From the NCBI RefSeq assembly GCF_032062105.1, contig NW_026926657.1, forward strand, positions 62,001-126,000: a stretch of DNA of 64,000 nucleotides, read 5' to 3'. Each line of letters opens with the position of its first letter. The stretch's first letter is position 1. The DNA is from Saccostrea cucullata (Eukaryota). This document shows, one piece after another, positions 1-64,000 of the stretch. Below the pieces are notes generated by a model that was not told where the DNA came from, searched no databases, and was given only the letters and a program-made list of their open reading frames with translations. The translations under genes were made by a program, and so were the position numbers.

Positions 1-14600: not shown

Positions 14601-17600
14601 CTACAAATTTATCAGTTGCACTTGTTCCTCAGTTTGAGAGATTTCATACTGGTCCTCCAAGTAATCATCTGCATAAATAAGAGTTTGTCTTATCGCCGTC
14701 AACACTAGGATATTAATCGGCTTGTTCAGTTGAGTCTCCTTTTCGTAATTCTTTACCGGAAACACGTGACCCCTTGGAAGGCCTATGAGTTCTGCGGTTT
14801 TCTCGAGTGCTCTTTTACAGGCCTCGCTATAGAAGATCATACGCACATCTTTATCAGCTAAAGGGCAGATTTTGTCCAATTTTGTCAGATACACAACCTG
14901 TGGAATGCCTGGTCAATAAAAAAAGTCTTATTAAAGCTACATGAAAAAAAAAGTTTTGCAATACATCTGCAAGATCAACGTTTAATTAATCATTGATTTT
15001 TTCCCTTCAACTAAATGCTTATAGAATTTTGAATATAAAAATTGAAAATATCAAAAGGTTTGAAACGCAAAATTTCGAAAATTCAATTAACTTTAAAGGA
15101 AATTTGCATTTGTTTACTACCTCTCTCTACCATGAGAGATTGAAATTCCAACATTTTTCGTGGAACGGTTCCTTGCAATACATCAACAGAACTTCCGTCT
15201 ATAATGAAAGCCGCACAATGAATTTTATCCTTAAATGAGGGTCTAGAATTAAATCCCGGATCCCTTTGGCAGGCCTGTGCCATAGGATTAAACTGCAAAT
15301 TCAAATGTTATACAGATTTTATTTTGTTTTCATGTTCACAAATTAACAGACCTTGTTTGTAGAAGTAAAATTTCCGTGTAGCTGAAGATAGAATACCGAC
15401 CTTGTACTGATCAGATAAATGTCCGTCAAGTAACAGTGCCATATCTTGGTGTTTAATGGACATTTCCTCTTCTATGCCACGGGTATCACAAAGCCGGAAA
15501 TTAAGATAGCCACCTGTCTCATGATTCCTGACTCTGTATTTACGTAGCTTAAAAATAGAAATGAACACATTTAGTTTCATTCATAATATAAATAGTTCCA
15601 ATCGTAAACAGGAATGTTTGTACGTATTTCTAACAACAGGTGGACGTTACATATACACACGTCCAATGTAGTTTATGTGAATCGAAGGAAGCACTAGCCG
15701 TGGCCTTCATCTCGACATTTAGATATATCGATGACGAATAGTTAATTCTTATGTCGATACGAAATATCCCGATGATCTTGATTTAAAAGAAACAAAGAAA
15801 CCACAACCTCTCACACATCTGTTTCATGTTTAGACATTTTACTTAAATTAGTGGTTAATGGTCAATTTTTTCAATTGTCAACACCTCTTTCTAATACAGC
15901 CATATACTTCTCCCCTGCATACGGGGTTTATATATCTCACTTGATTCTATACGAAGGAGAACATATATACTCTACGTATGAGCAATTTCTAAAACGAAGA
16001 AATTATTGACAAACAAGTTACTGAAACACAAGTTTCAGCTGTCTCCTTCAAAGTCATCATTTCTAACGTTCTATGGTCGATCCAATGAACTCGTTAGCAA
16101 ATGAAATTTATCATTTTAATAAATGATAAGGAATTTTGGTGCTCTCTGATTGGTCTAGACGCCATTTACTGGTGTGTACCTCAGAGTGAGTTCACCTCAA
16201 TTGACGTTCTGGGAGGTTAATTCGGGTTTTCCCTCTCGACCAACCATAGATTTGCTTACAGCTTTTTCGACCAATCAGATAGCGTGTTTCAAAGCATGTG
16301 TCGGTGTGAATGTAAACATGTCAGACGCCATTACAAAGGAGATTAAGAACTTTTGAAAGTAAATGGTTGAGTATTTATTGTTTATTAATATTGTTTTTAA
16401 CTTTTTTAACTAATAGTTGTTTAGCTGTTGAAGTATATCTATTTGTAAAAAGTGTAATTACACTTTACATTATGGGTGTTTATATTTGATGTAGATAAGA
16501 ATGAAAGAGTCAGCAGTGTTGTAAAATTCCCTCATCATTTAATAAAACGGTTACTGACTTTTGAATTCGGTCTACTCGTGACTATACAGACCTGGTCAGG
16601 TATTGGTTAACCTCGGCCTTCGGCCTCGGTCAACCAATACCTGACCAGGTCTGTATAGTCACGAGTAGACCGAATTCAAAAGTCAATAATTGTATAAAGT
16701 TAAATGCTAACTGGCATTTTTTAAAACTGTTAATTCATTAGTTATACACTGAATTGATGAAAGTTTTTTCCGTTAGTTCCCGATCATGACAAAGAGCACA
16801 TGGTGGTTGACCAGTTGGCAGGGGATGCTCACTCCATCATGACACCTGATCCCACCTCTAATGTATTTCGTGGATGCATAATTATTAATCATTTGTCTTT
16901 CAGAGATAAAAAGTTTAACTCGAAATGTTAATTCGTCTCGCAATGGAACTAATAGATATTTTGGATCTACTATGTAGATATATAACAAAATACTAAATCC
17001 CCCCCACCCACCCCCCGACCCCCCCCCCCAAAAAAAAAATCAATACAATACCATATAATAAAATTCAGCTGTTACAATGTACCTTTGACAGGTAAACTTT
17101 TCGGGATGAAATTTGTATTACAATGTAAATTGAATAGTCTCTAACTTACATTCGTAGTCACACTATGTGGGGAGTTTCCGGCGCACGCACGTGCAGTTAT
17201 TTCACCGCGAAAAATAGAGTTGACTGTGTTGAAAAAACTGGATTTTCCAGAGCCTATCTGTCCTACTAGTAGAATATTAACCTCGGGAATGTTCATATCT
17301 TTCAACGGTTTGTAACTGGAGACAAAATGTTTCAAAGCTTGAAAATTCTGAAAAAAGAAAAAAAAGTGTATCATCATTAATGCATGAAATTACAACTAAG
17401 TGTTATATCAATTTTAGTTATTCAGCTTTGATTTTCAAAACATTCACATTTAATAATTAATGACTGAAAATAAAACTCGCATGTTCATCCCAGAGCGGCG
17501 GTTCCCTCCATGCCTTCAACGACATTTGTGAATGTGCGGGAACTACGGCGGGTCTCCTTGCTTAAAGAAAAGAATTTACATTTACCATTTACTAGCTAGC

Positions 17601-19848
17601 TTTTAGGTTTTAATGATTTTAAATCCATAGACTTGGTCTAAGTTTTATTCAAACGCTAAAAAAGAACAAAAGAGAACATGAAGGCTATGAAGGCTACATG
17701 TACCTTGCACTGAATAGACTTCTAGATCGAATACACACATGTGACCATTGTTGATTGCTTTCATATTCTCAGATGGCCTTTGGAATGCTGAACCGAATTC
17801 AGCTTGACCATTGAGTGTGAAGAAGCGCGTCTGACTTCCACGTTCAATAGATATGTTCACGTCATCATGAAACGTCATCATATCCGCTCTAGATCTCTCC
17901 CTCGTGGCGATTGCAGGGGAAAATGAAGTTACCTTTATTCCTTTCATTGGGTACATTTGATTGTTTTGAATTATCACAGACATATCAGCTTCGCCAAATG
18001 TTGGTCCTAATTTTTGATGTGCATAGGCAGCTAGATTTGCATTAGTTACGGCAAACTTCCTTGGTCTTTTGACACCGTTAAAGTATAAAGTAAACAGAAA
18101 TGCATGGTCGTCTTTGATGTTACCACCAGTGGACCTCCAAGATTGCAAAAGGAAACCTCCATATGCACTGTTATCAGTGTTGTAAAGAACTGTAATTGTG
18201 GGACCTTTCTCATCACAGAGCTGATGAAACTTTGAAGCTGAGCATCCATCACGACTTATTTTGTACAGCAACTCAAAATGACACGTCTTACCAATCCACT
18301 GCGATAGCTGGTCCCTGTCGTCCGCTGTTAACAGTTCTGTTGTTCTAATAATGAAAGATAGTTATACATGTATATATTTAATGACACTTTTGCTTATTGT
18401 ACATTCAGTTCATCCTTAACTTTATTTTAAAAAGAAAAACATGCATGTCTAGAAATTTTCTACAGGTAACGCATCCACTGTAGTTTGTTCGAAAATTCAT
18501 TTTTTATTAATCATTTTAAGATGCAAATTTATTTACCACTGCAATGTGAACTTTTACCTTATTTCATTTTTCAACCAGAAGGAAAGGTATACATGTATTT
18601 TTAACAAGGAAATATACATGCTTATTTACAAGAAAGAAAACTGTTCTCGGGGGTAGTTAATCTTTAGTTTACTATCCTCATCCAGAATTGTATTCAATCT
18701 ATCATTGCTTCCAAGAATTGTATTCAAACTACAGTGTATCTTTTCTTCAACTGCATTTGAAACAGAAATATCAGACATTTGTTTGCCTTTCTATAGTGAT
18801 ATGGTAGATGTCTTGTTCTGTTATTGAAAGGTCGTGTTCAAATTACGGCTGCTGGACTTTTACGAGAAGCACTGACTTCAACAGTGGACGGTTTACTTGA
18901 ACATTTAAACTTGTATCATGTACAGAAGTACATGTACATAATTGAAAATACATAGGAAAACCTTTCTAGTGGTCATAGGTATGGTGTAAGGGTCACCTGA
19001 ATGTGAAGGCTGGGAGGTGAGGGTAGGTTGGTTGTTGTTTTCTTTAAGGACAACTTATATGTGCATTGAAATAACCTATTATTTTCATTTGTTGAAGTCC
19101 TGAGCAAAATATTTACATCGTAATAGAGCTTCCTTACATTGTCCCAGTGCAAAGGTAAGCCGTAAACTGTAAAAGTCAACGCTCCTCGTAAAAGTCTATT
19201 ACTGACCCATGTTGATAGAAAAAAAGTCAGTCATTGTTCTTCGTTCGACATTTCGGGGAAAATTTTGCGGGCCCTACGGATGAAACCTTAAAAACCCTAG
19301 TTTTAAAGTCACTGTTTACGTTGGCCCGATAAACAACCTCACTGCTCAATGCCCCTGAGTGCCAAGTAAAGGTTTAATTTAAAGCCCTCCACCGATATAT
19401 GGTGACGTCTCTATATATGAAAAAGTTTGTGAACAGGACTTAAAACAACAAACAATCAATCAATATAGTGTCGTATCGAGACATCAACGGAAGATTTAGT
19501 CATGCCAGAATCTACCGTGGCACGGGTCCCAGGTTAAATTGGTCTCTCAGAAGGTCCGTATTCCATGTACCATATAAAGGAGGAACTTCTTACTCGGTGA
19601 GTCTTAACTAAGAGCAATAAATGACGAGTCATGATCATATTTCGGCAAATTGGAAAAGAAGAAGCAACGTAGTGAATTTTTATACACAAATTACAATGTG
19701 TATAATTTATAATTTTGATTAATTTCGCGAATGTTCATTTGTTCACAAACTTCGCACATGCCTTTATCCTACAAATAATTATTCATCTTAATCCATAAAA
19801 AGAAAACGGGAATCTATGTAATTATTAGAAATTGTCTCACCTGTCCAT
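14601..19848 (-). CDS. IFI44L: IFI44L-like copy B, TLDc + P-loop GTPase, ~517 aa, 7 coding exons (one GC-AG intron)
   Basis: Exons 19848-19841 (ATG GAC AG|gtgag), 18344-17704, 17560-17481, 17347-17150, 15547-15401, 15292-15121, 14908-14601 join in frame (1554 nt). Motifs LLYKISRDG, GPTFG, AWREPPLW, GQIGSGKS, DTRG, TKLD, FPVKNY. The linker-exon donor is GC (CAT|gcgagt). Confidence 0.87.
15880..16865 (+). mobile_element. Degenerate Penelope-like 3' fragment, split by a hairpin-rich insertion
   Basis: 15880-16115 (PAYGVYISHLI-like; tctacgtatgagcaatttctaaaacg) and 16700-16865 (gggatgctcactcc...cctgatcccacctct) match the Penelope-like copy at 59240-59870. Confidence 0.65.
16118..16695. mobile_element. 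Non-autonomous element with nested inverted repeats and a terminal 62-bp-arm palindrome (possibly Crypton-like)
   Basis: Arms 16551-16612 and 16628-16689 (2 mismatches) surround loop TCGGCCTTCGGCCTC. Additional inverted pairs TCTGATTGGTC/GACCAATCAGA and AGGGAATTTT/AAAATTCCCT. The family assignment is inference. Confidence 0.55.
19230..19465 (+). mobile_element. SINE remnant with (CAAT)n tail
   Basis: Ends in ...aaacaacaaacaatcaatcaat. The core ATGGTGACGTCTCTATAT is shared with 58160-58375 and the tail with 24190-24252. Confidence 0.55.
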
Positions 19849-20883
19849 TTTGCATCTTGTTTTGCTTTGTTTTAAGTTTTGTTTTCTTTCCTTTCCAGGA
19901 ACGGATATGCTCTTTCAAAGCCATCAGATTAAATGATGTTTTCAGAAAATCAAGGTTTGTATGACTTTTAAAAAATGGTTCGATATGATCGCTTTGTTGA
20001 CAAAAGATTTAAATTGCTTTAGAGGCGTTCCTTATTTAAAAAGGGCAATAAATACGATACTACCTTCGGGACACTTATAGACCTAGGCTCAAGACCATAA
20101 ACAGAGAATAGAGATATTTAATTTCATGTGGTGTACATGTACATGTATGTGTTTCAAATGACATTTTTATATAATTATTTTATTCGATCAAAAGCAATTT
20201 TAGAATTGTATTTTATCATCATTTTTTTATACCTTGTATACACTGTACGTTTTATCTATTCGTTTTTATCTAAGTTTGAATTAAGGCTTTTCTCAGTCAC
20301 TGAATTTATTTTTTTTTTACATATATTGCAACCTTTCATCCAATCTGCCATGCATTGATGCCCACATACATACATATTACTCTTGAAATAAAATCAAGTA
20401 CATGTATCGTATCCATGTATAGTATATGGTATGTTGTGTCCAAAAGTATCTATTACAATTAAGTATTTAGTAAGTGAATAATTAACATATCATCATCATT
20501 AAAAATTCATTGGATTTATCGATAATTAAAAATGATGGATAATAAACCAGACTTTACATGCTTATGAACAATAAAATGCGTTTGTGTTACACCAGTTATT
20601 TTGACATAAATCTTTTCTGCTGCACAATATTTAGTTTTTCAAAAAAAAAATCAAAAAGAATAATTTAAAACTACTTTCCCTAGCAACTATTTAATGACTA
20701 ATCAAAGCATAACTTGGCAGTAACAAAATTTTACATCTCTCGTAGTTCAGAAATGTGTTTCTCTGATTTACAAGAAAGCAATAGTACCGTCAGTTTCTTC
20801 ACAAGGGCATTACAATGCTGATTATTTTGATAATAATTATTCGTTTTATATCTGTAATTTCAATCATAAAGAACACATTGCCA

Positions 20884-23800
20884 TTAAGACAGAGTACACA
20901 TGTACCCAGTCTTTTCTCTTGTCCTTTTACCCTCGGCATCCATTTTATCAAGCTGCCCATCCATGAAATCATCCGCAAAATCAAGACACTGTTGTACAGC
21001 GTTCATCAAAAGAATACCGGCACCAATATTCAGTTTAGTCTCCTTTTCGAAGTTTTTTACCGGGAAAATGTGACCACGTGGAAGTCCCATAATCTCTCCA
21101 ACTTTCCTAACAGCTTTAGCAATAGTTGTACTTGTAAACGTGTTTGAGATATCCTCCTCCACATCCGGGCATATATTGTCTAGTTTGGTCAGCAGGACGA
21201 CTTGTGGCATGTCTATAATTATGAAATAAGACATCAACAATACATTTATGTCATTTAAAACATTCACTTTATATGTTATTAGTTTTGGCTCTGAAAAACT
21301 TTTAAAGTTTTAATTATATATGACATACGAAATCAGATGATATTTCTAGAAATATATTTACCTTTTTTTAACTTTAATTATTGATTTCATAAAAAAATTA
21401 AAAATGGCAGTTTTATATGAAACCTTAGACTTCTCTTATTTCTAAAATCATTCTAAAACATTTATCTTAGTCTGTTTCTTACTTCTCTGATTGAAGATGA
21501 TTTGCAGATCTTTTATCTGTTTACGGACTTTTTCAGGCATGACGTCGATGGTGCTTCGATCTACCACAATGGCTACACAGTGAATTTTATCCTGCAGATT
21601 CGGGTCATTTATGAATTTAGGACTATCTGATGACATTGGAACCATGGGATTGAACTACAAATGATAAGTCTCATTTAAGCCACAGCAATTTGACAGTTGT
21701 CCCATTTTCTGTTACAATCAATGATCATGACATTTTTTTTTTTACAAAATGAGTACATTGAATATTGAGCAAGATATCCTTTATTTGGCAAAAAAGTGAC
21801 CAAGAGAAAAAAACATTTTCTAATTAGATTAAAAGTAATGAACTGGTTTCAAATTTGAATATCTAAACTCTACCTCTGAAACAATACTTTAGACGAACAT
21901 GTGTAATCGACCTTGAGATATGCACAAATGAAAACAAAATAATTTATCAGTACAACTTTTATCCACTGGTTACATTTTATTTAAGTTAAAATAGATGCAG
22001 GAGAAAGCAAACCTGGTACTGATCTGGAATATTACCATCCAGGATAAAAGCAATTTCTTGTACATCCATTTCAAATTCGTCCTCGAATCCTCTCGTGACA
22101 CACAGACGAAAGTTAAGGAATTTCCCTGAGGTAAAGTCTTTGATTTTGTATTTTCTAAACTGAAAAAAGCATGTTGATGTTATATATTTTGCTCACAGAA
22201 AATGAAAACAATCGTAGGTTTTCATAACATTATCTGCATTGACACTCATTGCAAAGTAATCCCAATACCGAATGTCCTTGAAATAGATTAACACGAAAGT
22301 GTTGTTTAGAGAGATGTGATATACCTATCCCGTTTTTCCATCACCAGTAAAAGCTATTCTGATTTAAAACAAAATAAAAACCGTATATAGTAGACATACA
22401 GCTGTCGTCACACGGTGCTCAAAGCTCCCACTGGAAGTTTTACTGGTGATTTCCCACGGAAAATGGAGTTGACTGAGTTGAAAAAGCTGGACTTTCCTGC
22501 TCCAATTTGACCAACCAAAAGAATGTTTGCTGCGGACACATTTGTTCCTTGGAATGGTTTGTAGTCCACGAGCGATTTCTTTAGGTTACAATAAAACTTA
22601 AAGATAAACAATATATTTATTTCAAAAATCATTAATACTTCTAAAAATTTCTCATATTGATAACCTCATTATGTTATGTAGAATAGATGCAGAAAATTTG
22701 CAAAATCTTTCAGAAATTTCAAGAAATGTGTGCAAATACTTGAATTAGATATACGGAAAATAGCACAAAGTCGCACATATGAACACCAAATTTTGTGCAC
22801 CATGTATCGATTTTGTGCAATTTATCTTTAAGCGTTTTTGCTTAAACCACACTTGGAATAAAGTTTGTTGCTATTGCAAAATAATTTGGATTAATCTTTG
22901 CTAAAATATTTAGCAGATTCATCAAGCAACCAAAATTTGAATAGATTTTTTATCATTGAGTCACATGTTTAAATATCGTAGTATCAAAGATAAATTATCT
23001 TTTAAGATAAAGATAAAACTAACAGACTTTTATCAATTTTAGAAAAAAAATTTCATTGTCAAGAAAAAGAAACTTTTAAAAAAAATGATATTTTAAAAAA
23101 GGTACCAAATTTTACTTTTGATTCGATTCAAGAGTTACATTTTCTTGGTGAATTTTACCAAATTGTCAATTTTCATGTTTCTAAACATAATCATATTTAC
23201 TATCAATGAATAAATCAAGAAAAATGCATATAAATGCAATAGCAATAAATTTAATTACTGTCCAAAATCACATTCTTTGCTTGTCTTATCTCAAGCTTAA
23301 GGAAGTAAATTTAAAAAAAAAAAAAAGGCTTTCGATTATTATTTGTAAATAAATAAACCCATCCCCTTATAATAGGACTTGATCCTGAGCAGAAAGGGGA
23401 TATAATTGTCAGTTGAGTAGTTTATTAAGTTTATTAAATGATTATACATGTATGCTGAAAATAATCATCGAAACATTTGCTAGACGATAAATTGCAGAAA
23501 GAAAATTTTCAAATATATTATTTATTATAGAGTTACTGTACTTTCAATAATTATGTATTCACATGTAAAGCAAACTTGGTTCTTGTCTCATCTGAAGGGT
23601 TCTTGTATAAAGCCTTAAAATTAACCTGAATGTAGACACAGTAGGGAGTGGTGCCTATTTGTGCAAACATTGCGTTTGTTTGATGAAAAATGTCAAAACA
23701 AAAAAAAATACTCCATCGCTCCATTCTGGTGGTTCTCTCCAAAGTTCGATACAATTCTTCCCTCTTCGTTCCTCTACAACAAAAATTAATAAACACTATT

Positions 23801-24348
23801 ACTACATGTATATCACTTCAAATCTATCAATATTTAAATATTGCATGAATATTTTGTGGGGATATTTTGATTGGTGCTTTCTGGATTACTAAACAATAAT
23901 AAAATTAATCTTGAATGCATTCATTACCTCTTCAACATGAAATGGAGGTCTCTTAATCTTAGATTATTGTCAGTTATATACTATATCTAGTAGTTAAAAT
24001 GTAAATAGTATATGTAGTATAGTATAGCATTGTATATTATACTATGTGTAGTTAGAACTTTCCCAATTTTCAGTATCATGGGCAAAATTTCACAAGACAT
24101 GGCGGTTTTTATGCATTAGGAGAAAAGGATACCCATCATTTTTTATATCAAAATTGACTTTTTTCATCAATAGCTCATCTTCATCATATCATATGAGTGA
24201 AAAATTCTCAAGAGGGACATTAAACAACATACAATCAATCAATCAATCAATCATCATATCAAATAAATAAATGAAATCCTCATAAAAGCAAGATATCTTA
24301 TGAAATTGCACTAATCAAACGTCTAATCATGAAAAGCTTACCTGACAT
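20884..24348 (-). pseudogene. Short TLDc-less IFI44-like copy C (duplicate of copy E), frameshifted
   Basis: Exons 24348-24342, 23773-23712, 22596-22400, 22159-22013, 21654-21483, 21212-20884. The G1 exon is 197 nt versus 198 in all other copies (1-bp loss at ~22450-22452). G3 DTRG is changed to VTRG and VVDGS to VVDRS. The C-terminus still reads CTLS. Confidence 0.78.
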
Positions 24349-24915
24349 GGTTTCATTTCTTCTTCTCGGAAAATGTTTTTTTTTTAATATTAGCTATTTC
24401 TGAAAAAAAAAATTCTTCTATCGATTTTGTCTTGAGTTGTATGGCCTTCAATTTTGATAATAATTTTGCCATTTAAATTTACACTTTTCTTCTTTTCAGA
24501 TTCAGTCAGATGACCTAGATTCAGAGATAGCCTCAGTTTCTCAGAAGTCTTTAAAAAATGTAATTATAATCTAATTAAACACGAGAATATGTTGTGTACT
24601 TTGAAATGTTTTGCAGCTCCTTTTTATTGCTTTGTGTTATCATTTAATATCATTTTTTGCACCCTAATCAGATAAAAGGTAGTTTTTATTTTAATTCTTT
24701 TTAAATTTTTTATTCTTTTATTTATTTTGGATGAAGATAAAGATATATTAGAAAAAGTGCCCTTAACAGATATTTTTAGAAATTACATATTAAGAATGGG
24801 ATGAGTTTTTTTTTTCTTTTTTTTTTTTTTTTTTTGCAATTAATGGTTATCAATATTATTTAAAGTTTCCATGCGTAAAAAAGAACCCTTCAGATGAGAT
24901 AAATAGTATTTTTAC

Positions 24916-25594
24916 CTCTGTTTTCCATTCAGGAGGTTCTCTCCAAGGTTTATCAAAAACTTTTGGTCCTTGGCCATCTAATGTTAATATGGAAAAGATT
25001 TTTTTATATTTTTCAAGAAAAAAATTTCGAAACTCAAAAAAGAAAAAAAGAAACTGTACCTACGACAAGGTAGACCTCCAAATCTGTAACCCTCAGATTG
25101 TTGTTTGTCATAGAGTTGGTATTCTGCCCGCCGTAACTGAAGTTATTATTGTTATTCATATTCAGACAACCATTCAATGCAAACTCTTTTCCAGACTTTG
25201 AAATATTCCCTTTAAATGTCCGTAAATCACTATTGCATCCAAAGGATGGACCATGATCTTGATTCCCTAATCCAGCCTGATCATAATTGGAGCTATTGAC
25301 AGGGGCTTTCAGTTGATTGGACGAACCATTATACTGCAGTCGGAACAGAAATGCCCTGGCATCACTGATTTAACTGTTATTGGAGTTCGAGCTCTGTGAC
25401 AGGTACCCCCCAAATATCGTGTTGTTAGTGTTGTATAGAACCGTTACCGTAGGACCCTGACCGTCACACTTCTGATGGAAGGTTGTGTTTGAACATCCAT
25501 CTCTGCTGATCTTGTACAACAACCGGAAGTGACATGTCTTTCCTATCCAGATGGTCAACTGCTCACGGTAATTTTGCTTCAAAAGTTCAGGCAT
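24916..25594 (-). pseudogene. Truncated IFI44L copy D: TLDc exon + linker exon only (duplicate of copy F 5' part)
   Basis: Exons 25594-25060 and 24977-24916 closely match copy F (MPELLK...; DGQGPKVFDKPWREPPEWKTE). There is an in-frame TAA at 25372-25370, the conserved W is changed to S (QSSNS vs QNWNS), and no GTPase exons of its own precede copy C. Confidence 0.8.
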
Positions 25595-25699
25595 GGTTTA
25601 AATTCTCCGTTTTACCACTGAAAAAAAAAATCATAAAATTTATCTTAACTTTTCAAACCAAGACTAAATGCAAGATCCATTTTGATGGCATAGTTGATT

Positions 25700-25860
25700 T
25701 AAGGAATCACTGTCTAGTTAGGAGGCTATGCCAGGGCATCAACAATAGTGGAAAAAATGGGATAATTTGCGTAACCGGCGAAGTCGTTTAAAATTATCCC
25801 ATGTTTTCCACTATTGTTGATGTCCCTGGCATAGCCTCCTAACTAGACAGACATTCCTTA
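25700..25860. repeat. Long near-perfect palindrome (~70-bp arms), probable terminus of a non-autonomous element
   Basis: Arms 25700-25768 and 25791-25860 surround loop GCGTAACCGGCGAAGTCGTTTA. Same architecture as 16551-16689. Confidence 0.85.
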
Positions 25861-27939
25861 TATTTCCATTTTACTTGAAACAACAATCTTAAAATAAATC
25901 GGAAAACCGTCTAATTAGTAGATTTGCAATGCACGAGGCATTCTATATTATTTTCTATTGACCCGCCCAATGACGTCAAATTTTACTAAATTAAATGATT
26001 ATTTAGTTACTGTAGCAAAATATCAACATTTATAGAATGAATAACAAAAGAATTTTAAATTCAAAGCAATCTTGTTAACTTTAATTATAAACGTGACCTA
26101 GACTTGGGTTGTTGGTGGCACGAACACGTGTATAGGCCCTAGGTCGCTTCTCTGTCGCCATATTGAATGCAGTGTTGCAGTTGAAGAAACGGGAGTTTGT
26201 CAGCATCATGCTGCATGGTCAGTAAACATATTTATGTGGATGTTGAAATAACAGATGAAGTTAAGTTGCTTAAGAAGTCGGATAGTAATGACTGAGGGAC
26301 GATGTCTGTATCAGATAATGAAGTGCAGATATATATGTATGTGGCGATGCTGATTTCCCCACGTGGTTCAGATGGACTGTTTACCATGTTTACGAAAGTG
26401 GAGTTCTCGGTCTCGCCAGGTTTCGGGGATTCGGACTTGTAACTTGCTTTCGATCCGGAGATAATTCATTATATTTATTTTGTTTGTAAAAAGATATATC
26501 ATATCTAATTTTTTAGTAAACAATAAAAGAAGCATCTTTTTTTTCCCCAGTGTATTTATACGCCAGTCATTGTATGCAATTTGACATTTGACCTTTCAGT
26601 AGTATTTCAATAGAGAAACTTACTTGCCACAGGAATCACGGAGGAATTAACAAGATTGACTTTTGTTGTGTTTATCATAGGGAAAGCAATTGGAAATGGA
26701 AATGGAAATTTATTTTTCTCTACTTTACTGCTCTTAAAATTAATTTCATTTAAAAATCTGCATCGGTGACACAACACTACAGTGCTTTCTTGTCATCTTG
26801 GGGCAACATTCTGGTATGTCATCACCAAAGCCATGTGATATGATATACCAAGGTATGATGTAAAAAATAATATATGTAAAGTAGAACCCCATTTTTACAG
26901 CACTTTGATAGAAAATAAATATGCGTGTGTTAGGCTCTCTAGAAATGAACCTTCAAGCGTTCTCAAATTTATTTATCGTAAATAAGTCAATATTAAGGAT
27001 TTGTGAAAGAAAATATACAAAAAAGCAATATTCCATCGAATAAATATGATTGTAGTATAGGTTTCTTGCACATGACAAAACAGATGTCCTGCTAATAATG
27101 AAGTAATACTATAGTGCTTCTTTCAGCACAGCTGACCTGATTATTTTTTGTCAATATACGCTTGAATAGCTTGGAGTACTTTAACTTCTGTTAGACTTTA
27201 AAAGTTCACGGTGTAAGCCGAAAGACCTTCATATATATATAATGTATTAAGTCGTGTGCTGACGATTTTTTTTTTGGCTTGTTAGACTTTTAGATGCATA
27301 ATCACATTGTAATCGATTGTATCTCTTCTTAACTCTACCAACCGTGACGACAGTTGTTAATTGTTGTGTAGCAGCTTGCATCGACAAAAATGTAGAATGC
27401 GGTATATATGTTTAAAACAAGTAATCTCTTGCAGTATCGAATAATTTCATTTAATCTGAAAATTTATATTTAGTTATATTTATCTGCAGATGATTACATT
27501 TAAACAATAAATAACTTGTGAACATATTTGTGCATACATTTATTTCATTGTTTGCTTCATTCTGGGAGGTTTGTCATTTTTCTGGTTGATATTTGAAAAC
27601 AACTTTGCTCCTTAATGTTTCGTAGACCAAAACCACATCTGACCCATTTTTACTCAGTACCAGAAACATTACCAAAAACTTACCACCCTTAAAAGAGAAA
27701 AAAAATATTTGTACATGATTATAAACGAACACTACACAGTCTACTGAACCTTCTTCACATCGATGGAATATTTTAGGAGGAATAAGGTTTGCATTCATCT
27801 TTCAAAGCTTCCTTCATTGACTTACTTACTTTCTCAGTAAATTAACTCAACTGTTAACAGTTCTTACCTTACAGCTCTTCACGAGATACCTTACCTAACA
27901 TGCTTTCTCGATTCCCTTGAAATGGCTTTTTTAAATTTA

Positions 27940-27955
27940 TTTCCTTCTTTCGTTT
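27940..27955 (-). promoter_or_regulatory. IRF-like motif upstream of putative first exon of copy D
   Basis: Minus strand AAACGAAAGAAGGAAA, about 50 nt upstream of donor TAG|GTAAGG (exon end 27895). Confidence 0.4.
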
Positions 27956-28931
27956 GCGTTACACTGTATGGTGAACCATGTCGATCATTTTGCATTTTAA
28001 TATTAAGGGTGGGTCTCCATTTGTCAAACCTGCGTTCGCCGAATGCGTCACTTGACCTTTTATAACCCGGCTTTTTACTTCTTTGACCAGGGAAGGTTAG
28101 TGGCCGGGCTCGCCGATTTCTCAGGTCTTAACTATTCGGCACGGTAAGAGCCGGTGTAAAGACAAATAATTACCCCATAGAATAATGTCCGGTAGTCATT
28201 TTTCGCTACTCTCAAACTTTGCATACCTAACGTGAAGAAAAATGACCCCGTAGAACAATGCCCCCTTGCGGATAAAAGTTTAAATTTTTAGGGGGCAAGA
28301 AAATGAAACCTTCTGGCCAAAATGCTTACCTGAGCTTAATTGAGAATAAATTGGAGATATTTTTTTTTATTTCATTGCATTATACAATTCTTGCTATTTT
28401 AAGGTCAATACGATTATTCAGAATTTTGAGGAGGAGAAGAAGATTTATCTATACCAAAGGGCGAGGTGGAATTGATTTTCGATGGTGTGGAAAACCATCA
28501 TATAACAGCAAGAACAGCAATGATTGTTTTATCAACAATCAAATTGATACATACTTAATAAGCATGCATGTCAAATTTGTTGTTTACAGTTGCCCAAGTC
28601 CTTGCCAATCATGGTGAGAGAATCGGAGTTAGCATAAGCATAACCAGTATCAGTTTTACATTTGCTATCTATTTTTGGTGCAATGAAGAATAAAATACTA
28701 GTAGCATCATAAGAGACAAAAGAAACAAGATATCATAGAAATATTTTTTATGAAATCCTCAAAATGAAGTAAGGAGAATTTCCATTTACTCTACTGGATC
28801 AAAATATTAGGACAACAAAACTTTATTACTCTGGTTTACAATAAAGCATGAGTATTCAAATGCTGATTTTTTCACAGTCACATTCTTCGTTATATATCTG
28901 AAGTTTTGATAAAAACACACATTGTCGATCC

Positions 28932-31900
28932 TTAAGACAAAGTACACGTGTACCCAGTCTTTTCTCTTGTCCTTTTACCCTCGGCATCCATTTTATCAAG
29001 CTGCCCATCCATGAAATCATCCGCAAAGTCAAGACACTGTTGTACAGCGTTCATCAAAAGAATACCGGTACCAATATTCAGTTTAGTCTCCTTTTCGAAG
29101 TTTTTTACCGGGAAAATGTGACCACGTGGAAGTCCCATAATTTCTCCCACTTTCTTCACAGCTTTAGCAATAGTTGTACTTGTAAACGTGTTTGAGATAT
29201 CCTCCTCCACATCCGGGCATATGTTGTCTAATTTGGTCAACAGGACGACTTGTGGCATGTCTATATTTATAAAATGAGCCGTCAAAATGTAGTTTAAAAC
29301 ATTAATATCATGTGTTATTTATTTTGATTCGGATTCAGACGTTGTACATGTACACCTAAGTATGATATAGAGATGAGATATTCTCCTTTAAAAAATATTC
29401 TCTAAACTTTTATTATTATTCATAAGAATTACGAAAATGAAATGTCATTTAGAAACTTAGCTTGAGACTTATTCCTGCGATCATTCGATGACATTAATCT
29501 TACTTTGTTGAAATTAATTTTAGTTTGTTTCTTACTTCTCTGATTTAAAATGATTTGCAGATCTTTTATCTGTTTCCGGACTTTTTCAGGCATAACGTCG
29601 ATGGTACTTCCATCTACCACAATGGCTACGCAGTGAATTTTATCCTGTAGATTCGGATCATTTATGAATTTAGGACTATCTGATGACATTGGAACCATGG
29701 GATTGAACTACAAATGATCAGTCTAAATTAGGCCACAGCAATCTGGCAGTTGTTTTTTCAATTTTTTTTAACAAAATGAGTACATTAAATATTGTGCATG
29801 ATATCCTTTATTTGACATATCATGACTTTTCTCTCAAATATTAGAGCATAGAGTGTTGATTGAAATAAAAAGAAAAGATACAGAAAAATATTCTACATTT
29901 TCTAAATTAAATTAAAATCAAATGGTTTCAAATTTGAACATTTGTTAAATTCTACCGCCGAAACAATACTTGAGACCAACATCTAGATTTGTAATCGACC
30001 TTGAAATATGCACAAATGAAAACAAAATAATTTATCAATAAAAGATACATCAGATTTTACTGATGCATTTAAAACTTTTGAAGTTGATTTAGAAGCAAGA
30101 GAAAATAAACCTGGTACTGATCCGGTATATTACCGTCCAGAATAAAAGCAATTTCTTGTACATCCATTTCAAATTCGTCCTCAAATCCTCTTGTGTCACA
30201 CAGACGAAAGTTAAGGAATTTTCCTGAGGTAAAGTCTTTGATTTTGTATTTTCTGAACTGAAAAAAGCATGTTGATCCTTATATATTATGCTTCCAGAAA
30301 ATAGAAATCCTTGGTTTTCATTACATTACCACCATTGACACTCATTGCAAAGTAATCACCATACCGAATGTCCTCGAAATAAATTACATGAGAGTGTTGT
30401 TTTAAAAAAGGTATTATATCTATCCCTTTTTGCCATCACCAGTAAGAACTATTCTGATTTAAAGCATAAAAAAAACCGTATATAGTAGACATACTGCGGT
30501 CGTCACACTGTGCTCAAAGCTCCCACTGGAAGCTTTACTGGTAATTTTCCCGCGGAAAATGGAGTTGACCGAGTTGAAAAAGCTGGACTTTCCTGCTCCA
30601 ATTTGACCAATCAGAAGAATGTTTGCTGCAGACACATTTGTCCCTGGCAGTGGTTTATAATCCACGAGCGATTTCTTCAGGTTGCAATAAGACTTAAAGA
30701 TAAACAAAATCTTTATTTCAGAAATCATCAATACGTCTAAAAAGAAAATTCTCATATTGATAACTTAATTAATGTTATCTAAAATAGATGTAGAAAATTT
30801 GCAAAGTCTTTCAGAAATGTCAGGAAATGTGTGCAAATACTAGAATTGAGATTTACAGAAAATAGCACAAAGTCCGATTCTGAACACCAAACATTGTGCA
30901 ACATTGATTTCGTGCATTTTATCTTTAGGCGTTTTTGCTGAAACCACATTTTGAATAAAGTTTGTTGCTATTTCAAAATCATTTGAATTAATCCTTACTA
31001 CAATATTTAGCAGATTCATCAAGCAACCAGAATTTGAATAGATTTTTTATACCCCCCGCTTGAAAAGCGGGAGGGTATATAGTAATCGTTACGCTTTGGG
31101 GTACCCATCTCTTATCCGCAACTCCTCTCATACCACTGAATGAAATTTGATAAAACTTTCAGAGAATCATTTTTACATATTGCCATTGTGCACCTCCTAT
31201 TTTACTTTTTGATCCGACACATATTTTGGGTTTCACGGCCACAGCAAAACATGGACTTTGCCATTATAACTATATGGAGGCGGGGGGTATCATTTAGTGA
31301 GGTCATCGCTCACAGTACCTCTAGTTTTTCATTGAGTTACATGTATATGTATCGTTGTATCAAAGATAAATTATCTATCAAGTCAATACAATTCTATTTT
31401 AAAGAGACTTTTATCTTTAAATATAAAACAAACGTGCATTTCTTTTTTCTGGATTCTTATCTTTCATTTAGAAAAAAAAAATTATTGTCAAGAAAAAATA
31501 CATATTTTAAATATTTTGTCAAGTTACCAAATTTTACTTTTGATTCGATACAAAAGTTATATTTTCTTGGTGAAGTTTACCAAACTGTCAATTTTCATGT
31601 TCTAAACATATTCATATTCACTATCAATGAATAAATAAAGAAAAAATGTATATAAATGCAATAGCAATAAGAAGACGTTACGGTTTAAGCTTTATTGTGC
31701 ACTAAAAATTTAAAATTCTCTTAAAAAGTTATTAAATTGGCTTTAACAATAGTTGAGTGGATGAATTTGATAAATCAAAGAATGTGGCATGAAGAAGAGC
31801 CTTTCTTGAAAATATGACGTCATTAATTTGGTACAATTTCAAGTTCAATGCAGAAAAGCTTCAAAATGACTCGTTTTTCTGCTAATTTTCCTTTAGAAAA

Positions 31901-33765
31901 TAGCGTCTTCCACCGTCGCCCGCTTTAATTTTTGGATATATTATGCAAACAGCTATGAAAAAATCACATATCTCAAAATCTTCACAATCTTCCTCTACAG
32001 CGTTCTGGTTTAATCTGCGACGGTGGCAGAGTATGATTTCTGAAAGAAAAATTCCACTGAAAATTGAGGTTTTCTGCAACTTTTTAAGAAAATACGGGAA
32101 AATGCTCAAGTTAATGACGTCACAATTGGCATTTAGGAGGTCATTTGAGAAAAACCATTTGTGTATACTTACGGCAGAGAATTCCTATGATTCAGAAAGA
32201 ATTAATTTTGATTTCTTATATCACTTTCATATTTCATAAAAATATAGGGCTTTATTTGTATTGAAACTGTACATTGTACCTTGAAGTTCTTTAATTATTG
32301 ACCAAAATCACATTCTTTGCTTGCTTAGTGTCAAGAAAGTAAATTTTAAAAAGGTTTTCGATTATTATTTTTAAATAAATAAACCCATCCTTTTATAATA
32401 GGGCATATTTTTATTGATCCTGAGCAGAAAGGGCATATAATTGTCAGTTGAGTAGTTTATCAATTCATTAAGGACTATACATGTATGCTGAAAATAATCA
32501 TCGAAACATTTGCTAGACGACAAAATCAGAAAAAAAAATTCAAAAAATGTTTCAGTTACTGTAATTTCAATATGTATTCACATGTGTAGCAAACTTAGTC
32601 CTTGTAAAAAGCCTTAATATTAACCTGAAATGAAGACAGTAGGGAGTGGTGTCTATTTATGCAAACATTGTGTTTGTTTAATGTAAATGTCAAAACAAAA
32701 AAAATTACTTCATCGCTCCACTCTGGTGGTTCTCTCCAAAGTTCCATACAATTTTTCACTCTCCGTTCCTCTACAACAAATAGTTAATATGCACTATTAC
32801 ATGTACTATATCACTTTAAATCAATTTAATATTTATATAATTATTGCATAAATATAGGAGGGGGGGAATTTTAATTGGTACTTTTTGGATTACTAAACAA
32901 TAATAAAATTAATCTTGAATATATTCATTACCACTTCAATATGAAATGGAGGTCTCTTAATCTAAGATTCTTGAAAATTATATACGATATCCATTTACAC
33001 TGTACTTTAGTTAATAAATTATGGATTTCCATCCCTAATAGGACCAAATTCCCTACCCTTAAATGTCCGTCAAGTGCATAATACTCTGATATTATATTAA
33101 AACATTTTATAATTATAGTGGAAAAGGACTTCCTACGAGAAAGTTGAAAAAATTCCATTAAACAGTAGTTAATTAACAAAGAATGCATTGAAGTCTATGG
33201 GGAAAAGCAGTTTTTTTTTTCAAAATAAAAATTCAAATAATTTGAATATCAATAAATCCTGCTGTGGAAAGATGCATTGAAACATGAAAAATACAATGAC
33301 AATTGAAAACCATTTCTTTTTACTGGCTGAAATTTTTCAATTGATTTTTTTCATTAATTAAAAAGGGGGAGATAACTCTTACAAAAATTCAATTTCAGAA
33401 ATTAGGATACATCCCACTGTACATACTGATAGTAATAAATGGGAAGTATGTCTAAATAAATTGAGTATTCAATACCTACAATCTTTTATGTATTCATGAT
33501 TTTTTTTTTCCTTTTAGGGATTGAATTCCTATACAATATGCAGCAGTTAGAACTTGAACTTTCCTGATTTTCAGTATGGCAAATTTCACATGACATGGCA
33601 GCTTGAGAAAAAGATACCTATCATTTTTTTCTTAGTTGAAATTTATTTTTTAATCAATAGCTTATTTTCATTGTATCAAAAATAAACAACCTCCTCGTAA
33701 AATAAAGACAACTTATAAAATTGCCTTATAATCAAACGTCTAATCACGATAAACTTACCTGACAT
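28932..33765 (-). CDS. Short IFI44-like GTPase copy E, no TLDc domain, C-terminal CaaX (CTLS), ~304 aa
   Basis: Exons 33765-33759 (accATG TCA G|gtaag), 32770-32709, 30692-30495, 30257-30111, 29707-29536, 29260-28932 are all GT-AG and in frame (915 nt). Protein reads MSEERRVKNCMELWREPPEWSDE...GQIGAGKS...DTRG...TKLD...FPVKNF...GKRTREKTGYTCTLS*. Confidence 0.85.
31049..31325 (+). mobile_element. Short Helentron/DINE-like (HINE) insertion
   Basis: 5' hairpin ATACCCCCCGC-TTGAAAA-GCGGGAGGGTAT; subterminal GCGGGGGGTAT near the 3' end followed by a GTGAG..CTCAC stem and CTAG. Inserted in a T run and absent from the paralogous intron of copy C (~22945). Confidence 0.75.
31669..32290. mobile_element. 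~620-bp insertion (probable MITE) in copy E intron
   Basis: Present between ...aatagcaata and ttaatta... in copy E but absent at the matching site of copy C (~23248). The terminal inverted repeats are degenerate. Confidence 0.5.
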
Positions 33766-33767
33766 GG

Positions 33768-33777
33768 TTTCATTTCC
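33768..33777 (-). promoter_or_regulatory. ETS-IRF composite-like element (GGAAnnGAAA) immediately 5' of copy E start codon
   Basis: Minus strand GGAAATGAAA directly before CC-ATG. Copy C has AGAAATGAAA at 24351-24360. Confidence 0.35.
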
Positions 33778-34157
33778 TCTTCTCGGAAAATGGGTTTTTT
33801 AAAAAAGAATTATTAAGTATTTCTGAAAAAAGTCTTCTTTCGATTTTGTGTTGAATTGTATGGCCTGCCATTTTCATCATAATTTTGTATTTTGAATTTA
33901 CACTTTTCTTCATTTCAGACTCAGTCAGATAATCTACTAGTAGTTCGTCTATTTAATATAACTCATCTAAACTCGGTGTAACATCTGTTTGTTATCTCTT
34001 TACATAATGAGTAGTTTTTTCCATACAAAACGATTACATTGCATTCCTTATAAAAATCTATTATGTTTGATTGTTATTTGGAGTAAGTGAAAGGCAACTG
34101 AAATTTATATTTGGAGGTACAGAATAACCTGTAGTTCCTAAATTGATAATAACAAAG

Positions 34158-34397
34158 CAGGCACGTAGCATCGTTTTTGAAAGGGGGGAGAGTTGTGGCC
34201 AACTTTTTTCAAGGCGAACTTCCTTTCACTTCCAATTTTTTCCCATATTTCCTTGCTATAAATATACTGTGGTCAAAAGTGGGGGGGGGGGCAACATTTT
34301 CTTCAATGGACATTTTCTATAGTAAAGGTAATGTTGGGGGGGAAAAGTGGGGGGCCAGGCCCCCCCCCCCCCCCCCCCTCCCGTTGCTACGTGCCTG
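34158..34397. mobile_element. MITE with CAGG...CCTG termini (hAT-like)
   Basis: TIR CAGGCACGTAGCA(T/A)CG at both ends, with internal G and C homopolymer tracts. No clear TSD seen. Confidence 0.7.
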
Positions 34398-34609
34398 CAA
34401 TGTATAAAATGCACAGACCGTCTACTTTTTAAAAAAAAAAAATTGATCAAATGAAAAACTGCATAAGATTTGTGTGGCTATTGAATATATTTATTACAGA
34501 ATTTCATTCTTAGTATTATACATTGTTTATGCAAAATTAAATTGGAAAGCCCTAGCGCTGAACCTCTTTTGCTCATTTATTACATCTAGCTGTAAATACA
34601 ATGGCAGAC

Positions 34610-37544
34610 TCAGTCTTTTTCTTTTTTCAACTTTCCATCTGTAGCCATTTTGTCAAGTTGTTCATCCATGAAATCGTCTGCAAAATCAAGACACTGTTGT
34701 AGCGCTTCCATCACAAGAATATCCACGCCTGTCTTCAGCTTGGTCTCACTTTCGTAGTTTTTCACCGGAAGCACGTGACCACGAGGAAGACCCATGATTT
34801 CTGCAACTCTTACAACAGCGTCAGAAACGGCAGAGCTCGAAAATGTGTTCTTGATGTCCTCTTCCACTTCAGGACATATTTTGTCTAATTTAGTCAGGAG
34901 AACAACTTGTGGCAAATCTGTATTTAATGATACATTGAATGATAACTACGTAATTCATTAGAGTTATATTTGCTCTTTTTTATTTACTTTTTTGATTTAT
35001 TTGAGAAAGAATATATACATACATCCACATTTTTTTTTGTACAAGTGCAATGTACGGAAGCTCTTTTACGATATGAATATTTAGCTCAACATTTAATTAA
35101 ACGAATATAGCAAGTTATTTCCCAGAACAAATAAGTACAATTGAAGAAATCGACAACCATCCTTCCATCAACTTCCGACCTTCGTGTGTTAGTGTCCCCT
35201 ACATCATTTTTATGACCACTAAAAGGCTTTCTTCTCGATCATCAATTATGTACCTCCGTACATGATACAGGTTTTTATGTCTAAGTAAAACATCAACTGT
35301 AAAAGTCAGTGCTTCTCGCATAAGTCCATTACTTGGTAAGGGTTTAAAAAGCATTGTAAACCTTTTATAGATTTGTTCTAATTTACCTTCAAAGAACATT
35401 TTTCAAGTTACAGGGATTTGTAAATAAATTCACCAAGACTTAAGTCAAATTCTCTAAGAAGATTGGTAATATTAATGATTATACATGATTTCTTTTATGT
35501 AGAAATATTTATTTTTCATGTTTTTACTTATGATATTATTGTTGCATGTTGACATAATTTTTTTTTCATTTTGTGTGATCTTTTCCTAATATATTCTTAC
35601 TTCTTTGATTCAGTTTGACTTGTAGATCTTTCATCTGCTTGCGAACTTTGTCGGGCATTACGTCTACAGTACTACTATCTACCACAAAAGCCACGCAGTG
35701 AATTTTATCCTGTAGATCCGGGTCTTTTATGTAGCCAGGGGTTTCTGATGTGAAAGGAACCATTGGATTAAACTACAAAAGAGTCAAACAGCCATTTATT
35801 TTATATATCTTTAAGAGTTTTGCGCAATCTTTCTCTGTAAAATAAAACGTCTAATATTCATAAGTTGTTTTTTTTTTCTTTTTTTACATACAAACGGATA
35901 GACATATGAAGGGCTTTTACTTAATACTCCTCTCTTCATCTCTCTGACCAGATCTTCTTATAAGTACAAACCTGGTATCGGTCCGGTATATTACCATCCA
36001 AAAGGAAGGAGATTTCCTGCACATCCATAGCAAATTCCTCCTCTAAACCTCTGGTGTCACAAAGGCGGAAATTAAGGAACTTTCCAGATGAAAAATCCTT
36101 GATTTTGTATTTTCTATACTAAAATGATGAGAAAAATAATTGAAAACGAAATGAAATATTGATTACTTTGCTCAATATCATTCATGCTGAAAAAAAAATA
36201 ATCTATTGCAAAAATTAAATTGTTTGGATTATTTTTTTAAAAAAAGAATAAATATAATTAAAAATAATTTATCATTTAATAATGTCGAATTCGATTTTGT
36301 TTACATACAGCTGTTGTCACGCTGTGCTCAAAGTTTCCACTGGAAGCTTTACTGGTGATTTTCCCGCGGAAAATGGAGTTGACCGAGTTGAAAAAGCTGG
36401 ACTTTCCCGCACCAATTTGACCAATCAGAAGGATGTTGCCTGTAGTAACATTTGTCTCTGTCATTGGTTTGTAGTCGATGAGAGATTGATTCAGCTTCTG
36501 ACAGGTCTTTAAAAGATTTAGTATACAGGTTACGTATAGTGTTTAGGTCCGATGAAATATCATATACTAGTACTCAGTATTATGAGCAAAACTTAACCCT
36601 TTGATTTTTTTTCTCTATGCAATACCGGGGGTAGTAGATGACGAGATATAAAAAGATACTAGTAGTTTAAAGGGACAGCACACACACAAGCCCAAATGTT
36701 CAATAACTTTACGGTATCTATCTTTGTAAAAAGTGGGAGAGGGTAAAGGTAAGCCCCCACCTCATAGCCCCCGCCCCCGGTACTGACACCTTTGTTCATT
36801 TGTACAATTTTACCTCAGTGTTCCATTCAGGGGATTCTCTCCAAGGTTTGTCAGAAATCTTTGGTCCAGGTCCATCTACAATATTTATTTGAATTATATA
36901 CTATACTACAATGTAGTTGACTATTTCTAATCTTTTAGCAATTACACTCATAATATAGAGGTTTGTTTTTTATGCCATTGGATGTCTATTGAATACTATA
37001 AAAATACTATACCTACAACAAGGTAGACTTCTAGGTCTGTCACCCTCAGATTACTATTTGTAATAGAGTTGGTATCATATCCATTGTAATTATAGTACCC
37101 GCTCGTCAGACTTACACTGCCATTCAGTACAAATTCTTTTCCAGACTTTGAAATATTCCCTTGAAAAGCCATGAGGTCGCTGTTGCCACCAAACGATGGA
37201 CCATAATTACTAATGCCAGAGCCGGCATAATTATAATATGAAGCATTGACAGGAAGTTTAACTGGATTTGAAGAACCATTATACTGCAGCCGGAAAAGAA
37301 ATGCATTCGCATCACTGATGTTGCCGCCACTGGAGTTCCAGTTCTGTGACAGATATCCCCCAAATATCGTGTTGTTGGTGTTATAAAGAACCGTTACTGT
37401 AGGTCCCTGATTGTCACACTGTTGGTGGAATGTTGTAGCTGAACATCCATCTCTGCTGATCTTGTATAATAACCGGAAGTGACAGGTCTTTCCTATCCAG
37501 GTGGCCAACTGCTCACGGTAAGTTCGTTTCAGAAGCTCAGGCAT
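34610..37544 (-). CDS. IFI44L: IFI44L-like copy F, TLDc + P-loop GTPase, ~472 aa, 6 coding exons
   Basis: Exons 37544-37013, 36875-36814, 36506-36309, 36118-35972, 35772-35601, 34917-34610 are all GT-AG and in frame (1419 nt). Motifs LLYKISRDG, GPSFG, PWRESPEW, GQIGAGKS, DTRG, TKLD, PVKNY. Probable non-coding first exon ends at 38915. Confidence 0.92.
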
Positions 37545-39001
37545 TGCTTATTTTCTCTGTTTAAAAGACAATTGAAATCAAAATCAATTCTTTTAAAGAA
37601 AACCTTGCCAAGACAGAAATTGAGGAAAATGGAAGATTCAACACTGTGAGAGGGTTTTCTACTATGTTTACATAATTATGTTAAAAGAGTAATTACCTCT
37701 AAGAACTAAAAGTGTGCATAATCTTCTACATCCCTTCGTGTCAAAATTTGCACAAGGAATAATAATAGAAATATTTTTTTTAATTGTTCAGAAATAATAG
37801 GAGACCTGAACATAATTTGTATTACTATGCAGATATATATATATAAACAATGCTTTAGATTAATACTTTCAATAATAAAGATTATTTTGATGATAGAGGA
37901 GGAATTTTCCTTTCTTACACAAATCCATTTTTTTACCTTTGAGCTTGACTACGTACTCTTTTAAAAAGTATAACCTTCACCATAAAATTAGAACAGTTGG
38001 TGCCCGCGATATATTTCAAATATTTCATATTTCAAAAATGTTTTCTATGTAACATTATAATTAGACCGTTCAATAAGTTTGACCTCACGACCTTGACACG
38101 TTGGAGTACTTGCATGACTATATTTTTGAAAAAAAAATCAGCTTTAGATACCAAGAATTCGACCTTGGCCTTTCTTTTATATTTTTAATGAAAAGTAAAA
38201 TAACCCTTGTCAATTGAAAGGTTTTCAAAGGATAATGCTTAAATTTCATATTTGTGTGTATTCCTTGTGAAAAGATCTAGCTTAATCTATAGTAATCAAC
38301 AGTATTTTACCTCAACCTCTCGTGTTCGACTTATGTTTCAAAAAATTAATATAGGCTTGGCCATTAGCTGGCATACAGTTGCATCGGTGTTTCACGATCA
38401 CATTTTTTTTTAAACTAGCTTTAGATTTTGCTAAAACCTAGGTACAATATTTAGGCTTAAGTTAATATTTCACATGGTATACAGGTTTAACTGCGATAAC
38501 ACACAAGAACATTGTTATTAGAATATTTTATTAGAGTTTTTGCTAATTAAATAGTGGCCGATTGTGAGAAGCAAAGTGTTCCATGCAAACGAAGTGTCAT
38601 GTTCGATCAAAATGCTAAATATCAAAAGTGGGCGTGTTCACCAAGTGTACTTACCAAGTTGCAAACGATGATAAAAAAAACTTTTATACACCTTGAAAGT
38701 GATCTGTTCAAGTTTTTTTTTTTATAAGAGAAGCAATTAAGTTTAATACGTTAAGAAGAACAAAGTATATATCTTGAGTTTTTTACTTGTCTCGGTCAAA
38801 CTTACTTGGTCAGAATTTCATTTTAAACGGATTGTTACCCAATTCCGAACTTTTAAGCAACCGAACAATCCACTACTTCAGAACTAGACAGAAGCATGTA
38901 CGATAACTACTTACCTTTCAGGTTCGCTTTAATGTAAAAATATTTATAATACATGTGCTCCGATTGCTTAGATTTTCTAAAAATGAAACGTACCGGTATT
39001 G

Positions 39002-39018
39002 AGTTCTCCTTTCGTTTT
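39002..39018 (-). promoter_or_regulatory. IRF-like motif upstream of putative first exon of copy F
   Basis: Minus strand AAAACGAAAGGAGAACT, about 90-100 nt upstream of donor AAG|GTAAGT (exon end 38915). Shares AAAACGAAAG with the copy A site. Confidence 0.45.
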
Positions 39019-39254
39019 ATCATTACTTTGTATGGTGTGCCATTTTGATCAATTCAACCTTTAGTCTATTTTTTTTTAAAACTACATGTGTACTGATATT
39101 TTTAGATTTGTTGATGACTCCTTGTATAATTATATTTATACAGTGTATGTATGACGTAAATTACAGTTTCCATAGAAAATTGTAAATATTGGATTTATTG
39201 TTGCTAATAATGTTTCCTATAAAGTAAACTAATATATAAATATATGATTGTCCA

Positions 39255-39452
39255 TGTTGGCCTCATCCTACTCCTGGGAATGATAATTTGAACACACCTG
39301 AACCTACTCAATCCGGGGATGCTGCACTCAAATATGACTGACTTACATATACCATGACTTTGCTCTTCTAGAGACAGTTTTTAAAGGCGTTTTATGTATT
39401 CCTTTGTAAAACTTTGATCACTAATTGTAGCCAAATCCTACCCCTTTGGGGT
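39255..39452. repeat. Degenerate monomer of the ~166-bp satellite
   Basis: ttggcctcatcctactcctggg...tttgtaaaactttgat...tgtagccaaatcctacccc resembles the units at 3500-4300. Confidence 0.55.
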
Positions 39453-42400
39453 CAGGGTCAGATCTTTTTATCATCATGAGACTCATCATATTGATTATAG
39501 GTATCAGGTTCAGAGTTATTTAATATTGATTATTGAAACAGTTCTGGTATGTTTAATTGTTTATTATTTTTTGTCCAATATTTCTGATTATTTCGTATCT
39601 GTGCTATCAGAACTGATTTTTTTTTTAATTATAAGTTTTGGGGTATATTATATATGTGTCCATTATCTCTCATTTTTTCATTGATCAGTTAAATTTCTTT
39701 TAATACATGTATATGGTTGTGTTAAAAAGTGCCTGGGGAAATGAGATCCTTACCCCCTTTTTTTTATTAGTTCAATAAAATAATTCTGAAATGATAAGTG
39801 AAATGCATGGGTAAAATATTTTAAAAACTTGCTTTAAACTTAGTATTAATTTTTGTTATTATATTTCAATTTCATTATCATTTCTCATCATATAATTGAT
39901 AATTTATGGCTATATAAAAATATTTATACAGTGTATGTATGTACCCTGCATGGGAGTGTGTAAGATATGTAAGGAAATCATGGTCATGATAATAATGACC
40001 TAAAGTAAAAGGGCAATATATAAAAGTTGAAAAATGTTTCAACTAGTAAAAATTGTTTTGATTATGCTCTACAGCTGCAAATGACATAAAGATTTTTTTT
40101 TACATTTTGCACCGCGGCTTGCAGCATAACATACTTCATAGAAACCATGGGCATTATCACGTGACCAAGAGCCAGGGTATCAGCACGTGGTTCATATTCA
40201 TTTTGATAACAATAAATTCTTATTGATCACTCATCAATGATCATTGACCTTTTTTTTAATCGATGAATCTATATAATATGATTATAGGTGTAACCGTTCA
40301 GAGTTATTTAACATTGATTATTAAAAATTGCTACCTTTTATTTTTTAATGACAAATCAATTAAATTCTGAAATTGTATGTCAGTGTCAGAGAATCATAAC
40401 AAAGAACTCATTTTTTTAAAAAAAAACTTTTTTCAAATACATGTATATATAAGAATTATCTGAGATATTTCATCATTATATATATAAATTGATTTATTTT
40501 GAGCACTAAACGTATGATTTTTAGTTCTGTTTTGCAGCGGCATGTATTTTATTGTTAAGGGTTACAACGTACCGATTGTACACTTCAAGTTTATCCTTTT
40601 TTTTAATCTTTCTAAAGTATTTTACAACTTTAAAATTAACAGTAAATTCTTTAAATATATCCTACAAAAAAAATCATAAACTTTTTAATCATTTCTTTGT
40701 CAAAAAATACTTTTAATTCATATGCTTATTTTTTGCATTGATTGGAAACTTCTTATTTTTATTCAACTGTTATTACTCCCATTTACATTATCATATTTAT
40801 GACATCTCTACGAGAGATGACAATATTGTCAAGTTTGATTTCGGATGTGAGGTCCCAGATGTAAAGCCATAAAAATGGTCTACTTCCTGGATGATTACTC
40901 ATCATCAGGGCAAATTTGACTGTGTTACTATCACGAAGGTTGAAAATATAACAGCATCACAACTTTTATGATGAAAAAAAATTTTCTAAATATAGAGCGG
41001 TAAACAATTAGGTCCCTGTTGTGATATATCTTTTTAAAGTTTCTTCTTAAAAATTTCTTTATTTTAATTAATTGGTAACACACAATTTAATTATTATGAT
41101 TGTTTTCATGGTGTTCGAAAAATATATTTCACTTTTCATTTAATCATCTACATGTTTACACGTAGGCTACTGCGTAAATGATGTTGTTAAAACAAATGGA
41201 ATATTTAAATAGTCTTTTGAATCACAAATTTCTAAATCAAACAAACACATATCAAAGTTGAAAACATTTACTTTTTAATTACTATAAACTGTTATGAAAT
41301 TAAAAGTAATTTTTATGGTTGTCATTCTATAATCTATTGCCATTTTTCAAAAACAAAATTGTATGGGGATAAGAACTTCTGAGAAGAATATATTTGAATA
41401 TTTAACTTTATTGATGAAAACAAAAATTATGAATATTTGCTTCATGTTTTTAAAAGTTTTAAAGCACATTTATTAATCATATACTTGATGGTTATAATAA
41501 AAGAACTTGCAACATTTTTCATATAATTTTCAATTGTATTAATAGCATTTAAAAAGTAATCAAATCACCTTTTCTATTTTATTGAAATGAAGCCAAAATT
41601 AAAATATATTCCAATTTTAAACTTTACAGTATATATTCAGGGTTGGCAAAAAAATTTTTTCTATAATTTTTAAAATTCATATATATTTTAAGATTTTTAT
41701 ATTTTACTATCGTATTGCGCTAAGTGGAATTTTTTTCAGCTGTTGAAAAACTTCATAAAATGAAATGTGTTTTTAAATAAATTAACAAATACAAATGCAT
41801 CTGCTAAATATTATATATTAGTTATAATAATATTATGTGATTTTTAAAAAAAATTTAAAAAAATATGAATTCCACACATTGATTCTATCTGAATAGATTT
41901 TCACAGGGTATTAAATTTTGAATGGCCATTTTTTCTTTCCTTTATGATTAACTATATTTTAAATTGACATCCAAATTTTCTTTTAAAAATGTAATTATTC
42001 CAAATTTTAGATAACAAATATATGAAAATTATAATCCTTTCACATACTAAATAAAGAATACGTTTCTCCTCAAACGTGCAAAACAGCGAGTTTTAGGATT
42101 TTCCATATAAAAGATCAAACACGATTTATATATAGTTCAGTTTGAAATGCTATAAGCATAAATCTATATTGTCTAAATAGAAAATTTCAGAAAATTATAT
42201 TTTCTAAAAAGCCATTACTACTAATTATCCTTGGCCCTTAAACCTTTCACTGTTGTAAATGCATGTTCACTGCAAGTCATCTCCATTATCCATACTTTTT
42301 TTTACAGTATAGCCATGTCTCCTCCAAATAAATGGTTTTTGAAAAAATCATATATTTTAAACCTTTCTTTTATTTTTACAACATACGTGTTTTGGAGTTT

Positions 42401-43341
42401 GAAAGCTACCCCTTTTCCTGTTCAATATCTAATTACCATTCCCCTAAAAATAATAATAAAAATATTCTGTCATTAATAGAAAAATGTAAAATTCCACTGT
42501 TTATTTTTTGAACAATTCTTCAAAAGTATTTAGTTTGCTTTGGAAAGCCAAACTAAAAATGATTTATTTATTTCACTTTTTAAAGTAAGGCTTATCATGA
42601 ATTAGTCGTTTTCCTTGCATGGACGCTTTTTAAATTGTGACCAGCAGAGAGTTTTAAAGAATGCTAAATTTTGTCAGAGGGCGCTATCTTGTTTTCATTT
42701 TAAAATTCCTTTTTATATAAATTATATTATTTTGCTTGATTGTTACTTTGTATTTTTAAACTTCAGTTTAGAAATAACAGTATTTTATTGTTTAGATGTT
42801 ACAACAAAGGTATCGATTGTACACTTCAAGTTTATCCTTTTTTTTAATCTTTCTAAAGTATTTTACAACTTTAAAATTAATTCAGAATTCTTTACAATAT
42901 CTTACAAAAAAATTATGAAATACTTTAATTTTACAATGCAAAAAACATTTCTAACGGTTTTAACTTTTAAACATATAACTTTTACATTTTTATTTATTTT
43001 TCTGCTGATTTATCATGTATTTGTTTAAATCTTGAAGGTGTGTTCTTTTCAGCCAATCAAAAACTTTACCAGAATTTATTTATTCATCGCTTTCATTCAT
43101 TCGATATCATTCATTCATTCATTCATTTAGTTCGACTTTTTAAGGTAAGCCTTACTCGTGAATTCGTGACGTTTGATAAGTCGCGATGACTTCCGAATGA
43201 ATGGAAAAATGAAAGTAACATTACGTCAAAAGTTATCAAATTTCAAAAGAGACATGATTTGTTGTAACATGCGCTCGTAAAATCGAACTCTTACAACCGT
43301 TTTGAGGAAAAACTTATTTTTACAGCTCTGGTGTATACACA

Positions 43342-46300
43342 ATGTTATGGATTCTTGAGCTGCTGTTTCTGTTTTTGTCAGTGAGTTGTGGCGTCGGGTT
43401 CAACGAGGTTGACAAGACCCGATACGAAGAGGGGAGAACGCAGTACGAAGTTCTACAGAGACGTTCAGAGAACCCACAGTACGGTAAATGTTGGACCAGC
43501 ACCGTGGCCATGATACAGGAGGGCTGTAGACATCTTACAGACGTGACTCAGAGCAGGCTAGCGCTGGCCTATCTGAACTGCTTCTTAGAAGTGCAGGGGA
43601 GGTCCCCGTACCATTGTGATGAGACTATGAGCGTGAAAGAGTGCTTACTGGATGTTACGGAGTCAGACAGAACATCTCTGACGAATTTCTTCACGCACAC
43701 CCACAGCATATGTTATTTTCTGCAGTCTCAGATCTGGCACGAAAATACACAGAATACGATCACCAGACTTAGCCAGGCATCAGATGAAGTGGCAGAGAAT
43801 CTGGCAGCAACAACAGACTTACAGAGAGAGGCTCTCAAAAACCAGGAAATCATCATCCAACAGTCAACAAACCTCAGCAATATTATCAACTCATCGTCCG
43901 AAAATCTTCCAGCGGTTATGTCAGATTTTCAGAAGACAACAGATAAACAACGAATTCTCATTAACGATATATTTGACAAGATCGTCCACCTTCAGAAGAC
44001 TATGTTGGGAGAGTTTTCTGGGTTTTACTCTATTGTGTATTACACTGTGTCTATAGTGTTATCTTATCTGTTAACATCGACTCCCCGCACTGCGGCAGCT
44101 AGATTCTGGATGTTTGGTATCGTGACTCTCAATATCATAATGGAGAGGATCATTATTTCCATGTTCACCAGTGGTTACGTAGAGGATGGAAATATTGAGG
44201 TAATGTTAACAGGGCTTAAAATCATATGTCTGGTGCATGCTGTATGATAAAAGAACTTTTGGATTCAAAGTCTTGGACTATAAATGTTATCAAATGCACT
44301 GTACAAGTACAAATTGGACCATGTTGTGACGTGCATTATTTAGTGATTTACATGAGTACACTATACAGTAATCTGTATATTCTATTGTGGAACAGTAAAA
44401 TCATACTTCCATTACTGTAGTGTAACTGTAACAACCCAAAAACTTGATCCATTTAAACTGATCAAATTCATGGACATTTAACTTAGACAAGTGCTTGCAC
44501 TGATATACACTAATACATTATGCATGGATGTGCATCATAAGTAATAACATTAAATAAATAGAAAAAAATTAATAAAAAAATTAAAACAAAATTGTATTAT
44601 TTAACATTGTTTAACAAATGTTTAAGGAAATGTTAATGTTTCATAATTTTCACATAGGAGTCTGCCTACAGCTGGCACGTTTTCTGTCGTAAAGTCAGTG
44701 GATCTCTAGCGGTGGTCATACTGGTGATTCATGCCGCTCGATACCGGGACCTTAATGTCGTCAACAATCAACTCCTCATGGACATCAAATCAGAGCTGAG
44801 ACTTCTACGTAATTCTGAATTTTATTGTTTACATTTTATATTTATTATTATGTCTATTGATCAATAAGCATAATTAAGTGTAATTGCTAAGCTTATAAAT
44901 CTTAAACTTTGCAGGGTGTTAAACTTTCTAAAGAATTTTATAATTCCTAGTAAATTGATAAGGACAATATAGATGCTGAAAAAAATTATTTTAAAAAAAG
45001 CAATTAAATTCAATTTTCTGACTGAGGGAGTTTTTTAAAACATTTACTTTTTTTAATTTTCTTGTTTATTATAAAATCTTCTAGGTTACAAAGAAAGGGG
45101 ACACAATTCAGATGAGGTTGATCACATCCTTCCAGGTGTACAGGAAGCAGCCCTCACCGGCCCAGGGCGGGTGTCGACACCCCCTCTCCACCACACCCAC
45201 ACCACCGGCCCAGGGCGGGCGTCGACACCCCCTCTCCACCACACCCACACATCAGCTGCTGCAGACAGTAAGATAGCTTCATACTCTAAAAGTTTGTCAT
45301 TGAAATATATAACTACTTATTGCGCATAGGTCATCTGAGTCCTTCAAAAGAGACTCAATCCCATCGAATTTCATCTCTTGTATCGTCTTTTAATTATGAT
45401 ATGCAAGGAAAACACATATGTTTAATAGACCCTTTTCCTGTGACATGTTTTGCCTAGGAGTTATTCTCCTTAGCCGCCATCTTGTAGGGCAAAGTAGTGA
45501 ATTTACCTCTTCTAGTAACCAATTTTATATAAACATGCATTCAAGAAATATATGGGGCAAAATATTCACAATCTTATAATCATAAATTAATAGATGCTTT
45601 AACAAATGTATATTCATAAGAAAAATATCATTATCTTTACCTCAGTAACCAGAATAACAAATTGAACTTGGTTGAATAATTCTGGGAACTCAAAATGGCG
45701 GCAGGGAAATAACTTGACAAAATATGTCATAGGAAAAGGGTCTACTTAATTCACTCAAAATCAGATGTGGCCAAAGTTTACCAAACTTGCGATGTGTAAA
45801 ACTGGGTGCTTTGCAGATTTAGTTTTGTACAAACCATGGCTGACAAAAGAGGAATGGTGAATTTACATAAATAAAATTTAAAGTCCAAGAACTACAATTG
45901 CTGGGCCTCTTCCTATTTTTCAATTCTACATTTAATCTTGGCAATTGACCTTAGAAAAAAAAATTGAGAGTGACATTCTGTCTGATATACAGGTACTGAA
46001 GGATATGAATCAGATTCCGCTTGGAGCAGTTCATCCGACTTATCCGAGGAGTCCTCCTACACCGACGTCAGTTACCATCCACATCCCACAGACTTTGTCA
46101 GGGGAGATCACTCTAACGCCTCCACCAGTAACTGTGGATCATCACACATCGGTGAGGGGGAATTGGAATTCCTGAGAAATTCCACCCCAATCCGAGAAGG
46201 AAGCTTCCAGAGAATTGAGGAATGGAGGAAAACTGGTTACTATACTACACCAAATGGAGGTAGGTGGATGTAGACGGATAATTAATATACTGAAGAACCT

Positions 46301-47100
46301 TTTTTTCAATGAACATAAAAAGATTTTTTCCCATTCCTTGTTTTTTGTTCATAAAGGTATAGTGCTTTTTTAAATTAGAAATATTTTATAACATGACAAT
46401 TTCTTAGCACTCAATGATTTGAATTTTTTTCCTAATGAAATTGTTTATTTTATCATGTCTAAAGATTTAAAGAGCAAGAAAAAAGACTTAATAATCTGGT
46501 TCTCTTATTGTAGATGCCAGTTCCCATCCCTCTCCTTCCACTTCTGGTGATTCTAAGGTCAGTTAAGAGTTGTTACTATATGTAATTGTTAGGTTGTATT
46601 GATTTTGAAAAAGGTGATACAATACATGAACCTATAATAATAAGCATTTTGCAGTATATTGAAGTCTTAAGTCCATTCTATGATACATGTATCATTTGAT
46701 GCTCATGATATATGTATAATATATTATAATTTATGAGGACTGAGTATTTATTAATATCCATGTGACCGTTCTTGTTTTACTACCATATTAGAAAATATTT
46801 TTTGTTTAAAAAGTTAGCATTTGTAAAATCAACATATTAAAGTAAAGTATTGGTAGCCTTTGTATATTTGATGTATTTATTTCTTTTCGTCTTACACAGA
46901 GTGCATCATCCAAGTACAATCTGAGAAAGAGGACACCAACCCAGATAAATAATCCCGCTTTGAGAGTTGAGTCTCCACGAGTATTCCAAAATAAAATCAA
47001 AAACCTGGAGCGTCTGGCCTTACTTAATAGCTCCACACTACGAGAGAGGCTGCATGACGTCATCTCAGATTCTGTCTATAGGATCGAGGAAAGAAACTAG
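43342..47100 (+). CDS. Kar5/GEX1/Brambleberry-family nuclear envelope fusion protein, ~567 aa, 6 coding exons
   Basis: Exons 43342-44199, 44658-44808, 45085-45267, 45993-46259, 46514-46557, 46900-47100 are GT-AG and in frame (1704 nt). Signal peptide; Cys-rich domain CW-x10-C...LALAYLNCF...GR-x4-C...C...THSICYFLQ; coiled-coil; three hydrophobic segments; YRDLNVVNNQLL; Ser/Pro-rich tail with YNLRKR. Confidence 0.82.
45156..45250 (+). repeat. Coding 48-bp tandem repeat x2 (TGPGR[V/A]STPPLHHTHT)
   Basis: Units start at 45156 and 45204 within exon 3 of the GEX1/Brambleberry-like gene and are nearly identical. Confidence 0.93.
45428..45742. mobile_element. MITE with TA flanks in intron 3
   Basis: TIR GACCCTTTTCCT(G/A)TGACAT(G/A)TTTTG plus inner GCCGCCAT/ATGGCGGC. 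TA at 45426-45427 and 45743-45744. Confidence 0.78.
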
Positions 47101-50100
47101 GCAGGAAAAGCTGTTATGAATATAACCATGATAATTTATCTTTGTTTATGTCACAAGATTGTTTGTTCGATTAGTTTTGGTAAAAAGAGCTGTATCAAAG
47201 AATACTTGCCAGATTTTACCATATGAAAAAAAAATTAAATTTTTTTATTATTTCGTGTATATAAAACTTTCATTGCCTTTGTTACTAGATTGTTTTTTAG
47301 TGTATAGAAGTAAGTTCTACTAGTAGTTGACCTTTCTTTTTTATTATTTACATGAAACCCTGCTCTGTGAATTGTCAGATGTTGATTATTTTGTTTGTTT
47401 TGATTGTTTACAGGCATCAAGACTGTATATGAAAATTTATTATTTATTTTCAGTTGAATTGTGATAGTTTACTTATTTCAATTTCCCTGTTTTTTGTTTT
47501 TTTTGTTTTTTGGTAGTGCTATAAACTGATGCATGGTAAATTCAACATCATTTTTCTATCTAAGATATTTGACAAATGTTTATATTTATTTTATTCATTA
47601 AGGCCAAAAGAAATGTGTTTTACAAAGTATGTCAATTAAGAAGTAGTTTAAAGCCCAAACTCTAGTTAAAATTTTGAATGATTTGTAAAAATGTGGGATG
47701 GCATTATTTTATTAATAACCCTATTGGTACTACTTGCATGTAGCAAATATTTTAAAAGTTTAAGCAAAAAATTAAAAGACATTTATTGATTCTTTTAATA
47801 CATGTATGTCATAAAGTATACAAATCTCAGGTTTATCCATAAGTGTTCAAAACTAATAATGTGTTCAATAGCATGTTTAAATTATAGTGACTAAAGATAT
47901 TTTTATTAAATAAAGTGAACAAGATCAGGGTGATGTAAATAAAGGGACATTGAACCAAAATTTGTATTAGAAAAAAGTTTTTTAAAGTGAAAAATGATAT
48001 CTCTTGATTGATCTTGAATTTTTTTTTTTTTTGTGTGTTGTTTTTGTTTTAGTTTTTATTGTGATTGATGGTTTTTTTATGTAATAGAAACAAGACTTTT
48101 TTGAAAAAGAATTTTAATTTTTTTATTGAATTTTTCACTTTTCTTCCTTGGCAGTCTGTCACAATATACCAGTAATTTAGATAATGCTGTACATGTGTGT
48201 CCATGTTTGAAAATATGGGGCAGTTGATTTTGTGGTTGCTAGTTAAGTGATTGGTTGTTCAGTTGATTTTCTGTTTAGAAAGTCAAAAGTCTCTTCCATA
48301 CCCACATATAATATTCTCTGAATAATAACTGAAAAATTCTTTGCTTGATAGTTATACACATGTATATAGAATTTATATAAGTTTGGATACCTATGGATAT
48401 ATTTTAATGAAAATATTAATATCACTGAATTTTCTGCTACATTGTATATTATTCATAGTTATACACTAGTTATTGAGAAGCTCATTACTAAGGAATTCTT
48501 GTAGATGATCATCCTTCCATATGATGTCAATTTGACTGTGATGATGTCATGATCCTGAGCAATAATCAGGTCAAAGGTCAGTTTGATATTTTTTGAGAGA
48601 AACTGACTAACTACATGTAGCAAATATTAATGGAAACTTGGTGTTGTAAGAACATAAAGGTTGAATTATTTGAATTTTTACCAAGGTACTATATTTGTAT
48701 TTGATGCATGTTTATTTTTTTAATGAATGATTATGCATAGTTTATAAACCATATATTCCTGCATTGTTTTGAAGTTTTTTTTTTTTTCTGTTTTCATAAT
48801 AATACTTTTAGTTATTACTTTGGTTCTATATTCATAGACCAATTGATAACGGCATTTTTCTTAAAATTGTGAAACATGTTTGTAACAAATTAGATTGATA
48901 ATGCATCTTTTGAATTGTTTTAAAATTTGCTTTTGATTATTTTTTATACACTGCATGAGTATTATACAGTGTATTTGATATTTTCCGGGTTCTTAGACAT
49001 ATGAGCCAAAAACTCAAGTGAACTTCTCTTCTGTTAAGTTTGCAAACTTTTTATTTGTTTTTTTTTTTTTAGAATCTTTTTGATAATTTTGCCAAAACCT
49101 GCCACAAAGACTTTTTAGAGTGAGGACTGTAGAAATAATTAAACATTCTTCTCCAGGTAGAGAAAATTAAGAGGTTAATGCCAACTCAAACTTTTCTAAA
49201 TCATGGCCTCATAGGATGTGGCAATTATGATTGATATTTTTTGTTTACATTTTTAACATGTATACATGTAACAAGATGTTCCGTACTATATGAAAAAAAA
49301 CATCTGTCTCAAGAGCAGCAAGAACATATTATTATAGTTATGGGTAAATGTTATGCACATCCATCTTTTGTAAATCTGAATTTTTTTTTTTTTTTTTTAA
49401 TTATCCATTGTATTACATACAGAATCAAATTAGAATAACAGCAAAATTACAATGGATATTTAGCACTCACACACCCATCCATACATCCATTTATATTTTA
49501 AATGAATATGAAGGTTGCTTTATAATAATCAGTTGTCTCTAACATGCAAACTAATTTAAACAAATATCTAACATATACATGTGTAATCTTACATTTGTTC
49601 AAAAATATTTTTCCAAAAAATCCATTGTTCTTCAAAATACTGTAGATTTGAATTGTTGATAGATATGCATCTTTCAATATTATATTTCATTTTCAAATAG
49701 CTTAGTAAACCAAGAAGTGAAGGTAATTTTGGTTGCAATAAACATGAAAAAATATATTGTTTTGTGTATAATATCATGAAGTTTTCAATTCTATTATCAT
49801 TTGTAAATGGTAATTCACCTATTAGATAATATTTTTAACATTAAATGCAATTCTTTTTGAAATTTTTCTGTATATATGTAAACTCAAGTTCCTCCATAAA
49901 AATATAATATGGTCACAATGAAGAAATACATGCAGTACAGTTTCATTTTTTGGGTACAAAACTTACAAACATCAGTAGTTTTTATATTGATTTTCTTAAG
50001 ATAAGAATCTACAGGGAAGATCCTATGTAAAATTCTATATTGTAACCACTGTACAGAAGAATCAGAAGTAGTCTTAAAACAAACTTTAAAAACATCTTTT

Positions 50101-50182
50101 ATACAAATATCTGACACTCCAAAGGGAGATAAGTCTTGATTCCACTTCGGAATTGCTGTAGGAATTATATCACTTTTATTTA

Positions 50183-51208
50183 TGTAGTAGAGTGCGCCGG
50201 AACATATTTTTCCGTCAGTCCGGGCTTTAATTTTAGGCATTGTAAAAGAGTTCCCCTCACATGGCAGGTGTTGTCAGATGTTCCTTACTGCCGATTTAGC
50301 CACATGTTAGGTAGGTTCTACTTGATGATTTATATCTTAGTATGTTCTAGACTAAAGTAGTTATGTATATCCTCTGTTTGATTAGCTGTCTTAGTTTATA
50401 ACATAGAAATAGGTTGCATAGTTAGTCTTTGTTTACAGTGTCAGTTTGTATTCCCGCCATTATGAATTCTTTTGTTTGGTTGTTACATTATATGTATTAA
50501 ACTAGTCCCAGATAGGTTTTAATGTTATTTGAATAATACTCATTTATAATTCTAAATACCTTGTTGTGATTGGTAGCTCGATTGTGTTATTTAGCAATTA
50601 TTGCATGTCCTGTACAATCCGGAATGGTCAATTCTAATGTACAATCAGACCATGTTATGTATATCCGGAAAGGCGCAATATTTGAGATCACTCGTCGCCA
50701 CTCTCTCAAAAGTCATCGTAAGTTATCAATGAGAAATGTTTGTACTTGTGGATTTCTAGTCAAAGGTCTTGCTAGTCATAGTTACATGGATGATGTACTG
50801 TGTTTTTATTATTAATTAATAATATTTTGTTAGGAATCAAAACACTTAGGGCTGTACTATACTTTAACTAACATAACAGTAAGCTGAAGTAGCATATGTA
50901 TTTATGTAGATTTACTTATACTTATCTTAAGGATATGTAAGTTAAGTCTGTTTATATACCAAATTAATTATAGATCATATGCACCATAGTACATGTGCCA
51001 TCTAGGGTAGAGCCCCCTATAATATTTCTTATTTGTATCTTACATGACACCACTATTTGTTCACTCCATTGTTCTCTGCATGTTATTTTATGATTAAGTG
51101 CAGTCATATGTGTACAACTTGCTGTTCTTTCTGTTGCAGGTTTCCATGTACACTGCCACCTTTTTTTTGCATTAATAAAATTATGAAATCTGAACCAACT
51201 CGTCCACA
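50183..51208 (+). repeat. 5' LTR (1026 bp)
   Basis: Near-identical to the 3' LTR: four substitutions and one poly-T length difference found by eye. AATAAA near the 3' end. Confidence 0.95.
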
Positions 51209-51331
51209 AATGGCGTCGCCGGTAATTTTCTAAAGGTGGTGGTGGAGAGAAAGCAGCATCAAGATGAACAAAAAGGAAGTCAAGGCCCAGCTGGAGGCCC
51301 TGAGGGCTGAACAAGGGACACTGATGTTTGG

Positions 51332-54300
51332 TTGAAGAAGAATAGTCGTGTGGCTCTAGTGTCTGAATGCGACGTTGACACAGCACCTCGAGCTAAAGCG
51401 GAGTTTCTGTCTACAGGAGTAAGGGAGGAAACGGTTGTACTGCATGATGACATAACTGGAGATTCACCAGCTTTTGATGCATCCTCACTTGTCCCAGAGA
51501 ACATGGAATGCACTTCAGAAGAAAGACAGAAGATTTTAGATCTATTCTCAAGGAATTCTGACGTATTTGTGAAGAATGACCTGGACGTGGGATGCGCTGA
51601 GACTGTTAGGCACCGCATTAATTTAACAGATGGAGAGTCTATAAGCATGCCTTACAGAAGAATACCACCAAATCAGTATCAAGAAGTTAAAAACCACATA
51701 CAAAAACTTCTGGAGAAGGACATAATCCAGCCGAGCAAGAGCCCTTATGCTGCGCCCATAGTCATTGCACGCAAGAAGGACAATACCATTAGACTATGTG
51801 TGGACTACAGGAAGTTAAACCACCGCACGATTCGTGACGCCTTCCCTCTCCCACGCATTGAGGAGTCTCTTGATGCCCTTCATGGATCTACACTGTTTAG
51901 CACCATGGATTTGGCAAGTGGCTTCCACCAGATAGCAATGCATCCAGAAGACCAACACAAAACTGCTTTCTCGACTCCTTTCGGTTTATACGAATATCGA
52001 CGCATGCCATTTGGCCTATGCAATTCACCAGCAAGCTTTCAAAGACTAATGCAGCAGATTTTCAGCGACACAGTTTTCCAGATTTTACTGGTTTATCTTG
52101 ATGATATAGTGGTATACTCTAGGACCTTAGATGAACATCTACAGAGGTTAGACCTGGTGTTTGCTAAGCTACGGGAACATGGCCTTAAACTCAATCCACG
52201 CAAATGCCACTTTTTTCAACAGGAAGTGCAGTATCTAGGCTACACAGTCTCCAAGGAGGGGATTTCTGCATCCGAGGACAAAGTAAAAGTTGTAAAGGAT
52301 TGGCCACTTCCTAAGACACTTAAGGAACTGAGAGGATTTTTGGGATTCTCAAGCTACTATCGTAGATTTGTATCGAAATATGCTCATACTGCAAAGCCAT
52401 TGTATGGACTGATAGCCACTTTCAACAGGAATAATCCTCAAAAGACTAATGGACAACTGAAACATTTATGGACACCAGAGTGTTCCACTGCATTCAACAC
52501 GCTGAAAGATAAGCTGACATCCACAGATGTGTTGGGGTTTGCAGATTACTCCAAACCATTCGTCCTGGAGACAGATGCAAGTTTGAATGGGTTGGGTGCT
52601 GTTCTGATGCAGGAGCAGGAAGGAAAACGTCGTGTCATCGCCTATGCTAGTCGCACACTCCGTCCTACAGAGCGCAACGACTCTAACTATAGCTCTGCTA
52701 AACTTGAACTGCTTGCAGTTAAATGGGCTGTGACTGAAAAGTTTAAGGATTATCTATGGGGATCAACATTTGAAATCCTGACAGACAATAACCCCATAAG
52801 TTATCTCCAAACAAGCGCAAAACTGGGAGCTACTGAACAACGTTGGGCCATGCAACTAGCACAATATAACTTTACCATCAAGTACCGACCTGGAAAAGAA
52901 AACACTGCGGCTGATGCCTTGTCTAGAATTTCCAGATGTGATTCCATTTCATCCATTGTGCCAAATACATGCAGTGCACTTACCTGTGAGATTAGAGTTA
53001 AGGCCCTTGCATCAGCAATCGAGGGATGTGAAGACCGTGCTATGACACTACATCCGACAGCAGTATGTTCTAGTGTGTTTTCGTTCCCCAGTTATGACCT
53101 AGAAGATATCATCAAAATGCAGAGCCAGGACCCCGTTATCTCAAGTTTCATGAAGTATTTCCTTATTGGACAAAAGCCGTCTAAGAAAGAAAGGGAGGGA
53201 GAAACACGAATTGTTATTGACATGCTACGACAATGGGAGAGGATGGTCTTAAGACAAGGTCACCTATATCGCAGAGTAAACGACCCCCAACAAGGCCAGT
53301 TGCAACAGCTTGTGTTACCTAAGTGTTTACAAGACCAAATTATGACCCAACTCCATAAGCAGTCAGGACATCAGGGTGTAGACAGGACAGTCAGTCTAGT
53401 GAGATCTAGATTTTACTGGACTGGAATGTACGCTGACATCAGCGAGTACTGCAAGTCATGCGAAAGGTGCAATTCAGCAAAATTACCACACTTGCGAATG
53501 CGGTTACCTATGAACCATCTTCTAGCCACGAAACCAAATGAGATCGTAGCCATGGATTTCACTCTTCTAGAAAAGTCGTCAGATGGCAGGGAAAATGTTC
53601 TAGTTCTAACTGATGTTTTCTCCAAATTTTCTATCGCAATCCCGACTAGGGACCAGACAGCAGTAACAACAGCCAAGGTTCTCATGAGAGAATGGTTCAT
53701 GAAGTATGGAGTGCCAGAGCGCATACATTCTGATCAGGGCAGAAACTTTGAGGGATCTCTGATAGCTGAGCTTTGTAAGATGTACAAGGTGAAGAAGACT
53801 CGCACAACGCCTTATTACCCCCAGGGTAACGGACAATGTGAACGGTTCAACCGAACGCTGCATGATCTTTTGCGCTCATTAACTCCACGTGAAAAAAGAC
53901 ATTGGCCAGACCAGTTACCAGAACTGCTGTTTGTATACAATTCCACAGTACACTCTTCAACAGGTTTCACACCTTTTTACCTGTTTCTGGGAAGAAATCC
54001 ACGGTTACCTGTTGACTCCATGCTTCTTTTTGAGGAGGAAGGGGAAGAGGATGAAGTTAACCTTCATGAATTTGTGGAACAGCATGCCCAGCGATTGAAG
54101 ACCGCATACGAAAAAGCAGGGGAGAAACTTCGGGCAAAGGCAAAAGACCGTGAAGGTGACAGAGAGGAAATGGCAACACATGATCTTCCTATTGGTACTA
54201 TTGTCCTCTTAAGAAACCGTGTTCTAGGACGCAACAAGATACAGGATGCTTGGGGATCAAAGGAATATATGGTTGTAAAACGAGTAGACCCAGACCGTTA

Positions 54301-54592
54301 TGTTTATCAAGTGGAGCCAAGAGATGGGACAGCAGACACACGCATAGTAAACCGCGTGAACATCAATCCTAAAACAGGGCCATCGAACATTGATCAGAAG
54401 CCAAAGGCGCCCCAAGAGAACGAAACAACAGTTAGAAAAGAATCGGACGAAAGGTCGTTGGATGAAGACTCATCAGACGAGGATTACGAGATTGTAATGA
54501 AAGGGTCATCGCCACTTCGCAGATCTGGTCGTTCTACAGCCGGACAACACACAAATCCCAACAGGCTGCCACGTTCAGTGATTAGAACCTAA
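51332..54592 (+). CDS. pol: Gypsy Pol: reverse transcriptase, RNase H, integrase (no protease)
   Basis: Uninterrupted 1086-codon frame. RT RLCVDYRKLN, MPFGLCN, YLDD; RNase H ETDASLNGLGAVL, ELLAV; integrase H-x4-H...C-x2-C, DF, SDQG, CERFNRT. Confidence 0.95.
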   Translation: MKKNSRVALVSECDVDTAPRAKAEFLSTGVREETVVLHDDITGDSPAFDASSLVPENMECTSEERQKILDLFSRNSDVFVKNDLDVGCAETVRHRINLTDGESISMPYRRIPPNQYQEVKNHIQKLLEKDIIQPSKSPYAAPIVIARKKDNTIRLCVDYRKLNHRTIRDAFPLPRIEESLDALHGSTLFSTMDLASGFHQIAMHPEDQHKTAFSTPFGLYEYRRMPFGLCNSPASFQRLMQQIFSDTVFQILLVYLDDIVVYSRTLDEHLQRLDLVFAKLREHGLKLNPRKCHFFQQEVQYLGYTVSKEGISASEDKVKVVKDWPLPKTLKELRGFLGFSSYYRRFVSKYAHTAKPLYGLIATFNRNNPQKTNGQLKHLWTPECSTAFNTLKDKLTSTDVLGFADYSKPFVLETDASLNGLGAVLMQEQEGKRRVIAYASRTLRPTERNDSNYSSAKLELLAVKWAVTEKFKDYLWGSTFEILTDNNPISYLQTSAKLGATEQRWAMQLAQYNFTIKYRPGKENTAADALSRISRCDSISSIVPNTCSALTCEIRVKALASAIEGCEDRAMTLHPTAVCSSVFSFPSYDLEDIIKMQSQDPVISSFMKYFLIGQKPSKKEREGETRIVIDMLRQWERMVLRQGHLYRRVNDPQQGQLQQLVLPKCLQDQIMTQLHKQSGHQGVDRTVSLVRSRFYWTGMYADISEYCKSCERCNSAKLPHLRMRLPMNHLLATKPNEIVAMDFTLLEKSSDGRENVLVLTDVFSKFSIAIPTRDQTAVTTAKVLMREWFMKYGVPERIHSDQGRNFEGSLIAELCKMYKVKKTRTTPYYPQGNGQCERFNRTLHDLLRSLTPREKRHWPDQLPELLFVYNSTVHSSTGFTPFYLFLGRNPRLPVDSMLLFEEEGEEDEVNLHEFVEQHAQRLKTAYEKAGEKLRAKAKDREGDREEMATHDLPIGTIVLLRNRVLGRNKIQDAWGSKEYMVVKRVDPDRYVYQVEPRDGTADTRIVNRVNINPKTGPSNIDQKPKAPQENETTVRKESDERSLDEDSSDEDYEIVMKGSSPLRRSGRSTAGQHTNPNRLPRSVIRT

Positions 54593-54870
54593 TTTTGTGT
54601 ACAAGTCATTTTCGAGATGTATACTGACTGTATTTTTTAGTTATCTAGAGTTTGTTTATTTTTTGATTAGTAAGACAATTACAGTTAATTGTTAGGTTGT
54701 GATGTTTAAGATTGTATTTTTCATAAGTTTTTCTGTTACAACATACATTTAAAATAACTGCCAATGTTTCTATGCTCGTATTAATATGTGGTGTATTTTT
54801 TACAAATTCTTGTTTATATAAGGCCGTTTTTCCTGTAACAAGGGCCGTTACATGGTTAAGCAGGGGAGAA

Positions 54871-55897
54871 TGTAGTAGAGTGCGCCGGAACATATTTTTC
54901 CGTCAGTCCGGGCTTTAATTTTAGGCATTGTAAAAGAGTTCCCCTCACATGGCAGGTGTTGTCAGATGTTCCTTACTGCCGATTTAGCCACATGTTAGGT
55001 AGGTTCTACTTGATGATTTATATCTTAGTATGTTCTAGACTAAAGTAGTTATGTATATCCTCTGTTTGATTAGCTGTCTTAGTTTATAACATAGAAATAG
55101 GTTGCATAGTTAGTCTTTGTTTACAGTGTCAGTTTGTATTCCCGCCATTATGAATTCTTTTGTTTGGTTGTTACATTATATGTATTAAACTAGTCCCAGA
55201 TAGGTTTTAATGTTATTTGAATAATACTCATTTATAATTCTAAATACCTTGTTGTGATTGGTAGCTCGATTGTGTTATTTAGCAATTATTGCATGTCCTG
55301 TACAATCCGGAATGGTCAATTCTAATGTATAATCAGACCATGTTAGGTATATCCGGAAAGGCGCAATATTTGAGATCACTCGTAGCCACTCTCTCAAAAG
55401 TCATCGTAAGTTATCAATGAGAAATGTTTGTACTTGTGGATTTCTAGTCAAAGGTCTTGCTAGTCATAGTTACATGGATGATGTACTGTGTTTTTATTAT
55501 TAATTAATAATATTTTGTTAGGAATCAAAACACTTAGGGCTGTACTATACTTTAACTAACATAACAGTAAGCTGAAGTAGCATATGTATTTATGTAGATT
55601 TACTTATACTTATCTTAAGGATATGTAAGTTAAGTCTGTTTATATACCAAATTAATTATAGATCATATGCACCATAGTACATGTGCCATCTAGGGTAGAG
55701 CCCCCTATAATATTTCTTATTTGTATCTTACATGACACCACTATTTGTTCACTCCATTGTTCTCTGCATGTTATTTTATGATTAAGTGCAGTCATATGTG
55801 TACAACTTGCTGTTCTTTCTGTTGCAGGTTTCCATGTACACTGCCACCTTTTTTTTTGCATTAATAAAATTATGAAACCTGAACCAACTCGTCCACA
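54871..55897 (+). repeat. 3' LTR (1027 bp)
   Basis: Direct repeat of 50183-51208, preceded by the PPT and followed by the TSD. Confidence 0.95.
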
Positions 55898-58159
55898 TTT
55901 ATATAGTTGTAAATTCTCTTTGTGCATTTTTCATAGTGAAAAATATTTTCAAAATAAAACGGTAAATTAGGCTGACAATGTTTTCTCAAGTTCATTCTAT
56001 CTATTGACATATTCTTTAAAAATTTAGAAATAGCAGAAATAGTACTATTATACTGCATTACGCATACATTGGAAATGTGTAAATCTGAATTTGATTAAGT
56101 TGTGATCATAGCCCTCTGGACAAGGGTTGGACCATGATATTGTGTCAACATTTTACATAGGAATATTAGTATTTTTGGGGAAAATCTTTCAAACATTTTC
56201 TTTTCTAAAGAACAAAAAAGGACTGTACTCAGATAACTGTGGCCCATGGTCCTCCGGTACTCTTACTCAATATATCTATTTTTCTAGCATAATTTTGTGA
56301 TGTGATAATCTATTTTCTGCTGAATCAATTAATCATAATTATAGATACCAGTATTTGATTTACAGAGATTGAGAAATTACCTAGTTTGTAAAGATTATAT
56401 TTAAAGATGATGCTGTTAAGAATTAATGGACAAAGATATTTTGTTCTTGTTTATTTCACTATTTGTTTTGTGCTAGTGCTTGTTGATTTCCTTTATTCTT
56501 TGTAAATTTTTGGACTAGAAAAATACAGTACATGAAATTACTTGTGAAGTTTTCTATGGCTAAATTTTAATTTTTTTAGATCATCTGAGTTACCCAGGTG
56601 TCGTTTTGCTATCATTTGTTGTCTATCGTTGTATATTTTATAAACTTCATGGTTTGTAAACGTTTTAACATTTTCAAATGCTTTTCTTGAACCTCGAAGG
56701 GTTTAAGGATTAAGCATATAAAGTGCTTTTTGCTGATGAGCAAGTGTCCCTCTCAAAAATTTTGAGTTTCATGACCTGTGGGTTAGGAGTTCTGTTGTTT
56801 GGAGAACACACTACAGATCTAGATCAGAAACTAAATATGTGTAATTTTTTTATAGATCTTCTCAGCCCAGGTTATTTAGCATGCAGACAAGGTTTGGTAA
56901 TTGCGTGGTTAAGACGCAGTTTCCAAAAATATGAAATTCATAGCTCCTGCGTCAAGGTTTTGCTGTTATGCGGGTTTTGTTTAACAAATTGTAGAAATGA
57001 CTGAATTCTTTCAAAATGTTGTCTGCTAAAGGGTACTTAAGAAACATATTAAGTGCATGGTACAAATTGACTCCTGAAACACGTGAACATTTTGTCTGCA
57101 GAATCTGTTGAAAAATGATAATTTATTTATACCCATGGGTACATCATCGTCGCGAACCACTGTTTTTGACTCCGCAAGCTTCCTAGTGATGATAGAGAGA
57201 ATCGATGTGAATCACCCTTATTAGGTTACCCACGATGTAGGTACATGTTCTTGAAAGTTCTCAAAAAACAAACAAACTACATCAATTTGTCTTTCCAAAC
57301 CTTTATGACTTGGAGAAATTATTACATGAGTACAGAAATGTCTGAATATAAATTCAGTTCGTGAAGTTGACTTCTAGTTCTATGTATTTTTTTTTTACTT
57401 TGTTTACCTTGTTAATCCCTATTATTTTCAGAATAACGTTTGCACCTTAAAACTAAGAAATACGTCAAAATTTCTTCGTGTAGTAGGTCGATTGTTTATA
57501 AATAGGAGTTCAGCCCTTTCTCCTCTTTCAGATTGTAAGCCACAATTTTCATGCCAGAGGCTATTTTGCATCTCTGCATCGGAGAGACAGCGTACCCCTA
57601 AAATATTTAAAGCATAATTTATTTGTCCTTTAAATATTATATAAAAATTCATTGATATACAGGGAGCAATGACAATGTATTTAAAAATTCACAAGCCAAT
57701 AGAGCACTTTAATCTTCCTTATGTAGGAAGTAAATAAATACAAAACACAATGAATCAGTTATCTTAAGTGTTGTTGATATATGGTTACTGTATTATAGTG
57801 TAATATGGAAAGTATCTGGGGTAAGGACGTCAATCTTCTTTTCTTATTTATTGCAATAGTACAATGTATGATAATATAGGCCCCCTATTAGTTATAATTA
57901 TATGAATATTCACTTAATTGCAATCCTCGGTTTATAGAATTTGATACAATGTTCTGCTGTAAATGTACTGTATAAAAAGATAAGGATTGTATCAAATTCG
58001 TTAACCGGCCTGGCCCCTCCTTCAACAACATCCCTCAACTCAATACTCGGATAATCCTCAGTCCGTTTGGTGAAGGTTGATTGAGGACGTTTTCAGTTAA
58101 GGAAACCGCAAGGGGTTTGAGGTGAATATTAAGACTGAGGTAGTGGAATTTTAGTAACA

Positions 58160-58375
58160 CGGAACCAGGGTGGTCGCTACGTGATCGGGAGGTCCGGGTT
58201 ACATTATTGGGTCTTTCAAATGAGACTTTAAAAGCTAAGGTCCAGTGTCGCGGTACATTTAGGTTATGGGAGGATTAAGAACCCTCACAGTCCAATAGAG
58301 TCTAGTAAAGGGCTAAATGAAGCTCTTCACCCGAATATGGTGACGACTCTATATGACTAAAAATTCTCAAACTCA
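58160..58375 (+). mobile_element. Degenerate SINE
   Basis: Shares atgagac.ttaaaa, aagaaccctcac and ATGGTGACG.CTCTATATGA with 19230-19465. Confidence 0.5.
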
Positions 58376-58384
58376 TATGAAGCA

Positions 58385-60228
58385 AAATTCATCCAAAATC
58401 TTGTTCGCGAAAAGAAGAAAACACTTGCTGTGGCCTTCAACTTAAACTTTACGATCGTCAACTTCCCTTACTTGTGCAGTAATATACCTTCATCACCTAC
58501 ATACAGAGTTTATATATCTCAGTTGATTCGATTCGCAAGAGCATACTCTAGGAATGAACAATTTCTAAAACGCGGTAAATTATTGACAGACAAGTTGACG
58601 AAACAAGAATATCAGCAGTCTCGTTTAAAGTCATCATTTCGTGAGTTCTGTGGTCGATACAATAACATTGTCAGCAAACAGAAATACAAGATTTTACAAA
58701 AATCAAAAGCTTAAAAACTTCATGCTTTTTGATATCATTGACAGTTGCTTTTTCAATATAAATGGAACTCGTAGTTGTTAAAATACATTCTGATTGCACA
58801 CACAAGTACTCTGAAGTTTACATTAAAAAGATGCTTGAGTTTTTGATTGACAATATCTATGTGGTACATGTATTTGGAGACCAGGCCTTCCAACAATCTC
58901 TTTGATTCCTATGGGTAATAATTGCGCTTCGTTATTAGCAGACCTATTTTTGTATCCATTTGAAGCAGAATTTGTGCAAAATCTTATGCTTGAAAAGAAG
59001 AAAACACTTGCTGAGGCCTTCAACTCGACATTTAGATATATCTACGACGTATTGTCAATTAACAATGGTAATTTCCATTCCTATGCCGATACGATATACC
59101 AAGTATCCTGGTGAGCTTGAGATAAAAGATACTACAGAGTCTGACAAATCTGTTTTCTACTTGGATATCTTACCGGAAAAAATACATTAATGGTAATTTA
59201 ACAACGTTAACCAAGCTGTATGATAAACGTGATAACTTTAAATTTTCTATCGTCAACTTCCCTTACTTATGCAGCAATATACTTTGAATTCATGATTTGC
59301 ACACGGAGTTTATACATCCCAGTTGATTTGATACGCATGAGCATGCTCTACGTATGAAAAATTTCGAAAACGCTGTAAATGATTAACAAGTTGATGGAAC
59401 AAGAATATCAGCAGACTCGTTTAAAGTCATCATTTCGTCAAGTTCTAAGAGTCCGTCGGATGGGACGTTAAATGGTGCCCGTGTCAAGGATAAGAACCCC
59501 CTTGGCACGAAAAAGATCGTTTCTCTGGTTTTCGAAAAAGAGTAGGCTCGCTGGGGGCCGCCAGAGAAACCCAAAAATTTAAAAAATGATCATACTTAAT
59601 TTAATCGCCGAAATATGGCGTAAAACAATAATAATCAATCAATCGTTAAGTTCTATGGTCTATACAATAACCTTGTCAGCAAGTACAATTTATCATTGAA
59701 GCAAATGCTGACTGACGTTTTTTCATACTAATTGTTAGTCTATTGTTTTTACAATGAATTGACGACGGATTTTCCCGTTATTTCCAGATCATGACAAGGA
59801 GCACACGGCTGGTGTGACCAGTCGGCAGAGGTTGCTCACTCCTCCCTGAAACCTGATCCCACCTCTGATGTTTTAGAGGTTCTTGTTTGCTCTGCTCCTA
59901 TTTTGAATTGTTTTATGGACTTTTGATCTTGAATGCTGTTACCTATCTCCTTATGTTTCATAATTGAATGAAATGCTGATTGACGTTTTTCATACTAATT
60001 GTTAGTCCATTTTTATACAGTTAATTGACGACGGATTTTCCCTTTATTTCCCGATAATGACAAGGAACACGCGGCATGTCTCACCAGTTTACAGGGGATG
60101 CTCACTTTTTCTTGAAACCTGATCTGATCCCATCTCTGATGTTTTGGAGGTCCGTGTTTGCTCCATCTGCTCCTATTTCGTATTGTCTTATGGACTTAAA
60201 TGTTCTTGAATACTATTCGTTATATCCA
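58385..60228 (+). mobile_element. Degenerate Penelope-like retroelement (RT fragments, tandem 3' ends)
   Basis: Frameshifted RT: IPMGNNCASLLADLFLY, FRYIYDVLS (YIDD position), ELEIKDTTE, YLDI, KLYDKRDNF.FSIVNFPYLCSNI, YISQLIRFARA. The 3' segment is repeated in tandem (~59695-59950, ~59962-60228) and a partial copy lies at 58385-58680. Confidence 0.82.
59448..59642 (+). mobile_element. 5'-truncated SINE inserted in the Penelope element
   Basis: Core GGATGGGACGTTAAA, (AATC)n tail and TSD TCGT(C/T)AAGTTCTA at 59435-59447 and 59643-59655. Confidence 0.75.
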
Positions 60229-60936
60229 TATTATTAACGTAAAACAACATATAACTAAATAATTTTACATTTTGTACAGTATTGTAAAAATTAGAAAAAA
60301 AAAAACAAATTAGCGCCTTTCGGAATCCAAGAACTTATCAATGCCGAACTTTAGCAACTTTTAAATATTAACGTAAGAGAAACTGAATGTAGAATCCAAA
60401 CTATTATTCATGAATGTTACCTTGCAAATGCCCAAAAATAATAATAATTTGGAATTTTACAATATTCATTTTAATTGAAAAAACGTTTGTTTTCAATATC
60501 AGGAAGCCTATCATTTCATCTACCGTGAGATTAAAAAGCGTGAAAATTTTTAATAGGACAATTCTGATTGTTTGCGATAGGAAAATATACGTGTTCTTCA
60601 ACGTTAACGTGAACATGTCTCATCAAGAAATTATGAAATTTGGCATGCTAAATCTACAGTTTAGGTTTCCTGTCCAAGAGCCGTATTTTGTTTAAAATCG
60701 ATATCAAGCGGATCGAAATGAAACTTAAATGCTCTTTAACTTATCATGGTTGTCTTACATACCAAAAATGAGTTCATTTTCTGCAAGCATATAGGAAAAT
60801 AAGCTGAAAAGCTTATACAAATACAGAAACAAGAAGAATAACACTGTCCTTTGGTTTCTTGAGGACTATTAAATTGTCTTTATGTAAACTTTTTTATAAT
60901 ATGAAGCAAAATGTTTTTTCTTCAATTTTCCAATAG

Positions 60937-63659
60937 CTGGCCTTCTGACAAAACTGATGCTGATACGATATATTATAACAGAATGTACGGGGTCCAATGA
61001 ACTGAAAATTAAGTAAGATTTTGTGTCTTTGTGTAACACAATCAAGGAATACATATGTATTTTTCATATTTTTGAGATTTTTTTTATTAATAAAAATAAT
61101 GGAACTAGTTGAAAATTCAAAGTTATTCGGTACTTTATGGATTTTTAGAGAAAATTTTCGTTCAATTATAACTTAACACCATTGGTTGAACAAATCATCA
61201 TGTTTTTCCTCTACAAAATTAAATGAAAATATCAAAAAAATAAAAATAAAATAAAAAGGAGTGATACATAATTCACAGGGATTTCACACAAATTAAATAA
61301 AGTTAGCATGGAATCCCTCATCAAATTGTTTATTTACTACGAAATCTAATTAATTAAACTGTTTTACTGAAGTGTTTTTTGCTTAAAGATGAGGCTTTCC
61401 TGTTGCAGCTTTTGTCAAAACAGTTTAACCAGTGCAACGTCATGTCCCTCCAAATCCGTTGTAAAGTGCTTTGTAGAAACAGAAACAATTGCTAAAGACA
61501 CAGGTTTTTATGTATATTATTGAAACTTCTAGTGTTGCTTATAATTGCATGCCTTTTTAAAAATATATTTATACATGACAAACTTCAAACTCAAACGTGT
61601 TTTTATTACAGGTTTTCAGTGATCAAATACATTTTGAATATATTTGAATAAATTCATTGAAAATTTTACAAAATTTAACTATTAAGTCTCGGTAAAAAAA
61701 GAATTCCTTGTTTTAAAATTTAATGATGTGTTATTGTTCTTAATTATATATAAACAGATGTTGACGTTTTGTTCAGTAATCTACAAAACCGACTAGAACA
61801 AACACAATGCAGATTGAAGACTCAGAGTAATGGAAGTAGGATCATGGATTGCTTCACACTCAGTAATATACTAGTATTTTGGATTTGATTTCAAGTATGA
61901 AATGAAACTTACAGTTAATTCGCACTGAGACTTTTCAAAATCTGATTTTTAAAAAGATAAAAAAAAAATCAAATGATTCACTGAAACATTTTCAGAAAAA
62001 TGAAGTGTTAAATTATTTTTTAAATATGTTTTTCATGAATAAAATTTGCAGTGATATGTTATATGAGACTTGTTTTCCTGGAAATGTGGCACTTTTTATT
62101 TCTTCATGTTCTCTTTAGATGTTCTCTCTATGTCAACTGCAGCTTCCCCACCAAATTGTATTGAAAGTTCAACACCACAGATACAAAATGGTAAAGATTG
62201 ATGATTTTTCACCACGCATTGAAAATATCGAGGAGCTTTTGGCACAAGACACGCAAAATTTTCATGAAGGAGTTGATATATTTTTCTTGCTATTTTCATC
62301 TTTCATTATTTTAATTACCCATCATTGTTCTTAAGATAAATTGTTGAGAATATTTATTTTATTTCAATTTTATTGCATGCAACTTATCAAAGAAGTCTTA
62401 AGAGAAAAACTGGATAAGAGTTTTTAAAAAATGAAAATAAATACTCCATTTTAGAGAACAGAGAAGAGAAGAAGTCCACAGAGATGTATCGTATTTCTAT
62501 AGCTCTGGCAGGCTTTGGTGGTATTGTGTTTGGTGCTGCTGCTGCTATATTTACCATGTCTGCTGTAGCTAAGAGGAAGCAAATCAGAAAGAGAAGGTAG
62601 TTATACAGATGCATATATTTTCTTTAACTTTTCACAGTACAAAGCATAATCAGTAAGTTCTAATTTTTTTTGTGACGAAATATACTTACAATATATATTT
62701 ACTAGTTTAATAGTAATATATTTTTTGACAGGAAGGGGGCCACCTTTATAAATGCTACATACGAACACAATGATATTGTAATTCCCTCTAAAGCATCAGG
62801 GGAATTAAATACAGAACTAAGCGTGAGTATATAAAGGCATACATATCCTTCATATTTCCATATCTATATGTTTTATTTACTGTAAACAACAAGGTTTGAC
62901 TGACAACTAAGTTTTATGACAAACAAGATGATTACAGCCTGTCCTTTGTTAGTTTTCCTTATCTATGTGGTATTGTTACATAACAATCAACATATGTTAT
63001 TTGTCCCTTAATTTTTTCGATATTCAAGATAATGCTAATATGCATGTAGGTAACTGAGCAATAAGTTGATATTTTTGCATCCTGACAACCATGTTTAAAG
63101 TCAGAATTTCGTAAACCACATGATTGTTGTACAATGATCTTATTGACAGATATAGCCAATTATTGTATACATGCATTTTGACTAATATAAATCATACCAA
63201 TATTGGTAAGCTTTTTAAAAAATGAATTTGACTACGATTATTTCCTTAACTTATCTAAACATGGATTTTACGGATGGTGCGCTAATCATAAGTGAATGCT
63301 TATTCCTGTGCAATACTAATAATAATTAGAAATCAGCTGTAAATTTTGAATTTACTACGTGACAGATTATACAAAATTTACAATACAACATAGTTTTATT
63401 TTCCTTTTCTTGCCTTTCCTCTGAAATAATAATTTTTTTTAAAAATATTACTGAACTTTTCTTGATGTACACTTTTGTCAGCCTTCTGACTTAGGAAAAG
63501 ATACTGAGCCAACAAACAGACATGGAAGTCATCTTCCCGCAGTACAACAATAAGGTATACCTTACACAACAAGCCAACAAATTCATCCTTCAAGTTAATG
63601 CAACTTACATGGGACGCAGAGTCTATATGCAAGAAAAGATGGAGGAAGAATTAAAATAG
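60937..63659 (+). CDS. Uncharacterised small single-pass (type I-like) membrane protein, 5' end not determined
   Basis: Phase-compatible GT-AG exons 60937-61012, 61409-61503, 61758-61826, 62119-62190, 62455-62596 (TM ISIALAGFGGIVFGAAAAIFTMSAVA then KRKQIRKRR) and 62732-62822 (FINATY). The last exon is either 63495-63659 or 63482-63553. Confidence 0.55.
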
Positions 63660-64000
63660 GAGAAAGCCTTAGAGGTGGCTCCTATAGGGAAAAAATAAAT
63701 TGAAAAAGGAAGAAAATCAAAAACACTTCGTTTTACAGTATCTTTCTTTATTTCTAAACATTGTGGGGTAAACATTTTGAAATAAGTGAAATAAGTATCA
63801 ATGTTTTTACATCAATATTTTGTACATCTATTTTAAGAGAAATACTTTTCTGAAATGAGCAGGTGACATTTCTTTTTCTCTTTTTCTTTAAATCTTAATG
63901 ATTTGACTATTTTACATAGGGTTATTTGCATCGTGAATAGACTGTAACAAGAATTACGTTAACTTTGTTGTCAAGAAAAGAAATGTTTATTTAACTGGGT

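Follow-up and report, generated by a model that had tools for sequence, protein, structure and literature searches.

A tandem array of IFI44-like genes in Saccostrea cucullata with a putatively membrane-targeted short form and a disrupted second long-short pair

Layout of the array

The window, a stretch of 64,000 nucleotides from contig NW_026926657.1 of Saccostrea cucullata, carries six IFI44-like genes, A to F, all located on the minus strand in head-to-tail orientation, for which we built gene models with GT-AG boundaries:

34610..37544 (minus): gene F, intact long IFI44-like gene, TLDc, linker and P-loop GTPase, 472 aa
28932..33765 (minus): gene E, intact short IFI44-like gene, GTPase only, 304 aa, ending in KRTREKTGYTCTLS (basic patch and CaaX)
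24916..25594 (minus): gene D, TLDc exon of F type plus the 62-nt linker, with an in-frame TAA at 25372-25370 and the invariant W69 replaced by S
20884..24348 (minus): gene C, E-type short gene, a pseudogene here, 1-nt deletion near 22451, A252T, S260R and D285V at conserved columns
14601..19848 (minus): gene B, intact long IFI44-like gene, 517 aa, from a distant clade with S. echinata P0112 as its sister; one of its introns is GC-AG
1017..5208 (minus): gene A, intact long IFI44-like gene of a distant clade, 518 aa, grouping with P0098 and P0118

In transcription order the central genes read F (long), E (short), D (F-like, GTPase deleted) and C (E-like), the order that the original prediction had given, and its distance of ~845 bp between F and E was likewise borne out (845 bp from the F stop at 34610 to the E ATG at 33765). 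Comparable spacing was found at two further junctions, E to D and C to B (942 and 1036 bp). TLDc is present in F, A, B and D and absent from E and C; the F and A exons match PF07534, F with an E value of 7e-22. The G1, G3 and G4 motifs of the P-loop GTPase are intact in A, B, E and F. A neighbouring gene is located at 43345.

Gene F comprises six coding exons with no internal stop, shows 0 departures at 106 conserved columns, and its protein is letter for letter identical to the NCBI S. cucullata IFI44-like protein P0004. AATAAA/ATTAAA hexamers of F are located at 34581, 34495 and 33957, ahead of the E upstream region. An in-frame CxxS 3' of the F stop was set aside as probably due to chance. 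F, A and B share the layout of the IFI44/IFI44L family, an N-terminal TLDc and a C-terminal P-loop domain, from which E differs by the absence of TLDc and by its CaaX end. The predicted N-terminal structure of F matches the TLDc fold of the V-ATPase regulators OXR2, NCOA7, mEAK7 and TBC1D24 (Foldseek E 4e-8 to 4e-7), a likeness that E, being without TLDc, does not share. IFI44 is counted within the TLDc family (OXR1, NCOA7, TBC1D24, mEAK7) in 10.1101/2025.05.24.655954, the accessible part of which gives effects on V-ATPase for five further TLDc proteins of humans and not for IFI44. As far as the available parts of the sources go, the oyster protein CgIFI44L-1 (479 aa, TLDc and MMR_HSR1) is cytoplasmic and IFNLP/STAT-dependent (PMC11682996), oyster IFI44 is strongly induced by the virus OsHV-1 while the molecular role of IFI44 proteins is described as unclear (PMC4111845), and IFI44 families expand repeatedly, with 19 members in zebrafish (10.1101/693333).

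Every gene appears to possess a separate 5' region or first exon of the F type:

38994..39054 (minus): putative 5' non-coding exon/promoter region of F, with the IRF-type motif AAACGAAA
33759..33936 (minus): E upstream region and first exon, an F-like promoter core followed by TTCCGAGAA (GAS-like) and GAAATGAAAC (ISRE-like) immediately 5' of ATG TCA G|gt
27935..27990 (minus): D promoter/5' exon homologue, 74% to F 38998-39054, z 6.1

The F 5' region has homologues at D 27935-27990 and at E 33795-33904 (z 6.1 and 0/300 shuffles in both cases). The IRF-type motif is not enriched in the window (16 occurrences, 14.7 expected), and the names GAS and ISRE, as used for the two motifs of E, are consensus labels.

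The short gene E and CaaX forms across bivalves

The GTPase of E is 99% identical to that of the near-identical NCBI protein P0001, a partial model that begins at the first GTPase exon and is itself 76% identical to the F GTPase. The start codon and the 7-nt first coding exon of E (ATG TCA G|gt) are predicted from the sequence alone, and the N-termini of the S. echinata proteins P0002 and P0003 differ from the E model. E forms a clade with P0002 and P0003 (100/100) next to F (91/81), and this clade (100/100) is nested inside the F-type clade (99/99). The predicted structure of P0001 consists of a G domain with a single long C-terminal helix (235-279). Two further features of E bear on its origin:

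28932..28955 (minus): CaaX tail of E, corresponding to 3' UTR in F, apparently read through owing to the loss of 1 nt immediately ahead of the ancestral stop
32771..33030 (minus): what is probably left of the TLDc exon end and of the intron between TLDc and linker, in E intron 1, C equivalent at 23774-24010

The alignment of the F and E stop regions (z 6.4) contains one gap and places TGA against TGG, and most F-type proteins of Ostrea and Magallana end at the F position. The end CTLS, with a Cys four residues from the C-terminus and an aaX pattern, is conserved in E, C, P0001, P0002 and P0003, and in E it apparently came about when a frameshift extended the reading frame into the former 3' UTR. 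A CaaX box ending in serine is usually farnesylated. The description of E as membrane-anchored in the original prediction is to be read as a prediction from the CaaX motif.

As for the missing TLDc, comparison of the relic DNA with F 36876-37143 gave z 3.6 for C (2/300 shuffles) and z 2.1 for E (11/300), and three control introns gave z -0.2 to 0.8. A TLDc protein profile detected no significant relic in intron 1 of E or C, with best scores near 0 bits, and D as DNA query found none there either (z 1.1 and -0.6), so we treat the TLDc relic inside E intron 1 as a moderate to weak candidate. E is best described as a putative Saccostrea-specific derivative of F in which TLDc was lost and a CaaX box acquired at the C-terminus.

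Among the database matches E-type proteins occur in Saccostrea only and F-type long proteins across oysters, and the F-type genes of other oysters gave no E-type match. The 19 matches to the E last exon comprise three short CaaX proteins, all from Saccostrea, and 16 long proteins without CaaX. One S. echinata scaffold (635,219 bp) carries two E-types together with A- and B-type matches, with no F-type long protein among them, nor did any other match represent an F-type long protein of S. echinata. In C. virginica a different CaaX short form, P0054, is located on a contig of the same size as that of F-type long genes, contig size being a proxy for co-location only. A single-clade origin of the CaaX forms was rejected (AU p 1e-93; 3 changes), which puts the number of separate origins of TLDc-less CaaX forms in bivalves at three or more. 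Within the 50%-identity representatives alone CaaX and TLDc loss were not associated (3/87 versus 0/38, p=0.55; one of the three strict), and a Cys at position -11 (8/243) is nearly as frequent as at -4 (9/243). Transmembrane tails are rare and unlinked to TLDc loss (5/114 versus 2/129). Searches of the open-licence literature found no paper describing a CaaX IFI44 and nothing on oyster IFI44 architecture.

Copying and decay of the second pair

D begins with MPELLK, carries the 62-nt DGQGPK linker and is sister to F in the TLDc tree (99/94), in agreement with the predicted closeness of the two. The D and F proteins are 75% identical and the D-F intron aligns no better than shuffled sequence. 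Together with P0267, an S. echinata model of TLDc and linker only, they form a trio of no firm order, AU tests placing P0267 with D or F giving p 0.37 and 0.29. The predicted loss of the F-type GTPase exons from D was confirmed, the acceptor and ~28 nt of the first GTPase exon being left at the breakpoint:

24517..24568 (minus): deletion junction, stub of the D first GTPase exon joined to E-type upstream sequence

The stub (24548-24523) is similar to F 36506-36481 (z 7.2, 0/300 shuffles in a narrow comparison; z 3.6, 2/300 in a wider one), and within a few bases it is followed by sequence homologous to the E upstream region at 24517 (z 16.9). From there on C resembles E including the introns, as predicted, with 20802-24517 colinear with 28847-33936 and exons 90-97% identical.

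The original prediction had overlooked the lesions in this second pair, namely the in-frame TAA of D, the frameshift of C and the D-to-V change in G3 of C, which reads CVTRG instead of CDTRG (D285V, F numbering). Due to these lesions the pair is dead in the present sequence. Damage is confined to D and C, as A, B, E, F and a 1093-aa pol ORF are without breaks. dN/dS is low (D-F 0.21, C-E 0.09) and the protein changes of C lie nearly all on the C branch (0.037 versus 0.0035), implying long purifying selection or homogenisation followed by recent decay.

The proposal that F and E were duplicated as a unit stands with respect to exon loss in D, and copying as a single block is plausible. D-F is, however, older than C-E. 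dS is 0.75 for D-F (CI 0.52-1.09) and 0.24 for C-E (CI 0.16-0.33), 4-fold sites differ at 24/64 and 16/107 positions, respectively (p=0.0013), and the raw ages are about threefold apart. Reconciling the two values requires a later homogenisation of C with E. Non-coding divergence between C and E is patchy (JC 0.14-0.43; chi-square p 2e-14 across seven non-coding segments), and the last exon, with 2/42 4-fold differences, is flanked by segments at 0.43 and 0.38. This mosaic suggests gene conversion, a case that leans on AT-rich intron alignments near the shuffle level (intron 5: 66.5% versus a shuffle maximum of 61.5%). Splits at the species boundary are weak or collapsed in both trees (D/F/P0267 and P0002/P0003/E+C), as would be expected from duplication near speciation.

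The reading in which we place moderate confidence, its inferred history and function included, is that of a tandem array of IFI44-like immune GTPase genes in Saccostrea that evolves by birth and death. An F-type duplicate would have lost its TLDc exon, recruited an ATG in the first exon and been frameshifted into its 3' UTR, yielding CTLS, before S. cucullata and S. echinata split. F and E, being adjacent, would then have been copied together, probably as a block of neighbours and roughly when the two species separated. C would later have been partly overwritten by E via gene conversion, and a deletion would have taken the D GTPase exons and the region upstream of C, after which both copies decayed recently.

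Alternatively, no cassette ever existed, D being an old F paralogue into which a 5.1-kb E segment (33936-28847) was copied much later, replacing the GTPase half, with function as in the favoured reading. The non-overlapping dS intervals fit this order of events, as do C-E introns that align next to a D-F intron at shuffle level, the coincidence of the 5' limit of C-E homology with the D breakpoint, and the grouping of E and C apart from both S. echinata E-types (100/99). After a single recent copying event, however, even divergence would be expected, which the non-coding C-E segments do not show, and S. echinata, too, has two E-type proteins on one scaffold as well as a TLDc+linker-only F-type model, so that we consider separate events unlikely, if worth serious attention. 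Far less credible is that D and C are one split or chimeric gene, in which the D linker exon (phase 0) is spliced to the first GTPase exon of C (phase 0) to give a TLDc-GTPase-CaaX protein that kept both copies under selection after the deletion. The phases are compatible, yet they are the same in all paralogues; both copies bear the marks of purifying selection, yet both are disrupted here, and C still has a first exon and a linker exon of its own. On paper P0267 and P0003 (GTPase and CaaX, no linker exon) would be complementary halves, but they lie on contigs of different size, and a CaaX end occurs in 0/129 TLDc-bearing proteins. We give even less credence to an assembly artefact, be it a second haplotype placed in tandem as D-C or lesions that are sequencing errors. 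The C frameshift sits in an A-run, the S. cucullata contigs among the matches are short (13-278 kb), and probable alleles or close copies at the locus are ~12% apart in TLDc (A versus P0098, B versus P0358). Against this, D and F differ far more, their proteins being 75% identical and their intron unalignable, C also carries three substitutions at conserved columns, the D stop is of the substitution type, and the other genes and the pol ORF show no breaks.

The question of a paired module

The original prediction took the linkage of F and E to suggest a sensor/helper or hetero-oligomer module. This part found little support in the sequence comparisons: the copied pair is pseudogenised, spacing of ~0.85-1.0 kb recurs from E to D and from C to B, the genes are head-to-tail and the E-type was matched in Saccostrea only. 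A dedicated or obligate module whose linkage is held by selection, with E anchoring F at membranes via G-domain contacts, is accordingly improbable in our view. It would be in keeping with the adjacency of intact long and CaaX genes, their probable joint duplication, the about simultaneous decay of D and C, which is expected of a co-dependent pair too, and the contig size shared by P0054 and F-type long genes in C. virginica. It is at odds with the similar spacing at other junctions, the 16 of 19 last-exon matches that are long and lack CaaX, and the S. echinata scaffold with two E-types and no F-type long match. Moreover, both F and E keep G1, G3 and G4, hence there is no sensor/executor asymmetry in the GTPase.

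F and E resemble paired plant NLRs (RRS1/RPS4, RGA4/RGA5, Pik-1/Pik-2) in being two linked paralogues, one with an extra domain, but they are not NLRs and are arranged head-to-tail with separate 5' regions, unlike the head-to-head NLR pairs with a shared promoter described in the accessible part of PMC9528088; furthermore, the extra domain of F, TLDc, is ancestral and not an integrated decoy, E being nested among TLDc-bearing genes. With the GBPs, of which GBP-1, -2 and -5 are prenylated and others not, they share the array of immune-induced GTPase paralogues with CaaX in some only, here at the level of the motif, and heterodimerisation of the prenylated GBPs can redirect non-prenylated ones (PMC2998424, in the part available). 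E differs in its predicted build of a 304-aa G domain with one C-terminal helix, as it is not a large dynamin-type GTPase and has no large helical C-terminal domain. No GBP was among the 50 rows given by a wide fold search, which leaves room for a relation.

Toc33/34, GIMAP and septin GTPases form dimers via their G domains, as the title of 2j3e also states, and gave weak sequence matches (septins E 0.004-0.009, Toc34 0.016, GIMAP7 0.025); the sequence search found no solved IFI44 structure, its best hits being septins (E 0.004). In fold, the E-type model comes closest to the dimerising GTPase Toc33 (Z 15.1, rmsd 3.6, 206 aligned), within 1 Z of three other GTPases. With ~15% identity and fold scores tied with unrelated small GTPases, dimerisation cannot be transferred to E from these families.

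In the birth-and-death reading E would be a prenylated, membrane-bound GTPase whose lipid anchor replaces TLDc-based targeting, and F the soluble, TLDc-bearing form, the two being virus-inducible paralogues at different locations. Like other close paralogues they may dimerise with each other, without constituting a dedicated one-to-one module. A bolder proposal, which we regard as speculative and rather doubtful, is that in bivalves, on three or more occasions, an IFI44 duplicate became a prenylated membrane-anchor GTPase devoid of TLDc that recruits TLDc-bearing paralogues via G-domain heterodimers to virus- or microbe-containing compartments and so delivers TLDc to V-ATPase, F and E being such a unit that arose in Saccostrea by exon loss and a 1-nt frameshift into the 3' UTR. 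If true, it would amount to GBP-like positioning by an unrelated GTPase family and would open a way to the role of IFI44.

In summary, the locus has the look of ordinary birth and death of genes around a single unusual, putatively membrane-targeted variant, not of a demonstrated sensor/helper pair; duplication of the cassette would be unremarkable in itself, and the second pair is dead in the present sequence. F and E, with their 76% identical GTPases and TLDc in one versus a predicted lipid anchor in the other, offer a natural comparison for the site of action of IFI44, G-domain dimerisation and TLDc as a targeting module, and the fact that CaaX was gained repeatedly, and on TLDc-less forms only, is a hint that membrane location matters.

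Architecture of the IFI44-like array

Six-frame translation and self-comparison revealed six IFI44-like genes, arranged head-to-tail within 1-39 kb of the window, for which exon models were derived from the DNA sequence.

Exon models of the array genes in transcription order
37544-34610, minus strand: gene F, 472 aa
33765-28932, minus strand: gene E, 304 aa
25594-24916, minus strand: gene D
24348-20884, minus strand: gene C
minus strand: gene B, 517 aa
minus strand: gene A, 518 aa

F matches P0004, a Saccostrea cucullata protein named IFI44-like by NCBI, at 100%. It contains a TLDc domain (PF07534, E 7e-22), and its predicted model (pLDDT 88.7) matches TLDc structures of V-ATPase-binding TLDc proteins, a group for which V-ATPase binding is described and in which IFI44 is listed (10.1101/2025.05.24.655954, excerpt). 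G1, G3 and G4 are all retained in both F and E. The layout given in the original prediction was confirmed: D is closest to F, sharing the MPELLK start and the 62-nt linker and being its sister in the tree (99/94), C is closest to E and colinear with it across introns and flanks, and the distance from the F stop codon to the E ATG is exactly 845 bp.

Gene B has a GC-AG intron after the linker exon (17480-17481, minus strand) and an 8-nt first coding exon (19848-19841), its N-terminus being backed by P0112 of S. echinata, while the TLDc-linker intron of A houses a 166-bp tandem repeat array (3498-4361). Local duplications of 92-93% lie between A and B (10347-11221 and 11381-13424), and fragments of decayed repeats in an intron of B (15673-16867) recur at 58-60 kb (58374-60231). 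The LTRs of an LTR retrotransposon at 50182-55897 show 99.5% identity across 1028 bp, and its pol frame, open for 1093 aa, comprises RT, RNase H and integrase; it is a very recent insertion, and from the domain order we take it to be Gypsy-like. A host gene (43345-44244, plus strand, and further exons) contains a 300-aa open exon with a signal-peptide-like start and hydrophobic segments; a Pfam search gave nothing above the cut-off, and it may resemble brambleberry.

Origin of the short gene and its CaaX tail

GTPase trees were calculated from 65 and 32 rows, leaving out fish, mammal and multi-domain matches, exon-missing proteins and most of the distant bivalve matches. E, C and the E-type proteins P0001 (S. 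cucullata), P0002 and P0003 (S. echinata) form one clade (100/100), adjoining F (91/81) within the F-type long clade (99/99). This nesting makes E a descendant of an F-type gene that arose in Saccostrea by losing TLDc. A remnant of the end of the TLDc exon and of the intron after it probably persists, as the candidate segment scored z 3.6 in C (2/300 shuffles) and z 2.1 in E (11/300), with controls below 1; a protein profile for the relic gave nothing significant. In the P0002 model the linker is preceded by MSVFVV, resembling the end of the TLDc exon.

Since an alignment around the F and E stops shows a 1-nt gap, with TGA facing TGG, and most F-type relatives from Ostrea and Magallana end at F's position, the C-terminal CTLS of E is most likely a read-out of the former 3' UTR. 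A serine-ended CaaX box usually directs farnesylation. Past its TGA, F reads in frame VCHCIYS-stop (34589-34609, minus strand), which is CaaX-like and roughly in register with CTLS; it may be coincidental or represent a latent tail reached by read-through. The start exon of E was deduced from the sequence, with an out-of-frame ATG 8 nt upstream. Motifs that we take to be GAS-like and ISRE-like lie immediately 5' of the ATG in E (33766-33788) and C (24349-24371, both minus strand) and were found nowhere else; located outside the F-homologous core, they may put the short gene under novel control. In each of the five E-type sequences inspected (E, C, P0001-P0003), G326 is replaced by K/R and Y425 by F (F positions), two columns that long forms conserve at 90% or more.

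The wider sample comprised 243 proteins whose GTPase domain was complete, from 261 kept of 266 after removal of five possibly mammalian rows. A cysteine four residues from the end occurs in 9 of 114 TLDc-less proteins, many of which may be partial models, and in none of 129 TLDc-bearing ones, the proteins not being independent; seven of the nine fit the strict CaaX pattern. Among representatives alone the association was not significant (3/87 vs 0/38). On the tree the CaaX forms need three changes, in the E clade, in P0054 (C. virginica)/P0049 and in scallop P0074, and a single origin was rejected (AU p 1e-93). P0074 and P0105 of Argopecten irradians, both TLDc-less, are identical until the last exon region and then diverge, one ending in CaaX, possibly through alternative last exons that switch the anchor. 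Basic-hydrophobic or transmembrane-like C-terminal extensions in other IFI44-like proteins (P0012, P0022, P0059, P0085, P0090, P0093) suggest several routes to membrane targeting.

Decay and possible joint origin of D and C

D is interrupted by an in-frame TAA (25372-25370), and its otherwise invariant W69 has become S. In C, the initial GTPase exon has a 1-nt deletion, and three conserved columns are altered, the G3 aspartate among them. Sequence error is an unlikely cause, as A, B, E, F and the pol frame are free of breaks. Thus, the second 'pair' consists of two pseudogenes in this sequence, lesions overlooked originally. The proposed loss of GTPase exons from D, a copy of F, was borne out: only the acceptor and ~28 nt of the first one are left, joined at 24517 to DNA homologous to the E upstream region. 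Low dN/dS (0.21 for D-F, 0.09 for C-E) and the short, one-sided C branch in the GTPase tree (0.037 vs 0.0035 for E) point to recent decay. A palindrome of ~168 bp, perhaps a small transposon, lies just upstream of the D TLDc exon (25696-25864).

Whether F and E were duplicated as a unit, as the original prediction held, is less clear-cut. Judged by divergence, a simple same-age test of joint copying fails: dS is 0.75 (0.52-1.09, 197 codons) for D-F and 0.24 (0.16-0.33, 303 codons) for C-E, 4-fold differences number 24/64 vs 16/107 (p=0.0013), and the D-F intron alignment was no better than shuffle, all of which would suit separate events for D and C. C-E divergence, however, is patchy, with non-coding segments ranging from JC 0.14 to 0.43 (p 2e-14) and a last exon with 2/42 4-fold differences flanked by segments at 0.43 and 0.38. 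This is the pattern gene conversion would leave, and the oldest parts come near the D-F level. In S. echinata, the E-type proteins P0002 and P0003 share one 635,219-bp scaffold, and there is an F-type model with TLDc and linker only, P0267, listed on a 44.9-Mb contig, which forms a trio with D and F whose branching order is not settled. Together with the mosaic, these favour an old F+E block duplication with later conversion as the likelier history; separate events keep a smaller but substantial probability. P0001, an intact E-type GTPase, and P0358, a TLDc piece 88% identical to B, are both listed on one 29,615-bp S. cucullata contig, likely another haplotype, in which the neighbour of B might be unbroken or the D-C copy might be missing.

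The proposed functional pairing of F and E

Tight linkage had been taken to suggest a paired sensor/helper or hetero-oligomer module. Tight spacing is an array-wide property, with 942 bp from the E stop to the D promoter homology and 1036 bp from C to B, the 9393-bp B-to-A gap being the only long one. NLR pairs typically lie head-to-head, share a promoter and include an integrated domain (PMC9528088, excerpt), whereas F and E are head-to-tail with separate 5' regions: that of E is its own, homologous to that of F (z 6.1), and the polyadenylation hexamers of F precede E. A search with the last exon of E gave 19 matches, three short with CaaX, all from Saccostrea, and 16 long without it. No S. 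echinata F-type long protein was among the protein-search matches, though expected near the top, which annotation gaps could explain. A dedicated sensor/helper module is thus unsupported and quite improbable.

Dimerisation or cross-talk of F and E is plausible by analogy and from modelling, given that non-prenylated GBPs are redirected by GBP-1, -2 and -5 through heterodimerisation (PMC2998424, in part), that the predicted P0001 model (pLDDT 90.8) best matches Toc33 (Z 15.1, rmsd 3.6, 206 aligned), three other GTPases scoring within 1 Z of it and thus level, and that septins, Toc34 and GIMAP come up as weak sequence matches.

OsHV-1 induces IFI44 in oysters, where the role of the protein is called unclear (PMC4111845), and zebrafish has 19 ifi44 genes (10.1101/693333). 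A survey of open-licence papers by title and abstract gave none on CaaX or TLDc-less IFI44. The element of lasting value is an IFI44 form that lacks TLDc and ends in CaaX, whose origin can be traced and which has parallels in other bivalves.

What the first reader, a model, noticed from the sequence alone, without database searches (positions are those of the whole stretch)
28932..33765. TLDc-less IFI44 GTPase that has gained a C-terminal CaaX prenylation motif (GBP1-like anchor)
Seen: copy E has no TLDc exon. A 7-nt ATG micro-exon splices in phase onto the linker exon, the G1/G3/G4 motifs are intact, and the last exon is 7 codons longer than in neighbour F, ending GKRTREKTGYTCTLS*. Its duplicate C ends GYMCTLS* with a synonymous TTG/CTG difference inside the motif. 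None of the three TLDc-bearing copies ends in CaaX. Known: CaaX with X=Ser is a farnesyltransferase substrate, the interferon-induced GTPase GBP1 ends in CTIS, and several TLDc proteins (NCOA7, OXR1, MEAK7) bind V-ATPase. Inference: this paralog replaced a protein-based targeting or sensor domain with a lipid anchor, giving a membrane-tethered immunity GTPase convergent with GBPs. I am not aware of a described prenylated IFI44, but cannot check that here.
Basis: partly seen in the sequence, partly recalled or inferred. Interest (0 to 1): 0.85.

Follow-up and report, generated by a model that had tools for sequence, protein, structure and literature searches.

The report
Oyster IFI44 with a prenylation tail
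An oyster immune GTPase gene lost its front (TLDc) domain and, through a one-base deletion, gained a conserved lipid-anchor signal at its end; three other bivalve lineages gained such a signal separately, which suggests that some IFI44 proteins work on membranes.

Summary
Observation confirmed. Copy E is an intact six-exon, 304-aa, TLDc-less IFI44-like gene of the oyster Saccostrea cucullata ending CTLS; my model equals RefSeq XP_062610578.1. Two S. echinata orthologues keep the 7-nt ATG exon and CTLS. dN/dS is 0.03-0.13 and DNA conservation ends at the stop codon. The tail arose by a 1-nt deletion that put the ancestral KEKD stop out of frame. Other CaaX-ending IFI44s occur in Magallana/Crassostrea (CSIL, CSIS, CTVL, CSVQ; spliced contigs exist), scallop (CNFL) and clam (CNIL). 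The tree needs at least four origins, and CTLS+CSIL as one clade is rejected (p-AU 1e-4). Corrections: copy C is frameshifted with a broken G3 motif, so its synonymous change proves little. TLDc loss is common and mostly without CaaX, and one scallop gene has both. The fold is closest to Toc34/GIMAP/septin, not GBP1. I found no paper on a prenylated IFI44. The scan had earlier noted the long+short gene cassette on this same stretch, not on other DNA.

The parts
33768..33788 (-). GAS-like (TTCNNNGAA) plus IRF-like (AANNGAAA) pair just upstream of the start codon; candidate STAT/IRF control element of the short gene
   Evidence: Present in E, C and both S. echinata copies. Shuffle chance about 1.5e-4 per 60 nt, but the pattern was chosen after seeing it; the same letters could be a splice acceptor.
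33759..33765 (-). 7-nt first coding exon ATGTCAG, donor GTAAG
   Evidence: ATGTCAG|GTAAG invariant in E, C and S. echinata L036:10001 and L037:8590; RefSeq starts XP_062610578.1 and XP_061167740.1 here
32709..32770 (-). Linker exon (62 nt, phase 1 to 0), WREPPEW
   Evidence: the internal ATG is not conserved in C or the C9142 copy
30495..30692 (-). Exon 3; G1 P-loop GQIGAGKS at about 30608-30585 and G2 threonine
30111..30257 (-). Exon 4; G3 DTRG at about 30197-30186
29536..29707 (-). Exon 5
28932..29260 (-). Exon 6; G4 TKLD at about 29237-29226, long C-terminal helix and tail
28932..28961 (-). Frameshift-born tail KTGYTCTLS; CaaX box CTLS at 28946-28935, stop at 28934-28932
   Evidence: 1-nt gap in the A-run against F-type GAA AAA GAY TGA; 21-22 of 24 nt identical to S. 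echinata before the stop, 6-9 of 30 after it
28822..28827 (-). AATAAA 105 nt after the stop; candidate polyadenylation signal
34610..37544 (-). Neighbour F: intact TLDc-IFI44, 472 aa, ends KEKD; nearest non-CaaX relative of the E clade
   Evidence: equals RefSeq XP_062610577.1; 75% identical to E over the G domain; tree
20884..24348 (-). Copy C: duplicate of E ending CTLS, but with a frameshift in exon 3 and G3 D>V; probable young pseudogene in this haplotype
   Evidence: the probable allele on G000:C9142 has intact exons 3-6 (XP_062611391.1)
24916..25594 (-). Copy D: relic of an F-like gene (TLDc exon with an in-frame TAA, plus linker exon; no GTPase exons)

Best explanation
E is a working, short IFI44-family GTP-binding protein that is prenylated at Cys301 and so held on cytoplasmic membranes. 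Shown: it arose in Saccostrea as a tandem copy of an F-type TLDc-IFI44 gene, lost the TLDc exon, starts from a new 7-nt ATG exon, and gained its last residues by a 1-nt deletion that reads past the old stop. Start exon and tail are conserved in two species. Inferred from established CaaX rules: farnesyltransferase modifies CTLS (X = Ser), the aaX is clipped and the cysteine methylated, and four basic residues just upstream add weak membrane affinity. Inferred by analogy with its closest folds (GIMAP, Toc34): GTP-dependent dimerisation makes the weak anchor effective and builds a scaffold on endomembranes during the antiviral (STAT/IRF) response. The same solution arose separately in at least three other bivalve lineages.
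For: Intact model identical to RefSeq. dN/dS 0.03 within species and 0.10-0.13 between species at dS 0.58-0.88. CTLS unchanged in 5 copies, P about 3e-5 if the tail were neutral. Conservation stops at the stop codon. In the separate Magallana/Crassostrea clade the Cys at -4 is fixed while the last three residues vary among CaaX-compatible ones: CSIL, CSIS, CSVQ, CTVL, CSLL. That clade has intronless contigs with an in-frame stop upstream of the ATG. Tree: 5 label changes; CTLS+CSIL monophyly rejected, p-AU 9.8e-5. Model pLDDT 93 with the last residues unstructured after a long helix. CTIS and CNIL suffice to send GFP to the Golgi (PMC2998424). Prenyltransferase-family genes exist in this genome.
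Against: CTLS is no more conserved than expected at the protein's own rate (P = 0.28 at dN/dS 0.12), so in Saccostrea the data show coding constraint, not selection on the cysteine as such. The basic patch (4 K/R, 2 D/E) is weaker than GBP1's KMRRRK. GTP hydrolysis is not shown for IFI44 in the papers read (PMC6712396 mentions only a GTP-binding domain). Copy C is broken. No prenylation predictor was available.
Confidence: 0.62

Rival explanations
1. E is a functional TLDc-less IFI44, but the tail is a tolerated by-product of a frameshift. It is conserved only because it is coding sequence, and prenylation is absent or does not matter.
For: CTLS conservation fits the protein's average constraint (P = 0.28). 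Random tails give C at -4 in 3.4% of cases. The family's C-termini vary a lot, and most TLDc-less members have no CaaX.
Against: Four independent lineages each end in a CaaX box with aliphatic a2 and a permitted X. In one of them the Cys stays fixed while its neighbours vary. A new dispensable tail would be expected to drift in length, yet the stop position is fixed in 5 copies.
Confidence: 0.2
2. E is the membrane-anchoring partner of its long neighbour F. The prenylated short protein heterodimerises through the G domain with TLDc-bearing F and brings the TLDc domain to a membrane, as anchored GIMAP2 pairs with unanchored GIMAP7. The anchor then complements TLDc rather than replacing it. This is a more specific form of the best explanation.
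For: An F-type last exon lies directly upstream of an E-type gene in S. cucullata and twice in S. echinata, and D-C is a decayed third pair. Closest folds dimerise, and GIMAP2/GIMAP7 behave this way (PMC8201404). The scallop gene with TLDc plus CNFL shows the two features can act together.
Against: Adjacency follows from tandem duplication alone. No interaction was tested or modelled. One S. echinata F neighbour has a stop two codons early.
Confidence: 0.12
3. E's exons are used only, or mainly, by splicing from F's TLDc and linker exons (donor 36814 to acceptor 30692, in frame), giving a TLDc-GTPase-CaaX isoform; the micro-exon is not a real start.
For: Phases allow the junction. One of the two S. 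echinata RefSeq models does not use the micro-exon. No reads were seen.
Against: ATGTCAG|GTAAG, about 150 nt upstream of it and E's own linker exon are conserved and in frame in 4-5 copies of two species. F has its own complete exon set and AATAAA at +29 and +115. Two RefSeq models start at the micro-exon.
Confidence: 0.04
4. E is a pseudogene or an assembly artefact.
For: Neighbours C and D are broken, and the assembly holds both haplotypes in 23,869 contigs.
Against: dN/dS 0.03-0.13, an intact frame, and orthologues in an independent assembly of a second species.
Confidence: 0.02

Closest known systems
IFI44/IFI44L family, including oyster CgIFI44L-1 (TLDc + MMR_HSR1, 479 aa, cytoplasmic, induced through IFNLP/STAT; as summarised in PMC11682996)
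   Same: Same G domain (PF01926 above cut-off), 75% identical to the TLDc-bearing neighbour, nested in the oyster IFI44-like tree; oyster IFI44 is induced by OsHV-1 (PMC4111845).
   Different: No TLDc domain, a new micro-exon start and a C-terminal CaaX box. No lipid-anchored IFI44 turned up in the paper searches.
Guanylate-binding proteins GBP1/GBP2/GBP5 (CTIS, CNIL, CVLL; PMC2998424)
   Same: Immune GTP-binding protein with a CaaX end. CTLS differs from GBP1's CTIS by one residue, and the clam IFI44s end in the same CNIL as GBP2.
   Different: Different family: no GBP domain by Pfam, no GBP among the top fold matches, and no long helical stalk (304 aa in all); weaker basic patch.
GIMAP (AIG1) / Toc33-Toc34 / septin-like GTPases
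   Same: Best structural matches: Toc33 Z 16.0 over 211 residues, GIMAP7 Z 13.8, Foldseek top ranks GIMAP7, Toc34 and GIMAP2; weak sequence hits to septins. A single G domain with a C-terminal helix and, in some members, a C-terminal membrane anchor.
   Different: 12-19% identity; many other GTPases score within 2-3 Z units. Their anchors are hydrophobic or transmembrane segments, not prenyl groups.

Membership tests
IFI44/IFI44L family | IFI44-type P-loop G domain (GxxGxGKS, CDTxG, TKxD, PVKN) homologous to named members | tested here: met
   RefSeq names it interferon-induced protein 44-like
IFI44/IFI44L family | N-terminal TLDc domain (canonical architecture) | tested here: not met
   No PF07534 hit and no remnant. 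67 of 203 full-length homologues sampled also lack it, so E is filed as a TLDc-less variant, not a canonical member.
IFI44/IFI44L family | Induction by interferon-like or antiviral signalling | not testable with these tools
CaaX prenylated proteins | Cys four residues from the true C-terminus, aliphatic a2, permitted X | tested here: met
   C-T-L-S-stop on the genomic sequence and in five copies; the 3' end was not confirmed by reads for E
CaaX prenylated proteins | Accessible, unstructured C-terminus | tested here: met
   Predicted model only: helix ends at 298, last residues coil with pLDDT about 58
CaaX prenylated proteins | Actual farnesylation and membrane binding | not testable with these tools
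   Needs labelling or mass spectrometry; no predictor available
GBP family (dynamin-like large GTPases) | GBP N-terminal large G domain plus helical middle and effector domains | tested here: not met
   No GBP Pfam hit; 304 aa with a single 41-residue C-terminal helix; no GBP in the top 50 fold matches
GIMAP/AIG1 family | AIG1 domain (PF04548) above cut-off | tested here: not met
   13.9 bits against a cut-off of 27; fold likeness only
GIMAP/Toc34/septin-like GTPases | GTP-dependent dimerisation through the G interface | not tested
   No dimer modelling or assay; inferred by analogy only

The most novel reading that the evidence does not exclude
IFI44 proteins are membrane-acting, dimerising immunity GTPases. 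In bivalves they repeatedly split into a long TLDc form and a short lipid-anchored form (prenylated at least four times independently; others myristoyl-like or tail-anchored), and the anchored form targets the pair to a membrane where it acts against viruses.
Probability: 0.3. Interest if true: 0.75.

Novelty: new variant of a known kind. Interest (0 to 1): 0.55.

Why it matters
How IFI44 proteins work at the molecular level is unsettled: the human protein is described as cytoplasmic and nuclear with a GTP-binding domain of unclear use (PMC6712396). Repeated, independent gain of a prenylation signal points to membranes as the site of action and gives a one-residue test (Cys to Ser). IFI44 is among the genes strongly induced by OsHV-1 in oysters (PMC4111845), so the short anchored forms are candidates in shellfish antiviral defence. 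The locus is also a clear case of a targeting signal born from a 3' UTR by one deleted base.

Tried and rejected
It named no places and did not say human-like. Searches with E were run exon by exon by reference, or with exons as separate alignment rows. The joined model was only translated inside scripts for the frame check and never sent to a search; once a tool returned the RefSeq protein (P0293) I used that id. A first structure model from 9 sequences was poor (pLDDT 56) and was replaced. The E-F and F-S. echinata dN/dS rows used a wrongly phased F exon and are disregarded. I first suspected the scallop TLDc+CNFL protein of being a chimeric gene model, but it has its own last exon. No CSIL-clade orthologue with a CaaX end was found in this genome, and among the other paralogous last exons that could be read none ends in CaaX (about nine were not parsed). 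The full careful tree of 73 rows did not finish, so the quick tree is quoted for the scallop and clam origins. One pattern search and one paper search failed on syntax.
Full report
1. The observation. They give a 304-residue frame with one stop, ending in CTLS. The G1, G3 and G4 motifs are intact. No TLDc remnant lies between F's stop and E's third exon. E's last exon is 21 nt longer than F's. The TLDc-bearing copies A, B and F end GDVY, LINL and KEKD. Named paralogues place the genome as the oyster Saccostrea cucullata, and RefSeq protein XP_062610578.1 is identical to my model from first to last residue.

One correction concerns copy C. It does end GYMCTLS with the synonymous change, but its exon 3 is one base short, which stops the frame early. 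It also has DTRG>VTRG in G3. It is probably a young pseudogene, though a homopolymer assembly error for the deletion cannot be excluded without reads. A third copy on contig C9142 shares C's downstream flank, has intact exons 3-6 and ends YLCTLS; it is probably C's allele. D is a TLDc exon with an in-frame stop plus a linker exon and nothing more. So D-C looks like a decayed copy of the F-E pair, as an earlier scan note on this stretch also read it.

2. Is it more than chance? A random read-through tail ends in C-x-x-x in 3.4% and in a CaaX-like word in 0.8% of cases, and the assembly has about 60 IFI44 last exons. The motif alone would therefore mean little. Conservation decides it. S. echinata has two orthologues, XP_061167740.1 and XP_061167735.1, both TLDc-less and ending GYMCTLS. 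Both loci keep ATGTCAG|GTAAG and an in-frame linker exon, and both lie downstream of an F-type last exon. dN/dS is 0.03 within the species and 0.10-0.13 between species at dS 0.58-0.88. Of the last 24 coding bases 21-22 match S. echinata, against 6-9 of the next 30. CTLS is unchanged over about 1.2 synonymous changes per site: P about 3e-5 if neutral, but 0.28 at the protein's own rate. The tail is thus constrained coding sequence. Selection on the cysteine itself is not shown within Saccostrea.

3. How it arose. F-type genes end GAA AAA GAY TGA (E-K-D-stop). All E-type copies lack one A of that run, so the old stop is out of frame and the frame runs on into former 3' UTR. In the tree the four CTLS proteins form a fully supported clade, with F as sister at 94/91, just under the starred level. 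The start exon and its upstream 200 nt occur only at E and C in this assembly. Directly before the ATG all four copies keep a TTCNNNGAA and an AANNGAAA word, which resemble STAT and IRF sites. I chose that pattern after seeing it, and the same letters could be a splice acceptor, so it is a lead only.

4. The family survey. Among 203 sampled homologues with one whole G domain, 14 of 67 without TLDc and 1 of 136 with TLDc end in CaaX. The rows are related and the second search was seeded with CaaX proteins, so the p-value there is not to be trusted. The tree, built without the tails, is the better test. It shows four separate groups: Saccostrea CTLS; Magallana/Crassostrea CSIL, CSIS, CTVL, CSVQ; Argopecten CNFL; Ruditapes CNIL (quick tree, 5 changes). 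Holding the two oyster groups together is rejected (p-AU 9.8e-5); the scallop and clam origins were not AU-tested. The Magallana group lost TLDc differently, with the ATG inside the linker exon behind a non-coding exon. Intronless contigs from public runs carry its whole 293-aa frame with an in-frame stop upstream. In that group the Cys is fixed while the last three residues vary. Against strict replacement: most TLDc-less proteins have no CaaX, and one scallop gene has TLDc and its own CNFL last exon. Some other homologues show myristoylation-like starts or hydrophobic C-terminal tails (pattern only).

5. Structure. With a 112-row alignment the model is confident (pLDDT 93, pTM 0.90): one G domain, a helix at 258-298 and an unstructured end. 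The best matches are Toc33/Toc34, GIMAP7 and GIMAP2, with weak sequence hits to septins; many other GTPases score nearly as well. No GBP is among the top matches, and Pfam finds only MMR_HSR1 above cut-off.

6. Mechanism. Shown: gene structure, origin of the tail, coding constraint and repeated gain. From established knowledge: CaaX with X = Ser is a farnesyltransferase-type box, and GBP1's CTIS or GBP2's CNIL alone send GFP to the Golgi in a prenylation-dependent way (PMC2998424). Inferred: E is farnesylated and weakly membrane-bound, and GTP-driven dimerisation as in GIMAPs (PMC8201404) strengthens the binding. I give this 0.62. A tolerated, unimportant tail gets 0.2; the specific E-anchors-F pairing 0.12; use of E exons only through F 0.04; pseudogene or artefact 0.02.

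7. Against what is known. The oyster IFI44L described so far has TLDc plus MMR_HSR1 and is cytoplasmic (PMC11682996). Oyster IFI44 is induced by OsHV-1 (PMC4111845). Human IFI44 binds FKBP5 and dampens interferon responses (PMC6712396). V-ATPase effects are reported for five human TLDc proteins, IFI44 not among them (bioRxiv 2025.05.24.655954). Searches for IFI44 with CaaX or prenylation found, judged by titles and abstracts, only papers on GBPs or unrelated topics; subscription journals are poorly covered.

8. Verdict. A real, conserved and apparently undescribed variant of the IFI44 family. It works like a GBP only in its probable anchor and is not a GBP. The repeated gain across bivalves is stronger evidence than anything in the window. 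Interest 0.55; novelty: new variant of a known kind.

Noticed in passing
window 50182-55897 (+): Young Ty3/Gypsy-type LTR retrotransposon: 1028-nt direct repeats 99.5% identical (50182-51208, 54870-55897) around a 1086-codon open frame with RT, RNase H and integrase.
   Followed up: partly
window 43342-44247 (+): 301-codon open frame with a signal-peptide-like start, a cysteine-rich stretch and a hydrophobic end; no Pfam family above cut-off. It resembles Brambleberry/GEX1-type proteins from memory only; untested.
   Followed up: partly
G000:C9142, about 958-17337 (L033, L034, L031): About 16 kb inserted in intron 2 of the third CTLS copy; no open frame of 100 aa or more with evident meaning.
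   Followed up: partly
window 29258-28935 (-), residue 250 of E: All CTLS copies have PVKNF or PIKNF where the family nearly always has Tyr (Y250); may alter the nucleotide pocket region.
   Followed up: no
proteins P0057, P0073, P0074, P0093, P0134; P0270, P0288, P0334: Other IFI44 homologues have myristoylation-like MG starts (fish, clams) or hydrophobic C-terminal tails (mussel, scallop), hinting at several kinds of membrane anchor in the family (pattern match only).
   Followed up: partly
L084:3955 and L084:33273 (Argopecten irradians): A TLDc-bearing gene and a downstream TLDc-less gene have the same last-exon end (CNFL), suggesting gene conversion or recent exon duplication.
   Followed up: partly
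L036:572-712 (S. echinata): The F-type gene upstream of one E orthologue stops two codons early (AAA>TAA), ending KKTRE.
   Followed up: no
window 16551-16689: 139-nt palindromic stretch (92% self-complementary) in an intron of copy B, next to repeat pieces shared with 58400-60200.
   Followed up: no
window 3498-4358: Cluster of internally repeated units in an intron of copy A.
   Followed up: no
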